Source: Gammaproteobacteria bacterium (lineage in GTDB: Bacteria; Pseudomonadota; Gammaproteobacteria; Natronospirales; REEB76). Taken from it: a stretch of 64,000 nucleotides of DNA. Within the stretch, counting starts at the first letter, position 1; every line of letters begins with the position of its first letter. The stretch covers positions 18,535 to 82,534 of the forward strand of contig JBOIBB010000014.1 in the NCBI GenBank assembly GCA_050739335.1, given 5' to 3'. A program made the translations under genes and the position numbers. The notes beneath the pieces were generated by a model. That model was given only the letters and a program-made list of their open reading frames with translations, was not told the origin of the DNA and did not search any database. Shown here in pieces: positions 1-64,000 of the stretch.

Positions 1-1
1 A

Positions 2-2728
2 AGCAGCCTGTTCGCAACCGCTGTAGCCATTTCCAGCATCAACAATGGCCGTTTCATTCTGGTTGTGGGCGCACCTGGCGGCGATGTGCTGAATGGTAGC
101 GCGGGTGTGGTCTATCTATACCAGTGCAGCCTCAACGGCGCCCCGTCTTGCACGCAAGTATCCCGGATGGCCGATCCTGCAGCGAATCTCAACGATTTCT
201 TCGGCAAAGCGGTGGCCATTTCTTCCGACGGCAACACGGTGCTCATAGGGGCACTTGGCACAACCGAACCGGGTGGCCCGGGCGTAAACAACGTACCTGA
301 GCCGCTTGTAGGGAGTGCGTATGTTTATTCAGCGGTAAATGGCATGTGGACGCCGACGCCCGCCGTGACCGCCACACTCAATGACCCGGCTCCGACCTGC
401 GGTATGTTCGTCAGTGGTGCGGGCAATTCGTATGGATGCAATGAATTCGGCTCTGCAGTGGCTTTGTCGGGAACCGGTAGTGCACTCACGGCGCTCATCG
501 GAGCGCCAGCCGCCGTGGAAAAAAATACCGGTACATTAGAGCCGGCCGAGGGTCAGGCATTCATTTTCAGCAGCAGTGGCGGTTCGTGGTCGCTATTGCC
601 GGTCACTACGTTTATCGACCCGAACAAAGTCGCTTGCAACGTCATATCGTTCGCTGAAGATGTGTGCGATCGATTCGGTGCTTCGGTAGCGCTGTCAGCC
701 GACGGTAGTATCGCGTTGGTCGGCGCACCCGATGCCGTGCCGGCCGGTAGTAATCCACCTTATGGCGAAGCCGGTGTGGTCAATCTCTACACCCAGTCCA
801 ATGGAAGCTGGAGTGATGTCAACCTTCCGGCTGCCACCTTCTCAAATCCCGACACTCAGGTGAATTCGATATCTAACGCCAACTTTGGTTTCGGCTGGTC
901 GCTGGCGGTGTCAAATAACGGCGGCAGCATCACGGTTCTGGTTGGCAACCCGGAAGCCACCGAGGGAACGAATAATGGCGGTGACGGCTATACCGGAGAA
1001 ATGGACCTGTACACGTGCAACATCTCATCTTTGCCATCCTGCGTGAATAGCCCGGTTCAGACGTTCATAGACCCATCTCTTTTAGCGAATCCAAGTGAGA
1101 CATCACCTCCCGATTATTTCGGTACGGCCGTGGCCATGTCCAGCGGTGCCGACGTGTTGCTGGCGGGCGCGCCCAACGACGCGAATGATGGTGCGGCTTA
1201 CGTATACGGTGCGACTGCCCAGGCCGCGCCGGTCGCGACGAACGGCAATCTGATCACTGCCGAGAACAGCGTGGGCAGCGGCGTTCTGTCTGCTACTGGC
1301 ACCGGTCCGCTCACCTTCGCCATCGTGACACAGCCCACGAGTGGCACAGCGACCCTCACCAATGCCGCAACCGGTGCGTTTACCTATACGCCCAACAGCG
1401 GATTCAGCGGCACCGACAGCTTTACCTTTACCGCAAGCAACAGCGGCGGTACTTCCAACACCGCGACTGAAAGCATCACCGTGACTCCCAGTGCTTCACC
1501 GGTTGCCGAAAACGGCAGTGCCACCGGCGCTACAGGCACCGTCTTGAGCGGTACGTTGCAGGCCACCGATCCCATCACCGGACGCACGCTCACCTATATA
1601 GTGGTCGGCCAGCCGAGTGACGGCACCTTGGTCCTGACCGGCGCCAATACCGGAACCTTCACCTACACACCCACGGCCGGATTTGTCGGTACGGATAGCT
1701 TTACCTTCAAGGTAAACGACGGCTTCAGCACCTCGAATGTCGCCACCGAAACGCTCGTCGTGACTGCCATGGGTATAGGGCCGGTGGCCAACAACGGCAA
1801 TGTCAGCACCCCGGTAGCTACGCCGGTGAGCGGCACGTTATCCGCCACGGATTCGAATGCCGGTGCGACGCTGACCTTCAGTATCGTGAGCAACGTCAAT
1901 CACGGCACCGCGACGATTACGAATGCCGCCACCGGCGCCTTTACCTATACACCGTCTGCAGAGTATTTCGGTCCCGACAGCTTCACCTTTGAGGTCAAGG
2001 ACAGCACCGGCGCCACCTCGAATGTCGCGACCGAAAGCATCACCGTGACCGCGCCACTCAACGGGCCGATCGCAGTGAACGGCACGCTCACCACCAATGA
2101 AAATGTGGCGGCCAACGGTCTGCTGGTTGCCACGGATTCCAATCCAGGCGTCACACTCACCTACACGGTGATCCAACCGGCCCACGGAACCCTGACGCAG
2201 CCGGATGGGAAAAATAATGCCGCCTTCACCTACACTCCGGCCAATAATTACTCGGGACAGGATAGCTTTACGTTTTCGGTGTATGACGGCTCCGCGACTT
2301 CCAACACGGCTACCGTAACCATTACCGTAAACGCGGGTGACACCGCACCTGTCACCAAGGGTGGCGCCTACCAGACCAGCGACGACACGCCCGTGAGTGG
2401 CACGCTGAGCGCCACCAATCCGGTGTCCGGAACCTCGCTCACCTACAGCATCGTGACCGAACCTGCGCATGGCAGCGTCACCCTCACTGCGGCGACGGGC
2501 GCCTTCACCTATACCCCAGCCACCAACTACAGCGGCCAAGATAGTTTCACCTTCTCCGCGAGTAATGGGGTTTCAACCTCGAATGTTTCCACTGTCAACA
2601 TCCTGATCTTCGGCGCCACTGGTTCGCATTCCAGTGGCGGTGGTGGGTTTGCGTGGCTGGAACTGGCCGCATTCGCCGGGCTGCTGATGTTGCGCCGCCG
2701 GCGTGCACGCAAGCTGACAAGCTGGTGA
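2..2728 (+). CDS. Large secreted adhesin-like protein, 5'-truncated by the window edge. It has FG-GAP (integrin-alpha-like) repeats, five tandem ~90-aa Ig-like repeats and a GlyGly-CTERM-type tail
   Basis: The frame is open back to nt 2, and the upstream codons (..FATAVAISSINNGRFILVVGAPGG) already form an FG-GAP-like repeat, so the start at 65 is internal. FGxAVAxSxDGxxxLIGAP motifs recur. Five repeats end in FTYTPxxxFxGxDSFTFxxxDxxxxSNxATxxITV. The C-terminus is SGGGGFAWLELAAFAGLLMLRRRRARK (Gly run, hydrophobic helix, Arg cluster). Confidence 0.85.
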   Translation, partial: SSLFATAVAISSINNGRFILVVGAPGGDVLNGSAGVVYLYQCSLNGAPSCTQVSRMADPAANLNDFFGKAVAISSDGNTVLIGALGTTEPGGPGVNNVPEPLVGSAYVYSAVNGMWTPTPAVTATLNDPAPTCGMFVSGAGNSYGCNEFGSAVALSGTGSALTALIGAPAAVEKNTGTLEPAEGQAFIFSSSGGSWSLLPVTTFIDPNKVACNVISFAEDVCDRFGASVALSADGSIALVGAPDAVPAGSNPPYGEAGVVNLYTQSNGSWSDVNLPAATFSNPDTQVNSISNANFGFGWSLAVSNNGGSITVLVGNPEATEGTNNGGDGYTGEMDLYTCNISSLPSCVNSPVQTFIDPSLLANPSETSPPDYFGTAVAMSSGADVLLAGAPNDANDGAAYVYGATAQAAPVATNGNLITAENSVGSGVLSATGTGPLTFAIVTQPTSGTATLTNAATGAFTYTPNSGFSGTDSFTFTASNSGGTSNTATESITVTPSASPVAENGSATGATGTVLSGTLQATDPITGRTLTYIVVGQPSDGTLVLTGANTGTFTYTPTAGFVGTDSFTFKVNDGFSTSNVATETLVVTAMGIGPVANNGNVSTPVATPVSGTLSATDSNAGATLTFSIVSNVNHGTATITNAATGAFTYTPSAEYFGPDSFTFEVKDSTGATSNVATESITVTAPLNGPIAVNGTLTTNENVAANGLLVATDSNPGVTLTYTVIQPAHGTLTQPDGKNNAAFTYTPANNYSGQDSFTFSVYDGSATSNTATVTITVNAGDTAPVTKGGAYQTSDDTPVSGTLSATNPVSGTSLTYSIVTEPAHGSVTLTAATGAFTYTPATNYSGQDSFTFSASNGVSTSNVSTVNILIFGATGSHSSGGGGFAWLELAAFAGLLMLRRRRARKLTSW
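1226..2608 (+). repeat. Five tandem coding repeats (~270-285 nt each) inside the adhesin gene
   Basis: The protein repeats start near APVATNGN, PVAENGS, PVANNGN, PIAVNGT and APVTKGG. Antisense shadow ORFs at 1384, 1663, 1945 and 2527 all end in the same KVKLS(V/G/W)P motif, which shows DNA-level periodicity. Confidence 0.8.
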
Positions 2729-2805
2729 GGCAGTTAAGGCAGCGCACAGGTTCAATCATGGGATCGAGAATGGTTATGTGACTTCAACTAAACAGGAAGA
2801 TCGTC

Positions 2806-3351
2806 ATGCTCAGCAAGTGCCTTCTGCAAGTCGTGCTGTGTGCCGCTGCGCTGATCGTCTCATTGGCGGCACATGCGGACGCCTACGCCAACCTCAATCA
2901 GGCCAAGATAGCGTTTGATGCGGTCCATTCATGGCACGCGGTGGAGCAGATGTCGAACGGGCATACCGTGACGGTTGATCACGTGGCGCCGGATCGCTGG
3001 CGCATACAGCTTACGCCAAGCATGACGGCAATCATGATTGGTAATGACATGTACATGGTCAGGAATGGCCAAAGCATGCGCATGCCCATGGCGATGCCGC
3101 AGATCCAGCAGGTCGTGAATCAAAACTGGCTTGTCATTGACCCGGAAGTCAAGCGCACGGTTCGAGACCTCGGCATGCAAAAAGTGAATGGGGTGACACT
3201 GCATGCGTACTCGTTCACCTCGAAAGGCACGTCGGTCAAGCTGTATCTGAGCAGCGATCATCTACCCGCGGTATCCGTGGTCACTTCCAGCAACGGCAGT
3301 GCGACGATCACCTATTCGAAATATAACTCGGCGATCACTATTACTCCGTGA
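2806..3351 (+). CDS. Hypothetical secreted protein (signal peptide, Met-rich segment MRMPMAMPQ)
   Basis: The N-terminus MLSKCLLQVVLCAAALIVSLAAHADA looks like a Sec signal with an AxA cleavage site. I recognise no family. Confidence 0.6.
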   Translation: MLSKCLLQVVLCAAALIVSLAAHADAYANLNQAKIAFDAVHSWHAVEQMSNGHTVTVDHVAPDRWRIQLTPSMTAIMIGNDMYMVRNGQSMRMPMAMPQIQQVVNQNWLVIDPEVKRTVRDLGMQKVNGVTLHAYSFTSKGTSVKLYLSSDHLPAVSVVTSSNGSATITYSKYNSAITITP

Positions 3352-3635
3352 CCCGCAGCGAAGATTACGTCACCGGGCGCTACGGCTGATTCCGCAGACC
3401 GTGGGCGCGCAGGCTGAGTCTGCAAATAATCCCGTGGTGCTTGCGGCTGCAGCGTCGTGCTCAACGCACAGCCTGGAAACTTGCTGCCGAGCACGTAGGC
3501 GTCTGCCAATCCGCTCAGCACGGCCAGCATCAGCGGCACAGATTGGCCGATGATCGGTAAGTGCTGTATTTCCTGGTCACGTTTCCATGACAAAATAGTC
3601 AGGGGGTAGATCTAAACCACATCGGGGAGACCACC

Positions 3636-4274
3636 ATGAAGAAGCTGCTGTTGTTTCTGGTGCTGTTTTTAACGGCACCTCTGGCAGTGGCCGACATCGG
3701 CGTAGGCGCGGGCGTCGGTACGCTGGGTTTCAATGTGACCGGCACCTATCACTTCAATGACTTCGTATCCTTGGGCGTCGGCCTAAATCGCTACAGTGAC
3801 TCGAGAAATGCGAACTACAAGGGCATCAATTACAACGCCACTCTGAGATTTTCGTCCGAAGATCTGTTGGTGAATCTCTATCCATTCGCGGGCAGTTTCC
3901 GCTTCACCGGCGGCTGGATGCACAACGGGAATACCCTGTCCATGGCCGGAATGCCAGACCAGAATGGCAATTTCACCTTCAACGGCAATACCTATTCGGC
4001 GCAGCAGGCGGGCACGGTCACGGCCGGAATGGGATTCAACAGCAACGCGACTTATCTTGGCATCGGTTGGGGCGGAAACGGAAGCTGGGGCTTGACCCTG
4101 GATCTTGGCGTAGTGAGCCAGGGCACCCCGAAGTTCAACCTGGATGCGAGCGGCTCGGCCGTGAATCCGCAATTGGCGAATGACGTGAACCAGCAGCGGA
4201 CCACGGTTCAGAATGACGTTGACTCGTTTACCTGGTATCCGCAGGTCGCCGTGGGTTTCTATTTCCGCTTCTGA
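3636..4274 (+). CDS. Small outer-membrane beta-barrel protein
   Basis: It has a signal peptide (MKKLLLFLVLFLTAPLAVA), alternating Gly/aromatic-rich strands and a terminal aromatic signature (VAVGFYFRF). A GGGGAG RBS lies upstream. Confidence 0.75.
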   Translation: MKKLLLFLVLFLTAPLAVADIGVGAGVGTLGFNVTGTYHFNDFVSLGVGLNRYSDSRNANYKGINYNATLRFSSEDLLVNLYPFAGSFRFTGGWMHNGNTLSMAGMPDQNGNFTFNGNTYSAQQAGTVTAGMGFNSNATYLGIGWGGNGSWGLTLDLGVVSQGTPKFNLDASGSAVNPQLANDVNQQRTTVQNDVDSFTWYPQVAVGFYFRF

Positions 4275-4338
4275 CGCGGTTGCGCTGCGCGCTGTCAGTC
4301 CACTGCAGGCGCCGCATGCGGGACCGATGCGTGTGCTG

Positions 4339-4413
4339 TGGTGGGCGGTACAGGACTCGGACCTGTGACCCCTGCCGTGTGAAAGCAGTGCTCTACCGCT
4401 GAGCTAACCGCCC
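4339..4413 (-). tRNA. tRNA-Val (anticodon CAC), CCA encoded
   Basis: The reverse complement reads GGGCGGTTAGCTCAGCGGTAGAGCACTGCTTTCACACGGCAGGGGTCACAGGTCCGAGTCCTGTACCGCCCACCA. It folds as a cloverleaf with a 7-bp acceptor stem, anticodon loop TTCACAC and T-loop GTCCGAGTC. Confidence 0.9.
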
Positions 4414-4486
4414 GTCGCGAGGCGCAGATTCTACGGGTCAGGCACGGACGGGTCAAACGCTCGCCGGCACCAGCCGTCCTTTTGTG

Positions 4487-4966
4487 TCAATGCCGTTCGT
4501 AGGTTCCAATCAGCCGGTTCATGCCAACGACGTGCGGCTCGGCGCGCTTGAGAAATTCCCAGAGTGTGAGGCCCGGCGGCTGCTTGAGATCTTCGTCCAG
4601 CGCCAATAGCCAGAAGTAATAATGATGCTTGCCGTGGCCCTTGGGCGGCATCGGGCCGTTATAACCGATGTTGCCCATGTCGTTTTTGCCACGCGTGTAC
4701 TGCTTGACCGCCTCGGGAAGATCTGCAACCGCGGCCGGAATGTTGTAGAGCACCCAGTGCACGAAGCCGTAGGTGCCGTTGGCTGCCACCAGCGGAGCAT
4801 CGGGGTCGTGACATATAACCGCGAGCCCATGGGTCTTTGCGGGGAGATGGCGCCAGGTGAGCGGTGGTGAGGTGTCGGCGCCTTCGCCGGTATGTTCTTT
4901 GGGAATCGCACCGTGTGTAGGGAACGCGGTGCTGGTCAACTGCAAATCGGACGGTGCAAAGCCCAT
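4487..4966 (-). CDS. YbhB/YbcL-family PEBP (Raf kinase inhibitor-like) protein
   Basis: Motifs CHDPDAP, FVHWVLYNIP and GHGKHHYYFWLLAL are typical of bacterial phosphatidylethanolamine-binding proteins. Confidence 0.85.
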   Translation of the reverse strand: MGFAPSDLQLTSTAFPTHGAIPKEHTGEGADTSPPLTWRHLPAKTHGLAVICHDPDAPLVAANGTYGFVHWVLYNIPAAVADLPEAVKQYTRGKNDMGNIGYNGPMPPKGHGKHHYYFWLLALDEDLKQPPGLTLWEFLKRAEPHVVGMNRLIGTYERH

Positions 4967-5066
4967 GGCAACCTCCTCGCATGAAACGGCAATAGGAGCG
5001 TCAGTATAGGTTCATCGGGGCGCTAGCGTGCAGCTTGAATGCGGACAGCGCCCGTACAATGGTCCG

Positions 5067-7556
5067 ATGCAGAACTTGCCCATCGACGTACTGCTGCCCG
5101 AACTGCGGACAGTGCTGGCGCAGAGCCATACCGCAGTGATCGAAGCGCCGCCGGGTGCCGGCAAGACTACACGCGCACCGCTCGCGTTGCTCGACGCCGC
5201 CTGGCTTGCCGGCCGCAAGTTGGTAGTGCTCGAGCCACGGCGTCTCGCGGCTCGCGCCGCCGCGCAGTTCATGGCGCGCACGCTCGGCGAACCCGTGGGC
5301 AAAACGATTGGTTACCGGGTACGCATGGAAACCCGTGTCAGCGCGCGCACGCGCATCGAAATCGTCACCGAGGGCGTATTGCTCCGGTTGCTGCAAGCCG
5401 ATCCCGCGCTCGCTGATTACGGGCTAGTGATATTCGACGAATTTCACGAGCGCAGCCTGAGCGCCGATCTCGCCCTGACGTTGTGCCTGGATATGCAAGC
5501 GGTCTTGCGTCCCGATCTGCGCCTGCTGGTGATGTCGGCGACGCTCGACGGTGCGGCGGTCGCCAAGTTCCTCGGCGACGCTCCCCGGCTGCGTGCCACG
5601 GGGCGGAGTTTTCCGGTCACCACGCATTATCGTGCGCTGGATTCGCATGCGTCGCTCGAACCCCAGGTTATCCGTGTGCTCGACCAGGTGCTTGCCGGTG
5701 AGCCGGGGGGCGTACTGGTGTTTCTGCCCGGTACGCGCGAGATCCGGCGCGTCGCCGCTGGGCTCACGGAGCGTGTACCGCCCGGAACACAACTCCGTCT
5801 CCTGTACGGAGATCTCGGCCTGGAGGAGCAGGACGCCGCGATCCTTCCGGCCCCGGCAGGGCAGCGCAAACTTGTGCTCGCCACCTCGATCGCCGAGACC
5901 AGTCTCACCATCGAAGATGTACGCGTGGTCGTGGATGCGGGTCTGGCGCGCGTGCCGCGCTTCGACCCGGTGAGCGGTCTTACGCGGCTCGTGACCCAGC
6001 GCGTATCGCAAGCCTCTGCGGATCAGCGGCGTGGGCGTGCCGGGCGTTTGGCGCCCGGCGTGTGCTATCGCCTGTGGGGCGAGGCTGAGCGGCTCGAGGT
6101 GCGCACCGCGCCAGCGATTCTGCATGCCGACCTGGCACCGCTGGTGTTGGAGCTTGCCGCATGGGGCAGCGTGGATCCGCAGAAACTTCACTGGCTCGAT
6201 CCACCGCCCACTGGGGCCGTGGCGCAAGCGGCCGCACTATTGCAGCAACTGGGCGCACTCGATGTTGTGCGCCGTATCACCGCACACGGCAAAGCGCTCC
6301 TGCAATTGCCGCTGCATCCGCGGCTCGCACACATGGTCGTCAAGGGTGCGGAGCGCGGTACGGGATCGAGCGCATGTTTGCTCGCAGCGCTCCTGAGCGA
6401 ACGCGAGCTGCTGCCCAGAGAAGCGCGGCGACAAACGGATGTCGCTCCGCGTCTCGAGGCACTCGCGCAAGCCGGCGGCACGCCCAAGCGCCCAAGCGTG
6501 GGGCGGTTGCGGCGCCTGTGGGCAGTGGCCCAGGATATTGCGCGCGCGGCCGCCGTTGACACAGGCCGAGGCTGTAGCCCGGAGCACGCGGGACTGCTGC
6601 TCGCGCTTGCCTATCCCGATCGTGTGGCGCGCCGTCGCCCCGGCGGGGCGCCGCGCTATCTGCTCAGCAACGGGCGCGGTGCATTTCTGGAGGCCGACGA
6701 TGCGCTCGCGGGCTCCGACTGGCTCGCGGTGGCGGCGTTGGACGGCAACCCGCGGGAAGCGCGCATATTCCTTGCGGCGCATCTTGAGGAGTCCGTGCTG
6801 CGCCAAGTGTTGGCGGATCAGATTATCTGGCGTGAGCGCACGGAGTGGGATGTGAATGCAAGTGCGGTCAGCGCGGTGCGCGAACAATGCCTCGGCGCAA
6901 TCGTGCTCGAATCCGGGATGCTCGCGAACCCCGATCCGGAGCGTAGCGTTCAATTGCTGCTCGCGGCGATACGCCGCGCCGGCGTGGGCTGCCTGCCATG
7001 GACCGCCGCGCTGCGCAACTGGCAGGCGCGTGTCTTGTTGCTCCGCGGCCTGCAAGGTGAGCGTTGGCCGGATATTTCCGATGAGCACCTCGCGGCCACA
7101 CTCGAGGTCTGGCTCGCTCCGCATCTTGCGGGCGTTGCGCGCCTGCGGCAGCTCAGCGCGTTGCCACTGCAGGTCGTACTGGAAAGTCCGCTCGATTACC
7201 GCCAGCGCCAGAAGCTAGACGAGCTTGCCCCGGAGCACTTCCGCGTGCCCACCGGCGCGCAAATCCGGCTGGATTACACCGCGGGCGCGACTCCGGTGCT
7301 GGCGGTGCGGGTACAGGAACTCTTCGGGCTGGACGTCACACCGTGCATTGTGAATGGGCGTGTGCCACTGCTCTTGCACCTGCTGTCGCCGGCGGGCCGG
7401 CCGCTGCAGGTCACGCGGGATCTGCCCGGTTTTTGGCGCGCGAGCTATGCGGAGATCGTGAAGGAAATGCGCGGGCGCTATCCCAAACATCCGTGGCCTG
7501 ACGATCCGCTACACGCGCAGCCTACGCGTCACACAAAACGCCGGCGGGGCAAATAA
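5067..7556 (+). CDS. hrpB: ATP-dependent RNA helicase HrpB
   Basis: It has Walker A (APPGAGKTT), a DEAH-type box (FDEFHERS) and an HrpB-like N-terminus (MQNLPIDVLLPEL). The length is about 830 aa. I chose the start at ATG 5067 rather than 5028. Confidence 0.9.
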   Translation: MQNLPIDVLLPELRTVLAQSHTAVIEAPPGAGKTTRAPLALLDAAWLAGRKLVVLEPRRLAARAAAQFMARTLGEPVGKTIGYRVRMETRVSARTRIEIVTEGVLLRLLQADPALADYGLVIFDEFHERSLSADLALTLCLDMQAVLRPDLRLLVMSATLDGAAVAKFLGDAPRLRATGRSFPVTTHYRALDSHASLEPQVIRVLDQVLAGEPGGVLVFLPGTREIRRVAAGLTERVPPGTQLRLLYGDLGLEEQDAAILPAPAGQRKLVLATSIAETSLTIEDVRVVVDAGLARVPRFDPVSGLTRLVTQRVSQASADQRRGRAGRLAPGVCYRLWGEAERLEVRTAPAILHADLAPLVLELAAWGSVDPQKLHWLDPPPTGAVAQAAALLQQLGALDVVRRITAHGKALLQLPLHPRLAHMVVKGAERGTGSSACLLAALLSERELLPREARRQTDVAPRLEALAQAGGTPKRPSVGRLRRLWAVAQDIARAAAVDTGRGCSPEHAGLLLALAYPDRVARRRPGGAPRYLLSNGRGAFLEADDALAGSDWLAVAALDGNPREARIFLAAHLEESVLRQVLADQIIWRERTEWDVNASAVSAVREQCLGAIVLESGMLANPDPERSVQLLLAAIRRAGVGCLPWTAALRNWQARVLLLRGLQGERWPDISDEHLAATLEVWLAPHLAGVARLRQLSALPLQVVLESPLDYRQRQKLDELAPEHFRVPTGAQIRLDYTAGATPVLAVRVQELFGLDVTPCIVNGRVPLLLHLLSPAGRPLQVTRDLPGFWRASYAEIVKEMRGRYPKHPWPDDPLHAQPTRHTKRRRGK

Positions 7557-7574
7557 CTACTTTCAGTTTCAGAT

Positions 7575-7593
7575 CCGGCGCCGGCCGCGCCGG
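7575..7593. terminator. Candidate bidirectional hairpin between convergent hrpB and the small ORF
   Basis: CCGGCGC-cggcc-GCGCCGG forms a 7-bp GC stem with a 5-nt loop. A T-rich stretch (tttcagtttcag) lies on one side only. Confidence 0.35.
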
Positions 7594-7596
7594 CAC

Positions 7597-7815
7597 TCAG
7601 TCTTCGTCGAAAATCTCGCGCAGCTTGTGACGCAAGCGCTTTTCGTTCAGGCGGTCTTCGAGCCTGCGCCACGCCTGCGATCCGTGCGGCAGCTTGGAGG
7701 TTTTGTTGGTCGTGCCACGCTTGCGTCCGGGCCCGGAGGGCACATAGTGATCGGCACCGCTGTCCTCGGTCTCCGGAAGCAGTTCTTCGATGCTGGACGA
7801 TTTGGAAGTAGGCAC
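7597..7815 (-). CDS. Small conserved-looking hypothetical protein (72 aa) with a charged C-terminal helix
   Basis: This is the only sizeable ORF in the gap. The C-terminal WRRLEDRLNEKRLRHKLREIFDED resembles small gammaproteobacterial proteins with an RRxLEDxLEExRLRxxL tail. That family recall is uncertain. Confidence 0.5.
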   Translation of the reverse strand: MPTSKSSSIEELLPETEDSGADHYVPSGPGRKRGTTNKTSKLPHGSQAWRRLEDRLNEKRLRHKLREIFDED

Positions 7816-7908
7816 GGCAGTTTTTACCTCCTGAGGCGACTGGGGCGCGTGTTATACACGCACACACTCAGTTTGTAAATCTTGCATTTGACGCCACAGT
7901 TGCCGGCC

Positions 7909-10900
7909 TCAGGCGGCGGTTGCGTCGATTTCCTCCGGGTGATGCTCGCGCGCGAAGAAGGTGTACATGGTGGGCACCACAAACAAGGTGAAGCAGGTGC
8001 CGATGCCCATGCCGCAGGCGATCACCAAGCCGATATCGAAGCGGCTGACCGCGCCGGCGCCGGTGGCGATCAGCAACGGTACCACCCCGAGCACGATGGC
8101 CGCGGTGGTCATGAGGATCGGGCGCAAGCGCACCGCGGCGGCGTACTCGATAGCTTCGCGCTTGCTGCAGTGGGTTTGCATCTGGTGTTTGTTGGCGAAG
8201 TCCACCATGAGAATGCCGTGTTTGCTGATGAGCCCGATCAGGGTGACGAGTCCCACTTGCGTATAAATGTTGATGGTGGCCGCGCCGAGGAATATCGGTA
8301 TCAGCGCACCGAGAAACGCAAGCGGCACGCTGATCAGGATCACCAAGGGATCGCGCCAGCTCTCGAACTGCGCGGCCAGCACCAGGAAGATCACAATGAT
8401 GGCGAAGAATAACGCGATCACGAGTGCATTGCCGCTTTGCATGAATTGCCGCGATTCACCCGCGTAGTTCATGAAGTAACCCTTGGGAAAGTCCTGTTGT
8501 GCCTGCACCTTGAAGAAATCCAGCGCTTGCCCGAGCGACACGCCGGCCGCGGGCAGTGCCTGGATGGTGGCGGCGTTGAGCTGCTGGAATTGATTGAGCT
8601 GATCCGGTTCCACGCTCGCGTTCAGCTTGGCAATCGTGGAGAGCGGAATCATTGTGCCGTCGCCGGTGCGCACGTAATAATTCATGAGCTGCTCGCCGTT
8701 GCGCCGGAACTGATCGGCCACCTGCGGAATCACTTGGTAGCTGTAGCCCTGGAGGCTGAAGAAATTCAGATACCCGCCGCCCAGGAAGGTGCTGAGCGAG
8801 GACCCCAGGTCCTGCATGTTGATGCCCAACTGCCGCGCCTTGTTGCGGTTCACGTCAATGGTGAGCTGTGGGTTGTCGAATTTGAGATCGCTGTCCACGT
8901 AATAAAACATGCCGCTCTTGCGGGCGGCATCCATGATCTTTTCCTGTACCGGAAAGATATCCCGGTAGGACGCGGTCGAGCCCACCACGAATTGCACGGG
9001 CAGGCCGCTCGATCCGGGCAAGGAGGGCATATTGACGGCGACGCCGCGCAGGCCCGCCACCTGGTTCAGTTGTTGCTGCACGGCAGCTGAGATCTGGAAC
9101 TGGCTGCGATCGCGTTCGTCCCAGGGTTTCAGCACCATGAAGGCAATCAGATTGTTGGTGCCGCCCATGCCGTTGATGAGCGCGTAGGCATCCTGCTCGG
9201 GTATGGTCTTGAAGATCTTCTGCACCTGGGCACCGTAATCCAGCATGTAGTTATGCGTGGCGTCGCGCGGACCTTGAGCGGTCACGAACACGAAACCCTG
9301 ATCTTCGAGCGGCGCCAGTTCCTTCTGTGAAAAATGATAGAACGCAAAGCAGTTCAGCAGCACCATGATGGCCACAATAACCGTCACCGGACGCCAGTTG
9401 AGTGCCCGGTGCAGCAGGCCTTGATATCCATTCTTGATCCGGTCGAAGCGCTCGTTGAGCCAGTGTTCCAGCCGGCCTTCGCGCTCCGCGGTCGCCAGGA
9501 ACTTCGAGCACATCATGGGCGAGAGCGTAAGCGCGATGATGCCCGACAGAATCACCGCCCCCGCCAGCGTGAACGCAAACTCCCGGAACAGCGAGCCGGT
9601 CAGTCCGCCCACGAAGCCGATGGGGGCGTATACGGCCGCGAGCGTGATGGTCATGGCGATCACGGGGGTGGCGATTTCGCGTGCACCGATGAGCGCCGCC
9701 TGGAATGGAGATTTGCCGGCCTCGATGTGGCGGTGCGTGTTCTCGACCACCACGATGGCGTCGTCCACCACGAGGCCGATCGCCAGCACCATGGCGAGCA
9801 AGGTCAATAGATTGAGCGAGTAGCCCAGGAGCAGCATGAAGAAGGTCACGCCGATCAGCGAGAGCGGAATGGTGATCACCGGAATGATCACCGGCCGCAG
9901 GCCGCCCAGGAACAGGAAAATCACCACGATGACGATCAGCGCCGCCTCGACGATGGTCTTGATGACTTCGTAGATCGAGGTGCTGATGAACTGGGTGGCG
10001 TCGTAGGCCACCTTCACATGCAGTCCGGGCGGCAGTTGGCCTTCGGCGTCGGTGAGTTGCGTGCGCACCTGCTTGACGACGGTGAGCGGATTGGCGTCGG
10101 GCGTGGGATTGATGGCGACAAATACCGACGGAATGCCGCTGAAATTTACCGAGGTGTCATAGGTTTGCGACCCCAGTTCCACCTTGGCGACATCCTTGAT
10201 GCGCACCAGCGCGCCGTTCTGGCTGCGCAGCACGATGTCGCCGAAGTCCCGGGCGCTGCTCAGATCGGTGCTGGCCGCGATGTTCATGGCCACGTAATTA
10301 CCCTTGGTGGCGCCGGGCGAGGCCAAGTAATTGTTTTGCAGCAGGGCCGCGGAGACGTCACTGGCTGTCACGCCGTAGGCCGCCATCTTGGCCGGATCCA
10401 GCCAGATGCGCATGGCGTAAGGAAAGCCGAACACTTGCGCCTGAGCCACGCCGTTGACGGTCTGAATCTTGGGTTGGATCACGCGCGTCACGTAATCGGT
10501 GATCTGCCCCTGAGTCATGGCATTGGAATAGAAGCTGATGAACATGATCGCCGTGTTCATCACCTGGGAAGACTGTATCACCGGTGCCTGCGACTGCGGC
10601 GGCAGCACGTTTTTTACCTGGTCCACTTTCGACATGATGTCGGTGAGGGCCTTGTGCACGTCGTAGTTGAGCTTGAGAAACACCGTGATGGTGCTCAAGC
10701 CCTGGGCGCTGGAGGAAGTGATGTAGTCGATGCCCTCGGCGCTGGCGACGGATTGCTGGATCGGCTGGGTGATAAAACCCTGCACCACATTGGCGCTTGC
10801 GCCCGGGTACGCGGTATTGATGGTGATCTGGCCGGTCTCGAGCTTGGGATACTGGCGCAGTTCCATCTTGTTGATGGAATTCAGCCCGAGCAGCAGGATG

Positions 10901-10959
10901 ATCAGGCTCACCACCGTCGCCAGCACCGGCCGGCGCACGAATATGTCGGTGAATTTCAT
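7909..10959 (-). CDS. RND (HAE1, AcrB/MdtB-like) efflux permease
   Basis: The protein is 1016 aa with an N-terminus MKFTDIFVRRPVLATVVSLIILLLGL. It shows the 12-TM, two-large-loop organisation typical of AcrB-family pumps. Confidence 0.9.
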   Translation of the reverse strand: MKFTDIFVRRPVLATVVSLIILLLGLNSINKMELRQYPKLETGQITINTAYPGASANVVQGFITQPIQQSVASAEGIDYITSSSAQGLSTITVFLKLNYDVHKALTDIMSKVDQVKNVLPPQSQAPVIQSSQVMNTAIMFISFYSNAMTQGQITDYVTRVIQPKIQTVNGVAQAQVFGFPYAMRIWLDPAKMAAYGVTASDVSAALLQNNYLASPGATKGNYVAMNIAASTDLSSARDFGDIVLRSQNGALVRIKDVAKVELGSQTYDTSVNFSGIPSVFVAINPTPDANPLTVVKQVRTQLTDAEGQLPPGLHVKVAYDATQFISTSIYEVIKTIVEAALIVIVVIFLFLGGLRPVIIPVITIPLSLIGVTFFMLLLGYSLNLLTLLAMVLAIGLVVDDAIVVVENTHRHIEAGKSPFQAALIGAREIATPVIAMTITLAAVYAPIGFVGGLTGSLFREFAFTLAGAVILSGIIALTLSPMMCSKFLATAEREGRLEHWLNERFDRIKNGYQGLLHRALNWRPVTVIVAIMVLLNCFAFYHFSQKELAPLEDQGFVFVTAQGPRDATHNYMLDYGAQVQKIFKTIPEQDAYALINGMGGTNNLIAFMVLKPWDERDRSQFQISAAVQQQLNQVAGLRGVAVNMPSLPGSSGLPVQFVVGSTASYRDIFPVQEKIMDAARKSGMFYYVDSDLKFDNPQLTIDVNRNKARQLGINMQDLGSSLSTFLGGGYLNFFSLQGYSYQVIPQVADQFRRNGEQLMNYYVRTGDGTMIPLSTIAKLNASVEPDQLNQFQQLNAATIQALPAAGVSLGQALDFFKVQAQQDFPKGYFMNYAGESRQFMQSGNALVIALFFAIIVIFLVLAAQFESWRDPLVILISVPLAFLGALIPIFLGAATINIYTQVGLVTLIGLISKHGILMVDFANKHQMQTHCSKREAIEYAAAVRLRPILMTTAAIVLGVVPLLIATGAGAVSRFDIGLVIACGMGIGTCFTLFVVPTMYTFFAREHHPEEIDATAA

Positions 10960-10978
10960 GTCGCGTGACTCCGGCCGG

Positions 10979-12076
10979 TCAGTCCAGCTTCACGCTGTTG
11001 TTGATTTCCACCTGCATGCCGTTTTGCAGTTTTTGCTGGCCCGCCGTAACCACGACGTCGCCGGCTTTGAGCCCCTGGATGATGGCCACGCGGCCGTCGC
11101 GCTCCTGGCCGGTAGTGACATTCTGTTGGGTAACCTTGAGTTCCGGTGTACCGTCCGCGTTCTTGCCGTCCTGCTGGACGATAAAGACTGAGCTCCCGTA
11201 AAGCGTATAGGCTACGGCGCTGGTCGGAATCGTCACCACGGACTCAGGCGCACCGGCGAAGAGCCTCACGTTCGCGAACAAGCCGGCGCGCAGCAGGTGC
11301 TTGGGATTGTGGATCGTGGCCTGCACGGTCACGTTGTGGGTGTTGGGATCCACATTCGGATTGATGGCGTTCACCTCGCCGTCGAAGATTTGGCCTGCGT
11401 AGGCGTCCACGGTCACTTCCACATGGGCGCCCCGGGCGAGTTGCGCCAAATCCTGCTCCGGCAAGGCAAATTGCACGTACAACGGATCGAGCGACTGCAG
11501 GCTCGCGATCGCGGTGCCGGCCGGCAGGTATTGACCGAGGTTCACGTTGCGGATGCCAATGTGCCCGGCAAAGGGGGCGCGAATCGCGAGCTTGTCAATT
11601 GTGGTCTGCACATTGTCGAGATTCGATTGTGCCTGACGGAAATTGTTTTCCGCGGTATCAAAATCCGACTTGGCGATCAGATGCTGCTTGACGAGTTCCT
11701 GGGCACGTTGGTAATTGGTTTTGGTGAGGCGCACTTGCGCCTGCAAACCGATCAATTGCGCGCGCTGACTACTATCGTCGAGCTGCACCAGCAGTTGGCC
11801 TTTCCGGACTTCGGTTCCCGATTGGAAATAGATCCCGGTAACGTTGCCTGCGATCTGGTTGCTGATGTCGGTGCCTTGCACCGGCGTGAGGTTGCCTACC
11901 GAGGTAAAAAACGGCTGCCAGCTCTCCGCGCGGACGGGTGCATCCGAGACCACGACCTCCTGTTTCATGTGCTTGAACTGCTGGATGGCGGCGCGCACGC
12001 GCAACCCGAAGGCTCCATAGATAAGCAGCATGCAACCGAGAATGATGGCAACAGCGATGATAATGCGTTTGGTCAT
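10979..12076 (-). CDS. RND periplasmic adaptor (membrane fusion protein, HlyD/AcrA family)
   Basis: It has an N-terminal anchor (MTKRIIIAVAIILGCMLLIYG), a coiled-coil hairpin and beta-barrel segments, and lies 19 nt upstream of the permease. The start is set at ATG 12076. No outer-membrane factor gene is adjacent. Confidence 0.85.
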   Translation of the reverse strand: MTKRIIIAVAIILGCMLLIYGAFGLRVRAAIQQFKHMKQEVVVSDAPVRAESWQPFFTSVGNLTPVQGTDISNQIAGNVTGIYFQSGTEVRKGQLLVQLDDSSQRAQLIGLQAQVRLTKTNYQRAQELVKQHLIAKSDFDTAENNFRQAQSNLDNVQTTIDKLAIRAPFAGHIGIRNVNLGQYLPAGTAIASLQSLDPLYVQFALPEQDLAQLARGAHVEVTVDAYAGQIFDGEVNAINPNVDPNTHNVTVQATIHNPKHLLRAGLFANVRLFAGAPESVVTIPTSAVAYTLYGSSVFIVQQDGKNADGTPELKVTQQNVTTGQERDGRVAIIQGLKAGDVVVTAGQQKLQNGMQVEINNSVKLD

Positions 12077-12203
12077 GTGAGGTTCTCGTTTCCAGGCCGG
12101 TCGGGGCTGGAATTCACGGCCCGCGAGTTGCAATGTCGGGCGAGATAAGCGTGCGCCGCACTCAGCGCCGTGTGCCCGTAGTCACACACGCAGCTCTCAG
12201 CGC

Positions 12204-12229
12204 CGAAGGCTGCAGTGCTGCAGCCTTCG
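12204..12229. repeat. Perfect 12-bp-arm palindrome in the 500-bp intergenic region
   Basis: The sequence is CGAAGGCTGCAG-tg-CTGCAGCCTTCG. I checked all 12 arm positions base by base and all pair. Confidence 0.9.
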
Positions 12230-12598
12230 AGAGAGCGTATCGGACGGTGTAGCGCAACCAGACGGCTATCGAGGATCGAGCAGCGTTGCGCAGGGCTGCG
12301 TGCCGTAGGCGCTCAACTCGATCGCGTCCCAGCCCGCTGCGCAAAACTGCTTGCACGTGCTTTTGCAGAACAGTTTGAGGTCGAATGCGCTGGCGTCGCG
12401 ACACGGCACGCGTACCCAAACACAAATCCCTGACTTTCACGCGGCGGTCCCTTGGGGCAGGCCAAAAGCAGCGCGCATCCTATATCGGGCCGATACCCAG
12501 CGCAAGCGCGTTCGCTCAACGCAGACAAGAAACCCGAGCGTCCCCGGCCGGACGCGGAATTGCCGGCGGGCGTGCAAGGCGGCGCGGGGTGAGCTCGT

Positions 12599-12604
12599 TA
12601 TAAT
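12599..12604 (+). promoter_or_regulatory. Candidate sigma70 -10 box for ugd
   Basis: A perfect TATAAT lies 30 nt upstream of the ugd ATG in otherwise GC-rich DNA. There is no convincing -35 element. Confidence 0.3.
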
Positions 12605-12633
12605 GCGCACCTTCTTTACCAATAGTCTGAAAC

Positions 12634-13974
12634 ATGAAAATCACGGTACACGGCAGTGGCTATGTGGGGCTGGTGACGGCCGCCTGTTTCGCCAGCATGG
12701 GTAACGAGGTGCTGGGGGTGGACGTCGACCGGGAACGCGTTGCGAGCCTCAATCGCGGCGAGATACCGATCGTCGAGCCGGGTCTCGACGCCCTGGTGGC
12801 CGATGGTCTCGCGAGCAAACGCCTCAAGTTCACTGACGTTCCGGCCGAGGGCGTGGAATTCGGACTCGCGCAGTTCATCGCCGTGGGCACACCACCCGAT
12901 GAAGACGGGTCCGCGGATCTGCGCCATGTGTTGCAGGTGGCGCACAGCATCGGGCAATACATGCAATCCGAGAAGATCGTGGCCGACAAGTCCACGGTTC
13001 CAGTCGGCACCGCCGACGAGGTGCGCAATACCATCGCCGGAGAACTCAACAAGCGCGGTCTGCAATTGCCCTTCGCCGTGGTGTCTAACCCGGAGTTTCT
13101 CAAGGAGGGCAGCGCTGTCGATGACTTCAATTCACCGGACCGCATCCTGGTGGGTGCCGACAGCCCGCGTGGCATCGAGGTGATGCGCACGCTGTATGCA
13201 CCGTTCACGCGCAATCACGAGCGGATCATGGTGATGGCGGTGCGGGATGCGGAATTTACCAAATACGCCGCCAATTCGATGCTCGCGGCACGCATCAGCA
13301 TGATGAACGAGTTCGCCAACATCGCCGAACACCTGGGCGTGGATATCGAACAGGTTCGCAAGGGCATCGGATCGGACAAGCGTATTGGTTATCCCTTCTT
13401 GTATCCGGGCGCGGGTTACGGCGGCTCCTGCTTTCCAAAAGATGTATCCGCGCTCGCCCGTGCCGCGACCAAGTCGGGCTGTCAGCCGGTCCTGCTACAA
13501 GCGGTCGAAGCCGTGAACCATCGCCAGAAGCAGACCTTGTTTGCAAAAATCAGCGCGCACTTCACCGGCCGGCTCCCGGGCTTGACCGTGGCGCTCTGGG
13601 GGCTCGCTTTCAAGCCGAACACCGATGACATGCGCGAGGCCCCGAGCCGGATCTTGATGGAGGCGCTGTGGAAGGCCGGCGCGCGGGTGCGGGCTTTCGA
13701 TCCGGCGGCGATGCAGATCGCGCGCCGCTTGTACCCCAACGAGCCGCTGTTGACGCTCTGCGAGTCGCCGCTGGCCTGCCTGGAGAACGCCGATGCCCTG
13801 GCGGTGGTGACGGAATGGGGGCAGTTCCGCAGCCCGAATTTTGCCGAGATGCGGCATCGCCTGAAGCACGCAGTGATCTTCGACGGCCGTAACCTTTATA
13901 ATCCGGCGAGCATGCGAAGCGCCGGATTCACTTATTATTCTGTCGGCCGGCCGGTCGTGCGCAATCAGGACTGA
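12634..13974 (+). CDS. ugd: UDP-glucose 6-dehydrogenase
   Basis: It has an N-terminal Rossmann motif (HGSGYVGLV) and the catalytic Cys motif [11 protein letters not shown]. The length is 446 aa. Confidence 0.9.
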
Positions 13975-16223
13975 CTTGTTTCGGACCGTTGGCGGCGCAG
14001 GCGCGCCGCCTCAAGCAGCAGCAGCACCGCCAGAAGCGCCAGGCCGAATCCGCCACCACCCGATTTACCACTGGTCACCGTGAGGCTCACAGATGCAGTG
14101 GCGGTTACGCCAAAGGCATTGGTGCAGGTAAGAGTCACGCTGTACTGACCGCCCGAGGTGTAGCTCACCGAGGGGTTTGGGGTACTCGCACCCGGGATTC
14201 CGGAGCTGGCACCGAAATTCCAGTCGTAAGTCATCCCACCGGGGGCACCGTTGGCTGCACACGTGCCGGTAAAGTTGAGCGTGTTGTTGGGACTGACCGC
14301 AACGTTGTTGGCGGGGCTCAGGATGCTCGCGCTGGGCGCCGGGTATTGCGCTGCCGCCGAACGCACGGCGTTCGGCAGGCCGTAGCCGTACACCCCGTTC
14401 GGACTGCCGTTGCCGAGTTCCATGGCTCCAGCCTTGAGCATGGCGTAGGGGTCGACGCTTGGGAAGCCGGATTCAAACAGCGCAATCAGGCCCGCGATGT
14501 GCGGTGCCGCCGCCGAGGTTCCGCAGAACGGCTCGCTGAAATTGCCGGCGCCCGTGGTCGTGACGCAGTCCACTCCTACAATATCCGGCTTCATGCGGGT
14601 GCTGGGACCGGACGCGGGTTGAAACAAAAATACCGGGCCTTGGGAACTGTAGGGCTCGATTTGATAGTTGGGGTTATTCAGTGCGGACACCGCCCCGACC
14701 GTGATTTCCGCGGGGTAGGGCAAGGCGGATTGTCCGTAGATACTGCCCGCGGGCGTGACGGGACTGAGCAGGATTTGGGAATTCGTAGTGCTCGCCAGAA
14801 TCTTGAGATGGGTATCGGGGCTGCCGTCCGCAGCGGCGTAGAGAATTTCCAGGTACACGGTAGCCGCGCTGGAACCCGTGTTATCCCAAGAGTTGCCCTG
14901 AATCGGTTGTGGCCCGGGCGTGTTGGTTGGGCCAGCGGTGCCACTAAAGGGACAGCTGGCGGGCGAGGGAGGCGCAGCGACGCCACCGAAATTGCTGCCG
15001 ATGTTGCAAACCAGCACGTTGCCATTGGCACCCGTCAAAACGACGTCGTAATCGTTCGGGTCGTTGGGCGTGCTGCTGGTTACCGTATTACTTGGCACCC
15101 AGGTGTCGCCCCATTCGACGACCCAGTTGAGGGTGTCTCCGGGCTGTACGGTCATGGTCAACGAAGTAAGCGGCGATTCGGAGGTGCCAAAATTCTGCAG
15201 CGACGCGTAGGTGATGCCGTTGATCGTCACCGGTTTGCCGTTGTTGACCACGGAGTTCGGCAATGCCAAAGGATTCCAGCTGCCCGCCCAGAAGCCTTCG
15301 GCATCGTTCCCAGCGGCTGTCAGCAGACGCACGGCCGGATTGGCACTCGAAAAGCTTGCCACCGCGCTGGCGAAGCTGCCGTCCGTGAACATCGCGACTC
15401 CGGCAAAACCAAGATCGTCCACGATCACCAAATTTATATTGCCGAAATGGTTGGCGAAATCGCTGAGGCAAGTGACAAAGTCCACGGTGGTTTGCGGGCC
15501 GCAGAAGCCTAATTGCACGCCCGGCGCGAGGTCGTAGACGATCTCCATCATGGCGGTGCCTTCATCTCCAGCGCTCTTGAAACTGCCCGCATCATTGGGA
15601 TCGTTCCAGATCACGGACGGGAGATCTCCCGAAGCTTGCGATGTGGCGATTTGGTCGTCGCCGTCGGAGATGACGCCGACCGCGACACCCTTGCCCGTGT
15701 AGCCGGTGAGTTGACGGTATTGCGCGGCCCCCAGTATCTGATCGCCCGCGGTATCCACACTTCCGGTGCGCGGCGAGGGGGGAGCTGGCGGCTGCCGCTT
15801 GACCAGCGCGTAGCGAGGCACCGTGATCCGCGTGACATTTTGCAGTGCGGCCGCTGCGGGTAACTTCCCGGCCGGAATCCATGCCTGAACCACATCCAGG
15901 CCGCGGCTGACGATCACGTCGGTGGCGCCCAGGGCCGTCAAGGCGGCGGCGTCCGGAGTACCGCCGTATCTATTGAAGTGCAGATAAACCTGGACCGCGC
16001 CGCTCGCATTCCAGCGTGGGCTCAGCGGTGCCGCACGCCGGAACAGTTGCTGGGTCAGAGATCGCGCCATGACGGATTGCGTTTGGTGGTGTGCCGCAAG
16101 CTCCGCAACCATCGCGAGCCTCGCGCTCAGTTTGCCGGTTGCTCCCGGCAGGTTCGCTGCGGCCATGACCGGGACAGTGGTGACGGCAAGCAGCGAGCCC
16201 AGCAATACGCCGGTGAGCTTCAT
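13965..16223 (-). CDS. Secreted clan-SB (subtilase/sedolisin-like) serine peptidase with an N-terminal propeptide, a PKD domain and a GlyGly-CTERM-type tail
   Basis: There is a signal peptide. The Asp block is [14 protein letters not shown], the Asn block [11 protein letters not shown] and the Ser block [21 protein letters not shown]-like segment contains YDWNFG. The tail is [30 protein letters not shown]. Confidence 0.85.
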
Positions 16224-16234
16224 AGGTTGTGAAC

Positions 16235-16651
16235 TCAGCGCGGGATGGCGTACTGCGGCGGTGTGACGCGCGTCACGAAGGGCAGTGCCGCTATGACCAT
16301 GAGATTATTGGGCCGGATCCAGCCCTGGACGATGCGCAGCGCGGGGCTCGCGAGCATATTCTGCAGGCCGTTCGCGCCGAGCATCTTGAGATGCTCGGCG
16401 GAAGTATCGGTCACATGCACATACACCTGGATGTTGCCGGCGGCATCGCTGCGTACCAGCCCGGTCAAGGGTGCCTGTGCGGCACCGCTTTCGAGCTCTT
16501 CGGCGGCACGTTGCAGCCGCGGTGCGATCTTTGCACGCGCCTCCGCTGAGCCCACCGATGCGGTAGCCATCGGCGGTGTGCAACCCAAGCCGGCCAACAT
16601 CAGTACTGCGGCTCCAAAAACCATGCGCGACGAGCGGAGGATCTTCTGCAC
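16235..16651 (-). CDS. Stand-alone secreted paralogue of the protease propeptide domain
   Basis: It has a signal-like N-terminus. Residues ~40-138 align by eye with protease residues ~30-135 ([24 protein letters not shown]; [18 protein letters not shown]; [67 protein letters not shown]). It stops 11 nt before the protease start. Confidence 0.7.
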   Translation of the reverse strand: MQKILRSSRMVFGAAVLMLAGLGCTPPMATASVGSAEARAKIAPRLQRAAEELESGAAQAPLTGLVRSDAAGNIQVYVHVTDTSAEHLKMLGANGLQNMLASPALRIVQGWIRPNNLMVIAALPFVTRVTPPQYAIPR

Positions 16652-16735
16652 AGCGCGTACCCCAAGTCAGGATTGGATGTGGATTATTTTACCGTGGGGT
16701 CAGCCCGTAACGGCACAGTCCCGGCTGCGTGCCGT

Positions 16736-18478
16736 TCAGTCAGCGGAATCGCTGGTGCCCGCAGGCAATGCGGACGTGCCCGGTGCGTCCGGCAACGGCT
16801 GCTGCAGGGCTGCGGCGAGCGGCTGCAAGTGCCGGCGGTAATGCTGCCAACGGCCTACGGAACTGTGGTAAACGGGTTTCCTCACTTGGGTGGCGCTGGC
16901 CGTAGCCACCGCCCGGCGCACCGACTGGAACTCGAGGCAGGCTGGATCAAAAGGCAGCCCGCAATGCGCGAGCACCCGGCGCAACTGGATTTCCGGCGCG
17001 GCCACCATGGATTCGTAATCGACGTCGAGGCTGCGTCCGGCGGGCAGAACCCGTTGCCAGTGTTCCATCATCTCCTCATACAAGCGGTAGCGCTCGCCAA
17101 GATCCCGCAGGTCGTAGGTGAAATCCAGGCGTGAGGAAAACAGGTGCTCGTAACAGCTCAGGCAGGTATCGAACGGATTGCGGCGCGTATGGATGATGGT
17201 CGCCTTGGGGAACATTAGCTGGATCATCCCCAGCATCTGATAGTTTCCAGGCATCTTGTCGGTGAAGCGCGCGTGCACGCGGCGCAGCGACTCCGTGAGA
17301 CGGGCATACTCTGCGCAGGCGCGCTCGAGATCGGCAATCACTTCGGTATCGCTGCCGGGCGACGCGCGTCCGCGTGCGCCCCAGGTGTCACCCACGGCTT
17401 GGCAAATATCCGGCAGATAGGCAAGCTCGCCCCCGGCCTGCACCTTGGGGTGGGCGGCGAGCATCTGCTCCACCAGCGTCGAGCCCGAGCGCGGCATTCC
17501 CACGATGAAAATCGGTTGCAAGTCACAATGGATCTTGTCCTTGAAGCGCTCAAACAGGGCGGGCACAAAGAAGGCTTTCAGGCGCCGCACGCGTTCGATT
17601 GAGTCGGCCGGATCATAAGCCAGTGCACTGTGTTTCAGTGCATTGGCGGCCTGCAAATACCCGAAGGCACGGTCGTAGTCGCCGCGTTGCGCGCACACGA
17701 TGGCCAATGCGAATCCCGCATCGATGCGACCTTCCGCAGTGACGCCCGAGCCCTCGGCCGCACGTTGTTCGAGCATGCTGAGCTGCTGGTCATCCACCTC
17801 ACCGAGGCTCGCAAGCTGGTAGTAGCCCGCGATCGTTGGATCCAGCATGAGCGCCGCCCGGCAGGCCGTGTACGCCTTGTCGGTCTTTCCGAGCATGGCG
17901 AGCGCCACGCTCGCGTTGAAATAGGCCGGCGCGTAATTCGGGTCGATGCGTCGCGCCATATCGAGCATCACGAGAGCGTCTTGCTGCCTCCCGTGCTTGA
18001 TCCAGATGCTCGCGAGGCGTGCGGACGGCCCGGCATCTTGCGGGTGACGTTGCATCGCCGCACGCAAAACTTCCTCGGCCTGTTGCAACTTGCCGGTTTC
18101 GGCAAGCTCCTGGGCAAAATCCATGGCATGCATGGCACGTGCAGGGTCGGCGCGCATCGCCCACCGAAAGGCCTCACTGGCGCGCGCGTGCTGACGCAAG
18201 TTACGCATGGCCTGGCCCGCGCCGTTCCAGCTCATGGCCTCGTTGGACTTGTCGGGCGCCTGCCTTACCGCCTGGTGAAACTGTTCAATGGCATCCTCGT
18301 TGCGGTTTTCGGCAAGGGCGATAGTGCCGGCGAGATGCAGCAACTGATAATCCCGCGGGCGGTCTTGCAGCAACGCATCCACGGCTTGACGCGCAGCCGC
18401 GATGTCGCCGGCGTCGACTTGGCGCACGATCGCCTGCACGTCGGCGGGTATTGCCATGGCTGCTTGCGTTTCGCTCAT
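16736..18478 (-). CDS. TPR-repeat sulfotransferase family protein (paralogue 1)
   Basis: The N-terminal half is TPR repeats. The 5'-PSB-like loop is FIVGMPRSGSTLVEQML and the 3'-PB-like motif is HTRRNPFDTCLSCY. The start overlaps the upstream stop (ATGA). Confidence 0.8.
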   Translation of the reverse strand: MSETQAAMAIPADVQAIVRQVDAGDIAAARQAVDALLQDRPRDYQLLHLAGTIALAENRNEDAIEQFHQAVRQAPDKSNEAMSWNGAGQAMRNLRQHARASEAFRWAMRADPARAMHAMDFAQELAETGKLQQAEEVLRAAMQRHPQDAGPSARLASIWIKHGRQQDALVMLDMARRIDPNYAPAYFNASVALAMLGKTDKAYTACRAALMLDPTIAGYYQLASLGEVDDQQLSMLEQRAAEGSGVTAEGRIDAGFALAIVCAQRGDYDRAFGYLQAANALKHSALAYDPADSIERVRRLKAFFVPALFERFKDKIHCDLQPIFIVGMPRSGSTLVEQMLAAHPKVQAGGELAYLPDICQAVGDTWGARGRASPGSDTEVIADLERACAEYARLTESLRRVHARFTDKMPGNYQMLGMIQLMFPKATIIHTRRNPFDTCLSCYEHLFSSRLDFTYDLRDLGERYRLYEEMMEHWQRVLPAGRSLDVDYESMVAAPEIQLRRVLAHCGLPFDPACLEFQSVRRAVATASATQVRKPVYHSSVGRWQHYRRHLQPLAAALQQPLPDAPGTSALPAGTSDSAD

Positions 18479-18951
18479 TGCGACGACCCGGTTTCCGCCG
18501 CAGTCCCTGGCTTCGGAAGCTGCGCCGCCAGATGCTGCTCAGCGAGCTTGCGCAGCTCGGCGGCGAGCGCCGGCAGTATGCGGAAGCCCGGGATCGAACT
18601 GGGATTGATTGCGATGCCGGCGTCTTTGGGCACGCCGAGCAGCGCCCAGCGGGCATCGACCTCGACCGGGTAGTGAAACAAGGTGTCGCCGCGGGGTATG
18701 GCTTCGATCTTGTCCGCGCTCGTGAACAAGGCCAGCATCGCCTGGGCCTGGTTCTCGCCGTCGCTCACCAGCAACACGTGGGTTTCCGTGCTGGGCAGTG
18801 AGCGTCCGTCCCATGGCGTGTCGAGTACCACGAATACCCGGGAGTTAAACAGCATCTCGAGAATCTTGCGATGGCTTTCGAGCTTGTTCTCCGCCTTGAA
18901 CAGTGCGGCCTCAAGCTCCTGGGGAGTGACGCTAGGTGCTACGGCTGGCAT
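18475..18951 (-). CDS. SseB-family-like protein
   Basis: The pattern LFNSRVFVVLD...HVLLVSDGENQAQAMLALFTSADKIE...INPSS resembles the SseB N-terminal domain. This recognition is from memory only. Confidence 0.55.
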   Translation of the reverse strand: MPAVAPSVTPQELEAALFKAENKLESHRKILEMLFNSRVFVVLDTPWDGRSLPSTETHVLLVSDGENQAQAMLALFTSADKIEAIPRGDTLFHYPVEVDARWALLGVPKDAGIAINPSSIPGFRILPALAAELRKLAEQHLAAQLPKPGTAAETGSSQ

Positions 18952-18997
18952 GGATGTCCGCCTGGTTGTAGGAGAGGATAGCAGGGCGGTACCGCGC

Positions 18998-20791
18998 TCA
19001 CGCAGCCCCTTCTAGGGCCGTCAGCAGCGGTGCCAAAAACGGTTTGTAGTGCTTCCAGCGCCCCACGGATGAATGATAAACCGGTTGGCGCACCTGATAC
19101 ACACTGGCCGTACGCACCGGCCGCTGGCTGCCGGTGAAATCCAGGCAGGCTGGAGACCATTCGAGCCGGCAATGCGCGAGGATGCGTCGCACCTGGGTTT
19201 CAGTATCTGCGACCATATCCTCGTAACTCACATTGAGGAGCGTGCCCACGGGCAGTACCTTGTGCCAGTACTGCATGAGTGCGTGGTATTCGCAATAGTA
19301 TTCGCCGAGTTCCTTCAGGTCCGAGGTATAGCCGAAATCCGAATCCAGCAGCGTGGTATACAGCGATACGCAATTGTCACGCGGATCGCGATAACAATGC
19401 AGGATCCTGGCTTGCGGGTAAAGCACGTGGATGAGCCCGAGACGCAAGAAGTTTCCCGGCATCTTGTCGGTGATGTGCGCGACGCCCGGGGCCAGGGCCT
19501 GCATGTCCGCCAGGCTGCGCAGACCGATGCGGCGCAACTGCGCGTCGTCGAGACCCGCCACCGAGTTTTCGGGTTCCTCGTTGTAAGCGGCACCCAGGGT
19601 GCGGCTCAAAGCTGCAAGCAGCAGCTTGAGCTCGCCGCCGGCATGTACCTCGGGGTGCCGTGAGAGGATCTGTTCAACCAACGAGGTACCCGAGCGTGCC
19701 ATGCCCACGATAAAGATAGGCACGCTGGACTCCAGCCCGCAACGCGCTGCGCGCTGCAAAAATTCCGGGCTGTTGGCCGCACGAATACGCTGAAACTTTT
19801 CATGATTCAATGCACTCGAGTAGCTCAGCGTGGTGCGCCGCAGCGCATGCCCGGCTGCGTAATGCTGGAAAGCCCGCGCATAGTCGTGCGCGTTTTGCCA
19901 GGATTTGCCGAGCGCAAACTCAATGTTGAGCTTGGCGCCAACATCTTCACGCTCGCGGCTCTCATGCCGTGCTTCGAGCTTCTTCTGCAGCTCTCCGCCG
20001 GCCGGCAATCTCCCCATGGTGCTGAGGCGCAGATAGGCCTCGGTGTAATCGTCATCGAGGGCAAGTACGGTTTCGAGTTCGCGTTGTGCATCGGCGAACT
20101 GCCCCAACGACATGCACAAGTTAGCACGTTGAAAATGCGCGGCGGCTGAACGCGGGGCCGCGGCAATGGTCGCGTCCAGGAGTCGGCCGGCTTCGGCATA
20201 GCGGTCTACCAGCAGCAACAGAGTCGCAAGCCGCACTTGGGTTTCCGTATCCTGCGGGGCGATTTTTAACGCATGCCGGGCGGCGGACACGGCCTCGGCC
20301 ATCATTCCCATGTTCTCCTGAATGATGCTGAGCGTCATCCAGCATCCCCGGTGCCCGGAATGTTTCCCCAAGGCCTCCAGCAGAACGGACACGGCATCTA
20401 CGGGCCTCTGCATTAGCGACAGCGCCATCGCCAGCCCCTGGCAGGCATCGGCGTTGCCGGGTTCAAGCTCGAGGCAGTGGTGGTACTGATCAATCGCCTC
20501 GGCCCCAAGCTCGCTACTCAACAATGCACTCGCCAGGTTGTGAGCAAAACCAGCGTTGCGCGGCGCGAGCTGCACGGAACGACGCATTTTTTCCAGGCCC
20601 GATTGGCTGCGGCCGGTCTGGAACTCGAGGAGGCCAAGAAAATGCAGGGCGTCGGGTTGCGCAGGCTCCCGCCGCAGCACCTCGTTGAACAAGGGTTCGG
20701 CGCGGGTAAAGCGTCCGCGCTGTTGTTCGGAGATCGCTCGACCAATCAGCTCGACGATCGGAGTAGAGGTAGGCATCGGCATCTGGGACAT
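18998..20791 (-). CDS. TPR-repeat sulfotransferase family protein (paralogue 2)
   Basis: TPR repeats are followed by FIVGMARSGTSLVEQIL and HCYRDPRDNCVSLY. I chose the start at ATG 20791 (MSQMPMP..); a GTG at 20875 is an alternative. Confidence 0.8.
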   Translation of the reverse strand: MSQMPMPTSTPIVELIGRAISEQQRGRFTRAEPLFNEVLRREPAQPDALHFLGLLEFQTGRSQSGLEKMRRSVQLAPRNAGFAHNLASALLSSELGAEAIDQYHHCLELEPGNADACQGLAMALSLMQRPVDAVSVLLEALGKHSGHRGCWMTLSIIQENMGMMAEAVSAARHALKIAPQDTETQVRLATLLLLVDRYAEAGRLLDATIAAAPRSAAAHFQRANLCMSLGQFADAQRELETVLALDDDYTEAYLRLSTMGRLPAGGELQKKLEARHESREREDVGAKLNIEFALGKSWQNAHDYARAFQHYAAGHALRRTTLSYSSALNHEKFQRIRAANSPEFLQRAARCGLESSVPIFIVGMARSGTSLVEQILSRHPEVHAGGELKLLLAALSRTLGAAYNEEPENSVAGLDDAQLRRIGLRSLADMQALAPGVAHITDKMPGNFLRLGLIHVLYPQARILHCYRDPRDNCVSLYTTLLDSDFGYTSDLKELGEYYCEYHALMQYWHKVLPVGTLLNVSYEDMVADTETQVRRILAHCRLEWSPACLDFTGSQRPVRTASVYQVRQPVYHSSVGRWKHYKPFLAPLLTALEGAA

Positions 20792-21138
20792 TAGCGATAT
20801 GTGCTCAATCCATCCGCCCGGCGCAGTGCACTTGGGGCCTCCGGGGCATTCTGTAGGTCGGGTTCCCGACGTCACTGGTATTATTCAATGCGCGATTGAT
20901 GTTCATATTATTAACATGTGCAGCTTCAGGTTGGAAGTGCGGCGATTAGCGAGGTGTTCGTGTGAAAGCGCACCTCATGAAGGGATTAACCTCTTGGCGT
21001 TCTTGCCGGCACTCGGCTCGCAGAAAAGATATGGTTGGCCGGGTATACGCCGCTCGCTAAGGCTTGGTGAGCTGGAAATTACTCGGTGCAACAGTTTCTC
21101 GCTTGCTTGGCGGGAAGCCTGCACGGCACGACTGCGAG

Positions 21139-22890
21139 CTAAAGCGAATAGCCGAAGCGCTTTACCCATGGGTGCAGCGTGTCCAGGCTTGCGCCGAAGT
21201 ATTCGCGGTAGCGCTGCCAGCGGTCCACGGCCCGCGCATTGACCGGTTGCACGATTTGGGCATAACTCGGGGTGTACACGCGCGCTCGCGCACCTGGCGG
21301 TCTTTCGCGATCAGGTCTCGACGCGGCAGCGTCGAGCCCGAGAAATGCACAGGCAGCACTCAACTCACGATTCGGGTCGATCACCAGGCGCTCGTAACGC
21401 AGCTCGTACACATCAAGCTCAAGGATCTCGCGGTAGCGCAGCCAGAGCTCCATCACGCGCCGGTAGATCTGCGTCGAAGACTCCAGATCCAGGAAGTTTC
21501 CCGTGATGGAACTGCCGTTGAAGGATTGCATGAAGCAGGAGAGCACCACGTCGCAAGGGTGACGCAATGCGAAAACGAAAGCGGCAGCGGGCAACAGGGC
21601 GTGCACATATCCGGCTTGGGCCGACATCAGCGGATGCTTGTCGAGTATCAACGCCGGCGCGGCGGTGGTTCCGAGGCATGCATGTACGGCCTGCCAATAA
21701 TCGCTACGCAGCGTCTGCCAAGCTGCAGGCGCTAACCCGGCGAGTGCGGCCGGATAAGCAGGTTGCGCGGCGCGCAGCCGGTTCAGGGTGTTTTCCAGAC
21801 AGGGCTCTTCCTCGAGCACCGCCAATCCACGGCGCGTACCGAGGAGCGTATCCATGAGCGTGGTGCCGGCACGCAAAAAGCCCACCAGGAACGCGACGGG
21901 TGGCTCGTTCATGGCACGTTGCGCCGCGCGGGTCTTGGCGATCCAGGTCTTTACCCAGTCGGCCGTGAACAGCTCCAATAGACTGTCGAGTTCATGCAAA
22001 TAAGCACGTGCCGTGTCTGCCAGCCAGGGTTGAGCCTCCAGCGAAAGATGATTGGCCTCATCGAAACAGCGGTACGCGGCCGGTGTGTCGCCGAGGGTGT
22101 CGTAGTTGTAGCCCAACTCGAACAGCATGTCGCGGCGGGTACCGGCCGGTAGCTCGGGGCGCGACAGTATCGGCTCCAGCCGCCCGACAGCCGCCGCCGA
22201 ATCGCCCTGGCGGCGCAGAAGCTTGGCTACGGTGGCGTTCAAGGCCGGGTGGGCGGGCGCGAGAGTCAGGCCCGCATCCGCCGCTGCGGCGGCTTCCTCG
22301 GTCCGGTTGGCCTGCTCCAGCAGCACCGCAAGGTTCGACCAGACCGCGGGATTGCGCGCATCCAGGGCGAGCGACTGGCGATAGGCCTCGATTGCCGCGT
22401 CGGCCTTGCGCTGCTTGTCGAGAGCAATCCCCAAGTTGTTGTAGATGTGGGCGTCGCGCGGACTGCGGCTGAGCGCCTTGCGGTAACACTCGACGGCGGC
22501 GTCGACCTTGCCGAGCTCTTTGCAGCATATTCCGAGATTGTTGAGGAGCCCGCTGTCACCGGGGTAGGTGCGCAACGCCCGGTCAAAACACGGCGCGGCT
22601 TCGGCCCAATGCTCAAGCTGCATCTGTGCGTTGCCGAGTGCGCGCTGGATGTCGGGATTGCGGTCATCCAGATGCGCGGCACGGTCGAGGTAGGTAAGCG
22701 CTTCCTCTGGACGATTATCATCGAGCGCTGCACCGCCCACGAGATACAGCGCACCGGCATGTGCACCGTATTGCTGTAATAAATTTTGCGCGAGCTGCAC
22801 CGCGGCCGGATGGTCACCCGCTTGGTAGGCTTGCACCGCTCGTGCGAACAGGTCTGCAGCCGTCGCCGCGCTCTGGCTCGAATTACTCAT
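21139..22890 (-). CDS. TPR-repeat sulfotransferase family protein (paralogue 3, more divergent)
   Basis: TPR repeats are followed by FLVGFLRAGTTLMDTLL and ALRHPCDVVLSCF, with a C-terminal DRWQRYREYF like the other two paralogues. Confidence 0.75.
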   Translation of the reverse strand: MSNSSQSAATAADLFARAVQAYQAGDHPAAVQLAQNLLQQYGAHAGALYLVGGAALDDNRPEEALTYLDRAAHLDDRNPDIQRALGNAQMQLEHWAEAAPCFDRALRTYPGDSGLLNNLGICCKELGKVDAAVECYRKALSRSPRDAHIYNNLGIALDKQRKADAAIEAYRQSLALDARNPAVWSNLAVLLEQANRTEEAAAAADAGLTLAPAHPALNATVAKLLRRQGDSAAAVGRLEPILSRPELPAGTRRDMLFELGYNYDTLGDTPAAYRCFDEANHLSLEAQPWLADTARAYLHELDSLLELFTADWVKTWIAKTRAAQRAMNEPPVAFLVGFLRAGTTLMDTLLGTRRGLAVLEEEPCLENTLNRLRAAQPAYPAALAGLAPAAWQTLRSDYWQAVHACLGTTAAPALILDKHPLMSAQAGYVHALLPAAAFVFALRHPCDVVLSCFMQSFNGSSITGNFLDLESSTQIYRRVMELWLRYREILELDVYELRYERLVIDPNRELSAACAFLGLDAAASRPDRERPPGARARVYTPSYAQIVQPVNARAVDRWQRYREYFGASLDTLHPWVKRFGYSL

Positions 22891-22937
22891 GACGCCTGCT
22901 ACGCCGGCGGCCGCCCGGACGCAGCGTTGACGACCCT

Positions 22938-24278
22938 TCAGGCGCCGTGGCCGCTCGGAGTTCCACGATTGATTGCCGCCAGTGCTGCCACCAGCGCGGT
23001 CACGCCGTCACATTCCGCGGCGCTCAGCAACGGATTCCAGATCTCCGTGATCAGCACCACACGGCGTTCCTGGCTGCGATTCCAGGCTTCGTGCTGAAAG
23101 CTGTCGTCAAAAATCAAACATTGTCCGGCGGACCAGCCCCGGGTCTCGTGACCAACACGGATAGCGCAGTCTTGCGGAACGACCAGCGGCAGGTGCACCA
23201 CAAGCTTGTAGTTGCCGAGCCCGTAATGGGACGGAATGTGCGTGCCCGGCCGGAGAATGGAAAAGAATGCCTCCGGTGTGTGCCCGGGAATTTGTGGCAG
23301 CGGGAGCTGGCCGAGCGCTTGCATGGTGGCGGGGCAACGCGCGGCATTGTCATTCTGTATCTTCCCGCCGCGCAGCAGATGAAACGAGTTCCATTGCGAC
23401 GAGTGGTTAAGCTCGCGCCACTGCTGTGGGTCCGTGCGTACATCAATGTCGACGTAGGGCTCGAGGCCGGCCTCGCTGGCCAACACCGCTTCGGCCTCGG
23501 CGAGTATCGCCGCGGTACAAGCTTCAAGCGCAGGTGCCCAAGCGAACTGGGTGCGTTCGAAAAAAGGACGCGGTTCGATGCCGGGCACGTACAAATACGC
23601 TGGGCGCTGCAAGGCATGGGCATAGCCGGGCGCGCCCGGTCCGCCGGCCAGCAGGCTGGCGGCGGCCTGGATGTTCACCAGCGCAGCGTCGCCATGCCGC
23701 TGCGTGACGGGCTCCAAGTGTTGTGCGGTTATCGCGTTTATGTGCTCGCGCACAAAGTCTACCGCGTGCGTAAGCATTTCGCGGATTGGCGCCGGCGTGG
23801 ATGAATCGCGCAGAGTCTCGGCGGCGGGCGGTTGCATGCAAGCCAGCGCCTGACGGTAGCTGGCGAGTGCTTCGGGCTCGCGCCCGAGCTTGTCCAGCAG
23901 TGCGCCCTGGTGCAGTAGCGCGACCACATAGCCGGGCTGCAGTGCAATGGCACGATTGAAGGCTTCGAGCGCCTGCTCCGCGAGCCCTTGGGCGCGATAC
24001 ACGATGCCGAGATTCTGGTAGAGCATCGCGCGCTTCGGATCCACCTGCACGGCACGTTTCAGGAGCTCCTGGCTTTGCGCAGCATCGCCACGCTCGAAGG
24101 CGCGCATCGCGAGAAACATGAGCGCCTGCAGGTGATAGGGCGCCGCATCCAGCAGCTTGCGATAGATCGTTTCAGCCGCGGTTTTGTCACCCCGGTGGGC
24201 AAGAGCCGTGGCACTGTCCGCGAGCATCGCGATCTGATTTGCGGCCTCGGGAGTGGAGTTGGGCATTGAAAATCGCAC
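22938..24278 (-). CDS. TPR-repeat aspartyl/asparaginyl beta-hydroxylase family (2OG/Fe(II) oxygenase) protein
   Basis: An N-terminal TPR region is followed by a C-terminal segment, ILRPGTHIPSHYGLGNYKLVVHLPLVVP...CLIFDDSFQHEAWNRS, typical of the AspH/LpxO-type Asp_Arg_Hydrox domain. Confidence 0.8.
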   Translation of the reverse strand: MRFSMPNSTPEAANQIAMLADSATALAHRGDKTAAETIYRKLLDAAPYHLQALMFLAMRAFERGDAAQSQELLKRAVQVDPKRAMLYQNLGIVYRAQGLAEQALEAFNRAIALQPGYVVALLHQGALLDKLGREPEALASYRQALACMQPPAAETLRDSSTPAPIREMLTHAVDFVREHINAITAQHLEPVTQRHGDAALVNIQAAASLLAGGPGAPGYAHALQRPAYLYVPGIEPRPFFERTQFAWAPALEACTAAILAEAEAVLASEAGLEPYVDIDVRTDPQQWRELNHSSQWNSFHLLRGGKIQNDNAARCPATMQALGQLPLPQIPGHTPEAFFSILRPGTHIPSHYGLGNYKLVVHLPLVVPQDCAIRVGHETRGWSAGQCLIFDDSFQHEAWNRSQERRVVLITEIWNPLLSAAECDGVTALVAALAAINRGTPSGHGA

Positions 24279-24416
24279 CGCTAGTACTGACCAGGGCGCG
24301 ATTGTGCCATACCGGTCGAGTGGATTCTGCGCACCGCCGGGCGTCGCTTAACGGCGCAGCCGCTCACGGCCCTGTACGGCAAATACTCGCGTGCCGCTAC
24401 GGGCGCTGTGCCCGAT

Positions 24417-27155
24417 TCAGGCGGCCAATTGCCGCAGCACATACTGCAGGATGCCGCCATTCACGTAGTAGTCGCGTTCCTTGGGGGTGTCCAAACGCAC
24501 GCGCGCCTTGAAGGTGACGGTTTTGCCGCTGTCGGCTTTGGCGTGCACGGTCACCTGTTTGCTGGCCGCGTCTTTCAGGCCTTCGATGGCGAATTCTTCC
24601 TTGCCGCAGAGGCCCAGAGACTTGGCGTCCTCGCCCGCGTGGAACTGCAGCGGCAACACGCCCATGCCAATCAGATTGGAGCGATGGATACGCTCAAAAC
24701 TCTTGGCAATGACCGCTTTCACGCCGAGTAGCAGCGTGCCCTTGGCGGCCCAGTCGCGCGAGGAACCGCTGCCGTATTCGATACCGGCGATGACGATTAG
24801 CGGCGTGCCCCTTTGCTGGTACTTCACGGCCGCGGCATAGATCGACATGACTTCACCGCTGGGTATATAGGTGGTGAAACCACCCTCGGTCCCCGGCGCG
24901 AGCTGATTGCGCAAGCGAATGTTGGCGAAGGTGCCACGCATCATGACTTCGTGATTGCCGCGGCGCGAGCCGTAGGAGTTGAAGTCGCGCGCCTGTACGC
25001 CGTTTTCGATCAGGTATTCGCCGGCCGGGCCGCTCTTCTTGATACTGCCGGCCGGCGAGATGTGGTCCGTGGTCACGGAATCGCCGAGCAGGGCAAGCAC
25101 ACGCGCGCCTTTTATGTCGGTGACCGGATCCGGCTGCATGGTCATGCCCTCGAAATAGGGCGGGTTGCGCACGTAGGTCGAATGCTCGTCCCACTGGTAA
25201 ATCTCGCCCTCAGGCACGCGCATGCCATTCCAATGCTGGTCACCGGCGTAGATCTTGCCGTAAACATTCTTGAACATGCTGGAGTCAATATTGCCGATAA
25301 TCAGATCGGAAATTTCCTCCTGGCTCGGCCAGAGGTCCTTCAGATACACCGGCTTGCCGTCCTTGCCGGTGCCCAGTGGATCGTGCAACAGGTCCACGGT
25401 CATGCTGCCCACCAGCGAGTACGCCACGACCAGCGGCGGCGAGGCCAGGAAATTCATTTTCACTTCGGGGTGAATGCGGCCTTCGAAATTGCGGTTGCCG
25501 GACAGCACCGCGCAGGCCGAAAGATCGCCCTCGGCGATCCCGCGGCTGATTTCCGGGCGCAGCGGTCCGGAGTTTCCGATGCAGGTGGTGCAACCATAGC
25601 CCACCAGTCCAAAACCCATCGCTTCCAAATCTGCGAGCAATCCGGCTTTCTTGAGGTAGTCGGTGACCACGCGCGAGCCGGGCGCCAGACTGGTCTTGAC
25701 CCAAGGCTTGGGCTTCAGGCCGCGCTCACGTGCGCGGCGTGCCACCAGACCCGCGCCGATCATGACTTCGGGGTTGGAGGTGTTGGTGCAACTGGTGAGC
25801 GCCGCAATCACCGCCGCCCCGTCGTGCATGGTGAATGTCTGGCCGTCCATGGTCACGCTCGCGGAACCTGGCGTGATTACGGTACTTTCCTTGACGGGCA
25901 CCGCGCCGCCTTCGTCCTCGAACTGCGCCTCGGCTTGCAGGCGCTGGGCGCGCTCGGCCGCGAGCTTGGCCGCATGCTTGCCGACGATTTCGTGCGCGGA
26001 CTTCAATGGGATGCGATCCTGTGGGCGCTTGGGTCCCGCGATACTCGGTTCCACCGAGCTCAGCTCCAAGTCGACGACCTGACTATATTCGGCAGGCTTC
26101 TGCTCGGGCTCGTGCCATAGGCCCTGGGCCTTGGCGTAGGTCTCGACCAATTGAATACGCTCGGGGCTGCGTCCCGTGAGCTTGAGATAACTCAAGGTTT
26201 CGGCGTCGATCGGGAAGATCGCGCAGGTCGAGCCGAACTCCGGAGACATGTTGCCGAGCGTGGCGCGATTTGCGAGCGGCAGATGGGCCGCGCCAGGTCC
26301 GAAGTATTCGACGAATTTTCCAACCACGCCGGTCTTGCGCAAGAGTTCCGCAATGGTCAGCACGAGATCGGTGGCAGTAGCGCCTTCGGGCAGCCTGCCT
26401 GACAGCCGCACGCCCACGACCTGCGGAATCAGCATGGTCGAAGGCTGGCCGAGCATGGCGGCCTCGGCTTCGATGCCGCCTACGCCCCAACCGAGGACAC
26501 CCAGACCGTTGACCATGGTGGTGTGGGAATCGGTACCGACCAAGGTGTCGGGGTAGGCCTGGGTCGTGCCGTCGACCTCGCGTTCAAACACAACGCGCGA
26601 CAGGTACTCGAGATTCACCTGGTGGCAGATGCCGGTGTCGGGTGGCACAACTTTGAAGTTCTTGAACGATCTCTGACCCCACTTCAGGAACTGATAGCGC
26701 TCCTGGTTGCGCTGGAACTCCATCTCGGCGTTCCGGGCCATGGCGTCGGGGCGGTTGAAGAAATCCACCTGCACCGAGTGATCAATGACCAACTCGGCCG
26801 GGGCCAGCGGATTGATCTTCTCGGGATCACCACCCAGGTTTTTCATGGCGTCACGCATCGCGGCCAGATCCACGACCGCCGGTACCCCGGTGAAGTCCTG
26901 CATCAACACGCGCGCTGGCGTGAAAGCGATTTCCTTGTTGGGTTCGGCTTTGGGATCCCAACTGGCGAGCGCCTCGATGTCTTCGGCCTTGACATTCACG
27001 CCGTCCTCGAGCCGCAGCAGCATTTCCAGCAACACTTTGAGCGAGTAGGGCAGACGCGAGACGTGGTATTTTGTCTCGAGGGCGCTGAGTTTGAAGATTT
27101 CGTATTGCTTGCCGCGCACGTCCAGCGTGGCGCGTGCTTTGAAACTGTCTTTCAT
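24417..27155 (-). CDS. acnA: Aconitate hydratase A
   Basis: The Fe-S ligand motifs SCTNTSNP and [10 protein letters not shown] are present and the protein is about 910 aa. The start is set at ATG 27155, preceded by GGAG. Confidence 0.95.
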
Positions 27156-27299
27156 GGCTACTCCGCAGGCACGGGCTCCCAAGAAAACCCGGGAGCGGAA
27201 AAATTATTGGTGATCGACGCGCGCCATTATAAGCCAAGCCCTCTTCGAGCTCGCCGTGGCGCTTGGTGACGCGCCGTCGCGACGGTGCAGCAGTCCACC

Positions 27300-27935
27300 T
27301 CAAGCGCTGCGGCTGCTCGCGGCGAAAAGACGCTCGGCTTCGCGGCGCAGGTGCGTGCGTGTGAACAACAGCATCCAACGTGAGCCGCCGCATTGACGCC
27401 ACAGCACGGCTGCACGCAAGCCGCCGAGCAGCAGACTGCGCACCAGGTTAACGACGCGTGGATTCTGCAGCTGGGCGGCATCGCCGGTGACCAGGATGCG
27501 GGGGCTCACCGCGCCGGCGCTATGCAAATAGATGTCGGCCAGGTTGGCGAGCACATTGCTGTGGGTCGGTTCGAAATGCTCCAGTTGACTGCGCGCGCGC
27601 TCTACGCCGGCTTCCAGTACCTGTTTGAGCGGCCGGCGGCGCAGCACCTTGCCCTGGAGTTGCATCAGCGTAAGCGCATAGCGCAACACGGTCGCATCGC
27701 CCGGCTGGCCGGACTGGCCGAGCAGGCCGGCCAGCCGTTGCAGACCGCAGCCGAGCCCACGCACACCGCCAAACACTTCCGGCACATTGCGGGCTTCGGT
27801 CTTCACGATGCTGATGAGGGTCGCGTGGACACAGAGCTCATCGGGCTGGCCACCGGTAGCGGCCGTGTTTACCAGTTCTGCGGCCTGCACGATCCCTGCG
27901 AGCGCGAGCACCCGGTCGGACAGCGAGTGACTCAT
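27300..27935 (-). CDS. hflD: High-frequency-of-lysogenization protein HflD
   Basis: It aligns by eye along its whole length to E. coli HflD (LALAGIVQAAELV.., QLEHF, LLGGLRAAVLWRQCGG). The start is set at ATG 27935. The longer ORF would overlap mnmA. Confidence 0.85.
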   Translation of the reverse strand: MSHSLSDRVLALAGIVQAAELVNTAATGGQPDELCVHATLISIVKTEARNVPEVFGGVRGLGCGLQRLAGLLGQSGQPGDATVLRYALTLMQLQGKVLRRRPLKQVLEAGVERARSQLEHFEPTHSNVLANLADIYLHSAGAVSPRILVTGDAAQLQNPRVVNLVRSLLLGGLRAAVLWRQCGGSRWMLLFTRTHLRREAERLFAASSRSA

Positions 27936-28044
27936 CGCACCCGGCGCAGCCAGAAAGCGTTCCGTGTGCCGCGCCGGGGCTGTAGCCGCGCGAGCCGGTA
28001 TGCATGCGCGCCACGTGCGCATACAAGCGTTGCGTAACGCAGTC

Positions 28045-29175
28045 TCATGCCGCGCCGCGCAGACGCGCGCAGGTCTGGGCTGGGTCGACCGTGGCAATCA
28101 CGCCGCCGCCCAGGCAAGCATCACCACGGTAAAAAACCGCGTACTGGCCGGGCGTGAGCGCGCGCTGCGGCTGCGCAAACTCCACGCGACAATCACCCGC
28201 CGCGCCGAGTGTGACCGTGCAAACCTGGTCGGCCTGGCGATAACGGCTCTTGGCGGTACAGCGGAACTTGCTCGCGGGTGGCGCGCTGGCAATCCAATGC
28301 AGCTCGCTTGCGGTCAGCGCCCGATGGAACAAGCGTGGGTGCTCGTGCCCCTGGACCACGATCAGCACGTTACGGTACGCATCTTTGCCGGCCACGTACC
28401 AGGGTCTGCCCGTGGCGCCCGCGCAGCCGCCGATGCCCAGGCCCTGACGCTGGCCGAGCGTGTAAAACATGAGCCCTGAATGCCGGCCGACAGTTTCACC
28501 TTCCGGGGTCTCGATATTGCCGGGAGCACCGTGCAAGTAGCGCGCCAAGAATTTCCCAAAAGGCCGCTCGCCGATAAAACAAATGCCGGTGCTATCGGGC
28601 TTGGCGTGATTCTCGAAACCGGCGGCGCGTGCGCGTGCCCGCACTTCGCGCTTGAGCATGTCGCCGAGCGGAAACACGCTGCGCACGAGCGCGGCCTGCG
28701 GCACCGCATGCAGGAAATAGGTTTGATCCTTGCCGGTGTCGGCCGCACGCAGCAGCCGGGTGGTCCCGTCCGCGCTCGCCACGCGCGCATAGTGGCCGGT
28801 GGCGATACGCCCGGCACCAAGGCGCAGCGCGTAATCCAGAAACGCCTTGAACTTGATCTCGCGATTGCAAAGTACATCGGGATTCGGCGTACGGCCGGCC
28901 GCGTAATCGCCGAGAAACTGCTGAAACACGCACTCGCGGTACTCGGCAGCAAAACTCACGCGATGCAGGGGAATGTCCAGGCGTTCGCAAACTTGACGGG
29001 CGTCCTGGAAGTCGTCGGCCGCCCGGCAATATCCCGGCTCGTCATCGTCTTCCCAGTTGTCCATGAACAGGCCTTCGACAGCCCAACCTTGCTCAAGCAG
29101 CAGCAGTGCGGCGACAGACGAGTCCACGCCTCCGGACATGCCGACTATTACACGCGGGCGGGGGTGCATCTGCAT
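28045..29175 (-). CDS. mnmA: tRNA 2-thiouridine(34) synthase MnmA
   Basis: It has the PP-loop [13 protein letters not shown] and catalytic Cys regions (DVLCN.., TGICF). Confidence 0.95.
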
Positions 29176-29249
29176 TCCGACAGTTTAACGGTTCGCCGGC
29201 AGACTGAGGCGGAGACGGTTACCCAGAGGCGCTTCGATGGATTTGGATT

Positions 29250-29750
29250 TCAGACGCCAAGGCGGCGGAATTCCGGCTCCGGTTCACCATGTCCCCAGAT
29301 ATCCTCGAAGCTGCTCAGCCGTCCGCGCGCCGCTACTGGAGTGTACAAATCCGCGAAACCCTCATAGCGACTCGCGAGCGGCCGGTACAGCAGGGCGATG
29401 TCGTCGCCGATCAGAAAGGCATCGGCGAGCTTGGCGTGATCCTCCGACGGGCGGCGCACCTCGATGTAAGAGCTCAGGCGGCGTGCGAGCTCAATGAGCC
29501 GATGGCCGTCCTTGATGGCCGAGGTGGGATCGATGACCACAATGCGTATCCGCGAGTAGCGGCTGCGTAGCGCAAGCGCGCGCGCCGCATCCAGAAACTC
29601 CGGCACGTCGTAAATCGGCGCTTCGAGATCACGCGTAAACATGGCGAGACTGCGGCGTGCCTGCGTGGCGATCTGCGCGGCCGCCGTGCGGTTGTCGGTG
29701 CGGATCGAGAGTTCACGGTATGAGGGTGAGTGGCTGTCCGTGTCGGTCAT
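29250..29750 (-). CDS. Hypothetical protein (166 aa) between purB and mnmA
   Basis: This is a clean ORF in the operon-like array. I recognise no motif. Confidence 0.6.
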   Translation of the reverse strand: MTDTDSHSPSYRELSIRTDNRTAAAQIATQARRSLAMFTRDLEAPIYDVPEFLDAARALALRSRYSRIRIVVIDPTSAIKDGHRLIELARRLSSYIEVRRPSEDHAKLADAFLIGDDIALLYRPLASRYEGFADLYTPVAARGRLSSFEDIWGHGEPEPEFRRLGV

Positions 29751-29801
29751 TTTCGTGAGTTCCGCCGCAGCCGCCGGAAGCCGCTGCGTTACGTGCAGAC
29801 T

Positions 29802-31318
<1,517 letters not shown>

Positions 31319-32710
31319 ATGATGGCGACTGAGAAATTCCGTATCGAGCGCGACAGCATGGGTGAACTTCGGGTACCCAGCGAGGCACTCTGGGGCGCCC
31401 AAACCCAGCGTGCCGTACAGAATTTCCCCATCAGTGGCCTGGTGTTGCCGCGCGCTTTCATCCGTGCGCTTGGGCTCATCAAAGCCTCCGCGGCGAGCGT
31501 GAACCGGGACTTGGGGTTGCTGGATGCAGCGCGGGCGCCGGCCATCGAGGCCGCTGCCAGAGAAGTAGCCGACGGGCGCCACGACCGCGAGTTCCCGGTC
31601 GACATCTTTCAGACCGGCTCCGGCACGAGCAGCAACATGAATGCCAACGAGGTGATCGGGCATCTCGCCACCGCCAAGGCCGGGATCGCGGTGCACCCCA
31701 ACGACCACGTCAACATGAGCCAGAGCAGCAATGACACCATTCCGACGGCCATCCACGTGAGTGCCGCCCTGGAACTGCGCGAGCGGCTACTGCCGGCGCT
31801 CGAACACCTGGCTGCGGTCATCGAGCACAAAGCCGAGGAACTGAGCGACGTCGTTACCACCGGCCGCACCCACTTGATGGATGCCATGCCAATCACGCTC
31901 GGGCAGGAGCTGTCCGGCTGGGCGACGCAGATCCGGCAGGATATCGCGCGGCTGCAAAGTGTCGAACCGCGCTTGCAGGCGCTCGCCCAAGGGGGTACCG
32001 CGGTAGGCACAGGCATCAATGCCCACCCTGAATTCGGCCGGCGCATCGCTGCAGAACTGGCCCGGCGTACCGGCGTCCCGTTCGAGACCAGTAGCAACTA
32101 TTTCGCGTCGCTGAGCTCCCAGGACACGGCCGTGGAACTCTCGGGTCAACTGAAAACGCTGGCCGTGAGCCTGATGAAAATCGCCAATGACCTGCGCTGG
32201 ATGAACAGCGGTCCGCTCGCCGGGCTGGGTGAGATTGCGCTCACGGCCTTGCAACCGGGCTCGAGCATCATGCCCGGCAAGGTAAATCCGGTCATACCGG
32301 AGGCTGTCACCCTGGTGGCGGCACAAGTGATCGGCAACGATGCGACCATCACCGTTGCCGGACAGGCGGGTAACTTCCAGTTGAACGTAATGTTACCGTT
32401 GATTGCCTACAATGTGCTGCAATCTATTGATATCTTGGCCAATTCGTCCACATCGCTTGCAGATAAGGCGATTGCTGACTTCAACGTTAATGAGGAACAC
32501 TTGCGTGCTGCGCTGGCGCGCAACCCGATCCTGGTGACTGCCCTCAATCCGGTCATCGGTTATGAAAAAGGAGCTGCGATCGCAAAGCAAGCCTACAAGA
32601 CACACACAGCCGTGCTGGAGGTTGCGAAACAGCTCACCGGACTCCCCGAAGGACGTTTGGCGAAACTCCTCGATCCTGTTGCGCTTACGCGTGGCGGAGT
32701 GCACAAGTAA
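31319..32710 (+). CDS. fumC: Class II fumarate hydratase
   Basis: It has the signature GSSIMPGKVNP and the N-terminus MMATEKFRIERDSMGELRVP. The length is 463 aa. Confidence 0.95.
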   Translation: MMATEKFRIERDSMGELRVPSEALWGAQTQRAVQNFPISGLVLPRAFIRALGLIKASAASVNRDLGLLDAARAPAIEAAAREVADGRHDREFPVDIFQTGSGTSSNMNANEVIGHLATAKAGIAVHPNDHVNMSQSSNDTIPTAIHVSAALELRERLLPALEHLAAVIEHKAEELSDVVTTGRTHLMDAMPITLGQELSGWATQIRQDIARLQSVEPRLQALAQGGTAVGTGINAHPEFGRRIAAELARRTGVPFETSSNYFASLSSQDTAVELSGQLKTLAVSLMKIANDLRWMNSGPLAGLGEIALTALQPGSSIMPGKVNPVIPEAVTLVAAQVIGNDATITVAGQAGNFQLNVMLPLIAYNVLQSIDILANSSTSLADKAIADFNVNEEHLRAALARNPILVTALNPVIGYEKGAAIAKQAYKTHTAVLEVAKQLTGLPEGRLAKLLDPVALTRGGVHK

Positions 32711-32744
32711 ATCCAGGCTTTATATACAACTGTATGATTACGCA

Positions 32745-33365
32745 GTGGATATAGAAGATATAGTTCGGCGCAGCCTTAAGGATTCGAAACCACCGAGCCG
32801 ATTTACAGCACGACGAGCATCGACTGCGCGGGCCGCGGAGCCGGTCCCTGCCCACCCTTGGAGACCCGCAGCGGTGCTGGTGCCGGTGGTATTGCACGCG
32901 ACGGTCCCGACCATCCTTTTCACTGAACGTACGCGCAACCTGTTGGATCATGCGGGCCAGGTGAGCTTCCCTGGAGGGAGCCGGGAGCTCTCGGACTCCG
33001 GGCCCGTACAAACAGCGTTGCGCGAGGCTTTTGAGGAAACCGGGATCGATGCATCCCGGGTGACGCCCGTCGGCTTTCTCGATGGCTACCTGACCATCAC
33101 GGGTTATGCCGTCACCCCGGTGGTGGGACTGGTCACGCCCGGATTTGAACTCAAACCCGATCCGGCAGAAGTTGCGGAAATCTTCGAAGTCCCGATCGCA
33201 TTTCTGCGCGATCCTGCCAATTTGCAAACGCGCACTGGCAAATGGGGCAAGCAAGTTGCGAGCTATTACCAGTTTGAATATCAACAGCACGTGATCTGGG
33301 GCGCCACCGCCGCCATGCTGGTCGATTTCCTGCACAAGCTAATGCGTAGCGACACCCATGAGTGA
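32745..33365 (+). CDS. Nudix hydrolase, CoA pyrophosphatase-like (NudL family)
   Basis: The Nudix box is GGSRELSDSGPVQTALREAFEETGI. There is no in-frame ATG after the fumC stop, so I propose the in-frame GTG at 32745 as the start. The 32562 start would overlap fumC by about 150 nt. Confidence 0.75.
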   Translation: MDIEDIVRRSLKDSKPPSRFTARRASTARAAEPVPAHPWRPAAVLVPVVLHATVPTILFTERTRNLLDHAGQVSFPGGSRELSDSGPVQTALREAFEETGIDASRVTPVGFLDGYLTITGYAVTPVVGLVTPGFELKPDPAEVAEIFEVPIAFLRDPANLQTRTGKWGKQVASYYQFEYQQHVIWGATAAMLVDFLHKLMRSDTHE

Positions 33366-33771
33366 CAGTCCCAAGGGTTGGTTGGACGCCGTGGATCCGG
33401 ATGTCCCGGAACTCGCGCGCGCGACTCGCTTGCAGGAGCGCGCCGCAAGCGTCGGCTTCGACTGGAACTCGCTCGCGCCGGTCCTCGCCAAGGTGCACGA
33501 AGAGCTTTCCGAGCTTGAAGTGGAAATCCGCCGCCACTCGGCCGAAGCGCGGCTCCAAGACGAGCTCGGGGATTTGCTGTTTGCCGTGGTGAATCTTGCG
33601 CGCAAGCTTGGGGTGAGCCCGGGTACCGCGCTACGCGGTACCAACGTCAAGTTCGCGCGGCGCTTTGCGGTGATCGAAGCTACGCTTGCCAAGCAGGGCA
33701 GAGGTCCGCAGGACGCGAGCCTCGAAGAAATGGATGCGATCTGGGAACAGGCCAAACACGACGAGCCCTGA
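33358..33771 (+). CDS. Single-domain MazG-family nucleotide pyrophosphohydrolase
   Basis: The pattern VHEELSELEVEI...ELGDLLFAVVNLARKLGV is an EExxE...ExxD MazG motif. The gene overlaps the Nudix gene by 8 nt. Confidence 0.8.
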   Translation: MSDSPKGWLDAVDPDVPELARATRLQERAASVGFDWNSLAPVLAKVHEELSELEVEIRRHSAEARLQDELGDLLFAVVNLARKLGVSPGTALRGTNVKFARRFAVIEATLAKQGRGPQDASLEEMDAIWEQAKHDEP

Positions 33772-34144
33772 AACTGCTTACACCTGTGCCGGCTGGGGAA
33801 CGCTCGGCCTGGAACCGCGAATCGTGGCCGCTCGCAAACCGGTGCACTGCCGCCATGCGCACAACGGCGGAACGATACACGGCAGCTCACTGCGCGCGCC
33901 GAGCGGGCCCCTCTTGGACAAGCAGGCGGCCGCGAGCCTGCGTGCAATCCAAGGTACAGATGGTCGCCAGCAATCTTAAGGATTATCCCGGGCTTATAGG
34001 CGCCTGAGCAAATACTGCCAAGTTTTGGAAAAACCGGAGGAATTTGCCGCCATGCAAGCGCTTGGGCTATGCTGAACCTGCCCTCGCCACGTCCGAAGGC
34101 AATGCGAGAGCGGGTGAATCCGAGAGCACGCTTGGGGAAAGCTG

Positions 34145-35083
34145 ATGCCTACCAAGATCGGTATCGTCATTGACCCGACCTGTGACCTGCCGCGTTCCTT
34201 CATCGATCAGAACGGCCTGGAAATCCTGCCGGTACTCATGCGTTTCGGGCACATGAGTTTCCGCGACCTGCGAGATCCCGAGCAAACCATGGATCTTTAC
34301 CGCCGGTTCGTAGGCGCCAAGAAACTCGAAATCACCACGGAACCACTGTCCACCAAGGCCATCCGCGACCTGTTCCTGGAACAATGGGTGCTGAAGTACG
34401 ATCGCGTCATGCTGCTCACGGTGGCGCGCTCACGCAGCACCACGTATGAGAACGCTACCCAAGCCTCCTTCATGGTGCTCTCGGCTTACAAGGAACGGCG
34501 CCGCGCCGCCGGCCTCGACGAACAATTCAACCTGCGGGTGGTGGACAGCCAGAGCATTTTTGCCGGCCAAGCGGTCACCGTGTGCGAGGCCCTCCGCGCA
34601 ATGCATGCGCCTGAGGGGATTCTGTTCGACCAGCTACGCCAGCAGGTCGAGAACTTCTGCCGCCAGGTGCGGGCGTTCGTGGTGCCGCAGGACCTGTACT
34701 ACCTCCGCAATCGCGGCGCTCAGAAAGGTGACAAGAGCGTCGGGCTGCTCGGCTATCAGATGGGCAGCATGTTCGACATCAAGCCGATCCTCCAGTGTCA
34801 GCGCGGCGAAACCCAGGTGATTGCCAACGTGCGCGGTTATGAACCGGCGGTGCACAAACTGTTCGACATGGCGATCGCAGCCATCGAGCATGGCCTCGCG
34901 AGCAAGGTGGTCTGCATGAGCTACGCAGGCGATCCGGATAGCGTGAAATCCATGCCCGGTTACGACGCTTTCATCCGCTGCGCGGCCCACCACAAAGTGG
35001 ATACCCTGCTGTCGGTCATGAGCACTACCGAGGGCATCCATGTGGGCCCGGGAGCCTTCAGCCTGGCTTACGCCGAACGCTGA
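34145..35083 (+). CDS. DegV-family (fatty-acid-binding) protein
   Basis: The N-terminus IGIVIDPTCDLPRSF resembles the DegV IAIVTDSTxDLP motif, and the 312-aa length fits. Confidence 0.7.
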   Translation: MPTKIGIVIDPTCDLPRSFIDQNGLEILPVLMRFGHMSFRDLRDPEQTMDLYRRFVGAKKLEITTEPLSTKAIRDLFLEQWVLKYDRVMLLTVARSRSTTYENATQASFMVLSAYKERRRAAGLDEQFNLRVVDSQSIFAGQAVTVCEALRAMHAPEGILFDQLRQQVENFCRQVRAFVVPQDLYYLRNRGAQKGDKSVGLLGYQMGSMFDIKPILQCQRGETQVIANVRGYEPAVHKLFDMAIAAIEHGLASKVVCMSYAGDPDSVKSMPGYDAFIRCAAHHKVDTLLSVMSTTEGIHVGPGAFSLAYAER

Positions 35084-35215
35084 GCCCGGCTTGCGCAGGT
35101 CCGGGCGCGCCCATCTCAACTCCTACCGTAAATCGCGCAATCTTGGTGTCTCACGGAGCGAAATCGGCTGCAGCGCCCTAAGGCGTTGCGTCCAGGCGCA
35201 TCGTTGCGCGCGCGG

Positions 35216-35962
35216 TTATTTCAATTTATTCAACAGCGGCTCGATCAAATCCATCGGCAGCGGAAATACAATGGTGTTGCTCTTGTCGCCGGCGATTTCC
35301 ACCAGCGTTTGCAGGTAGCGCAACTGGATAGCCTGTGGCTGCTGGATCAGCGTCTGCGCGGCCTCCATGAGTTTCTGCGAGGCTTGCAGTTCGCCCTCGG
35401 CGTTGATGATCTTGGCGCGCCGTTGCCGTTCCGCCTCGGCTTGGCGCGCGATGGCACGCACCATGTTCTCGTCCAGATCCACCTGCTTGATCTCCACGTG
35501 AGTCACTTTCATGCCCCAGGCATCAGTGTGCTGATCGAGAATAGTCTGGATATCGGTGTTGAGCTTGTCACGGGCCGCGAGCATGTCGTCCAGTTCGTGC
35601 TGGCCGAGTACCGAGCGCAACGTGGTCTGCGCGAGCTGGCTGCTCGCATCGAACACGTCGGCCACCTGGATCACGGCTTTTTCCGGATCGATGATGCGCA
35701 CGTAGATGACGGCGTTCACCTTGACCGAAACGTTATCGCGCGAAATTACGTCTTGCGGCGGTACCTCCATTACCACTACGCGCAGATCCACTCTGTTAAT
35801 TGACTGAATCATCGGCCAGATCAACACCACGCCCGGCCCGCATACCCGATCGAAACGCCCGAGCGTGAACACGACGCCGCGTTGGTATTCCTTCAGCACC
35901 TTGAGCGAGCTGAATACCAAGATTGCCAGTATGATCACGATGACGATGATTGCGATGGCCAT
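35216..35962 (-). CDS. SPFH/Band-7 stomatin-like protein
   Basis: It has an N-terminal TM segment, a PHB-domain core (EYQRGVVFTLGR.., RDNV.V.VNAVIYVRI) and a coiled-coil tail. It directly abuts nfeD. Confidence 0.9.
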   Translation of the reverse strand: MAIAIIVIVIILAILVFSSLKVLKEYQRGVVFTLGRFDRVCGPGVVLIWPMIQSINRVDLRVVVMEVPPQDVISRDNVSVKVNAVIYVRIIDPEKAVIQVADVFDASSQLAQTTLRSVLGQHELDDMLAARDKLNTDIQTILDQHTDAWGMKVTHVEIKQVDLDENMVRAIARQAEAERQRRAKIINAEGELQASQKLMEAAQTLIQQPQAIQLRYLQTLVEIAGDKSNTIVFPLPMDLIEPLLNKLK

Positions 35963-37309
35963 TTAACTTTCCTTTTTACCCGCAGAGTTCGTGGGCTCAA
36001 CCCATAATATCAGTCCTTCCCGACGTGCGACTCTTACGGCCGCGCCTGTTCGAATTGGGGTATCGCTGCGCGCGCTCCAGATTTCACCCAAGACGCGTAC
36101 GCTGCCGGTGTCACTGGGCGCAAAATCGCTTAGCGCTTGGCCACGGCTGCCGATGATTTCTTCCGCGCCGGTTACTACCGGACGGCGGTGCGCACGTACA
36201 GCGACCCACAGAATACCGATGATCAACAGGGCTACGGCCGTGGCGATCCCTCCAATCAAACCGCGTGATACCTGAAATCCCGGCACGCTGGTATTCATCA
36301 AAATAATGGACCCAAACACAAAAGCCGCCAATCCGCCGATGCTGAGGGTGCCATAGGATGGCACGAAGGTTTCGGTGACGAACAGGATGATGCCAAGCAC
36401 GATCAAGGCCAGACCCGCGAAATTTACGGGTAACAGGTGGAAGGCATACAGCGCAAGCAGCAGCGCAATGGCACCCACCACACCTGGGAGTACGCCGCCC
36501 GGATGCAGCGCTTCAAAGATCAAGCCGAACACTCCGATCAACAGCAATATGTAGGCGAGCGTGGGGTTGGTAAGTACTTCGAGAAATCTTACGCGGAAGC
36601 CGCGATGGTAATCCTGCACCGCGATGCCCACAGTGTTCAACGTAACTGTGCCTGCGTCCGTGGTGACTTTGCGGCCGTTGAGTTGGGCAAGCAATGCCGG
36701 CACGTTGTCGGCCATCAAATCAATGACGTGCTGTTGCAAGGCCTCATCGGCCGTAAGGCTCGCGGCATTGCGCACGGCCTGCTCGGCCCAATCGGCATTG
36801 CGGCCACGCAGTTGGGCAAGTCCGCGGATGTAGGCCACCGCATCGTTCAGCACCTTGCGTTGCTCGGCCGTTTCGGGTTTTGCCGGCGTGGAGGAGCTGC
36901 CACCGGCGAGCTCTACCGGCGTGGCCGCGCCGAGGTTGGTCGCTGGCGCCATGGCCGCAATATTGCTCGCATACAGGATGTAGGTGCCGGCACTCGCGGC
37001 GCGCGAGCCGCTCGGTGCAACGTAGGTCACTACGGGCACGGGTGAGGCCAGAATGGCCTTGTTGATGCTGCGCATCGAATCGCTCAGGCCGCCGGGTGTA
37101 TCCATTTCTAGGATCACCAATTTGGCGTGCTGAGCGGCAGCGGTTTTCAGGCCTTCGGCGACGTAGTCCGCCGTCGCGGGTCCGATCGCGCCGTCGAGGT
37201 GCAACAGGTACGCGACTCCACCTTTGGCTTGGGCGGTGGCGGCCGTGGGCAGCAGGCAGGCCAAGAGCAGCCCCAGCAGAAACCATACCGCGATTGCTCT
37301 GCTTTTCAT
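35963..37309 (-). CDS. NfeD-family membrane-bound ClpP-class serine protease
   Basis: It has a signal peptide, a ClpP-like periplasmic domain, multiple TM helices and a C-terminal OB-like NfeD domain. It shows the classic pairing with stomatin. Confidence 0.85.
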   Translation of the reverse strand: MKSRAIAVWFLLGLLLACLLPTAATAQAKGGVAYLLHLDGAIGPATADYVAEGLKTAAAQHAKLVILEMDTPGGLSDSMRSINKAILASPVPVVTYVAPSGSRAASAGTYILYASNIAAMAPATNLGAATPVELAGGSSSTPAKPETAEQRKVLNDAVAYIRGLAQLRGRNADWAEQAVRNAASLTADEALQQHVIDLMADNVPALLAQLNGRKVTTDAGTVTLNTVGIAVQDYHRGFRVRFLEVLTNPTLAYILLLIGVFGLIFEALHPGGVLPGVVGAIALLLALYAFHLLPVNFAGLALIVLGIILFVTETFVPSYGTLSIGGLAAFVFGSIILMNTSVPGFQVSRGLIGGIATAVALLIIGILWVAVRAHRRPVVTGAEEIIGSRGQALSDFAPSDTGSVRVLGEIWSARSDTPIRTGAAVRVARREGLILWVEPTNSAGKKES

Positions 37310-37425
37310 GCGTGCATATAAGCAGAGGCGCGCCGCGTGCGCAACTGCCGCCAGTGTTACGCGGCCTCGCCATCCGGTAACATGACACCAGTAGCAGACT
37401 CGCCGTTTGAACTTCCCACAGACCG

Positions 37426-39666
37426 ATGCGTAAAGTTTTTCTCCGCTGGCCCGTCAGCGTTTTGCTGACCGTGGCACTCATGGCTACGCTCGGGCCCGCG
37501 GCTTACGCGCAGGCGAAGGCATCCGCACCGGTGCATCCGCGCATCTGCCTGGCACTCGGCGGCGGCGGTGCACGCGGCGCCGCGCATGTCGGGGTGCTAG
37601 AAGCCCTGCAGCAACTGCGCATACCGGTCGATTGCATCGCCGGCACCAGCATGGGGGCCATCGTCGGCGGCCTGTATGCTTCCGGCTATACGACCGGGGA
37701 ATTGCAAAACGCACTGGAAAATCCAACGCTGCAGGCCAGCATGGCCGGCAAGCAGTCGCGCAGCCTGCTCGATTTCCACGAAAAACAGTACCAGCTTGAA
37801 TACCTCCTGAAGGTGGAATTCGGCTACGCCAACGGCCGGTTCTTCTTCCCGCAGGGCATCGTGGCTGGCAACGATCCGGGGCGCATCCTGAATGTGTTGA
37901 CGCTTGCCACCCAGCCGAATGCCGATTTCAAGGATTTGCCGATTCCGTTCCGCGCCGTGGCCACCGACATTCGTACCGGCAACAAAGTGGTGCTGAGCCA
38001 GGGCAGCCTCGCCGAGGCCATGCGTGCCAGCATGTCGGTGCCGGGCGTATACACACCGGTGCCACTCGACGGTCATTTGCTGGTCGATGGCGGGCTGGTG
38101 GACAACCTGCCGGTGGATGTGGCCCGGCAGATGGGGGCAGACATTGTCATTGCCGTCAACGTGAGTACTCCACTGGCCAGGCCAGGCAGCCTCAACAACA
38201 TCGTGGGTCTCTCGCTGCAGGTAATTGTGCTCATGGGCAACCAGAACGTCAGCCGCTCGATTGCGAGCCTCGGACCGCACGACGTGCTGATCCAGCCGGA
38301 TCTCGGTGACATCTCCGCCGTGGACTTCGGCCGGGCTGCGGACGCAATCCAGATCGGACGCCAAGCGGCGCTCAAGGTCCTGGCACCGTTGCGCAACCTG
38401 CAGCTCTCGCCAGCCGCCTACGCCGCCTATCGCCTGCAGCATCGCTACGTTCCCGAAGCACTCGGCCACGTGGATTTCATCGAGATCCGTGGCAATCGCC
38501 GTATACCGACCGCGATGATCCGCGCCAAGCTCCTCACGAAGGTCGGCGATCGCTGGGACTTCCACCAGATCGACGCCGATCTCGAGCGCATCTACAACCT
38601 GGATTACTTCAGCCGCGTAACCGCCGCCATCGGCCACGAACACCAGCACACGGGACTCGTGATCACCGTCGCCGAAAAACCCTGGCAACCGAATTATCTA
38701 TATTTCGGTTTGCGCATCGCCGATGATTTCGAGGGCGGAAGCCAGTACGGCCTGCTGTTCGCCTGGACCAAGACCGAACTGAACAATTTGGGTGGCGAGT
38801 GGCGCAACCGCTTCCGCATCGGCACCACGCGGCAGTTGTACACCGAGCTCTATCAACCGGTGAACTACTCCAATTCGCTGTTCGTGGCACCGTATGCCGA
38901 GTATCAGAACACGCTCATGAACGTGTTCAGCGGTGAAGACCTGGTTGCCGAGTACGGCACCCGCACGGTGCGTGGCGGCTTTGATTTCGGCACCGAATTC
39001 GGCAACGACGCCGAGTTGCGCTTCGGTCCGGTATACGGCCACGTGCAGTCACAGCCGCACGTGGGTGAACCTTCGCTGCCGACCTACAGCGACACGCTCG
39101 GCGGCCTGCGCCTGCGGTTCGGCCTGGATACGCTCGAGGGGGACGTGGGGTTTCCGCGGTCGGGATCGTACCTGAAAGTCCAGGGCTTCTTCGCGCGCGC
39201 GAGCCTCGGCAGCGACATCAATTACGACAAACTCGAGGTCGCCGGCACCCAGGCATTCGGCAACGGTTCGCACAGCGTGATCCTGACCGCCAACGCCGGC
39301 ACGTCGTTCAATACCACCCTGCCGTTCTACGACGAGTTCACGCTCGGCGGCTTCCTGTCGCTCTCGGGCCTGCGCCAGCAGCAATTGCGCGGCCAGCGCG
39401 TATTCTCCGCACATCTGATTTACCTGCAGAAGCTCGGTAACCTGCCGAGCGTGCTGGGCAACGGCCTGTACGTTGGCGCGAGTCTCGAGGGCGGCAACGT
39501 TTGGAACAGCAACCAGTCGATCAGCACGCACGGCCTGCAGTACGGCAGCGCGGTGTTCGTCGGTGCGGACACCGCTCTCGGACCGCTCTATCTCGGTACC
39601 GGCTACTCGCAGGCCGGCCACGAGGCGTTCTACCTGCTGATCGGTTTGCCGTTCACCCTGAACTGA
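37426..39666 (+). CDS. Patatin-like phospholipase fused to POTRA and an Omp85-type barrel (PlpD-like, type Vd secretion)
   Basis: It has a signal peptide, the oxyanion motif GGGGARGAAHVG, the nucleophile GTSMGA and the catalytic Asp motif VDGGLVDN. The C-terminal ~450 aa are beta-strand rich. Confidence 0.85.
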   Translation: MRKVFLRWPVSVLLTVALMATLGPAAYAQAKASAPVHPRICLALGGGGARGAAHVGVLEALQQLRIPVDCIAGTSMGAIVGGLYASGYTTGELQNALENPTLQASMAGKQSRSLLDFHEKQYQLEYLLKVEFGYANGRFFFPQGIVAGNDPGRILNVLTLATQPNADFKDLPIPFRAVATDIRTGNKVVLSQGSLAEAMRASMSVPGVYTPVPLDGHLLVDGGLVDNLPVDVARQMGADIVIAVNVSTPLARPGSLNNIVGLSLQVIVLMGNQNVSRSIASLGPHDVLIQPDLGDISAVDFGRAADAIQIGRQAALKVLAPLRNLQLSPAAYAAYRLQHRYVPEALGHVDFIEIRGNRRIPTAMIRAKLLTKVGDRWDFHQIDADLERIYNLDYFSRVTAAIGHEHQHTGLVITVAEKPWQPNYLYFGLRIADDFEGGSQYGLLFAWTKTELNNLGGEWRNRFRIGTTRQLYTELYQPVNYSNSLFVAPYAEYQNTLMNVFSGEDLVAEYGTRTVRGGFDFGTEFGNDAELRFGPVYGHVQSQPHVGEPSLPTYSDTLGGLRLRFGLDTLEGDVGFPRSGSYLKVQGFFARASLGSDINYDKLEVAGTQAFGNGSHSVILTANAGTSFNTTLPFYDEFTLGGFLSLSGLRQQQLRGQRVFSAHLIYLQKLGNLPSVLGNGLYVGASLEGGNVWNSNQSISTHGLQYGSAVFVGADTALGPLYLGTGYSQAGHEAFYLLIGLPFTLN

Positions 39667-39728
39667 GCCGCGCCCGCGACCGGCGCACGCAGTACTCTGC
39701 GCCTGCCGACCGCGCGCTTACCGGCAGT

Positions 39729-40565
39729 TCAGATGAAATCCAGCAGCAGGGCGACCGCGCCTGCCAGCACGCAGTAGATACCGAACGGCAATAACGCCGT
39801 GACTTCGGTTTTGCGGAAGTAGCGCATCAGCGCCCAGGCGCTGAGCCAGGCAAATACTCCGGCCAGCACACCGCCGAGCACGATGGTGAGCAGCAGGCCG
39901 GCCGGGAGGCTCGCGTGCTGCCTGACCAGCTTGGGCACTTCGAGCAGGCCTGCGGCACCGATGATGGGTGTAGCCAAGAGGAAAGAGAAGCGCGCGGAAG
40001 ATGCGTAATCGAGACCCGACCACACACCGGCCACTAGGGTGGCACCCGAACGCGAAATTCCCGGGACCAGCGCCAGCGCCTGTGCAATGCCGATGCCAAA
40101 AGCGCGCGCCCAACCCATATTGGACAACTCGTGGCGCGCCTTGCGCTTCTTGAGTGCATCGCCAATGAACAGGATCACGCCGTTGACCATGAGAAAGATG
40201 GCGGCGAGCGCGAACCCACCGAACAAGCTGCGAATCCTGTGTTCCAGGGCCAGACCGATAAGCCCGGCGGGGATCGTACCGACCACCAGCAACCAGAAAA
40301 GCCGCGCGTTGGGTTGCTTGGCGTTGCCACGCGCCTTCCACGCGCCACCGAGCAGCGTGAACCAGTCGCGCCAGAAATATATAAAGAGCGCCGCCGCGGT
40401 GCCGAGGTGCAATACCACAATATAAGGAAGGAACCACGACGCTTCGCGGTTAATCGGCCAATGAAATACCGCCGGCACCAAGATGCTGTGGCCCAGGCTG
40501 CTGATTGGGAACAGCTCGGTGACGCCTTGAATGATGGCGAGGATCAGCAGGTGTAAGGCCAGCAC
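39729..40565 (-). CDS. uppP: Undecaprenyl-diphosphate phosphatase
   Basis: The motif VTELFPISSLGH is present in a polytopic 278-aa membrane protein. Confidence 0.9.
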   Translation of the reverse strand: MLALHLLILAIIQGVTELFPISSLGHSILVPAVFHWPINREASWFLPYIVVLHLGTAAALFIYFWRDWFTLLGGAWKARGNAKQPNARLFWLLVVGTIPAGLIGLALEHRIRSLFGGFALAAIFLMVNGVILFIGDALKKRKARHELSNMGWARAFGIGIAQALALVPGISRSGATLVAGVWSGLDYASSARFSFLLATPIIGAAGLLEVPKLVRQHASLPAGLLLTIVLGGVLAGVFAWLSAWALMRYFRKTEVTALLPFGIYCVLAGAVALLLDFI

Positions 40566-40744
40566 AGTGATCCCTTATGATCTTTGCCAGAGTGGTTGAC
40601 GCACCGGAACTTTAAATCGTGTGGCGGAATCCTGTGACCCCGCTTGGAGCAGCGATTCTACCGGATGCGCCGTGAATAGCCATCAGACGAGCGCGGCAAG
40701 ATCTCCATTCCTAGATGTAGATCCGGATCGAGCACGCGGCGGGT

Positions 40745-42274
40745 TTATCCCACATCAAATTCGATTCCCTGGGCAAGCGGTAACTGGTCGGACCAGTTGA
40801 TGGTATTGGTTTGCCGGCGCATGTAGGCCTTCCATGCGTCCGTACCGGCCTCGCGTCCGCCGCCGGTCTCCTTTTCACCGCCGAACGCACCGCCGATCTC
40901 GGCACCCGAGGTGCCGATGTTGACGTTGGCAATGCCGCAGTCGCTGCCGAGGTGCGAGAGGAAGTACTCGGCATTCTTCAGACTGGTAGTGAAAATAGCC
41001 GACGACAGACCCTGACGTACGGCGTTGTGCATGGCGACGGCTTCATCGAGTGTCTTGTAGCTCATCATGTACAGGATGGGACCGAAGGTTTCGGTCTTTA
41101 CGATGTCCCATTGTTTGTTGGCACGCACGATGGCGGGCTCGACGAAGTTGCCGGGGCGCGCCAAGCGTTTACCGCCATAGAGAACTTTGCCGCCGGAGTT
41201 CTTAACGGTGGTGATAGCCTGCTCGTAACGCTGTACGGCCTCGGCGCTTGTGAGCGGCCCCATGAGCGTGCCCGGCTCGAGCGGATCGCCGATTTTTACC
41301 TGCCCGTAGGCCTGCGCGAGTTGTTTGCCCAACTGTTCCACAATGCTCTCGTGCACGATCAGCCGGCGCGTGGTGGTGCAACGCTGGCCGGCCGTGCCGA
41401 CCGAGCCGAAGACGATCGCGGGTATCGCGAGTTTGAGATCCGCGGTTTCGTCCACGACGATGGCGTTGTTGCCACCCATCTCGAGGATCGACTTGCCCAA
41501 GCGCGCCGCCACGGCTTCGCCGACTTTGCGCCCAACCGCCGTGGAACCCGTGAACGACACCAGCGCCACGCGTTCATCCTTGACGAAACGCTCCGCAAGC
41601 CGATTGTCGCCGTCGATGAAGAGCGAAAAGAACGCCGGGTAGCTGTGAGCTTCGAGTGCCTGGTTCACGATGCGTTGCACGGCGATCGCGCACAGCGGCA
41701 CGCGCGGCGAGGGCTTCCAGATCGTGATGTTGCCGCAGATCGCGGACACAAACGCGTTCCACGACCACACCGAGACCGGAAAATTGAATGCGCTGATTAC
41801 GCCCACGATCCCGAGCGGATGCCACTGCTCGTACATGCGGTGCTGCGGGCGCTCCGAGGCCATGGTGCGCCCGTAAAGCATGCGCGATTGACCGACCGCG
41901 AAGTCAGCGATGTCAATCATCTCCTGCACTTCGCCGTCGCCTTCGGGCTTGATCTTGCCCATCTCGAGCGACACCAGGCTGCCGAGCGCATCTTTGTATT
42001 CGCGCAGCGCATTGCCGATGAGGCGCACGGCTTCGCCGCGTTGCGGCGGTGGCACGTTGCGCCATTGCTCGAATGCGGCTTGGGCATCATGGATAACCTG
42101 CTCGTAGTCCTCGGCCGAGGCGCAATGGATTTGAGCAATCGGTTTGCCGTTGGCGGGGTTGATCGACTCGATCACGGGGCCGCCGGTTTTGCGCCAACCG
42201 CCCGTCGACGTCCATACTCCCGCGTTGTCCGCGGCGAGGCCGAGTGCACCCAGGATCTTGCCTGCATCCGCCAT
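40745..42274 (-). CDS. Aldehyde dehydrogenase, ALDH7/AmaB-like (alpha-aminoadipic semialdehyde / piperideine-6-carboxylate dehydrogenase)
   Basis: Motifs [20 protein letters not shown] and [12 protein letters not shown] (catalytic Cys) are present. The start is set at ATG 42274 with a GGAG RBS, 13 nt after the upstream stop. Confidence 0.85.
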
Positions 42275-42287
42275 CACGTACTCCGTT

Positions 42288-43445
42288 TCAGGCCACAAAT
42301 TGTTTGACGGCGTCGCCGGTGCGCACCCAGCGCGCGGAAAGCTCGGCGCTGTCGTCTTGTGCGTAGGCCTTGCCGAAGCGGTTGGCGAGCACGTCCGCAA
42401 GCTTGAACTGCTCCTGTTTGACCAAGCCCTTGTGGGTGCCGGATGAGTTCAGCACCAGGTCCACGACCGCGCACACGCCTGAAGTGGTCGTCACTTGAAT
42501 GGCGGACCAGAGTTTGCCGGCAATCTCCTGCGGGAAGATCTCGTTGACATAGTTTTCTTCCATGAGCTTGCCATGCTGCAGACCGGTGACCGACACGTAC
42601 ACGATGATGACATCCTGCACGGTGCGCGGAACGGCGCGCTCCAGAATGGTCTTGAGTTCATCCCGGTGCTCATTCAGGCGCAGGTCGTTCATGAGCATGC
42701 GCATGATTTCGCAATGGCCCGGGTAGCGCATGGTCTTGTAGGTCAGACTCCGTACCTTGCCCGCCCAGGTTTCGGCGAGCGAACCCAGGCCACCCGAGGT
42801 GTTGAAGGCTTCGTACAAGCGGCCCTGAAGCTGGATGGTCTCGAGTCCTTCGAGCGGGGTGAGCGTCGCAGGCTTGCCGTGCATGACGCCGTAGCAGAGA
42901 TTGCCGTACTCGTTGATCACGCCGTCCGAGGACCAGGTGAGCGCGTACTTGCTCATATTGCCGGGATTCTGAGGGAGGGCACCAACCCGCAGCTTGACGT
43001 CGTGCACTTCGTCAAAGTGGCGCATGAGTTCGTTGGCCGCGATGCTGATGAACCCGGGGGCCAGGCCGCATTGCGGCGCGAATACTGTAGTCGCGCCTTG
43101 TGCGGTTTTGGTGACCGCGCGCGTGACTTCCACATCTTCGGTGAGGTCGAAGTAGTGCAGATTGAGCTTGCGCGCGACCTCGGCGACGGGCGGATTGCAG
43201 AAATAGGGCAGACTGGAAACGACTGCGTCGACCGGATGCGCCTTCAAGTGTTTCTCCAGCGCCGCCTGGTCGCGGGCATCCACCTGATACGCCTTGAGCT
43301 TGGCGAGCTTCTCGCCGGCGATCACCGCTTGGGCCGCGTGGCCGTTCACATCGCCCAAGTCCACCTGATAATCACCGGACGCGGCCAACAGCCCCGAAAG
43401 CAGCGAGCCGATCTTGCCGGCTCCCAGTACCAGTACACGATGCAT
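42288..43445 (-). CDS. Saccharopine dehydrogenase-family protein (lysine dehydrogenase-like)
   Basis: It has the Rossmann motif [11 protein letters not shown], and its length and C-terminal domain fit the saccharopine dehydrogenase family. It sits in an operon with the ALDH7-like gene, which suggests lysine catabolism. Confidence 0.75.
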
Positions 43446-43635
43446 GACAATTACTCCTGTCAGTTGGCAGCACGCACTCCGTCGAGATCGGAGCGCGGGC
43501 GGTGCAGCGAGAGTGCGATGCAGACACGCAAAGAAGGGCGGCGCCTGCGGCGAAGTGCTATTTTAGCGAATATTCACCGGGCCGCGCCAGTTCAGCTTTT
43601 TTTGACAGGCTGGCGCGAGTAGCATTGGCACGCGC

Positions 43636-44988
43636 ATGGAACGGCCACTCACACACAACTGGCGTCCCGATAGCTGGCAGACACACGATGCCGGACAGCA
43701 ACCGCTTTACGCCGACAACTCAGCGGTGCAACGTGTGCTCGCGGCGATCCACCAATTACCGCCGCTGGTGAGTTGGGGCGAAATCGACAACCTGCGCCGC
43801 CAACTCGCGGAAGCCGGGCGCGGTGAACGCTTCGTGCTGCAGGGCGGAGATTGCGCCGAGAGCTTCGACGATTGCACCGGTGTGCCGATCGCCAACAAAC
43901 TCAAAATCCTGCTGCAGATGAGCCTGGTGTTGGTGCACGGACTCAAGAAACGCGTGATTCGGGTGGGGCGCATCGCCGGGCAGTATGCCAAGCCGCGCTC
44001 CGCCGACATGGAAACCCGCGATGGCGTGACACTGCCCAGTTACCGCGGCGATATCATCAACCACGCGGGGTTCTCCGCCGCCGAGCGCGAGGCGGACCCG
44101 GCGCTGCTGCTGCGCGGCTACGAGTACGCCGCGCTCACGCTTAATTACGTGCGCGCGCTGATCGACGGCGGTTTTGCCGATCTGCATCATCCGGAACTCT
44201 GGGACTTGGATTTCGTGGGCAACTCGCCGCTCGCGGCCGAGTATCACCGCATCGTGCAGTCGATCCTGGATTCCCTGGGTTTCATGGAGTCGATCGCGGG
44301 TGGTGCCTCGGCGAACAGCCACGGCGTGGACTTTTTCACCAGTCACGAAGGCCTGCATCTTCTGTATGAGCAGGCCCAGACCCAGTTCGTGAGCGAGGCC
44401 GGGCGCTGGTACAACCTGTCCACGCATTTCCCGTGGATCGGCATGCGTACCGCCGACGTGACCGCAGCGCACGTCGAATACTTCCGCGGCATCGCCAACC
44501 CCGTGGCCGTCAAGGTGGGGCCGGGCATGACACCGGACAGCTTGCTGGCGCTCTGTGAGATGTTGAATCCGGACAACGAACTTGGGCGGCTCACTTTGAT
44601 CCACCGCTTTGGAGCACGCCGCATTCACGACCGCTTGCCGGAATTGATTGCCGCCGTACGCCGGCGCGGCAAGCAGGTGCTGTGGATTTGCGATCCAATG
44701 CATGGCAACACGGAGACCACGGCGAGCGGCCTCAAGACACGGCGTTTCGAAAACATTCTCGAGGAACTGGAGGCGGCCTTTGCGCTGCATGCCGAGCTCG
44801 GCAGCGTGCTCGCGGGTGTGCATTTCGAACTTACCGGCGAAGATGTCACCGAGTGCACCGGCGGCGCTTGTGGCCTGACCGACACCGATCTCGAACGGGC
44901 TTACAAATCGCATGTGGATCCGCGCCTCAATTACGAACAGGCGCTGGAGATGGCCATGCGCATCGCAGCACGCAAAGGCCGCCGCTAG
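43636..44988 (+). CDS. Class II 3-deoxy-7-phosphoheptulonate (DAHP) synthase
   Basis: The protein is 450 aa with an N-terminus W.P.SW...A.QQP.Y and the motif GQYAKPRS, both typical of plant-like class II DAHPS. Confidence 0.85.
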
Positions 44989-45038
44989 CGAACTCCCCGC
45001 GGACTCGATCCGCCTGTTTTTTGGAAAGGCACACCCCC

Positions 45039-46370
<1,332 letters not shown>

Positions 46371-46438
46371 GCGCCGCGGGCTAGGCAAACTCAAGGATTT
46401 GCCGTACTCTTTCCCGCATCATCGCGACAAAGGGCGTA

Positions 46439-47107
46439 GTGCGCATGATCCGGGTTCTGCTGGTCGACGACCACAAACTGGTGCGCACCGGCATCCGACT
46501 GATTCTTGAAGACACACCGGACCTGAGCGTGGCCGGCGAAGCCGAATCGGGCGAAGCCGCTATCAATCTGTGCCGTACGCTCGACATCGACGTGGTATTG
46601 ATGGACGTGAGCATGCCGGGAATTGGCGGCCTCGAGGCGACCCGGCGGCTGCATGCCAACAATCCGCTCATCAAAGTGATCGTGGTTTCGGTACATGCCA
46701 CCGAGCCCTATCCACTGCGGCTTATGGAGGCCGGCGCGCAGGGGTATCTCACCAAGGATTGCGCTGCCGAGGAAATCGTGACCGCCATCCGCCAAGTGCA
46801 GCTGGGCCGACGCTACATTACGGCGAGCATCGCGCAACAGCTGGCGCTCGCCAAAGTGGACGCGGACCGCGCTTCACCGTTCGAGCAGCTCTCGCAGCGC
46901 GAAACCCAGGTGATGTTGATGATTGTCAGCGGCCAGCCGTCGCAGATCGTGGCCGCGAAGCTGCACCTCAGCCCCAAGACCGTGAGTACCTACCGTGGGC
47001 GCTTGTTTGCGAAGCTTGGGATCAGCAATGATGTGGAACTCACCCGTCTGGCGATGCGTTATGGAGTCATCGAGGAAAAGGCCCAACCGGAACCCGCATC
47101 CGACTGA
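46439..47107 (+). CDS. uvrY: UvrY/GacA-type response regulator (NarL/LuxR family)
   Basis: It has a receiver domain (VLLVDDH...VVLMDVSMPG) and a LuxR HTH (LSQRETQVMLMIVSGQPSQIVAAKLHLSPKTVSTYR). It lies immediately upstream of uvrC, as in enterics and pseudomonads. Confidence 0.9.
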   Translation: MRMIRVLLVDDHKLVRTGIRLILEDTPDLSVAGEAESGEAAINLCRTLDIDVVLMDVSMPGIGGLEATRRLHANNPLIKVIVVSVHATEPYPLRLMEAGAQGYLTKDCAAEEIVTAIRQVQLGRRYITASIAQQLALAKVDADRASPFEQLSQRETQVMLMIVSGQPSQIVAAKLHLSPKTVSTYRGRLFAKLGISNDVELTRLAMRYGVIEEKAQPEPASD

Positions 47108-47137
47108 ACGGCCAGCCCCCGGCCGGCGAGTCGAGCC

Positions 47138-48964
47138 ATGAGTACCAAGCCTGCGTTCGACAGTGCACGCTTCCTGCAGAGCGTAACCCAGGCGCCCGGT
47201 GTGTATCGCATGCTGGACGCGCAGGGCGCGATCCTCTACGTCGGCAAGGCCGGCAACCTCAAGAAGCGTCTGAGCAATTATTTCCGCCGCAGCGGCCAGC
47301 CGCCGAAAACCTCGGCGATGCTCACACACTTGGCGGGCATCGAAGTCAGCGTCACGCACACCGAGACCGAGGCGCTGCTGCTCGAGAACAACCTCATCAA
47401 GCAGTACCGGCCGCGCTACAACGTAGTGCTGCGCGACGACAAGAGCTATCCCTACATCCGCATCGAGACCGGCAAAGAATTCCCGCGCCTGAGCGTGTAC
47501 CGCGGGCCACAGCGTCCCGGCAGCCGCTATTTCGGTCCGTACCCGAGCGCCCATGCCGCACGTGAAACCGTGGTGCTGTTACAGAAGCTGTTTCGCTTGC
47601 GTCAGTGCAGCGACGCGTTTTTTCGCAACCGCAGCCGCCCCTGCCTGCAGTATCAAATCCAACGCTGCACCGCGCCCTGTGTGGGCCTGATCGACCGCGC
47701 GGCTTACGTCGAAGACGTGCACCACGCCATCATGTTCCTCGAAGGCCGCACCCGCGAAGTCATGGACGTGATGGTGCAGCGCATGGAACAGGCCGCGACC
47801 TCACAGAACTACGAGTTGGCCGCGCGCTATCGCGACCAGATCGCGAGCCTGAGGCGCACCGCGGAGCGTCAGCACATCGATGCCGCGCGTGGCGAGTTCG
47901 ACGTGATTGCTGCCAGCACGCGTGCCGGGATGCATTGCGTGAGTGTCACGCTGGTACGCGGCGGCCATAGTCTCGGCAGCCGGGCGTTCTACCCGAAGAC
48001 CGCGGGCGAAACCTCGAGCCGCGAAGTGCTCTCGGCCTTCCTGCCCCAGTACTATCTGGGACGCGACATCCCGCGCGCGATATTGGTTTCGGAAAGCATC
48101 GAAAACCTGCCGCTTTTGGCGGCCACCCTGAGTGAACAATCCGGACAGCAAGTAAGCATCCGCCGCCCGTTGCGCGGAGAGGGTCGACGGCTGCTCGAAC
48201 TCGCGCGCACCAACGCCAAGGAATCGCTTAACCTGCGGCTCGCCATGGATGCCGGTCTCAGGCAGCGCTACGAAGCCTTGCAGGAAACGCTCAATCTCGA
48301 GCAGTTGCCTGGGCGTCTCGAGTGTTTTGATATCAGCCACACGCTCGGCGAGGACACGGTGGCCTCCTGTGTGGTCTTCAACGCCGACGGTCCGCTGAAA
48401 GCCCAGTACCGGCGTTTCAATATCGAGGGGGTCGCGCCCGGCGACGATTTCGGCGCCATGCATCAGGCGCTCTTGCGCCGTTACACGCGTCTCAAGCAGG
48501 GGGAGGGCGTGGTACCGGACGTGCTGTTGATCGACGGCGGCAAGGGCCAACTGCACGAAGCCGAAAAGGTGCTCGAGGAGCTGCAGGTCGAAGGCGTAAC
48601 TCTGGTCGGCGTCGCCAAGGGTCCGAGTCGCCGACCGGGGATGGAAGAGCTTTTCTTGTCGGGCCGCAAGCAGCCCCTTATACTCCCGCCCGATTCGCCG
48701 GCGCTGCACTTGATACAACAAATCCGCGACGAGGCGCACCACTTTGCCATCACCGGACACCGCCAGCGGCGCGCGCGTGCGCGCCGCACCTCGATACTCG
48801 AGAGTGTACCGGGACTCGGGCCCAAGCGCCGGCAGTTGTTGCTCAAGCAATTCGGAGGCCTGCAGGGCATTACCCGTGCAGGCGTCGAAGACCTGAGCAG
48901 CGTATCCGGTATTGGCACGGAGCTGGCCGCGCAGGTATACGAATTTTTCCACAGCGATCATTGA
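47138..48964 (+). CDS. uvrC: Excinuclease ABC subunit C
   Basis: It has a GIY-YIG domain (GVYRMLDAQGAILYVGKAGNLKKRLSNY), a UVR domain and a C-terminal (HhH)2. The length is 608 aa. Confidence 0.95.
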   Translation: MSTKPAFDSARFLQSVTQAPGVYRMLDAQGAILYVGKAGNLKKRLSNYFRRSGQPPKTSAMLTHLAGIEVSVTHTETEALLLENNLIKQYRPRYNVVLRDDKSYPYIRIETGKEFPRLSVYRGPQRPGSRYFGPYPSAHAARETVVLLQKLFRLRQCSDAFFRNRSRPCLQYQIQRCTAPCVGLIDRAAYVEDVHHAIMFLEGRTREVMDVMVQRMEQAATSQNYELAARYRDQIASLRRTAERQHIDAARGEFDVIAASTRAGMHCVSVTLVRGGHSLGSRAFYPKTAGETSSREVLSAFLPQYYLGRDIPRAILVSESIENLPLLAATLSEQSGQQVSIRRPLRGEGRRLLELARTNAKESLNLRLAMDAGLRQRYEALQETLNLEQLPGRLECFDISHTLGEDTVASCVVFNADGPLKAQYRRFNIEGVAPGDDFGAMHQALLRRYTRLKQGEGVVPDVLLIDGGKGQLHEAEKVLEELQVEGVTLVGVAKGPSRRPGMEELFLSGRKQPLILPPDSPALHLIQQIRDEAHHFAITGHRQRRARARRTSILESVPGLGPKRRQLLLKQFGGLQGITRAGVEDLSSVSGIGTELAAQVYEFFHSDH

Positions 48965-48973
48965 GTTCGCCGC

Positions 48974-49543
48974 TTGCCAATCAATCTGCCGAATATTCTC
49001 ACGCTGCTGCGCATCGCGTTGATTCCGGTGTTCGTGGTGGTGTTTTACCTGCCGTTTGCCTGGGCGCCACCCGCGAGCGCGCTCACCTTCGCCCTCGCGG
49101 GCGTCACCGATTGGTTCGACGGCTGGCTCGCGCGGCGCTGGCACGAGACCTCGGCCTTCGGGGCATTCCTCGATCCGGTGGCCGACAAGCTCATGGTGAT
49201 TGCCGCGCTGGTGTTGATCCTGCAGCACGACCCGCACACCATCATGGCCATCCCGATCATGATCATCATCGGCCGTGAACTGACGATTTCCGCCTTGCGT
49301 GAATGGATGGCCGAACTCGGTGCGCGCAAGCGCGTGGCGGTGAGCTGGCTCGGCAAGGTCAAGACCGCCGTGCAGATGACCAGCATCGTGTTGCTGCTGT
49401 ACCGTCACACTATCGGCGCGGTACCTATTTACACGATCGGCGTGGGCCTGCTGCTGGTGGCGGCGGCCCTGACGCTTGCCTCCATGTGCGTATACCTCGT
49501 CGCCGCTTGGCCCGAGCTGCGGCGTGAACGGCGCACGCCTTGA
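48974..49543 (+). CDS. pgsA: CDP-diacylglycerol--glycerol-3-phosphate 3-phosphatidyltransferase
   Basis: The CDP-alcohol transferase motif is DWFDGWLARRW..GAFLDPVADK. The start is TTG at 48974. Confidence 0.9.
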   Translation: MPINLPNILTLLRIALIPVFVVVFYLPFAWAPPASALTFALAGVTDWFDGWLARRWHETSAFGAFLDPVADKLMVIAALVLILQHDPHTIMAIPIMIIIGRELTISALREWMAELGARKRVAVSWLGKVKTAVQMTSIVLLLYRHTIGAVPIYTIGVGLLLVAAALTLASMCVYLVAAWPELRRERRTP

Positions 49544-49578
49544 CAGCCTGGGGGGGAGCCTGCAATATCGCGCCCGCA

Positions 49579-49654
49579 GCGGGAATAGCTCAGTTGGTAG
49601 AGCGCAACCTTGCCAAGGTTGAGGTCGCGAGTTCGAGCCTCGTTTCCCGCTCCA
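49579..49654 (+). tRNA. tRNA-Gly (anticodon GCC), CCA encoded
   Basis: The sequence is GCGGGAATAGCTCAGTTGGTAGAGCGCAACCTTGCCAAGGTTGAGGTCGCGAGTTCGAGCCTCGTTTCCCGCTCCA. The anticodon loop is TTGCCAA. Confidence 0.95.
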
Positions 49655-49765
49655 GATCCCTACCTCGGCCGCTCCGGGGACTTTTGTCTTTCACGGCCGC
49701 ACGCCTCGGATTCCGCTGGAAATACACCGGTGTGGTAAATTTCGCCGGTCTCTCGCTTCATGAAT

Positions 49766-49836
49766 GGCTAGGTGGCAGAGTGGTCATGCAGCGGCCTGCA
49801 AAGCCGTGTACGCCGGTTCGATTCCGACCCTAGCCT
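49766..49836 (+). tRNA. tRNA-Cys (anticodon GCA), no encoded CCA, one C.A mismatch in the T stem
   Basis: The sequence is GGCTAGGTGGCAGAGTGGTCATGCAGCGGCCTGCAAAGCCGTGTACGCCGGTTCGATTCCGACCCTAGCCT. It has a perfect 7-bp acceptor stem, anticodon loop CTGCAAA and discriminator U. It is followed by CGC rather than CCA. Confidence 0.85.
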
Positions 49837-49917
49837 CGCAGGTGTGCGATGTGTCCGCCGCGGTGGCGGCACTGGCATCAACAGGGAGTTGCAGTTTGGA
49901 GTTGCAATCCTAGTCCT

Positions 49918-52900
49918 ATGTATCTCTCGGTCCTCGGATCGCATGCCAGGATACACGGTACCGTCGAGGTGCCGAACTCCAAATACCATGCCCACCGTGC
50001 GTTGATCCTCGCCTCACTCGCCGACGGCGTGAGCCGCATCACCGGCCTCACCGACGCCCGTCATGTGCAATACACGATTCGCGTGCTGCGCACGCTTGGC
50101 ATTGACATCGAAATACGCCACGACACCTTCGTGGTGCACGGCGGCCGGTATCGCCCGCGCCGCAGCAGTGTCTCGGCAGGCAGCTCCGGCACCACTTTGT
50201 ATTTCATGCTGGGCCTCGCGGCACTCGCCGAAACCGACGTGATCGTGACGGGGCAGAAGTATTTCCAGCGCCGCCCGGTCGGCCCGTTGCTCGCGGCACT
50301 GCGGCAGATGGGCGTCGGGGTGAGCTCGGGCACGGACTGCCCGCCGTTCGCGGTGAAAGCCCGGCGGCCGCTCGGCGGCGAAGTGCACATCCCGGGAACC
50401 TTGTCACAGTGGATCTCGGGGCTGATCTTGCTCGCGCCGTTCGCCACGCACGCGACCACGGTTATCGTGGATGGCCCGTTCAACGAGCGCAATTACGTGG
50501 CGCTGACGGTGCGCATGATGCGCAGCTTCGGCCTCGAGGTCACCGCCAGCGCCGATGGCCGGCGCTACACGATTGCACCGGATCAGCGTGCGCATCCCGC
50601 GGACCTCGTGATCCCTCCGGACATCGGCTCGGCGGCATTCGGTGTGGCCGCCGCGGCCATGCATCCTGCGGATGTGCTGTTGCATGGTTTGCGTTGCGCG
50701 CGCGCCGCCGAGGTCGACCATCCGGAAGCCGGCTTCCTCGACATTGCCGCGGCCATGGGTCTGCCGATGCAGGTCGATGCGCGCGCCGGCGGTCTGCGCA
50801 TCGTGCACTCGGGCGTGCGGCTCAAGCCGGTGACCGTCGACTGCCGCGATCTGCCGGATATGCTGCCGGTGCTCTCCGGCATGGCGTGTTTCGCCGACGG
50901 CGAAACGGTATTCACCAACGTCGAACACGTGCGGCTCAAGGAATCCGACCGCGTAACCTCGATGCTGCAACTGAACAGCATGGGCGGCGACGTCGACTTC
51001 GACGGTTCGAGTCTGCGCGTACGTGGAGTGCACGCATTGCACGGGGCGGACCTCTCGAGCTTCAACGACCACCGCGTACTCATGTCGCTTGCGGTAACCG
51101 CTTCGGCCGCTGAAGGCCGCAGCACCTTGACCTATCCGAATGCCTACCGGATTTCCTATCCGCGCTTTCTCGAAGCCATGCATACCTTCGGACTCGACAT
51201 GCAGGTGGAGAAACAGCGACTCGCGGCGCACAGCGGCAAACCCAGCCGTCCGCTCATCGAGGACCAAGAGGCGGTGGAACGTGCGGCCGGGGTAACCGGC
51301 GAGGCCTGGGTACGGCGCTGGGCGAAAGAAAAACCCGACGAAGTCGCGGTCGCGGAGGCGCGGCCCGAGACCACGAGGTATATGACCTGGGCCGAACTCG
51401 ATGCGCGTGCCGACCGGGTGGCGGCGCTGCTGCTCACGCTCGGCGTCGGCGCCAAAGACCGGGTCGCGATCCAGCTCCCCAACTGGTCGGAGTTCGTCGC
51501 CATTACGGTGGGCGCGATGCGCATCGGTGCGGTCGTCTGCCCCATCATGCCGATTTTCCGTGAACGTGAAGTCGCGTTTGCGCTGTTCCGTTCGCGCGCG
51601 AAGATCTTCATCTTGCCCGAAGAGTTCCGCGGCCGACGCCATGCCGAGGAGGCCGCCGGGGCACTGGCCAAAACCCAGTCGGGAGGCAGCCGTCACCTTG
51701 GCCTCACCGACGTGTGTGTGATCGGCAACCGGCGCGCCAGTCAATCCTTGGCCGCCAGCACCGCGGTGCGCTGGCATGACTGGGACGCCGAGCTCGAAGC
51801 GGTGTCGGTCGATCGTTCCGCCATCGACGCGCGCCGCCCGCGGGCTGAAGGTCCAGCGCAGCTGCTGTTCACTTCCGGCACTTCGGGGGAGCCGAAGGGC
51901 GTTATCCACACACATGCGACACTCTCACGGGCGGCCGCGATGGAAGTACGGCACCTGGGGCTCGGCCAACACGAAGTGATCTACGTGCCTTCGCCGCTTG
52001 CCCATCAGACGGGATTTCTCTACGGCATGTGGCTCGCCTTTACGCTCGGTGCACCACAACTGTTGCAGCCGGTATGGGACGCGGAGCGTGCGCTCAACGT
52101 GCTGCGCGGCTGGAAAGGCACGTTCGTGCAGGCCGCCACCCCGTTTCTCACGGATCTGGTGAAGGCGGTCGAGGCGGGCGCCGCACCCGCGCCCAGCCTG
52201 CGCATTTTCGTCGCCACCGGCGCGGCTGTACCACGCACGCTCGCGGAACGCGCAACCCGCGTGCTCGGCACCGCCGTTTGTGGTGCGTTCGGAACCACCG
52301 AGACCTGTCTCGGCGCCCTGGCCGCACCCGGCGACGCGCCGGTCAAGGTTTGGGGCACCGATGGGCGCGCGCTTGCGGGTGTCGAACTGCGGATCGTGGA
52401 CGAGCACGGCAAACGCCTGGCGCCCGGCGCCGAGGGTAACCTCGAGCTCAAAAGCGGCACGATGTTTGCGGGCTACCTCGATCGTCCGGACCTGACGCCG
52501 GCGGCCTTCACGGCCGACGGCTGGTACCGCACCGGCGATCTCGCCACCCTCGACGAAGAAGGTTTTCTGCGCATTACCGGCCGGGTGCGCGATGTCATCA
52601 ACCGCGGTGGCGAGAAAATCCCGGTAGCGGAAATCGAGGAGCTCTTGTATCGTCATCCGGACATCGAAGACGTAGCGGTCGTTGCCATGCCGGACGCGCG
52701 TCTGGGCGAGCGCGGCTGTGCCTTCGTGGTGTCCCGCAAGAGTAGTGCACTCACGTTTGCCGGCATGCAGCAATACCTCGATGCGCACCACGTATCGAAA
52801 CACTACTGGCCGGAACGTCTCGAACTGATCGACGTGATCCCGCGCAACGCCGTCGGCAAGATCCAGAAATTCGTGCTACGCGAACGCGCCAAGAATCTCG

Positions 52901-52938
52901 TAAGCCAGCGCCAAGCTGCCAAACAGGAGAACCATTGA
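49918..52938 (+). CDS. Fusion protein: an N-terminal EPSP-synthase-like enolpyruvyl-transferase-fold domain and a C-terminal AMP-forming acyl-CoA synthetase
   Basis: The N-domain carries VPNSKYHAHRAL, QRRPVGPLL, LSQWISGLILLAP, DLPDMLPVL, RLKESDRV and NDHRVLMSL, which correspond to the EPSPS blocks PGSKSxSNR, ERP, SSQ, D313, KETDR and DHRMAM. The C-domain carries LLFTSGTSGEPKGVIHTH, GAFGTTE, YRTGDL, GRVRDVINRGGEKI and PRNAVGKIQK. The start is set at ATG 49918 (MYLSVLGS..). Confidence 0.85.
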   Translation: MYLSVLGSHARIHGTVEVPNSKYHAHRALILASLADGVSRITGLTDARHVQYTIRVLRTLGIDIEIRHDTFVVHGGRYRPRRSSVSAGSSGTTLYFMLGLAALAETDVIVTGQKYFQRRPVGPLLAALRQMGVGVSSGTDCPPFAVKARRPLGGEVHIPGTLSQWISGLILLAPFATHATTVIVDGPFNERNYVALTVRMMRSFGLEVTASADGRRYTIAPDQRAHPADLVIPPDIGSAAFGVAAAAMHPADVLLHGLRCARAAEVDHPEAGFLDIAAAMGLPMQVDARAGGLRIVHSGVRLKPVTVDCRDLPDMLPVLSGMACFADGETVFTNVEHVRLKESDRVTSMLQLNSMGGDVDFDGSSLRVRGVHALHGADLSSFNDHRVLMSLAVTASAAEGRSTLTYPNAYRISYPRFLEAMHTFGLDMQVEKQRLAAHSGKPSRPLIEDQEAVERAAGVTGEAWVRRWAKEKPDEVAVAEARPETTRYMTWAELDARADRVAALLLTLGVGAKDRVAIQLPNWSEFVAITVGAMRIGAVVCPIMPIFREREVAFALFRSRAKIFILPEEFRGRRHAEEAAGALAKTQSGGSRHLGLTDVCVIGNRRASQSLAASTAVRWHDWDAELEAVSVDRSAIDARRPRAEGPAQLLFTSGTSGEPKGVIHTHATLSRAAAMEVRHLGLGQHEVIYVPSPLAHQTGFLYGMWLAFTLGAPQLLQPVWDAERALNVLRGWKGTFVQAATPFLTDLVKAVEAGAAPAPSLRIFVATGAAVPRTLAERATRVLGTAVCGAFGTTETCLGALAAPGDAPVKVWGTDGRALAGVELRIVDEHGKRLAPGAEGNLELKSGTMFAGYLDRPDLTPAAFTADGWYRTGDLATLDEEGFLRITGRVRDVINRGGEKIPVAEIEELLYRHPDIEDVAVVAMPDARLGERGCAFVVSRKSSALTFAGMQQYLDAHHVSKHYWPERLELIDVIPRNAVGKIQKFVLRERAKNLVSQRQAAKQENH

Positions 52939-54134
52939 TGGTCACGATCAGCCCCGACGGACGTGGCAGCGAACTCGACCCGGACCGCTACCAGGCGCTG
53001 CTGGCCGAAGTCACCGCTTGGGTCACCGCACCCGGCGAACAATGGGCCGAACGCATCGAGTCCTCGACGGCACTGGTGCCCGAGGAGCTCTGGGACGAGC
53101 TCAAGCAGCGCGGTTACCTGTCGCTCGCGGCACCGGTGGAACTCGGCGGACGTGGCTTGAGCTTCGTCCAGTGGATGGGCTTGATGGAAGTATTTTCGCG
53201 CTCGCATGCCTCGATCCGCATGATCGTGCACGTGGTAAACGGCACTTGGCGCGCCATGAATCCTTTTGCCAATGCGGCCCAGCGCCAGCAATTCGTGCGC
53301 CGCTCGATCGCGGGTGACATTAAGATCGCCTTCACCCTGACCGAACCCGACAACGGTACCGGCGCGGACCTGACCTGCCAGGTACGCCGCGATGGCGAGC
53401 GCTATCTGCTGACCGGCAAGAAACATCTCATCACCTTCGGCTTGCGCTGTGATTACTGGCTGCTGTTCGCGCGCCTCCAGGGCAGCAAGGGCAAGGACGG
53501 CACCTTGGCTCTGCTCGTTGACCGGCACGCACCCGGCGTGCGCACCGAGGACACCTCGGCGTCCATGGGTGTGCATGGCACGGATCATGCTGCGTTATTC
53601 TTCACCGACACGCCGGTGCCGGTCGCGCAGCGGCTCGGCCGCGAGGGCGATGGACTCACGGTGGCACTCGGCGGTTTCCTTACGCCGAGCCGTATCTCGG
53701 TCGCGATGAGTTGCGTGGGTCTGGCCGAGCGTGCCCAGGAACTCGCAATTGATTACGCACTCAAGCGCGTGACCTTCGGCCAACCGCTCGGCACGCGCCA
53801 AGCCATTGCCTTCATGATTGCCGAGAATGCCGCGGACATTGCCGCGAGCCGGGCGCTCACTCTCGAGGCCGCGCGCTGTTGGCAGGCCGGCGAGGAACGT
53901 GCCAGTGCGCTTTCGTCGATGGCCAAGATGACCGCGGTCGACATGCTCACGCGCGTGACCGACAAGGCACTGCAAATACACGGCGGCCGGGGTTATATGC
54001 GCACCCACAGAATCGAGCGTGTCTATCGCGACGCACGAGCCCAGCGATTTGAAGAAGGCACCAACGAAATCCAGAAAACCGTCGTGGCCCGGGAGATTCT
54101 TGCCCGCGCTGCGCGTCACAAGGACTCACAATGA
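52938..54134 (+). CDS. Acyl-CoA dehydrogenase family protein
   Basis: The ~398-aa ACAD architecture ends in the C-terminal motif RIERVYRDARAQRFEEGTNEIQ. An AGGAGA RBS lies 7 nt upstream, and the ATG overlaps the upstream TGA by 1 nt. Confidence 0.85.
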   Translation: MVTISPDGRGSELDPDRYQALLAEVTAWVTAPGEQWAERIESSTALVPEELWDELKQRGYLSLAAPVELGGRGLSFVQWMGLMEVFSRSHASIRMIVHVVNGTWRAMNPFANAAQRQQFVRRSIAGDIKIAFTLTEPDNGTGADLTCQVRRDGERYLLTGKKHLITFGLRCDYWLLFARLQGSKGKDGTLALLVDRHAPGVRTEDTSASMGVHGTDHAALFFTDTPVPVAQRLGREGDGLTVALGGFLTPSRISVAMSCVGLAERAQELAIDYALKRVTFGQPLGTRQAIAFMIAENAADIAASRALTLEAARCWQAGEERASALSSMAKMTAVDMLTRVTDKALQIHGGRGYMRTHRIERVYRDARAQRFEEGTNEIQKTVVAREILARAARHKDSQ

Positions 54135-54940
54135 GCAGCAAAGTGGCGGTGATCACGGGTGCGTCGCGCGGTATTGGCGCACGCGTGGCTGAGATGCTCG
54201 CGGCCGAGGGTGCCGCGGTCGTGGTCAATTACAAAAAAAACGCGGAGCTCGCCGAGCAGATCGTGGCCAAACTGCGCACCTTGGGCGGTGACGGCGTCAC
54301 CGTTCAGGCCGATGTGGAAAACCCCGATGAAGTGCGGCGTATCTTCGACGTGGCCGCCGAAAAATACGGACGTCTCGACTATTTCGTCAACAACGCCGCC
54401 GCCGCGGCCTTCAAGCGCATCCTCGACCTGAAGCCGAACCATCTGGACCGTTCCTACGCGATGAACCTGCGCCCGTTCGTGCTTGGCGCCCAGGAAGCCG
54501 TCAAGCTCATGGACCGGGGCGGACGGATCGTGGCGCTCACCAGCTACGGCAGCTTGCATGCGTACCCAACCTATGCGGCACTCGGTTCGTACAAAGCCGC
54601 CATCGAGAGCTTTATCCGCTACATGGCGGTGGAATTTGCGCCTTACGGTATCAATGTCAACGGTGTGAGTGGCGGCTTGATCGAGTCGGACTCCTTGCAC
54701 TATTTCTACGAACGTGTGCCCGGGCAGGCACCTATGCAGTCGGTACTCGTGAAAATCCCGCTGCAACGGCCCGGTACGGTCGACGAGATGGCGCACGCCG
54801 TCATGTTTCTGCTCGGCGACAAGTCGAGCTATATCACCGGGCAGACGCTGGTGGTCGATGGCGGACTGTCGGTGATCGCACCGCCGTTTTGGTCCGAAAC
54901 CCACGCGCCACTGAGTCTCCCCGAGCGTCCGCACCGCTGA
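54131..54940 (+). CDS. SDR-family enoyl-thioester reductase-like protein (FabL/ChcA-like)
   Basis: The cofactor motif is VITGASRGIGARV and NNAA is present. The active-site spacing is Y-x6-K (YAALGSYK), as in FabI/FabL enoyl reductases, rather than the classical YxxxK. The start overlaps the upstream stop (ATGA). Confidence 0.8.
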   Translation: MSSKVAVITGASRGIGARVAEMLAAEGAAVVVNYKKNAELAEQIVAKLRTLGGDGVTVQADVENPDEVRRIFDVAAEKYGRLDYFVNNAAAAAFKRILDLKPNHLDRSYAMNLRPFVLGAQEAVKLMDRGGRIVALTSYGSLHAYPTYAALGSYKAAIESFIRYMAVEFAPYGINVNGVSGGLIESDSLHYFYERVPGQAPMQSVLVKIPLQRPGTVDEMAHAVMFLLGDKSSYITGQTLVVDGGLSVIAPPFWSETHAPLSLPERPHR

Positions 54941-54947
54941 GCTTGAG

Positions 54948-57020
54948 ATGCTCGAGCATGTGTTCAGGCCGGCAGCGATCGGCGGCCTCGCGCTCCGCCA
55001 CCGCATCGTCGTGGGCTCGATGCATTTGAACCTCGAGACCGCCGGTGACGGCTCGGCCCTCGCGGCGTTCTACGTCGAGCGCGTGCAGGGCGGCGCGGAC
55101 CTCGTAGTCACTGGCGGCATCGCCGTGAACCGGGCCGGAGCGGGAAGCCGCGGTTACGCGGTGCTGACCAAAGCAAAAGACCGCAGGCGGCTCGCGCATG
55201 TTGCCCAGGCGGTGCACGCCGCGGGCGGCCACATCGCCTTGCAGCTCTTTCACGCCGGCCGTTACGCATTCCATGAAGCTTTTGGCATAACGCCCCGTGC
55301 ACCTTCCGCCGTTTATAGCCGCTTCTCGCGCTGTCTGCCCCAGGCTATGAGCGTCGACGAAATCAACGCGACCATCGCGGATTTCGCCGCCGGTGCACAA
55401 GCTGCACGCGAGCTTGGCTTCGATGCCGTGGAAATCATGGGTTCCGAAGGCTATCTCATCAATCAATTCGCCTCGCCGGTGACAAATTTGCGCACCGACG
55501 ATTGGGGCGGCTCAGCCGAGGCGCGCCGACGCTTCCCCCTGGCGGTGTTGGCGGCGGTGCGCGCCGCCGTGGGCGCGAATTTCCCGGTCATCGCCCGCAC
55601 ATCCGGCAATGACTTGATGCAAGATTCCTCCACTGGGCAGGAGCTCGATGTGCTCACCGTAGCCTTGGCGGAAAGTGGGGCCGACGCGATCAACGTAGGC
55701 ATCGGCTGGCACGAGTCGCATACGCCCTCGGTACAGGCGCTAGTGCCACATGGCATGTGGATCTCAACCGCTGCGCGCATGCGCAGGGCGCTGCGTGCGG
55801 CCGGCTCACCGATACCCGTCATCGGCTCGAACCGCATCAATTCGCTGATACAGGCCGAAGAGTTCCTGGCCGCCGACGCCATTGACTTGGTGTCGATGGC
55901 GCGGCCGTTCCTCGCCGACTCCGCAATCATTGCGAAGTCGCGCACCGGACAGTTCAATTTCGTCGACACCTGCATCGGCTGCAACCAGGCATGCATCGAC
56001 CGCTCGTTTGGCAGCGAACGCGTTTCCTGCCTGGTGAACCCGCGTGCCGGACACGAACTCGAATTCCCACTGGTAACCGCGGCGGGGCAGGCCACACGTG
56101 TCGCGGTGGTAGGCTCGGGTCCGGCGGGTATACAGGCCGCGGCCACGCTCGCGGTCCACGGCATCGCCGTCGACCTATACGAGAGCGAGGCGGGAATCGG
56201 CGGGCAGTTCCGCCTGGCGTGCCAAGTCCCCGGCAAGGCCGATTACGGCGAAACCATCCGTTATTTCCGTCACGAACTCGAGCGGCTTGGCGTTACGGTA
56301 CGGACCCGGGTGCGGGCGACGGTAGAACAGCTCGGCACTTACGCACACGTGATCGTGGCCTGCGGCGTCACACCGCGGCGCGTGGACATTCCGGGCGCCG
56401 ATCTGCCGCAAGTCATTTCGTACCGCGAAGCTTTCGATCGGGCGTCTACGCTTGGATCGCGTGTCGCCATCATCGGCGCGGGCGGCATCGCCATCGATCT
56501 CGCCGAACTGCTGGTGCATCCCGATGACACCGAACTCGACGGTGCCGACGCGCGCCGCAGGTTTGCCGAAGATCACGGACTGGTACCCGTGGACGCTGCC
56601 CACGTACGGACGCAGCGCGCGGTACCGCAGGTCACACTCATGCGCCGCTCGGGCAAGATCGGAGCCGGTATCGGGCCCTCGACCCGGTGGGCCGTGCTTG
56701 CGTCGATTCGTTCAGCAGGCGTCAAAACTTTCACCGGAGTGGAGTACCGGCGAATTACCCACGAGGGTGTTTGGATTGTGCCGCCACCGACAGAAACTGC
56801 TGCGATCCCTCAAGAAACTTTGGTTGCCGCCGATCAGGTAGTAATCGCCGCCGGTCAGGTACCCGACGACCATTTGGCCAAAGAACTGGATCGTGCCGGT
56901 ATCGCAAATACGGTAATCGGCGGTGCCCGTGACACCTCGGGCCTCAATGCCGTACGGGCGTTTGACGAGGGCTTGCGCTGCGCAGCCGCACTTGCCGCGA
57001 GGCTCAACCAGCGAAATTGA
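54948..57020 (+). CDS. FadH-like 2,4-dienoyl-CoA reductase (OYE TIM barrel, 4Fe-4S cluster, FAD/NAD(P) domains)
   Basis: The 690-aa protein has an OYE-like N-terminus, the Cys cluster motif CIGCNQACIDR...C and two dinucleotide folds (VAVVGSGPAGIQAA, VAIIGAGGIAIDLA). Confidence 0.85.
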   Translation: MLEHVFRPAAIGGLALRHRIVVGSMHLNLETAGDGSALAAFYVERVQGGADLVVTGGIAVNRAGAGSRGYAVLTKAKDRRRLAHVAQAVHAAGGHIALQLFHAGRYAFHEAFGITPRAPSAVYSRFSRCLPQAMSVDEINATIADFAAGAQAARELGFDAVEIMGSEGYLINQFASPVTNLRTDDWGGSAEARRRFPLAVLAAVRAAVGANFPVIARTSGNDLMQDSSTGQELDVLTVALAESGADAINVGIGWHESHTPSVQALVPHGMWISTAARMRRALRAAGSPIPVIGSNRINSLIQAEEFLAADAIDLVSMARPFLADSAIIAKSRTGQFNFVDTCIGCNQACIDRSFGSERVSCLVNPRAGHELEFPLVTAAGQATRVAVVGSGPAGIQAAATLAVHGIAVDLYESEAGIGGQFRLACQVPGKADYGETIRYFRHELERLGVTVRTRVRATVEQLGTYAHVIVACGVTPRRVDIPGADLPQVISYREAFDRASTLGSRVAIIGAGGIAIDLAELLVHPDDTELDGADARRRFAEDHGLVPVDAAHVRTQRAVPQVTLMRRSGKIGAGIGPSTRWAVLASIRSAGVKTFTGVEYRRITHEGVWIVPPPTETAAIPQETLVAADQVVIAAGQVPDDHLAKELDRAGIANTVIGGARDTSGLNAVRAFDEGLRCAAALAARLNQRN

Positions 57021-57283
57021 TCCGCCGGAGTTCCCCAAGCTCGTGCGGGTGGGTATGCCTGCCCTGAGGTCGGCAGCCGTTCGAGCTTCGATGCGTGGAC
57101 GATGCGGCCATGAAACCTCGCGTCGTTCATGCGAAAATTCGCCCTGTGGAGCACGCTCGGTTTTCATCCTTGAGCCCAGCGCGTCTGGGCGCCGGTGGGA
57201 CGCCGCCCGCGACGCGAACGTTGGCGGAATAGGGCGGTCCCCACAGCCAGGATCGATGGCAAAAGTTACGCATATGCATGCAG

Positions 57284-57370
57284 GCCCGGGTGGCGGAACG
57301 GGTAGACGCAAGGGACTTAAAATCCCTTGGCCGCAAGGCCGTGCCGGTTCGAGTCCGGCCCCGGGCACCA
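57284..57370 (+). tRNA. tRNA-Leu (anticodon TAA), long variable arm, CCA encoded
   Basis: The sequence is GCCCGGGTGGCGGAACGGGTAGACGCAAGGGACTTAAAATCCCTTGGCCGCAAGGCCGTGCCGGTTCGAGTCCGGCCCCGGGCACCA. Confidence 0.95.
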
Positions 57371-57472
57371 AGCAGGCGAGCCAAGCGTTCACCGCGGCAC
57401 GTTTGTTCCACCCCTGGCGTGACATCGTGTGCATCGCGCCCTGGCTCGCATCCATTGTGACCCGCCGAACAC

Positions 57473-58114
57473 ATGCCTGAGTCTTCAAGCTTGACTTTGA
57501 GCGCGCATCAAGTGTCCGTGTGGCGTGGTGAGCGTTGCCTGTGCCGAGATCTGAATTTCGCGTTGCACGGCGGCGAAGCGCTGCATCTTCAAGGTATCAA
57601 CGGCGCTGGCAAGACCAGCCTGATTCGCGTGCTTACCGGGCTCGGCCGTTGTGACGCCGGCGAAGTACGCTGGTGCGGTGCGCCGCTACGCCGTCTCGGC
57701 CCGGAATATCGCGCGGCTATCGCTTACGTCGGCCACAGCAATGGCGTGAACCTCGGTCTGAGTCCGCGGGAGAATCTGCGCGCGGCCGGTGCACTTGCGC
57801 AAATCCCAAGTGGCGCTGCCGTGCAGGCGGCACTCGACGAAGTGCATCTCGGTTCCCAGGCCGACTCCGCTTGTGCCACGCTGTCCATGGGGCAACGCCG
57901 GCGCACGGCGCTTGCACGTCTGCTGCTCACCCGGGGGCCGCTCTGGTTTCTCGACGAACCGCTTGCGAGCTTGGATGTCTCCGGGGTTGCGTGGCTATCC
58001 GGAGTCCTCAGAGCGCATTTGGCCGGCGGTGGCCTGGCCGTCTATGCCACGCATCAGGCGCTGGATCTCGCTCCGCACCGCGTGCAGGCCCTAGCTCTCA
58101 AGGCCGCGACGTGA
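57473..58114 (+). CDS. ccmA: Heme exporter ATP-binding protein CcmA
   Basis: It has Walker A (GINGAGKTS), the ABC signature (LSMGQRRR) and Walker B (LWFLDEP). Confidence 0.9.
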   Translation: MPESSSLTLSAHQVSVWRGERCLCRDLNFALHGGEALHLQGINGAGKTSLIRVLTGLGRCDAGEVRWCGAPLRRLGPEYRAAIAYVGHSNGVNLGLSPRENLRAAGALAQIPSGAAVQAALDEVHLGSQADSACATLSMGQRRRTALARLLLTRGPLWFLDEPLASLDVSGVAWLSGVLRAHLAGGGLAVYATHQALDLAPHRVQALALKAAT

Positions 58115-58776
58115 ACGTGCGCGAGCTCGTAGGGCGCGATTTGCGTCTCGCATATCGCCGGCGTGGGGAACTCGTGACACCTTTGGGATTCTTTATCATC
58201 GTCACCGCCTTGTTCCCGCTGGCGCTCGGTCCCGAAGTTAATCTGCTGCGCCGCTTGGCGCCTGGCGTAATCTGGGTGGCGGCGCTGCTCGCGAGTCTTA
58301 TTGCACAAGACGGCTTGTTCAAGAGCGACTACGAGGACGGCAGCCTCGAGCAGACACTGCTCAGCCCTGCGCCGCTGGAGATTTTGGTGTTGCTGCGGGT
58401 ATTCGCCCACTGGCTCGTGACGGGCTTGCCGCTCGTGATCCTGTCAGCGCTCATGGGGCTACTGCTAAATTACCCCGTGGCCGCCTTGGGCGTGCTGGTG
58501 GGCAGCCTGCTGCTCGGTACGCCGGTACTGAGTTTTCTGGGTGCCATCGGCGCGGCGTTGACGGTGGGGCTGCGCCGCAGCAGCATGCTGTTGCCGATCC
58601 TGGTGCTGCCGCTCGCGGTGCCGGTGCTGATTTTCGGTGCTGCCGCGGCACAGCGCGCCGCGCAGGCGGAACCGGTGGCTGCGCCGCTATATTTCCTTGG
58701 CGCCATGCTGGTCCTGGCTATCACCTTCGCGCCATTCGCCATAGCAGGCGGATTACGCATAAGCCTCGAATCCTGA
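58111..58776 (+). CDS. ccmB: Heme exporter membrane protein CcmB
   Basis: The GTG at 58111 overlaps the ccmA stop (GTGA). The product is a 221-aa polytopic protein (..LRLAYRRRGELVTPLGFFIIV..). The 57673 ORF start lies inside ccmA and is rejected. Confidence 0.85.
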   Translation: MNVRELVGRDLRLAYRRRGELVTPLGFFIIVTALFPLALGPEVNLLRRLAPGVIWVAALLASLIAQDGLFKSDYEDGSLEQTLLSPAPLEILVLLRVFAHWLVTGLPLVILSALMGLLLNYPVAALGVLVGSLLLGTPVLSFLGAIGAALTVGLRRSSMLLPILVLPLAVPVLIFGAAAAQRAAQAEPVAAPLYFLGAMLVLAITFAPFAIAGGLRISLES

Positions 58777-58789
58777 ACAGGAAGCATTG

Positions 58790-59527
58790 ATGTTCGTCTG
58801 GTTTCACCGTCTCGCATCGCCACCTTACTTTTACCGTGTGGCACAAAAGCTCAGCCCGTGGTTGGGTTGGGCCAGCCTGCTACTCATCCTCGCGGGACTG
58901 TACGGCGGTTTGTGGCTCGCGCCACCCGATTTTCGCCAAGGCGACGGCTTTCGCATCATGTACGTGCACGTTCCCAGCGCATGGATGTCGATGTTCATCT
59001 ACGCGGTGATGGCGGCGGCCGCAGCCGTCGGACTCATCTGGCGCCTGAAGCTCGCGCACGCTGTATCCACCGCGGCAGCCCCGCTGGGAGCGTCTTTCAC
59101 CTTCCTCGCCCTGGTCACCGGTGCGTTGTGGGGCAAGCCGATGTGGGGCACGTACTGGGTGTGGGGGGCGCGGCTCACTTCGGAACTGGTATTACTGTTT
59201 CTGTACTTTGGTTTCATTGCGCTCAGCCACGCGTTTGAAGATCGGCGCACCGGCGATCGCGCGAGTGCGGTGCTGGCACTCGTCGGTGCCGTGAATCTTC
59301 CGATCATTCACTATTCCGTAGTTTGGTGGAATACTCTGCACCAAGGTCCGACGGTGTTCTTCGGACCCGAGCGTGATATCGCACCGAGCATGTTCATCCC
59401 GCTATTTATCATGATTGCCGGCTTCATGCTGTATTTTGGTGCCTTTGTCCTCAAGCGCCTGCAGATCGAAGTACTGCAGCGCGAGCGTCACACGGCCTGG
59501 GTGGAAGAGTTAGTGAGGAAGTCATGA
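58790..59527 (+). CDS. ccmC: Heme lyase/exporter subunit CcmC
   Basis: The Trp-rich motif WGKPMWGTYWVWGARLTSE and conserved His residues are present. The ATG at 58790 is preceded by AGGAAG. Confidence 0.9.
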   Translation: MFVWFHRLASPPYFYRVAQKLSPWLGWASLLLILAGLYGGLWLAPPDFRQGDGFRIMYVHVPSAWMSMFIYAVMAAAAAVGLIWRLKLAHAVSTAAAPLGASFTFLALVTGALWGKPMWGTYWVWGARLTSELVLLFLYFGFIALSHAFEDRRTGDRASAVLALVGAVNLPIIHYSVVWWNTLHQGPTVFFGPERDIAPSMFIPLFIMIAGFMLYFGAFVLKRLQIEVLQRERHTAWVEELVRKS

Positions 59528-59700
59528 GTTCCTGGCACGAGTTCATCACCATGGGTGGGTATGCCGCCTACGTTTGGCCGGCCTACGCTATCGCGCTCGT
59601 GGTGATGCTGGCGAACGCCGTGCTGCCGCTACGCCGACAACGGATGCTGCTCAAGGATCTGCGCCGCCGGCTGCACGACCGGGGAGGGCCGCAAACATGA
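59524..59700 (+). CDS. ccmD: Heme exporter protein CcmD (58 aa; below the ORF-track size cutoff)
   Basis: My manual translation is MSSWHEFITMGGYAAYVWPAYAIALVVMLANAVLPLRRQRMLLKDLRRRLHDRGGPQT. It shows the typical CcmD pattern (GGYxxYVWxAY, TM helix, basic tail). The ATGA overlaps the ccmC stop, and the ccmD stop overlaps the ccmE ATG. Confidence 0.85.
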   Translation: MSSWHEFITMGGYAAYVWPAYAIALVVMLANAVLPLRRQRMLLKDLRRRLHDRGGPQT

Positions 59701-60164
59701 CTCCGGCACGGCGGCGACGGCTGATTATCGTGCTGGTACTCGTGGTGGGTGTGGCCATCGCGGCCACGCTGGGGCTGAAAGCCTTCCGCAAAAACCTCTT
59801 GTACTACTTCACGCCGGAACAAGTGGCGAAGGGCGACGCCCATCCCGGGCAATCGTTTCGCATGGGCGGCCTGGTCGCGATGGGCAGTATTCAGCGTGCG
59901 CCTGGCAGCATGACCGTGCACTTCACGGTCACCGACATGGAACGCTCGATCCCGGTGGTCTACACAGGAATTCTGCCGGACCTGTTCGCGCAGGGGCAGG
60001 GCATCGTCGTCTATGGCACGCTGCAGAAAAACGGCGAGTTTGTCGCCAATCAGGTGCTTGCCAAGCATGACTCCAAATACATGCCGCCGGAAGTCGAAGC
60101 CGACATCAAGAGGGCCAAGGCCGAACAACTCGCCAAGAGCGCCCACGAGGCCAGCGTCGAATAA
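59697..60164 (+). CDS. ccmE: Cytochrome c-type biogenesis heme chaperone CcmE
   Basis: It has an N-terminal anchor (MTPARRRRLIIVLVLVVG) and the heme-binding His motif LAKHDSKYMPPEV. The start is at ATG 59697, not 59574. Confidence 0.9.
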   Translation: MTPARRRRLIIVLVLVVGVAIAATLGLKAFRKNLLYYFTPEQVAKGDAHPGQSFRMGGLVAMGSIQRAPGSMTVHFTVTDMERSIPVVYTGILPDLFAQGQGIVVYGTLQKNGEFVANQVLAKHDSKYMPPEVEADIKRAKAEQLAKSAHEASVE

Positions 60165-61084
60165 ACGCGCCGGTAGTCACGCGGCGTTTTCCCCGTGGCC
60201 TTGCGGAACACCGTCGTGAAGTAGCTGTGCGCACGGAAGCCGCAACGGCGCACGATACCGTTGATCGGCGTCGCGGTCCGGGTGAGGAGGTGCTTGGCGA
60301 GATCCAGGCGGTGCTCGAGCACATACTCGCGCGGCGAGAGCCCGATCTTGCGTTTGAAGCAGCGGTGAAAATGAAAACGGCTGAGGTGCGCGGCACACGC
60401 CATGTCTTCCAGAGGCAGATCCCGATCCAGATGTTCGTGGATGTACACGATGGCCTTGCCGAGATTGGAATCCAAGCTGCCGGCATCGGCATAGTGGGGC
60501 GCCTGCGGTTCCTGGAAATAGACTTCGGCAAGATGGCTCACGAGCAACATGGTGAAGGACTGCAGGTAACCGGGGCTCGCATCGTTGCCACCGTTCGTCA
60601 GCACCCCGGCAATCCGCCGGCCAATTTGCGCAATGAGCGGATCATTGAACACAACATTGTCGAGCACACCGCGGCGCGGTACCACGAACTTCATGCTTTG
60701 TTCGGTTTCGCGCAGATACGCACTGCTGATATGCAGTTGAATCAATTCAATCGGTCCGTCCCACTGCCAAGTGACAGCCCGATTGGCCGGCACGACGGAG
60801 ACTGCTCCGGAGAACAGCAAGGCCGTATCCTGGTATTCGGCCAGCCCCCGGGTAAGCCGCACACCGTCGCCGGACAGCACCACCGTGACACACGGATCGG
60901 GAATCGCCGGCAGACTGGCACGGCCAGCCGGCATGCGGTACACCCGTGCGGTTGTGGAAATCCAGTGCGGGAAAATCCCGGTACTGGAGTAAACCGGCAG
61001 GTTCGGCATGTAGCGTTCCAGACAAGAGCTCTGGACCATACCCGGAATTTTCCCGGCCGGCTTGTTAGGTTCAAAAACGTGCAT
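60050..61084 (-). CDS. AraC-family transcriptional regulator with a cupin-like N-terminal domain
   Basis: The C-terminal double HTH is AAHLSRFHFHRCFKRKIGLSPREYVLEHRL...RCGFRAHSYFTTVFRKATGKTPRDYRR. The start is set at ATG 61084. The first in-frame stop is at 60050, so the 3' end runs 115 nt antisense into ccmE. Confidence 0.8.
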   Translation of the reverse strand: MHVFEPNKPAGKIPGMVQSSCLERYMPNLPVYSSTGIFPHWISTTARVYRMPAGRASLPAIPDPCVTVVLSGDGVRLTRGLAEYQDTALLFSGAVSVVPANRAVTWQWDGPIELIQLHISSAYLRETEQSMKFVVPRRGVLDNVVFNDPLIAQIGRRIAGVLTNGGNDASPGYLQSFTMLLVSHLAEVYFQEPQAPHYADAGSLDSNLGKAIVYIHEHLDRDLPLEDMACAAHLSRFHFHRCFKRKIGLSPREYVLEHRLDLAKHLLTRTATPINGIVRRCGFRAHSYFTTVFRKATGKTPRDYRRVYSTLASWALLASCSALALLMSASTSGGMYLESCLAST

Positions 61085-61408
61085 GGCTTCACCCCGACGC
61101 GATCCTGTGGCAGAACTACCCAAAGCGGCTCAAGTCTAGCAGGTTCTAGTTGTCTGCAAACCAGCCCCAAAGTGATGGCTCGAGGTCCAGGCTTGCGCCG
61201 TTGCGCCCTGCATGGTCGCCATCCGCAGCTGCTGTACTGGCGGCGCGCACGTACCGAATCCCGGTGCAAATCCGCGGCCCGGCACATCACGCACGCCGTG
61301 CATCATGGTGTGCCCCAGTCGAATTGAGTACAATCCCGCCGCAGTTTTTTCGTGCGGCGTGAGCAGCGCAAGGGCCGCCGCAGCGACGCGGCATTCACGG
61401 CAGTCTCC

Positions 61409-63427
61409 ATGGTTCCTGAAATCGGTCATCTGGCATTGATTCTCGCCCTGTGCCTCGCGCTGGCGCAGGCGTTTTTCGGACTGGCCGGGGCGCAACGCGG
61501 CAACCTGGTGTGGATGAGTGCGGTGCGACCCGCGGCCATCGCGCAATCACTGTTCGTGACACTGGCGTTCGCTGCGCTCGCCTATTGCTTCCTGACGAAT
61601 GACTTCTCCGTGGCCTACGTGGCGCAGAACTCCAACACCGCGTTGCCGTGGTTTTACAAGTTCACTGCGGTCTGGGGCGCGCACGAAGGCTCCTTGCTGC
61701 TCTGGGTCTTCGTGCTGGCGATCTGGACGACGGGTGTCGCGATTTTCAGCCGGCACTTGCCGCAGGTATTTTCCAGCCGTGTCCTGGGCGTTCTGGGCGT
61801 TATCACCATCGGGTTTCTGCTTTTCAGCCTGTCGACATCCGACCCGTTCACGCGCCTGCTGCCCCCGGTCACGCAAGGGCGCGATCTCAATCCGATCCTG
61901 CAAGACCCGATGATGGTGACGCATCCGCCCATGCTCTACATGGGCTACGTCGGGCTGTCGGTGGCTTTTGCCTTCGCAATTGCCGCGCTGCTCGGCGGCA
62001 AGATGGACAGCGTGTGGGCGCGCTGGTCGCGTCCCTGGACCATCGTGGCCTGGTTGTTCCTCACCATCGGCATCACCATTGGCAGCTATTGGGCCTACAC
62101 CGAGCTCGGCTGGGGCGGCTGGTGGTTCTGGGACCCGGTTGAAAACGCATCCTTCATGCCGTGGCTCGTCGCGACGGCACTCATGCATTCGCTGGCCGTC
62201 ACCGAGAAACGCGGGGCCTTCAAGAGCTGGACCGCACTGCTGGCGATTGCAGGTTTCTCGCTGAGCCTCCTTGGAACCTTCCTGGTGCGCTCGGGCGTAC
62301 TGATTTCGGTGCATGCCTTCGCGGTGGATCCAAAACGCGGGGTGTTCATCCTGGGCCTGATTGGCGTATTCGTGACCGTGGCACTCGCGTTGTACGCCTG
62401 GCGGGCGCCGACTTTAGCGCGCGGCGGCGGTTTCAAGCCGTTTTCACGCGAAGCCTTTCTGCTGCTCAACAACGTATTTTTGGTCGTGGCGGCCGGCGCC
62501 GTGCTCCTCGGTACGCTGTATCCATTGTTCATGGACGTGTTGCACCTCGAAAGAATTTCGGTGGGGCCGCCGTATTTCGACGCGGTGTTCTTTCCGCTCA
62601 TGCTGCCGTTCTTCGTCCTGATTGGCATTGGCCCCTACGTACGCTGGAAACACGGTGAATGGCGCGATACCTTGAGCAAGCTCTGGTGGATCGGCGTACT
62701 CGCGATCATTGGCGCGAGCGTGGCACTGGTGATGCTCAAGGCAGAAAACACCATGGTGGCCGCCGCCGGTCTGTTTCTGGGATTCTGGACGATTCTCTCG
62801 GCATTGCGCGAACCGGTCTATCGCCTTTGGCAGCGGGCCCGCGGACTGCATCTCACGCTGCCACGCTCGGTGCTTGGCATGACCGTCGCGCACGTCGGTG
62901 CGGGTCTCCTGATTCTGGGAGTCACCGTAACCACGACACTTGGCGTGACCCGCGACCTCGTAGTCAAACCCGGTTCCACCGTGAGTGTGCATGGCTACCA
63001 GTACACCTACGCAGGCGCCGAGAACGTCGTCGGTCCGAATTACCAGGGCGTGCGCACCACGTTTCGCGTATACCACCACGGCAAGCTGATTAGCACCATG
63101 CACCCCGAAAAGCGCACCTTCGCCAGCACCGTAACCAGCGTGGCGGCGATTTATCCGGGTTTGTTTCGCGACCTTTACGTGGGTCTCGGCAACCCCTTGG
63201 GCGACAACACTTGGAGCGTACGCTTCCAGTACAAGCCCATGGTGCGTTTCATCTGGTTCGGAGGTGTGGTCATGATGCTTGGCGGCCTGCTTGCGGTGTC
63301 CGACAAGCGCTACCGCCGTCCGATCAAGGTGCAGGAAATAGCGGTACCGGCGGTGCCGCCGCCAGTTCCGCCGCATCGTCCGCTGATACCGGCGACCACT
63401 GAAGCCAAAGTGGAGGCGGGCGGGTGA
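61409..63427 (+). CDS. ccmF: Cytochrome c heme lyase subunit CcmF
   Basis: The WWD motif is WGGWWFWDPVENASFMPW, in a polytopic protein of about 670 aa. The start is set at ATG 61409 (MVPEIGHLALIL..). It has a Pro-rich C-terminal extension. Confidence 0.9.
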   Translation: MVPEIGHLALILALCLALAQAFFGLAGAQRGNLVWMSAVRPAAIAQSLFVTLAFAALAYCFLTNDFSVAYVAQNSNTALPWFYKFTAVWGAHEGSLLLWVFVLAIWTTGVAIFSRHLPQVFSSRVLGVLGVITIGFLLFSLSTSDPFTRLLPPVTQGRDLNPILQDPMMVTHPPMLYMGYVGLSVAFAFAIAALLGGKMDSVWARWSRPWTIVAWLFLTIGITIGSYWAYTELGWGGWWFWDPVENASFMPWLVATALMHSLAVTEKRGAFKSWTALLAIAGFSLSLLGTFLVRSGVLISVHAFAVDPKRGVFILGLIGVFVTVALALYAWRAPTLARGGGFKPFSREAFLLLNNVFLVVAAGAVLLGTLYPLFMDVLHLERISVGPPYFDAVFFPLMLPFFVLIGIGPYVRWKHGEWRDTLSKLWWIGVLAIIGASVALVMLKAENTMVAAAGLFLGFWTILSALREPVYRLWQRARGLHLTLPRSVLGMTVAHVGAGLLILGVTVTTTLGVTRDLVVKPGSTVSVHGYQYTYAGAENVVGPNYQGVRTTFRVYHHGKLISTMHPEKRTFASTVTSVAAIYPGLFRDLYVGLGNPLGDNTWSVRFQYKPMVRFIWFGGVVMMLGGLLAVSDKRYRRPIKVQEIAVPAVPPPVPPHRPLIPATTEAKVEAGG

Positions 63428-63966
63428 AACGCTCGCTGCTGTATGCGCTGCCCATTGTGGTGTTGGGCATTTTGATTGCGGTGTTCTGGCGGGGTTTGTA
63501 TCTCAACCCGCGTATCCTCAAATCGCCGCTGATTGACAAACCCGTGCCAACCTTCAGCCTCCCGGAACTCGAGCATCCGCAGGATCCGATCACACAGCAA
63601 GCGTTGCTTGGCCAGGTCTCGCTCGTGAACGTCTGGGGCAGTTGGTGCTACGCCTGCGGCGAGGAACAGCAGACTCTGATGGATTTCGCCCGACAGAAAG
63701 TCGTGCCGATATACGGCTGGGACTACATGGACAACCGCCAGAGCGCACTCGCGTGGCTCGCGCAACGTGGCAATCCCTACACGGCGGTGGCTTTCGACCC
63801 GAGCGGGGACGCCGCCATGAACTGGGGTGTATACGGCGCACCGGAAACTTTCCTGATCGATCAGCACGGCATCATCCGCTACAAGTACACGGGGCCATTG
63901 ACGCCCGAGATCATTGCCAAAGATCTGCTGCCACGCATCCAGGCCCTGCGCCGGGACGGCGCATGA
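63424..63966 (+). CDS. ccmG: Thiol:disulfide interchange protein CcmG/DsbE
   Basis: It has an N-terminal anchor, the thioredoxin motif WGSWCYACGEE and the GVYGAPETFLID block. Confidence 0.9.
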   Translation: MKRSLLYALPIVVLGILIAVFWRGLYLNPRILKSPLIDKPVPTFSLPELEHPQDPITQQALLGQVSLVNVWGSWCYACGEEQQTLMDFARQKVVPIYGWDYMDNRQSALAWLAQRGNPYTAVAFDPSGDAAMNWGVYGAPETFLIDQHGIIRYKYTGPLTPEIIAKDLLPRIQALRRDGA

Positions 63967-64000
63967 AGCGCTTTGCGTTTCCGGTTTCCGTGGTTTTGAT
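63963..64000 (+). CDS. ccmH: Probable start of ccmH (3'-truncated by the window edge)
   Basis: The ATG overlaps the ccmG stop (ATGA) and encodes MKRFAFPVSVVL.., which looks like a signal peptide. The call rests only on position and 12 codons. Confidence 0.45.
   Translation, partial: MKRFAFPVSVVL

Follow-up and report, generated by a model that had tools for sequence, protein, structure and literature searches.

Given that the minus strand of this locus sets a hydroxylase, three sulfotransferases and a small SseB-like protein next to a secreted protease, we asked whether these genes belong together and what kind of substrate the enzymes might act on. The window, that is, the whole 64-kb stretch of DNA analysed here, holds all seven consecutive minus-strand ORFs that the first-pass annotation had described, with Pfam support for the claimed domains:

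22938-24278, minus strand: TPR-AspH, a predicted cytoplasmic Asp/Asn beta-hydroxylase-type 2OG oxygenase with an N-terminal TPR array (PF05118, 1.5e-43, plus TPR)
21139-22890, minus strand: TPR-sulfotransferase 3 (ST3; group ST-C; Sulfotransfer_3, 3.9e-25)
20792-21138, no strand: AT-richer spacer of 347 bp, the slot of a divergent TonB-dependent receptor gene in sister contigs
18998-20791 (listed ORF to 20875), minus strand: TPR-sulfotransferase 2 (ST2; group ST-A; Sulfotransfer_3, 3.2e-41)
18475-18951, minus strand: SseB-like small protein, a predicted peptide-binding chaperone/adaptor (PF07179, 4.2e-7)
16736-18478, minus strand: TPR-sulfotransferase 1 (ST1; group ST-B; Sulfotransfer_3, 2.4e-47)
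16235-16651, minus strand: 138-aa lipoprotein-like prodomain paralogue, similar to the N-terminal region of the protease
13965-16223, minus strand: S8-family protease, secreted, carrying a prodomain, a PKD domain and a C-terminal sorting tail (Peptidase_S8, 9.9e-10; PKD, 1e-9)

The spacings of 47, 46, 84 and 11 nt were exact on remeasuring, as was the ATGA overlap between the stop of the SseB-like gene and the start of ST1, and Pfam finds TPR arrays on all four modifying enzymes. The one larger gap is indeed AT-richer (GC 0.53-0.55, falling to 0.43 in its core, vs a cluster value of 0.63). The alignment of the relatives' homologues in BLASTP, together with the sequence itself, makes the ATG at 20791 (MSQMPMP...) the likelier start of ST2, so that this gap measures 347 nt rather than 263 nt. 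With relatives carrying a divergent receptor gene at the same position, the seven genes probably make up at least two transcription units.

Gene-neighbourhood comparison found the genes co-conserved in related loci, and genes 16736-24278 are a trimmed version of an island that a single lineage of uncultured soil Gammaproteobacteria has conserved; no ORF of this reduced copy is broken, and the catalytic residues are retained. The ST-A/SseB/ST-B block recurs in L004, L021, L037, L087, L088, L102-L104 and L107, and each of the three sulfotransferases has its own distinct positional orthologue in the relatives. ST3 is 49% identical over its full length to L002 14614-16338, and its orthologues, present in 10 loci, follow TPR-AspH; ST2 shows 38-42% identity to the receptor-proximal sulfotransferases of L023, L011, L014 and L042; and the ST-B gene always lies directly downstream of the SseB-like gene. 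The homologues of the SseB-like protein (61 clusters, all of about 150 aa) come from the same lineage and share no invariant Tyr, and in five loci (L042, L099, L100, P0222, P0224) SseB-like protein and ST-B orthologue form a single fused protein. What the first-pass annotation missed is the dominant conserved partner: 13 of 13 long orthologous loci have a TonB-dependent receptor no more than 10 kb from TPR-AspH, accompanied by a TIGR02466/Syn9-gp52-like oxygenase in 11 and by small 2OG oxygenases in 12 of them, and the relatives' islands also hold extra sulfotransferases, a JmjC/Cupin_8 gene and Sel1-fused oxygenases. The receptor and the extra 2OG oxygenases are absent from the window, with no receptor of the island's kind anywhere in its 64 kb. 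In the sister contig L107, colinear with the window to either side, a 1042-aa receptor sits exactly at the position of the 347-bp gap; the spacer itself gave no lost-gene remnants by blastx, no Rfam match and no match to the relatives' operator-like palindrome. L107 has undergone a similar but independent reduction, retaining the sulfotransferase block beside acnA without TPR-AspH, which indicates that hydroxylase and sulfotransferases are separable. Beyond this lineage, receptor, sulfotransferase and TPR-AspH also occur together in Permianibacter, Silanimonas and other Gammaproteobacteria, and receptor and TPR-AspH in Sphingomonas.

The AF2 model of TPR-AspH (pLDDT 89.7) has TPR+oxygenase constructs of human ASPH (e.g. 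PDB 5JQY, 6YYY) as its top PDB matches (E 1e-19, about 466 aligned columns), aligning over both the N-terminal TPR array and the PF05118 double-stranded beta-helix that follows it. H351, H396 and R406 align with human H679, H725 and R735, which preserves the 2OG-binding Arg and an iron site made of two His with no carboxylate, and the motifs GTHIPxH and IFDDSF(Q/E)HE(A/V)W are nearly identical. The likeness has its limits: identity is about 20% overall, human R688 is Val in TPR-AspH and the two domains are differently oriented relative to each other (rmsd about 19 A over the pair). Moreover, TPR-AspH is, unlike human ASPH, predicted to be cytoplasmic, with no signal peptide as read from its sequence, no membrane anchor and no ER-lumen context, and no EGF-like Cys-rich substrate is evident near it. 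At E<=1e-10 it has 1653 homologues with the same architecture of about 440 aa. The bacterial lipid hydroxylases LpxO and OlsC also belong to PF05118, but the TPR fusion and the human-ASPH-like motifs argue for placing TPR-AspH in another subfamily.

All three sulfotransferases keep the 5'-PSB, catalytic Glu, Lys and 3'-PB motifs (LRAGTT, EEE, DKHP and RHPCD..S in ST3; likewise intact in ST2). They share the PAPS-dependent PF13469 fold and the motifs PRSG(S/T), catalytic Glu, Lys and R..D..S with human TPST1/2, tick TPST and Xanthomonas RaxST (raxX-raxSTAB). The closest solved sequences to the ST1 domain are tyrosylprotein sulfotransferases (TPSTs; E 4e-11 to 2e-9), and the best sulfotransferase folds for its AF2 model (pLDDT 89.2) are TPST1 (TM 0.73, rmsd 3.5), TPST2 and tick TPST. 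Since, among solved chains, only TPSTs and two polyketide sulfotransferase domains gave a sequence match to the ST1 domain at E<=0.01, and since PF13469 is mixed and includes non-protein sulfotransferases too, this resemblance is weak evidence of a protein substrate. Like RaxST, ST1-3 are predicted to be cytoplasmic, whereas their fusion to 7-8 TPR repeats and their presence as three to five paralogues per island set them apart from TPSTs and RaxST; the RaxST homologues reported in PMC6637879, a paper that does not mention TPR repeats, are close to RaxST itself in length. The raxX-raxSTAB system also has a precursor peptide and a peptidase-containing ABC exporter, neither of which adjoins in the island: there is no conserved small ORF of at least 12 aa in 45 loci, such an exporter is absent from the window and from the related loci whose gene lists were examined, and the Tyr specificity of ST1-3 is only predicted. 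As an analogy in working, O-GlcNAc transferase (OGT) and SPINDLY (SPY) carry a long TPR superhelix N-terminal to a nucleotide-donor transferase; both rank at the top of the fold matches to the whole ST1 chain, along with others, but the catalytic domains are unrelated (glycosyltransferase vs P-loop sulfotransferase) and we claim no membership.

Taken together, we give an even chance to the reading that TPR-AspH, ST1-3 and the SseB-like protein, as a trimmed conserved island, act on a polypeptide. The earlier proposal of protein or peptide substrates gains from the ASPH-like two-domain fold, the TPST-like fold and motifs and the SseB-sulfotransferase fusions, from which we infer the polypeptide nature of the substrate. 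In such a pathway, the cytoplasmic ASPH-type Fe(II)/2OG hydroxylase would act on Asp or Asn, and the three paralogous PAPS-dependent TPST-fold sulfotransferases, also cytoplasmic, would O-sulfate Tyr or other hydroxyls. The N-terminal TPR superhelix of each enzyme may recruit an extended polypeptide to the catalytic domain, by analogy with human ASPH and O-GlcNAc transferase, and the SseB-like protein, translationally coupled to and sometimes fused with the last sulfotransferase, would hold or deliver unfolded substrate, its domain being predicted to be a Tic22-like peptide chaperone (PMC9503650). One or a few polypeptides would be modified, probably prior to export. Counting against this scheme, cytoplasmic modification of Sec-exported proteins is unusual. 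It is tempting to speculate that the substrate is the prodomain lipoprotein/S8 protease pair, the relatives' receptor or an unlinked protein; the FG-GAP adhesin, a further suggestion of the first-pass annotation, is separated by 11 kb from the protease gene and by 14 kb from the closest sulfotransferase gene.

The 138-aa protein of the protease pair has no Pfam match, but shares 38% identity with protease residues 70-140 across 71 aa (E 3e-8), carries a lipobox-like Cys and ends at a conserved P-x-Y-A..PR junction; it is kept upstream of the protease in L087, L096, L100, L101 and L107 and is a candidate protease inhibitor or chaperone as well as a candidate substrate. Protease orthologues (48-69% identity) lie downstream of ST-B in L087, L096, L100, L101 (two copies), L102 and L107. 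As for the GlyGly-CTERM tail assigned to the protease, profile matches are weak (MYXO-CTERM, 16.7 bits vs a cut-off of 20; rhombotarget model, E 0.024), while a tail with a Gly run, a hydrophobic stretch and an Arg-rich end is present in all seven orthologues. That the enzymes form one unit "feeding into" this protease is not obvious: ugd, AhpC, PadR and an RND pump are equally syntenic, their downstream order being kept in the same loci, so that the linkage is positional and a functional one unproven. The adjacency might just as well be inherited lineage synteny, with the enzymes' target encoded elsewhere. In line with this, L036, which has no SseB gene, has MlaA/MlaC after its sulfotransferases instead, an opposite-strand Cupin_8 or small 2OG oxygenase gene often intervenes between ST-B and the protease, and the invariant Tyr of the prodomain junction may be explained by autoprocessing specificity, going by subtilisin biology. 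On the other hand, an S8-family protease comes after the sulfotransferase genes in 10 of 10 informative SseB-containing loci spanning 44-70% SseB identity, the slot being held in L088, L093 and L104 by a different S8 subtype that does not align with the window's; the pair is co-directional in L107 as in the window, where the gaps of the two measure only 84-168 nt; and in L105 a close ST1 homologue, in another context, also adjoins a receptor and a peptidase.

Less probable is that hydroxylation and sulfation by these enzymes tailor a secreted small molecule (a siderophore-like metabolite or a signal), perhaps derived from a peptide; in the relatives the co-encoded receptor would take it up, and the window would simply have lost its receptor copy. 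The universal receptor of the long loci fits a small molecule at least as well as a polypeptide, the frequent TIGR02466-like and small 2OG oxygenases and the receptor/TPR-AspH combinations of other genera (with a sulfotransferase in Permianibacter, Silanimonas and other Gammaproteobacteria) point the same way, and for neighbourhoods that combine a receptor, 2OG oxygenases and sulfotransferases Iyer, Abhiman, de Souza Burroughs & Aravind 2010 (PMC2938197) predicted products of a siderophore-like kind. Against it, no NRPS, NIS synthetase, precursor peptide or dedicated exporter lies inside the island among the loci inspected, TPR or Sel1 repeats on nearly every enzyme plus a peptide chaperone are atypical for small-molecule tailoring, the window has no Fur box, and its enzymes have stayed intact although the receptor is gone. 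That the targets of the enzymes are glycans or lipids of the envelope (LPS, capsule, ornithine lipid, lipid A), with ugd giving UDP-glucuronate for the same structure, is improbable: ugd does lie convergently just past the protease in the window, L087, L088, L093, L101, L102 and L104, and the best NCBIfam matches are OlsC (8.5e-31) and LpxO (1.8e-12) for the hydroxylase domain and, weakly, NoeE (8e-8) for the sulfotransferase domains, but these score far under their cut-offs (107 vs 450, 47 vs 500 and 31 vs 500 bits), at no locus does the island contain a gene for a glycosyltransferase, polysaccharide export or lipid A, the hydroxylase lacks the membrane segments that LpxO has, its whole-protein fold match is human ASPH with the TPR domain included, and the top 50 fold matches of ST1 contain no carbohydrate sulfotransferase.

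The claim that a combined hydroxylation and sulfotransferase module is undescribed was too strong, as Iyer et al. 2010 (PMC2938197) already describe beta-hydroxylase + sulfotransferase operons as well as 2OG-oxygenase/sulfotransferase neighbourhoods linked to receptors, and predict that sulfation follows hydroxylation. The island shares with these the beta-hydroxylase-family oxygenase and the sulfotransferases, and its relatives' versions also the Syn9-gp52/TIGR02466-like oxygenase, JmjC/Cupin_8 and the TonB-dependent receptor, the last missing from the window copy. Tryptophan halogenase, SapC, PhyH-methyltransferase, PAPS synthetase, collagen-like and tail-collar genes of those neighbourhoods are absent from the Pfam and gene lists of the inspected loci, whereas the island's fusions to TPR or Sel1 repeats, its SseB chaperone and its S8 protease neighbour do not occur in the passages of the paper that were searched. 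The island is thus conserved, already predicted as a kind and uncharacterised, and the window's cluster, while not unique, is a real instance of it.

Each of the seven minus-strand genes listed by the first-pass annotation was recovered as an open reading frame (ORF), and the proposed domains were borne out by Pfam for all except the 138-aa ORF, which has no match:

22938-24278, minus strand, TPR-AspH (TPR and Asp_Arg_Hydrox)
21139-22890, minus strand, sulfotransferase ST3 (TPR and Sulfotransfer_3)
18998-20875 as an ORF, minus strand, sulfotransferase ST2 (TPR and Sulfotransfer_3)
18475-18951, minus strand, SseB-like protein (SseB)
16736-18478, minus strand, sulfotransferase ST1 (TPR and Sulfotransfer_3)
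16235-16651, minus strand, 138-aa ORF, the prodomain lipoprotein (no Pfam match)
13965-16223, minus strand, protease (Peptidase_S8 and PKD)

The 138-aa product aligns with the N-terminal region of the protease (38% identity over 71 residues, E 3e-8). The proposed spacings (47, 46, 84 and 11 nt) and ATGA overlap match exactly, and the large gap, described as AT-richer, has a GC content of 0.53-0.55 with a core of 0.43, against 0.63 for the cluster. From the sequence and the BLASTP alignment of homologues in relatives, the ATG at 20791 is the likeliest start of ST2, so the gap between ST3 and ST2 (20792-21138) is probably 347 nt long. None of the five enzyme and chaperone proteins displays an N-terminal signal sequence in the sequences inspected, which suggests that they are cytoplasmic; the cytoplasm is the compartment that supplies PAPS, Fe(II) and 2OG. 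Housekeeping genes flank the cluster: acnA, hflD-like, mnmA, purB and fumC lie at one end, ugd and an RND pump at the other. The DNA comes from the MAG of an uncultured gammaproteobacterium. A scan for operon signals was of little guidance: it returned no sigma-70 promoters, and terminator-like sites were rarer than in shuffled sequences, with none in an intergenic gap of the cluster. The Fur-box consensus (up to three mismatches allowed) had no match in the window.

TPR-AspH has 1653 homologues (E<=1e-10) among the scored candidates, its architecture of ~440 aa is common to the 120 homologues listed, and its relatives are encoded at at least 577 genomic loci. The full conserved hydroxylase/sulfotransferase gene set, hereafter the island, was read from contig ERZ27257070 k141_1027987 (loci L002 and L087; relatives at 44-59% identity).

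Gene order on k141_1027987; > and < give the strand of the preceding gene, and A, B and C are sulfotransferase orthology groups
sucAB-lpd <, Sel1-2OG oxygenase <, TPR-AspH >, sulfotransferase-like 234-aa protein >, small AspH <
AspH-sulfotransferase fusion >, TPR-ST(C) >, TIGR02466-like oxygenase >, TonB-dependent receptor <
TPR-ST >, TPR-ST(A) >, SseB >, TPR-ST(B) >, Cupin_8 <
prodomain-like 135-aa protein >, S8-PKD protease >, ugd <, AhpC >, RND pump >

By BLASTP, ST3 belongs to group C (49% identity to L002), ST2 to group A (38-42%) and ST1 to group B (40-42%). Thirteen loci are at least 15 kb long and have an AspH identity of at least 44%; in these, TPR-AspH co-occurs with the receptor in all 13, with a small 2OG oxygenase in 12, and with the sulfotransferases, the TIGR02466-like oxygenase and the Sel1-oxygenase in 11 each. 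These orthology groups and locus counts answer the proposed neighbourhood check in the affirmative: sulfotransferase, AspH and SseB genes are conserved together in relatives. Across the whole 64-kb window there is neither a TonB-dependent receptor nor a Syn9-gp52/TIGR02466-type oxygenase, and its cluster is a derived, receptor-less copy of the larger conserved island. Two related loci, L107 and L108 (ST1 68% identical), read acnA >, ST-C >, receptor <, ST-A >, SseB >, ST-B >, prodomain-like >, S8-PKD, with no TPR-AspH between acnA and ST-C. Their DNA is colinear with the window on either side of the 347-bp gap, and the receptor occupies exactly the place of that gap. Since the window lacks the receptor and L107/L108 lack TPR-AspH, each of these two genes is dispensable in cis; the stable core of this sub-lineage is the sulfotransferase/SseB block. 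The idea that the gap is a deletion scar was dropped because blastx against all island proteins revealed no remnants of lost genes in it.

Several further observations concern the island and its surroundings. The island of L026 has acquired group II intron domains (RF02001, 107 bits; RF01998, 38.5 bits; 14596-14862, minus strand), which separate its TIGR02466-like oxygenase from the receptor gene. A TPR-sulfotransferase 71% identical to ST1 occurs in a different context in L105/L106 (Logan SRR16630550 and SRR32051229), between two TonB-dependent receptors and beside a 2OG oxygenase, a second TPR-sulfotransferase and an S9/tricorn-like peptidase, indicating that the theme of receptor, peptidase, sulfotransferase and oxygenase recurs outside the island. 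Typing of the island receptor against NCBIfam and the PDB revealed similarity only in the plug domain (BtuB, CirA, PfeA), which does not allow a ligand to be deduced. Where the receptor and the first sulfotransferase diverge, their intergenic region contains a TAGCACAG box that is conserved, together with an 18-bp palindrome, TGTTGY-N6-RCAACA (L004 18656-19030, L014, L019, L021, L026, L027, L034, L037, L040 and L042), which together look like a putative operator for a regulator; they are absent from the 347-bp gap of the window and match no Rfam family. A second non-coding element is conserved upstream of sucA (L006 7319-7541, L010, L014, L018, L021, L023, L028 and L042). This element, in the intergenic region of the sucA leader and the Sel1-oxygenase, first surfaced as artefactual "small ORF families" read from either strand and has no Rfam match in the two loci scanned (L021 and L026). 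Rfam yielded no relevant riboswitch or small RNA, whether in six relatives at the gathering threshold or in the window at E<=1. Elsewhere in the window (49849-52938, plus strand), a single 1029-aa protein joins an EPSP-synthase domain to an AMP-binding (adenylating) enzyme, an unusual architecture that is not related to the island; genes for acyl-CoA dehydrogenase, SDR and OYE/pyridine-nucleotide reductase come next.

TPR-AspH passes the PF05118 gathering cut-off with ease (148.8 bits against 22.6) and matches human ASPH with an E value of 1e-26 (phmmer). Human H679, H725 and R735 have as their counterparts in the alignment H351 (followed by Y-G), H396 and R406, which are invariant or nearly so across 26 homologues; the predicted iron site would consist of two His with no carboxylate ligand, and the Arg that binds the C5 carboxylate of 2OG is aligned. 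The human residue numbers and roles agree with the variant names of the PDB entries matched, and a two-His site of this kind is the unusual one of ASPH. For the AF2 model (pLDDT 89.7), the ten best PDB matches by Foldseek are all human ASPH "oxygenase and TPR domains" (~466 columns, E 1e-19), pointing to a two-domain build of N-terminal TPR and oxygenase common to both proteins. By its PF05118 match, its predicted two-His/Arg site and its TPR domain, TPR-AspH is ASPH-type, whereas its substrate class is a prediction; no EGF-like protein, the kind whose Asp/Asn residues ASPH hydroxylates, was recognised in the island. Among the matches here, NCBIfam names only two bacterial PF05118 enzymes, OlsC and LpxO, both of them lipid hydroxylases. 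OlsC scores 107 bits for the TPR-AspH domain against an equivalog cut-off of 450, yet is its best NCBIfam match, and LpxO scores 46.9 bits against a cut-off of 500.

The three sulfotransferases share 23-36% pairwise identity, and in all of them the PAPS loops are retained, as are the catalytic Glu and Lys. ST1 carries the motifs GMPRSGST, GGE, DKMP and RRNPFD..S, that is, the PAPS 5'-PSB and 3'-PB motifs with the catalytic base between them, and ST2 and ST3 carry equivalents. By sequence, the catalytic domain of ST1 is nearest to tick TPST, TPST1 and TPST2 (E 4e-11 to 2e-9), followed by polyketide sulfotransferase domains. The fold ranking of its AF2 model (pLDDT 89.2) likewise places TPST1 (5wrj, TM 0.73, rmsd 3.5 A), tick TPST and TPST2 ahead of the OLS/CurM sulfotransferase domains, with no carbohydrate or cytosolic SULT enzymes in the top 50 matches; OGT and SPY appear as whole-chain analogues. 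This likeness may in part reflect which PF13469 members have solved structures. NoeE, a carbohydrate (Nod factor) enzyme, scores 31.4, 28.9 and 19.4 bits against an equivalog cut-off of 500. By their motifs and, for ST1, the modelled fold, the sulfotransferases are TPST-like, and transfer of sulfate to peptidyl-tyrosine is putative. Genome annotation commonly lists TPR-fused sulfotransferases (1432 proteins at E<=1e-20 among the scored candidates, one of them named, from Bradyrhizobium); no experimental work on them was found in the literature searched.

The SseB-like protein passes PF07179 (30.6 bits, gathering cut-off 21; 119 of 124 model positions covered) and its subfamily is small (61 clusters, each of ~150 aa); its profile has no match among PDB sequences. 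In L042, L099, L100, P0222 and P0224, it is fused to the ST-B orthologue. In the alignment its globular core is strongly conserved and no Tyr is invariant, so we ruled it out as a sulfation substrate; it behaves as a globular, conserved accessory protein. An independent study predicted the SseB domain to be a Tic22-like peptide-binding chaperone (PMC9503650).

The first-pass annotation had also tied the module to the secreted protease. The adjacency is recurrent, since in loci centred on the SseB gene an S8-family protease lies downstream of ST-B in every informative SseB-containing case; an initial impression that the protease pair is unique to the window was an artefact of the +-10 kb flanks on TPR-AspH-centred loci. 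Window-type orthologues (48-69% identity) occur in L087, L096, L100, L101 (two copies), L102 and L107, and L088, L093 and L104 have at the same position a different S8 subtype with a Fervidolysin-type prodomain. Both the constancy of this slot and its occupation by two non-alignable protease types, a hint of functional need, speak against mere synteny. Against a functional link, synteny is just as strong for ugd, AhpC, PadR and the RND pump, and in L036, which lacks SseB, MlaA/MlaC come after the sulfotransferases instead; we consider the case for synteny alone evenly poised. That the protease pair is the substrate of the enzymes seems doubtful to us. The stand-alone prodomain paralogue is also found in L087, L096, L100, L101 and L107; it is lipoprotein-like, appears to end at a conserved P-x-Y-A junction, and is most simply read as a protease inhibitor or chaperone.

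The protease itself shows some peculiarities. Where subtilases have the HGT(H)VAG His motif (residues ~220-235), 7/7 orthologues read EGTAMMEI(V/I)YD(L/I)APG, the aspartate of the usual D-(S/T)-G varies (ISAGD in L100), and the Pfam S8 model matches over the C-terminal half only; catalysis may proceed via a sedolisin-like Ser-Glu-Asp arrangement. Tyr392, in the motif PNDPNDYD(V/I) invariant in 7/7 orthologues, has an Asp on each side and resembles a tyrosine-sulfation context, and could equally be part of a structural or calcium-binding site. The C-terminal tail (13965-14070, minus strand), a putative GlyGly-CTERM/rhombosortase signal, keeps a Gly-run/hydrophobic/Arg-rich pattern in seven orthologues and matches sorting-signal models weakly (MYXO-CTERM, 16.7 bits, cut-off 20; rhombotarget lipoprotein tail, E 0.024). 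A partial 908-aa FG-GAP/Big_9/cadherin-like adhesin (2-2725, plus strand) ends in SGGGGFAWLELAAFAGLLMLRRRR, a tail of the same class, which suggests a common C-terminal sorting system for both proteins; no rhombosortase family was among the Pfam matches of the window ORFs scanned.

What, then, do these enzymes modify? Four enzymes with peptide-binding TPR arrays, a putative peptide chaperone that can be fused to ST-B, the ASPH architecture and the TPST-likeness fit the earlier proposal of polypeptide-directed enzymes and point to an extended polypeptide, as do the additional Sel1-fused and JmjC-type oxygenases in relatives; we give this reading about an even chance. The TPR array would dock the substrate polypeptide, kept unfolded by the SseB-like chaperone, the hydroxylase would target Asp/Asn, and sulfate would go to Tyr or other hydroxyls by way of the sulfotransferases. 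L107 has no TPR-AspH in cis, so sulfation probably has no strict need of hydroxylation by this enzyme. The polypeptide reading is genuinely weakened by the lack of an evident substrate gene, by the possible role of structure sampling in the TPST-likeness, and by OlsC being the best NCBIfam match, albeit far below its cut-off. Blastp clustering of 1430 intergenic ORFs (12-90 aa, 45 loci) revealed no family of precursor peptides, only DNA-level conserved elements upstream of sucA and of the receptor. It is tempting to speculate, although we think it unlikely, that the island encodes an OGT-like, "TPR-guided" protein sulfation and hydroxylation machine, in which an SseB/Tic22-like chaperone would present unfolded pre-proteins both to a set of three to five TPST-like sulfotransferases and to several protein hydroxylases. 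Candidates would be the adjacent prodomain lipoprotein or S8 protease, joined in relatives by the TonB-dependent receptor; modified in the cytoplasm, they would end up on the cell surface with sulfotyrosine or sulfated hydroxy-Asp/Asn.

Alternatively, the island may tailor a small, siderophore-like molecule linked to the receptor, as Iyer et al. 2010 (PMC2938197) proposed for related neighbourhoods. The receptor is universal in relatives, but genes for scaffold building and export are absent and TPR, Sel1 and chaperone modules are pervasive, and we regard this as rather improbable. Modification of a glycan or lipid, for which only the nearby ugd and sub-threshold family matches speak, is very unlikely.

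The sulfated RiPP cluster raxX-raxSTAB differs from the island in having a precursor peptide gene and a peptidase-containing ABC exporter; the islands of the loci inspected contain no ABC/C39 genes, and 45 loci have no conserved small ORFs. To our knowledge, bacterial protein sulfation has been established by experiment essentially for RaxST/RaxX alone. To call the combination of hydroxylase and sulfotransferase undescribed would be too strong: Iyer et al. 2010 (PMC2938197) predicted operons of beta-hydroxylase and sulfotransferase and a "hydroxylate then sulfate" logic. The neighbourhoods described there include a receptor and a Syn9-gp52/TIGR02466-type oxygenase, both of which the relatives have and the window lacks; the tryptophan halogenase and SapC of those neighbourhoods are in no returned locus's Pfam list. 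It was the sole relevant paper on TPR-sulfotransferase/receptor systems in the literature searched, where a TPR-rich island with an SseB chaperone, three TPST-like orthology classes and an S8 neighbour was not found.

Taken together, the island is a compact, conserved test case, with a human-ASPH-like enzyme, three intact TPST-like paralogues of distinct groups and a dedicated chaperone, so that what TPR-sulfotransferases modify becomes directly approachable by co-expression and mass spectrometry. Natural variants help here, as the window lacks the receptor and L107 the hydroxylase. If the substrate is a glycan or metabolite, the value of these findings would lie mostly in annotation. If the island does encode a "TPR-guided" machine, it would be the first bacterial multi-enzyme protein-sulfation system, widespread in soil Gammaproteobacteria.

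Follow-up and report, generated by a model that had tools for sequence, protein, structure and literature searches.

The insertion and its genes

The 64-kb stretch of gammaproteobacterial DNA analysed here (the window) carries four genes between the tRNA-Cys and tRNA-Leu genes of a tRNA Gly-Cys-Leu cluster. The features of the locus are as follows.

49579-49654, + strand: tRNA-Gly(gcc), found by ARAGORN and Rfam; native backbone, with the same sequence in relatives
49766-49837, + strand: tRNA-Cys(gca), found by ARAGORN and Rfam; native, left border of the insertion site
49857-49875, + strand: decayed 19-nt copy of the tRNA-Leu 5′ end, GCCGCGGTGGCGGCACTGG; left-junction scar or attL-like repeat
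49918-52938, + strand: gene 1, EPSP-synthase-like domain fused to an AMP ligase; 1006 aa from the ATG at 49918, in a reading frame open from 49849
52938-54134, + strand: gene 2, acyl-CoA dehydrogenase-family flavoprotein (PlmL/PnP2 type); three Acyl-CoA_dh Pfam domains
54131-54940, + strand: gene 3, SDR enoyl-reductase (ChcA/PnP3 type); Pfam adh_short_C2
54948-57020, + strand: gene 4, FadH-like FMN/4Fe-4S/FAD dienoyl-CoA reductase (PlmM/PnP4 type); Pfam Oxidored_FMN and Pyr_redox_2
57021-57283, + strand: non-coding tail of the insert, 263 nt; no assigned feature
57284-57370, + strand: tRNA-Leu(taa), found by ARAGORN and Rfam; intact, right border

The original prediction from this DNA described one tight operon encoding five enzyme functions in four genes, and both the junctions and the Pfam domains agree with it. 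The open reading frames between the two tRNA genes occupy 49849-52938, 52935-54134, 54131-54940 and 54948-57020. Genes 1 and 2 meet in TGATG, where one base is common to stop and start (the ATG of gene 2 is at 52938), genes 2 and 3 meet in ATGA, and 7 nt separate genes 3 and 4. GGAG-type ribosome-binding sites precede genes 2 and 3; no promoter consensus was recognised upstream of gene 1. In the 263-nt tail we found no Rfam family, no promoter or terminator consensus and nothing resembling the flanks of other copies.

The start of gene 1 was taken from the annotation of a database protein from a metagenome-assembled genome (MAG; P0001), to which the fused protein is 100% identical. Its Pfam domains are EPSP_synthase, AMP-binding and AMP-binding_C, with the EPSP-synthase-like N-terminal domain at approximately 49945-51180 and the AMP-forming acyl-CoA ligase domain, which is C-terminal, at approximately 51313-52860. 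The acyl-CoA dehydrogenase homologue keeps the catalytic Glu motif FEEGT. The SDR has a Yx6K motif, and FabL is its top match in both NCBIfam and the PDB. The FadH-like protein matches E. coli 2,4-dienoyl-CoA reductase (1ps9, E = 1e-144), and its Cys342, 345, 349 and 361 make up a 4Fe-4S cluster motif. As predicted, the large ORFs in the remainder of the window include no PKS, NRPS, (enoyl-CoA) hydratase, thiolase or ring-opening hydrolase, and no ketosynthase; no ACP, FabH or DAHP synthase was found in the window either.

The flanks of the operon are conserved. Upstream lie icd, uvrY/gacA, uvrC and pgsA, and downstream ccmA, B, C, E and F. The E. coli chromosome has the expected order uvrY-uvrC-pgsA-tRNA-Gly-tRNA-Cys-tRNA-Leu with a Cys-Leu gap of 12 nt, whereas the distance in the window is 7446 nt, in line with the 7.4 kb first proposed. 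We then compared the four closest readable relatives, ranked by UvrC (75-82% identity; L082, L083, L085 and L086). In all four the insert is absent: the gap is 16-21 nt and is followed by ccmA. The window tRNA-Cys aligns to theirs, and native sequence restarts directly 3′ of tRNA-Leu, the alignment to L082 running past the 3′ end of that gene. The 7.4-kb region is thus a true insertion and is not universally present at this tRNA locus.

The left junction retains a trace of the event. The 19-nt remnant starts 19 nt past tRNA-Cys, where the tRNA-Leu of the relatives begins (16-21 nt), and has three mismatches to the tRNA-Leu start of L085. Matches as good as this are expected 0.08 times per window.

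Relationship to actinobacterial CHC-CoA genes

Over its full length, the fused protein is 59% identical to a Streptomyces platensis protein (P0277), and it is 61% identical to P0251 of S. flaveolus, an ansatrienin producer. The acyl-CoA dehydrogenase homologue, the SDR and the FadH-like protein have full-length identities of 65%, 67% and 53%, respectively, to genes neighbouring the first in S. platensis, where the counterparts have the same order and directly follow a type I PKS. We take these S. platensis genes to be plmJK-plmL-chcA-plmM because their layout matches that tabulated for phoslactomycin, in which plmJK is the fused ligase, plmL an acyl-CoA dehydrogenase, ChcA the cyclohexenylcarbonyl-CoA reductase and plmM an NADH:FMN oxidoreductase (Table 2 of PMC5852498). 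Similarly, the asukamycin genes asuB1-B4 are described as serving cyclohexylcarbonyl-CoA formation (PMC12720273). The resemblance to a cyclohexanecarboxyl-CoA (CHC-CoA) cassette, first proposed at the level of enzyme families, therefore now extends to sequence. Judged by alignment and gene order, the window operon is the orthologue of plmJK-plmL-chcA-plmM; ansJ/K-L-chcA-M and asuB1-4 are the equivalents of that set. The fused protein is presumed to be a PlmJK/PnP1-type shikimoyl-CoA synthetase, the acyl-CoA dehydrogenase homologue the FAD-dependent dehydratase of the CHC-CoA pathway, and the SDR the 1-cyclohexenylcarbonyl-CoA reductase.

Distribution and origin

We found the fused gene at 365 species-level loci, nearly all of which keep the four-gene order. 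Apart from two Rhodanobacteraceae MAGs, the best 80 of the 365 belong to Actinomycetota and Eremiobacterota. The closest sequences are from Rhodanobacteraceae MAGs (73-77% identity for the fused protein, up to 85% for the SDR), and Micrococcales reach 62-68%. In all four gene trees, which are neighbour-joining trees that carry no support values, the window copy groups with a few Rhodanobacteraceae MAG copies in a single clade that lies next to or within Micrococcales. This position points to transfer between phyla, with actinobacterial ancestry of the cassette. The GC3 (0.73-0.78) and codon-usage distance of the cassette are fully host-like, within the range of the backbone (0.75 +/- 0.05), and would therefore require long residence or a similar donor.

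Genes next to other copies bear on the use of the product. A FabF-like ketosynthase (KAS) adjoins the cassette in 51 of the 95 loci with flanks, three other gammaproteobacterial copies (L002, L169 and L171) included. One of these, in a Rhodanobacteraceae MAG (L169), has two ketosynthases, a MaoC dehydratase and a second acyl-CoA ligase. In Eremiobacterota, a DAHP synthase gene is divergent from a unit of KAS, fused gene, acyl-CoA dehydrogenase, SDR and FadH. Stand-alone cassettes of Micrococcaceae lie between tuf and the S10 ribosomal operon and lack a biosynthetic partner. Cellulomonas timonensis SN7 also has a copy (L008), and a cyclohexylundecanoic acid is listed at about 1% in the FAME table published for this strain; the link between the two is weak, since the peak is small and oddly named and this cassette has no SDR.

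Proposed pathway and alternative explanations

We consider it probable that the insert is a self-contained CHC-CoA biosynthetic operon of actinobacterial ancestry, integrated in the 5′ end of tRNA-Leu(UAA). Its pathway is inferred from orthology and conserved motifs, the individual steps being assigned from paper titles, a table in a secondary source and general background. The fused protein would, through its ligase domain, turn host-supplied shikimate into shikimoyl-CoA, from which the acyl-CoA-dehydrogenase-like flavoprotein would strip ring hydroxyls as water. Conjugated dienoyl-CoA intermediates would be reduced by the FadH-like Fe-S flavoenzyme and enoyl-CoA intermediates by the Yx6K SDR, which would finally convert 1-cyclohexenylcarbonyl-CoA to CHC-CoA. 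The double-bond isomerase that is also required may be drawn from host beta-oxidation, as it is in S. collinus.

Because the window has neither a FabF-like ketosynthase nor a DAHP synthase, the fate of the product can be proposed only indirectly and with weaker confidence. Most likely, by analogy with other copies, CHC-CoA would prime fatty-acid-type chain elongation and yield omega-cyclohexyl acyl chains of lipids. To our knowledge, such ring-ended fatty acids come only from a few Gram-positive bacteria; if the proposal is true, an uncultured Gram-negative bacterium may make them as well.

It is rather unlikely that the operon supplies CHC-CoA or a close alicyclic acyl-CoA not to membrane fatty acids but to a specialised metabolite encoded elsewhere, such as a polyketide, a polyene or an acylated product. 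The Streptomyces cassette does serve polyketides: that of S. platensis directly follows its type I PKS, and asukamycin and ansatrienin use it too. The gene set of L169 might just as well form a small type II PKS-like system. However, no PKS, NRPS or KAS accompanies the cassette in the 64 kb, and the partnerless copies beside tuf and S10 in Micrococcaceae are more in keeping with a lipid primer than with a natural-product cluster.

A catabolic role, in which the operon would activate cyclohexanecarboxylate, shikimate/quinate or naphthenic acids and then degrade them in the oxidative direction as Ali/Bad pathways do, is very unlikely. Cyclohexanecarboxylate-CoA ligase is indeed the top NCBIfam match of the ligase domain and the JGI label of some homologues of the fused protein, and beta-oxidation, too, typically employs an acyl-CoA dehydrogenase and a dienoyl-CoA reductase. 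Yet every catabolic equivalog model falls far short of its cut-off (484 bits versus 792 for that ligase; 129 versus 575 and 177 versus 650 for two cyclohexanecarboxyl-CoA dehydrogenase models), and the window has no hydratase, BadH-type 2-hydroxyacyl-CoA dehydrogenase, ring-opening hydrolase or thiolase, and no BadK- or BadI-type gene. Furthermore, the SDR is of the enoyl-reductase type by its motif and FabL match, catabolic systems have no counterpart of the EPSP-synthase-like fusion or of the match, at 53-67% identity, to a biosynthetic cassette linked to a PKS, and Eremiobacterota couple the cassette to DAHP synthase, a supply enzyme. The earlier view that the set does not look Bad/Ali-type is upheld.

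Finally, although the sequence is a MAG contig, tRNA genes are common chimera points, and the insert has no promoter consensus, mobility gene or partner KAS, it is extremely unlikely that the cassette is carried along unexpressed or in decay, or that the join is a metagenome assembly artefact: the four ORFs are intact, tightly joined and conserved in their catalytic motifs, both flanks continue the same syntenic backbone as in relatives, codon usage and GC3 match that backbone, which speaks against a high-GC actinobacterium as chimera partner, and a decayed tRNA-Leu fragment at the left junction is not something an assembler makes.

Comparison with known systems

The CHC-CoA operon that we favour resembles tRNA-gene-targeted genomic islands in its site: the tRNA gene is intact at one end of the insert, and a short piece of it is duplicated at the other. 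In a relative (L081), a P4-type integrase gene follows the corresponding tRNA-Cys. The operon differs in that no integrase or other mobility gene was found inside the insert, which comprises only four genes and 263 nt, and in that the 5′ end of the tRNA is duplicated; in such islands it is usually the 3′ end.

The EPSP-synthase-like domain passes the aroA model (308.9 versus a cut-off of 287.25 bits). In E. coli AroA numbering it keeps K22, R27, G96, T97, R124, S170, Q171, Y200, D313, K340, E341, R344, D384, H385 and R386, but has S23Y, R100Y, S197E, N336H and K411I and has lost S169; several of these changed positions line the phosphate and PEP pockets. Unlike AroA, the domain is joined to a ligase, in an accessory gene that is absent at this site in close relatives. 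Public records label the whole fusion '3-phosphoshikimate 1-carboxyvinyltransferase', which is misleading.

In the Ali/Bad route (AliA, AliB, BadK, BadH, BadI), a cyclohexane ring acid is likewise first handled by a CoA ligase and an acyl-CoA dehydrogenase, and the top family match of the window ligase domain is AliA-like. The window operon, however, scores well under the family cut-offs, lacks the later enzymes of that route (hydratase, hydroxyacyl-CoA dehydrogenase, ring hydrolase), and adds the EPSP-synthase-like domain, the enoyl reductase and the dienoyl reductase.

Cassettes of Micrococcales, Eremiobacterota and Rhodanobacteraceae have the four-gene order of the window. Among other gammaproteobacterial copies, none lies at a tRNA gene, and L002, L169 and L171 have a dedicated KAS that the window copy does not. 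The ans genes of S. collinus (ansJ-ansK-ansL-chcA-ansM) and asuB1-B4 match the window cassette in enzyme families and in assigned product, cyclohexylcarbonyl-CoA from shikimate, for which work by Cropp and colleagues in 2000 is also cited. In S. collinus, however, ansJ and ansK are two distinct genes, whereas the window gene is fused.

Most similar is the phoslactomycin/lactomycin set plmJK-plmL-chcA-plmM (pnP1-P4) of S. platensis, with the same four proteins, order and EPSP-synthase-like/ligase fusion. Those genes form part of a type I PKS cluster that also has a LAL regulator, with a DAHP synthase close by, whereas the window cassette sits by itself in a gammaproteobacterial chromosome, flanked by two tRNA genes, and the 64 kb contain no PKS. 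Both the fusion and the pathway were previously known in Streptomyces; what is new is the host and the context, not the chemistry.

A four-gene insertion in the tRNA Gly-Cys-Leu cluster

The cassette lies in a 7446-nt interval between the tRNA-Cys and tRNA-Leu genes, which is filled by four plus-strand open reading frames (ORFs).

Features of the tRNA cluster and the cassette (window coordinates)
49579-49654, plus strand, tRNA-Gly(gcc), found by ARAGORN and Rfam
49766-49837, plus strand, tRNA-Cys(gca), found by ARAGORN and Rfam
49849-52938, plus strand, ORF 1, the fused gene; start at the ATG at 49918, from the identical protein P0001
52935-54134, plus strand, ORF 2, acyl-CoA dehydrogenase (ACAD); ATG at 52938, from the TGATG junction
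54131-54940, plus strand, ORF 3, SDR; ORF call
54948-57020, plus strand, ORF 4, FadH-like; ORF call
57284-57370, plus strand, tRNA-Leu(taa), found by ARAGORN and Rfam

The 1006-aa fused protein, to which the database entry P0001 (1006 aa, 'MAG: Gammaproteobacteria bacterium') is identical, contains the Pfam domains EPSP_synthase, AMP-binding and AMP-binding_C. The second gene encodes the N-terminal, M and C-terminal Acyl-CoA_dh domains, the third adh_short_C2, and the fourth Oxidored_FMN and Pyr_redox_2. The genes are joined by TGATG, by ATGA and then by a 7-nt gap. Both flanks are backbone, with class II DAHP synthase, icd, uvrY/gacA, uvrC and pgsA on the 5′ side and ccmA, B, C, E and F on the 3′ side. 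In the E. coli chromosome, the order is uvrY-uvrC-pgsA-tRNA-Gly-tRNA-Cys-tRNA-Leu, and the last two are spaced by 12 nt. The original prediction of an E. coli-like backbone, a Cys-Leu separation of 7.4 kb, these same junctions and five enzyme functions in four genes is thus borne out by the E. coli comparison, the tRNA searches, the sequence and the Pfam content, respectively. The class II DAHP synthase gene (43636-44988) is 5 kb upstream of the cassette. Since this gene belongs to the backbone and is also found in cassette-free relatives, its nearness to a shikimate-consuming operon is coincidental.

The cassette had also been proposed to be an insertion, as opposed to a universal occupant of this tRNA locus, and comparison with relatives agrees. 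Judged by UvrC, the window's relatives are all uncultured Gammaproteobacteria, with at most 84% identity. The synteny icd-uvrY-uvrC-pgsA ... ccmA-H is kept in four of their loci, L082 (UvrC 79%), L086 (81%), L085 (82%) and L083 (75%), and in each of these tRNA-Leu starts 16-21 nt past tRNA-Cys, i.e., the site is empty. The insertion of the cassette in a gammaproteobacterial tRNA cluster is therefore real. The tRNA-Cys genes themselves vary: that of the window has no encoded 3′ CCA (…GCCTCGC at 49835-49840), nor does that of L085, while CCA is encoded in L082, L083 and L086 (…GCCTCCA).

Using empty-site alignment and a pattern search, we detected a remnant at the left junction. Homology to the empty sites runs through tRNA-Cys and a 19-nt spacer into GCCGCGGTGGCGGCACTGG (49857-49875), where the first 19 nt of tRNA-Leu are repeated in decayed form. 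The repeat matches the L085 tRNA-Leu at 16/19 positions and the window's own at 15/19 (a match as good is expected by chance 0.08 times per window), and it is located exactly where tRNA-Leu starts in the relatives. Native sequence picks up at the intact tRNA-Leu (57284), and the homology extends beyond the tRNA. The simplest reading is that integration took place within the 5′ part of tRNA-Leu and duplicated a short core, the left copy of which would have decayed later. ORF and Pfam analysis found no integrase or transposase in the insert, and a repeat finder detected no long repeats, direct or inverted, at its flanks. Besides the four genes, it contains only a 263-nt tail, in which neither the promoter/terminator scan nor Rfam recognised any feature. 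No usable signal emerged from the same scan for the operon start or for the stretch ahead of tRNA-Leu, and Rfam yielded tRNAs only.

A further relative, L081 (UvrC 79%), has other, AT-richer DNA after tRNA-Cys (12709-13520), the first gene of which encodes a P4-type integrase; there is no tRNA-Leu between tRNA-Cys and the contig end. The site thus serves other elements too, and in this lineage the Gly-Cys-Leu cluster is a hot spot of integration. Two other irregularities occur nearby. In L083, about 1.3 kb (12841-14116), including a 172-aa ORF that belongs to no known family, separates tRNA-Leu from ccmA, a distance of merely ~12-100 nt in the other relatives. In the window, a gene for an AraC-family regulator (60050-61123, minus strand) is situated between ccmE and ccmF, which directly follow each other in L082, L083 and L086. 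About 3 kb from the cassette, this gene represents a second insertion specific to the lineage, and it has no homologue near any other cassette copy.

The encoded enzymes match cyclohexanecarboxyl-CoA cassettes

A profile search seeded with Streptomyces homologues returned the fused protein of S. platensis, S. kronopolitis, S. flaveolus and S. rishiriensis. The first two are phoslactomycin producers (PMC7496768, PMC5852498), and S. flaveolus produces ansatrienin (PMC13304725). According to the called genes (the Streptomyces loci have ~72% GC), the S. platensis locus L087 encodes a type I polyketide synthase (PKS), the EPSP_synthase/AMP-binding fusion, ACAD, SDR, an Oxidored_FMN/Pyr_redox_2 protein and a LAL-type regulator, past which a DAHP synthase is encoded further along. 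This is the layout of the phoslactomycin/lactomycin clusters (PMC5852498, Table 2): PKS (lmB/pnB/plm2-3), plmJK (labelled AMP-dependent synthetase and ligase), plmL (short-chain acyl-CoA dehydrogenase), ChcA (cyclohexenylcarbonyl-CoA reductase), plmM (NADH:FMN oxidoreductase) and a regulator. The asukamycin cluster likewise has cyclohexylcarbonyl-CoA genes, asuB1-B4 (PMC12720273). Over essentially their full length, and in the same order, the four proteins of the window share 59, 65, 67 and 53% identity with those of S. platensis, and the fused protein is 61% identical to its S. flaveolus counterpart. What had been a suggested likeness to the cyclohexanecarboxyl-CoA (CHC-CoA) cassette is now a match at the sequence level to PKS-linked genes.

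Key residues are intact in the ACAD (catalytic glutamate, FEEGT), the SDR (enoyl-reductase Yx6K motif, YAALGSYK) and the FadH-like protein (4Fe-4S cysteines C342, C345, C349 and C361). The SDR is nearest to FabL (enoyl-ACP reductase) in the family models, with FabL 3oic in the PDB, and the fourth protein matches E. coli 2,4-dienoyl-CoA reductase (1ps9, E = 1e-144). PDB sequence searches gave generic ligase, AroA, ACAD, FabL and FadH structures only, and none from the CHC-CoA pathway. Together, the comparisons support the interpretation that the operon would make CHC-CoA from shikimate.

The EPSP-synthase-like domain scores 308.9 bits against the aroA equivalog model, narrowly over the cut-off of 287.25. 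In alignment with E. coli AroA, it keeps K22, R27, G96, T97, R124, S170, Q171, Y200, D313, K340, E341, R344, D384, H385 and R386, and its changes are S23Y, R100Y, deletion of S169, S197E, N336H and K411I. In AroA, the 3-phosphate of shikimate-3-phosphate is bound by S169, S197 and N336, while R100 and K411 belong to the PEP site. Given these changes, the pocket may be remodelled for a non-phosphorylated shikimate moiety. A GSSGTTLYFM motif is invariant among 12 Streptomyces members. We rejected housekeeping AroA as the identity of the fused gene, because it is accessory and fused.

Public names of the ~1000-aa fusion (P0001-P0120, P0241-P0319) are nearly all '3-phosphoshikimate 1-carboxyvinyltransferase' (NCBI) or 'cyclohexanecarboxylate-CoA ligase' (JGI), neither of which fits a fused CHC-CoA pathway protein; labelling it as a plain EPSP synthase masks its CHC-CoA role. 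One homologue, P0264, is recorded from Streptomyces avermitilis and is 79% identical to the first sequence of the Streptomyces profile. It could be natural, or could come from an engineered doramectin strain with an introduced CHC-CoA cassette.

Distribution and origin of the cassette

The fused gene occurs at 365 loci in a one-genome-per-species collection. The best 80 of these are from Actinomycetota (Micrococcales and others) and Eremiobacterota (Vulcanimicrobiota), apart from two at 76% in Rhodanobacteraceae MAGs; a scan of a metagenome collection found no copy closer than 66%. The order fus-ACAD-SDR-FadH, where fus is the fused gene, is nearly universal, although the SDR is missing in some Arthrobacter and Cellulomonas copies and FadH in some others. 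In Sinomonas and one Arthrobacter group (Micrococcaceae), a bare cassette, encoded on the opposite strand, separates tuf (str operon) from the S10 ribosomal-protein operon; the Arthrobacter members of this group, like Cellulomonas, have the operon without the SDR gene (tuf/S10 and SDR-less loci: L003-L006, L014, L018, L020-L023, L028-L030, L032, L170). Carriers in culture include Sinomonas humi, Arthrobacter koreensis, Microbacterium sp. STN6 and Cellulomonas cellasea.

In neighbour-joining trees of each of the four proteins (without support values), the window and Rhodanobacteraceae copies form one clade, inside or beside Micrococcales and apart from Streptomyces and Eremiobacterota. The most economical reading of these trees is that the cassette moved from a Micrococcales-like actinobacterium into Gammaproteobacteria. 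Its GC3 (0.73-0.78) and codon-usage distance are within the backbone range (0.75 +/- 0.05), so the transfer was not recent, or not direct; a recent transfer straight from a high-GC actinobacterium is rejected on this ground. None of the other gammaproteobacterial copies is at a tRNA gene: that of L001 follows dnaJ-dapB, and those of L002, L169 and L171 adjoin ketosynthase genes.

Partner genes and the fate of the product

Among the 95 cassette loci flanked by 1.5 kb or more on both sides, 51 have a directly adjacent FabF-like ketosynthase (KAS), which is the largest cluster among the clustered neighbour genes. About 40 loci in Eremiobacterota have a DAHP synthase gene that is transcribed divergently from KAS-fus-ACAD-SDR-FadH, and the KAS is a divergent FabF-like protein (370 bits, under the fabF cut-off). 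In this unit, an enzyme that supplies the shikimate pathway is combined with the cassette and with a condensing enzyme, and the unit predicts alicyclic lipids in a largely uncultured soil phylum. A second KAS type is well conserved (58-79% identity among members) and accompanies the cassette in Streptomyces albus, S. iconiensis, Acidothermus, Microbacterium sp. STN6, L002, L169 and L171. The last three KAS are mutually 70-79% identical and 68-69% identical to that of Microbacterium sp. STN6; L169 additionally encodes a canonical FabF and a MaoC dehydratase, as well as a second acyl-CoA ligase. It seems that this KAS accompanied the cassette in its moves between phyla, but the window lacks it.

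Cassette loci with partner genes (coordinates of each locus)
L034, 7748-17033, Eremiobacterota unit of DAHP synthase, KAS and cassette; also, e.g., L035, L042, L048, L110 and L119
L169, 5104-17410, Rhodanobacteraceae-type copy next to the specific KAS, which spans 16178-17410
L002, 251-1537, Rhodanobacteraceae-type copy next to the specific KAS
L171, 815-2218, Rhodanobacteraceae-type copy next to the specific KAS

CHC-CoA primes omega-cyclohexyl fatty acids in thermoacidophiles. The fatty-acid methyl ester table of Cellulomonas timonensis SN7 lists ~1% of a cyclohexylundecanoic acid (PMC5913061), and the genome of this strain carries the cassette (L008). Cyclohexyl-C17:0 is reported in related Microbacteriaceae (PMC10011130). 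The KAS and DAHP synthase pairings, together with the C. timonensis profile, favour CHC-CoA as a primer of fatty-acid-type elongation. As the window has no partner KAS, the CHC-CoA consumer would be elsewhere in the genome, or would be a host FabH. We tentatively propose, as a possibility that falls short of an even chance, that the acquired operon leads to omega-cyclohexyl acyl chains in gammaproteobacterial lipids, and that the cassette, often with its own KAS and in Eremiobacterota with DAHP synthase, is an omega-cyclohexyl lipid module across Micrococcales, Eremiobacterota and a few Gammaproteobacteria. Within the literature collection searched, no paper connects cyclohexyl lipids with Rhodanobacteraceae or Eremiobacterota, and the omega-cyclohexyl acid citations in a 2026 review all date from 1975-2004.

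Phoslactomycins, ansatrienins, asukamycin and engineered avermectins of the doramectin type also have CHC-CoA as their starter unit. That CHC-CoA starts a specialised metabolite here is an unlikely reading; the window's 64 kb contain no ketosynthase, ACP, PKS or NRPS, in line with the original prediction as regards PKS and NRPS. A catabolic role of the Ali/Bad type is highly improbable. The best family match of the ligase domain is indeed cyclohexanecarboxylate-CoA ligase (TIGR03208), but at 484 bits versus a cut-off of 792, and the ACAD scores 129 versus 575 (TIGR03207) and 177 versus 650 (NF043006) against two cyclohexanecarboxyl-CoA dehydrogenase models. These scores exclude the role at the equivalog level, and neither the insert nor any large ORF of the window encodes a BadK-type hydratase, BadH-type dehydrogenase or BadI-type ring-cleaving hydrolase; we therefore reject this pathway, as the prediction had done. 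The least probable alternative, a dead passenger or an assembly artefact, is opposed by the intactness of the ORFs and motifs, a codon usage resembling that of the host, synteny on either side of the insert and the scar at the junction; the last three also led us to reject an assembly chimera.

Significance and comparison with known systems

The chemistry is not new, since the pathway and the gene fusion are already known from Streptomyces. The novelty lies in the occurrence in an uncultured gammaproteobacterium, in the minimal four-gene form within a tRNA-Leu gene, and in the family-wide association with dedicated ketosynthases and DAHP synthase. The pathway, which is used in biotechnology, passes between phyla as a four-gene unit, in a clear case of cross-phylum transfer, and a copy already codon-adapted to a gammaproteobacterial background may be of use in pathway engineering. 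Alicyclic lipids or metabolites are predicted in unexamined lineages, namely that of the window, Rhodanobacteraceae, Eremiobacterota and many Micrococcales, and the recurrent pairing with a FabF-like KAS and DAHP synthase suggests routes of primer supply and consumption. If the omega-cyclohexyl lipid reading holds, Proteobacteria would have their first case of alicyclic membrane lipid chemistry, and the cassette would be a so far undescribed omega-cyclohexyl lipid module and a gene marker for such soil biomarkers. Separately, an unusual gene cluster with no relation to the cassette lies on the window's minus strand (16736-24278): three TPR-plus-sulfotransferase genes in a row (580, 625 and 583 aa), then a gene of the Asp/Asn beta-hydroxylase family.

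With respect to integrase-mediated tRNA-gene islands, the insert has a decayed tRNA-derived repeat (19 nt) and no integrase gene; L081 has one at this site. The S. platensis cassette adjoins a type I PKS, whereas that of the window has no PKS, KAS or ACP within 64 kb. With the CHC-CoA cassettes in general, it shares the EPSP-synthase-like protein and AMP-forming ligase, fused as in PlmJK, and the order JK-L-ChcA-M with the same enzyme families.

Follow-up and report, generated by a model that had tools for sequence, protein, structure and literature searches.

The 1006-residue open reading frame starting at position 49918 of the window (the whole 64-kb stretch of DNA analyzed here, to which all coordinates refer) is very probably the first gene of a cassette leading from shikimate to cyclohexanecarboxyl-CoA (CHC-CoA). 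It has the common fused form of the PlmJK/MycA4 type, with an EPSPS-like half that appears to be neofunctionalized. The fusion and the four-gene pathway, which provides the cyclohexane ring found in some antibiotics and in unusual membrane lipids, are the known part of this description; the gammaproteobacterial host and the remodelled substrate pocket are the new points. The features concerned are as follows:

49579..49837, + strand: tRNA-Gly(GCC) at 49579-49654 and tRNA-Cys(GCA) at 49766-49837, the left cassette boundary
49918..52938, + strand: fused ORF of 1006 aa, EPSPS-like domain, linker and acyl-CoA ligase (ORF translation, Pfam)
49918..51192, + strand: EPSP-synthase-fold domain, aa 1-425, in a clade separate from that of ordinary AroA (Pfam, residue comparison, model)
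51193..51312, + strand: inter-domain linker, aa 426-465 (40 aa), hypervariable in sequence and length
51313..52935, + strand: ANL-family acyl-CoA ligase, aa 466-1006 (PF00501 and PF13193, core motifs)
52935..54134, + strand: acyl-CoA dehydrogenase (ACAD)-family protein, PlmL/AnsL by operon position (three ACAD domains; ATG at 52938)
54131..54940, + strand: SDR enoyl reductase, ChcA-type by position (adh_short_C2; nearest NCBIfam model FabL-like)
54948..57020, + strand: protein with Old-yellow-enzyme FMN and pyridine-nucleotide-disulfide reductase domains, in the AnsM/PlmM position (Oxidored_FMN, Pyr_redox_2)
57284..57370, + strand: tRNA-Leu(TAA), the right cassette boundary

The reading frame ends at 52938 on the forward strand; its first ATG lies at 49849 and an alternative start at 49918. 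We consider 49918 to be the correct start, giving 1006 aa, because the resulting MxLxVxG N-terminus is nearly invariant in 58 homologs, a public protein (P0001) is identical over all 1006 aa, and the 49849 codon stands only 12 nt past tRNA-Cys. Pfam assigns EPSP_synthase to aa 10-421 (E 5e-79), AMP-binding to aa 466-854 (E 9e-71), and AMP-binding_C to aa 905-981. The initial annotation had described a single ORF joining two enzymes, and the ORF, the Pfam domains and the identity to P0001 bear this out. The motifs quoted there (VPNSKYHAHR, QRRP, SQW, DLPDM, RLKESDR, DHRVLM, and GKIQK) are all found in the translation, and the change from LPGSKS to VPNSKY is confirmed by comparison with E. coli AroA, which has LPGSKS. 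Both domains are confidently modelled, with pLDDT mostly >90 in the EPSPS-like domain; linker residues 434-447 have pLDDT <50 and are thus predicted to be disordered. In the homolog alignment, the linker shows 30% mean pairwise identity, zero invariant columns and indels, and it is within the linker that the break falls in natural split forms. The best 50 matches of a fold search with the full model were ligase structures only, none of them spanning both halves.

The fused gene is genuine and maintained by selection, and on sequence comparison it is not a new architecture. A survey of domain architectures in 80 fetched species-representative loci found the EPSPS-like plus AMP-binding fusion, uninterrupted, in 70, finished chromosomes included. 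The rarity and novelty first implied for it consequently do not hold, as it is the predominant form and was deposited long ago as PlmJK. The joining of two enzymes stands, but "normally unrelated" does not describe them, since hundreds of genomes have the EPSPS-like and ligase halves either adjacent or fused within one pathway. The clade motif SKYH[ALE]HRAL occurs in at least 581 species genomes, including those of Eremiobacterota, Solirubrobacterales, Acidobacteriota, and Rhodanobacteraceae. An artefact, with two separate genes joined by misassembly or a frameshift, would agree with the few relatives that are split at the linker (L087, from Rhodanobacteraceae, L048, and L069) or interrupted by an in-frame stop (L007 and L047). 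However, because the same uninterrupted fusion recurs in those 70 independent genomes, and also in independently deposited cluster sequences, a frameshift between two genes is not supported and such an artefact has next to no probability.

The C-terminal half carries the adenylate-forming motifs with the catalytic Lys, as had been noted, on the evidence of Pfam and of motif conservation in the 58 homologs. These motifs are TSGTSGEPKG (652-661), GAFGTTE (789-795), YRTGDL (870-875), GRVRDVINRGGEKI (888-901), and GK (980-981), and little or no variation is seen across the stretches T652-G661, G789-E795, Y870-L875, G888-K900, and G980-K981. The best NCBIfam model is TIGR03208, cyclohexanecarboxylate-CoA ligase, at 484 bits, below the cut-off of 792; the ligase half is thus related to the AliA equivalog but a different enzyme. 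Its fold compares with aryl-acid and benzoate-CoA ligases at TM 0.84-0.88.

The genes downstream are tightly packed. The first three overlap stop to start, the fusion with the ACAD gene (TGATG) and the ACAD gene with the SDR gene (ATGA), and the fourth, whose product is a 2,4-dienoyl-CoA reductase/BaiCD-like FMN/Fe-S reductase, begins 8 nt past the third. The same partners recur across the 80 loci, where the ACAD gene lies directly downstream of the fusion in 74, the SDR enoyl reductase is present in 63, and a gene for an FMN- and NAD(P)-binding dienoyl-CoA-reductase-like protein is present in 64, with identical gene order in 52. The cassette lies downstream of uvrC-pgsA, flanked by tRNA-Cys on the left and tRNA-Leu on the right, and ccmABCDEF follows tRNA-Leu. 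The source of the sequence is an uncultured MAG. No PKS/NRPS or AHBA genes were found near the cassette in the window.

Homologous cassettes occur in producers of CHC compounds or in clusters for such compounds, namely, in S. flaveolus (myc), in S. platensis and strain HK803 (phoslactomycin), and at the Streptomyces locus L085. At L085, the cassette lies in an ansatrienin-type cluster whose other genes include an acyltransferase, a type II DAHP synthase, A-PCP-TE, and AHBA-type genes. A Streptomyces homologue that shares 85% identity with MycA4 has the same three genes behind it (ACAD, SDR, and FMN reductase), and in other relatives the cassette adjoins FabH or ketoacyl synthases. MycA1-A4 reportedly convert shikimate into the cyclohexanecarboxylic (CHC) unit, asuB1-B4 have been assigned to cyclohexylcarbonyl-CoA formation (PMC12720273), and the phoslactomycin PKS of S. 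platensis, which carries the fusion, loads cyclohexanecarboxyl-CoA (PMC7496768). The operon partners, the homology to PlmJK and MycA4, and the presence of the cassette in CHC-product clusters uphold the earlier proposal that the two enzymes share a single shikimate-derived pathway, and all agree in identifying it as the CHC-CoA pathway.

In the proposed route, the ligase half would adenylate shikimate and yield shikimoyl-CoA, an activity that appears in the title of the paper by Skyrud et al. (2020, ACS Catal 10:3360), and the ACAD-like flavoprotein, which we take as the "FAD-dependent dehydratase" of the same title, would perform the dehydrations. The two reductases would then remove the double bonds to give CHC-CoA, with the EPSPS-like half working beside the ligase on its flexible tether. 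In this gammaproteobacterium, the product most likely primes fatty acid synthesis, giving omega-cyclohexyl fatty acids; we infer lipid priming rather than antibiotic synthesis from the lack of PKS/NRPS or AHBA genes nearby.

The EPSPS-like half has the two-domain PF00275 fold, as indicated by Pfam, by PDB sequence matches (E 1e-42 to 4e-48), and by the confident model. Residues K22, R27, G91, R119, S163, Q164, Y193, D314, K341, E342, R345, H385, and R386 of this protein are kept (K22, R27, G96, R124, S170, Q171, Y200, D313, K340, E341, R344, H385, and R386 in E. coli numbering), and Y23, H24, H49, S89, Y95, L162, W165, and E190 are replacements. Fixed in the clade, in the E. coli numbering used from here on, are S23Y, D49H, N94S, R100Y/Q, S169L, F172W, and S197E. 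The PEP-site and catalytic residues K22, R124, D313, E341, R344, H385, and R386 are invariant in 120 fused homologs and 10 clade representatives. On the other hand, S23, D49, R100, S169, and S197, which are Y, H, Y, L, and E in this protein, are replaced in all 10 clade representatives, and the original residue is present in 82 to 88 of 88 ordinary AroA. These five positions presumably line the 3-phosphate pocket, as in the E. coli EPSPS complex 1G6S. N336H, N26H, and K411I were rejected as diagnostic changes, being shared by ordinary class II-like AroA. The roles given to the E. coli EPSPS residues are those in the 1G6S complex, with textual support from a docking description (PMC12738574). 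A clear score break also separates ordinary AroA (30-36% identity, ~180-235 bits) from the clade (at least 40%, >300 bits).

The domain had first been described as catalytically intact-looking, which holds for the PEP-site and catalytic residues and fails on the shikimate-3-phosphate side. The companion idea of a shikimate-3-phosphate derivative as substrate is not supported, as no clade member retains the residues that ordinary AroA keeps invariant around that site, and one of the substitutes is Glu. Since the PEP and acid-base set is kept and the shikimate-3-phosphate side is replaced, the acceptor is most likely a shikimate-derived molecule without a phosphate group, on which the EPSPS-like half would act using PEP or phosphate. 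In the preferred reading, this half is a neofunctionalized AroA paralogue and not an EPSP synthase.

What this half does can be read in other ways. The NCBIfam aroA model TIGR01356 scores it at 309 bits, above the cut-off of 287.25, all PEP-site and catalytic residues are kept, and almost every public copy bears the name 3-phosphoshikimate 1-carboxyvinyltransferase; a housekeeping EPSP synthase (AroA) fused by chance to a fatty-acid or aryl-acid CoA ligase would account for these facts. Yet this is extremely unlikely, given the replacement throughout the clade of five residues (near-)invariant in the 88 ordinary AroA, an identity to ordinary AroA that lies beneath the score break, neighbors that are CoA-thioester redox enzymes and not aromatic amino acid genes, and homologs inside antibiotic gene clusters. 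The TIGR01356 match is regarded as a false positive of the model because the residues on the shikimate-3-phosphate side are replaced and the domain does not group with ordinary AroA. No second aroA was found within the 64-kb window, and no clade member was found on plasmids in PLSDB, only ordinary aroA at ~30% identity. Within the CHC-CoA assignment, the half may instead be a non-catalytic module that binds shikimate or PEP, acts as a scaffold, or has a regulatory role, and in this way supplies or gates the ligase; all the chemistry would then fall to the ligase together with the flavin dehydratase and both reductases. The Skyrud reconstitution reportedly needed no EPSPS-homologue step, which counts in favor of such a module, and a flexible tether to the ligase suits substrate capture. 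The title of that paper, too, names only the shikimoyl-CoA synthetase and the FAD-dependent dehydratase. We nevertheless consider a binding module somewhat unlikely: the catalytic Asp and Glu, K22, and the PEP-site Arg and His residues are invariant in fused and standalone members down to ~40% identity, retention of the whole acid/base set is unexpected in a domain that only binds, and the EPSPS-like domain is better conserved than the ligase (pairwise identity 68% versus 64%, invariant columns 29% versus 21%). A more specific proposal, which we hold to be rather doubtful, is a distinct class of PEP-dependent enolpyruvyl transferase acting on non-phosphorylated shikimate or shikimoyl-CoA. Glu for S197, Leu for S169, and the loss of R100 would let the pocket accept a free hydroxyl, and the enolpyruvyl ether would drive one of the three ring deoxygenations, for example the first 1,4-elimination, with pyruvate as the leaving group, much as pyruvate is lost from chorismate.

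The pathway as a whole could also run in the opposite sense, degrading cyclohexanecarboxylate, shikimate, or quinate via CoA thioesters in the Ali/Bad manner. The ligase is nearest to the AliA-type cyclohexanecarboxylate-CoA ligase model, the ACAD weakly matches cyclohexane-1-carbonyl-CoA dehydrogenase models, and an Arthrobacter cassette lies outside any secondary-metabolite cluster. However, the ligase and ACAD scores are far below the equivalog cut-offs. The hydratase, hydroxyacyl-CoA dehydrogenase, and ring-cleaving hydrolase are absent from the operon in the window, and inspection of the called genes at five loci from relatives revealed none either. PlmJK and MycA4, to which the fusion is closely related, are named biosynthetic proteins, and other copies adjoin FabH or KS genes, all of which makes a catabolic operon very unlikely.

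Regarding the origin of the cassette, Rhodanobacteraceae copies nest within Micrococcales sequences in the NJ tree, and horizontal acquisition is therefore likely. The probable donors of the cassette are Micrococcales-like Actinobacteria, and it is now lodged within the tRNA cluster next to pgsA; in other Rhodanobacteraceae, it has different flanks. The operon has a GC content of 0.647 versus 0.618, the second highest among 114 windows. This composition supports a recent transfer weakly, because GC3 is ordinary despite the high GC. At the insertion between the tRNA genes, a search for att-like direct repeats yielded nothing beyond the T-arm common to the tRNAs and repeats expected by chance.

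Public databases contain hundreds of family members misnamed 3-phosphoshikimate 1-carboxyvinyltransferase, a consequence of aroA model scores that narrowly exceed the cut-off. The signature Y23, H49, Y/Q100, L169, W172, and E197 cleanly separates the clade from true AroA. It also offers a lead on the least understood component of CHC-CoA formation, as the acceptor is probably unphosphorylated at O3 and PEP/phosphate chemistry is probably retained. The cassette is found well beyond Actinobacteria, as in the gammaproteobacterial copy in a tRNA cluster, and its spread predicts omega-cyclohexyl lipids in lineages not yet examined for them. If the half is indeed an enolpyruvyl transferase, the capacity for cyclohexyl lipids would be common in acid-soil phyla, given the at least 581 species genomes with the clade motif.

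Among known systems, the enolpyruvyl transferase fold has been recruited to transfer enolpyruvyl from PEP to different hydroxyl acceptors in MurA and in NikO of nikkomycin biosynthesis, a precedent for the candidate activity of the EPSPS-like domain. AroA, both the E. coli enzyme (1G6S) and class II forms such as that of S. pneumoniae (1RF4), shares the fold and the PEP and catalytic residues, but has only 30-36% identity, falls in a separate clade, and belongs to another pathway context. AliA (TIGR03208), CahJ, DhbE, and benzoate-CoA ligase share the ANL fold and core motifs with the ligase half, whose presumed substrate is shikimate and not CHC or an aromatic acid, and to which an N-terminal EPSPS-like domain is added.

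The closest parallels are the CHC-CoA cassettes of Streptomyces. Cropp, Wilson and Reynolds (2000, Nat Biotechnol 18:980) reportedly described the ansJ-ansK-ansL-chcA-ansM cassette of Streptomyces collinus, whose heterologous expression is said to have given omega-cyclohexyl fatty acids. It reportedly holds the same five enzyme functions from shikimate to CHC-CoA, the first two as separate genes, to judge from the name PlmJK, whereas here they form one polypeptide. We read PlmJK as denoting a fusion, and because of this deposited name, the fused halves would correspond to AnsJ and AnsK; equating the EPSPS homologue with AnsL was dropped for the same reason. PlmJK itself (Streptomyces sp. HK803, phoslactomycin cluster, AAQ84158.1; 1003 aa versus 1006) is 59% identical and MycA4 (S. 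flaveolus, ansatrienin cluster, AFG19409.1; 998 aa versus 1006) is 61% identical to the fused ORF, both collinear over the full length. They share with it the three-domain architecture and the motifs VPNSKYHAHR, SQW, NER.Y, LKESDR, and NDHRVLM. Their hosts are Streptomyces and their genes lie in antibiotic clusters, whereas the fused ORF belongs to a gammaproteobacterium and its cassette stands alone between tRNA genes.

Translation of the window and Pfam searches bore out the proposal of the initial annotation that a single reading frame joins an EPSPS-like domain to an acyl-CoA synthetase, and all the motifs quoted in its support were found in the translation. The start at 49918, giving 1,006 aa, is preferred over the one at 49849 because that N-terminus is kept in 58 homologs, because the identical public protein P0001 also has 1,006 aa, and because tRNA-Cys ends at 49837, merely 12 nt before the alternative start. 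Three further genes complete the cassette.

Features of the fusion and its cassette
49849 or 49918 to 52938, forward strand: fused ORF (ORF call on the window translation), with EPSP_synthase at aa 10-421 (Pfam, E = 5e-79), AMP-binding at aa 466-854 (Pfam) and AMP-binding_C at aa 905-981 (Pfam)
52935-54134: acyl-CoA-dehydrogenase-family gene, directly after the fusion with a TGATG overlap
54131-54940: SDR enoyl reductase, ATGA overlap with the preceding gene
54948-57020: FMN- and NAD(P)-dependent dienoyl-CoA-reductase-like gene, fourth in the cassette
49579-57370: tRNA cluster enclosing the 7.1-kb cassette, with tRNA-Gly and tRNA-Cys on the left and tRNA-Leu on the right

No second EPSPS-like ORF was found in the 64-kb window. 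Long ORFs (150-500 aa) overlap the fusion on the antisense strand and in other frames, for example, 50404-51915 on the reverse strand; these are the usual shadow ORFs of high-GC DNA, without independent support.

A cluster look-up returned two fused homologs with depositor names, PlmJK from Streptomyces sp. HK803 (AAQ84158.1; phoslactomycin) and MycA4 from Streptomyces flaveolus (AFG19409.1). Across both halves, the window protein aligns collinearly with the two, at 59% identity to PlmJK and 61% to MycA4, and we regard this sequence homology as decisive for its identity. The enzymes MycA1-A4 reportedly derive a cyclohexanecarboxylic unit from shikimate. Asukamycin biosynthesis forms cyclohexylcarbonyl-CoA by means of asuB1-B4 (PMC12720273), and the phoslactomycin PKS of S. 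platensis, where the fusion is also present, is loaded with cyclohexanecarboxyl-CoA (CHC-CoA; PMC7496768). Among relatives, the cassette adjoins FabH at one locus (L086) and ketoacyl synthases at two loci from Rhodanobacteraceae MAGs (L003 and L087). The operon partners, the named homologs, the cited studies and the context in relatives agree and identify the ORF as the first, fused enzyme of a shikimate-to-CHC-CoA cassette. The initial annotation was right to tie it to CHC-CoA synthesis.

The rarity which that annotation had implied did not hold. The three-domain architecture, at approximately 1,000 aa, occurred in all 120 best database clusters, and the clade-specific pattern SKYH[ALE]HRAL matched at least 581 species-representative genomes. 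Furthermore, the fused frame was uninterrupted in 70 of the 80 best loci, 52 of which have exactly the window's gene order (fusion, acyl-CoA dehydrogenase, SDR, OYE-type reductase). The same architecture in 120/120 clusters and the same frame in 70/80 loci rule out an artefact; the cassette is a known one, and the fused gene is its standard form, which already bears a name. Split versions also occur, with the break in the linker (relatives' loci L087, L048 and L069); in L087, genes of 444 and 541 aa overlap at their ends. Phaeacidiphilus oryzae carries two distinct fused paralogues (P0094 and P0355; 1,010 and 1,032 aa) on one 6.86-Mb contig and therefore in the same genome. The SDR gene is missing from the Arthrobacter and Cellulomonas cassettes (9/80 loci). 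Both of the Arthrobacter-type loci that were inspected (L004 and L002) have the cassette beside the str ribosomal-protein operon; in L004 (Arthrobacter caoxuetaonis CP099466, 10001-16260) it sits between the S10 and str operons, an odd spot for an accessory pathway.

An exhaustive search with the N-terminal domain revealed a sharp break between a small clade, made up of both fused and standalone proteins (at least 40% identity), and ordinary AroA (30-36%). We aligned the clade to authentic E. coli AroA, whose numbering is used here, and contrasted it with 88 ordinary AroA. The reported change of LPGSKS was confirmed, the E. coli motif aligning with VPNSKY in the fusion.

AroA residues replaced in the clade (counts for S23 and S197 are partly circular, the contrast set having been defined as sequences in which positions 23, 172 and 197 do not carry the residue of the clade; those for D49, R100 and S169 are independent of how the set was chosen)
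S23: Y in the clade; S retained in 82/88 ordinary AroA (partly circular)
D49: H or Q in the clade; D retained in 88/88
R100: Y or Q in the clade; R retained in 88/88
S169: L or M in the clade; S retained in 86/88
S197: E in the clade; S retained in 88/88 (partly circular)

The clade also carries N94S and F172W, and throughout keeps K22, R27, G96, R124, S170, Q171, Y200, D313, K340, E341, R344, H385 and R386. N26H, N336H and K411I were rejected as diagnostic changes, being common to ordinary class II-like AroA. Thus, the description of the domain as catalytically intact-looking stands for the PEP and acid/base residues but not for the five replaced positions, and these replacements, together with the separate clade, make it very unlikely that this half is an AroA. 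Two standalone proteins of approximately 435 aa, P0135 (Anaerolineaceae) and P0140 (Deltaproteobacteria), have Y23, W172 and E197 without D49H or N94S; P0135 retains D49 and N94, and P0140 has K and D there. They may represent an intermediate or sister subclade.

The signature cleanly parts the clade from AroA and exposes widespread misannotation. Nearly all public copies are named 3-phosphoshikimate 1-carboxyvinyltransferase, and the fusion scores 309 bits against the aroA equivalog model TIGR01356 (trusted cut-off, 287), which would explain this naming and is probably behind the systematic error in hundreds of database entries.

In the 1G6S complex, S169, S170 and S197 presumably bind the 3-phosphate group of shikimate-3-phosphate, the carboxylate of which would be held by S23 and R27. 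A docking description groups these EPSPS residues likewise (PMC12738574). Because two serines and one arginine are lost and one glutamate is gained, the clade pattern argues against a 3-phosphorylated acceptor, whereas the intact set of PEP and acid/base residues argues for retained catalysis. The principal rival, that the EPSPS-like half is a non-catalytic capture or regulatory module, appears rather improbable to us, and a catalytic role is the reading to which we moderately incline. Conservation is 68% mean pairwise identity in the EPSPS-like domain versus 64% in the ligase, with 29% versus 21% invariant columns, and the 40-aa linker is hypervariable. The residue pattern of the clade is a lead on the role of this half.

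In the ligase half, the ANL core motifs are all present and conserved; among NCBIfam models, cyclohexanecarboxylate-CoA ligase comes closest, with a score well under the cut-off. An AlphaFold model (58 homologs; mean pLDDT 87.6, pTM 0.80) is disordered only at residues 434-447, and structural matches of its ligase half to aryl-acid and benzoate-CoA ligases have TM scores of 0.84-0.88. No solved structure spanning both halves was among the fold-search matches. The gene content, the homology to the named proteins and the conservation pattern were shown directly. We infer a route in which the ligase half would form shikimoyl-CoA, the activity to which the title of a 2020 paper by Skyrud et al. 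(ACS Catal 10:3360) refers, the acyl-CoA-dehydrogenase-like flavoprotein would carry out dehydrations, and the two reductases would saturate the ring to give CHC-CoA. Under the catalytic reading, the EPSPS-like half, tethered to the ligase, would use PEP or phosphate and act on a shikimate derivative that is not phosphorylated.

The breadth of the cassette was unexpected, including the gammaproteobacterial copy in the window. Among the matches listed, the closest copies come from Rhodanobacteraceae MAGs; the window MAG is labelled Gammaproteobacteria. In the window, tRNA-Cys and tRNA-Leu border the cassette, with uvrC-pgsA-tRNA-Gly upstream and ccmA-F downstream. The tRNA-Gly/Cys/Leu trio is normally contiguous in Gammaproteobacteria, and the cassette looks like an insertion into this conserved block. 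Neither att-like flanking direct repeats nor an integrase was seen at the window cassette, and no plasmid-borne copies were found in PLSDB. In other Rhodanobacteraceae, the cassette occupies unrelated sites without tRNAs. Its composition is weakly distinctive, and a neighbor-joining tree without support values places the Rhodanobacteraceae copies as one group nested within Micrococcales sequences. The cassette was likely acquired horizontally from Actinobacteria. Downstream, an AraC-family regulator gene (HTH_18/HTH_AraC; 60050-61123, reverse strand) fills a 1.1-kb gap between ccmE and ccmF, an unusual antisense interruption of the ccm operon; the overlapping ORF at 60227-61327 (forward strand), without a family match, is probably a shadow ORF.

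In the window host, CHC-CoA would most likely prime fatty-acid synthesis, since there are no PKS/NRPS genes near the cassette in the window and since the S. collinus cassette reportedly yields omega-cyclohexyl fatty acids in heterologous hosts. In L003 (1-20253) and L087 (1-10973), FabB/F-type ketoacyl synthases, a MaoC dehydratase and a second AMP-ligase flank or interrupt the cassette, which suggests a dedicated elongation system for a cyclohexyl starter. The S. collinus cassette is said to comprise five genes, including AnsJ and AnsK (work attributed to Cropp et al., 2000), and the name PlmJK implies that the fusion corresponds to AnsJ plus AnsK. At a Streptomyces locus (L085), the cassette lies directly 3' of a type II DAHP synthase, surrounded by AHBA-type genes, an A-PCP-TE protein and an acyltransferase, surroundings that correspond to the described parts of the myc cluster.
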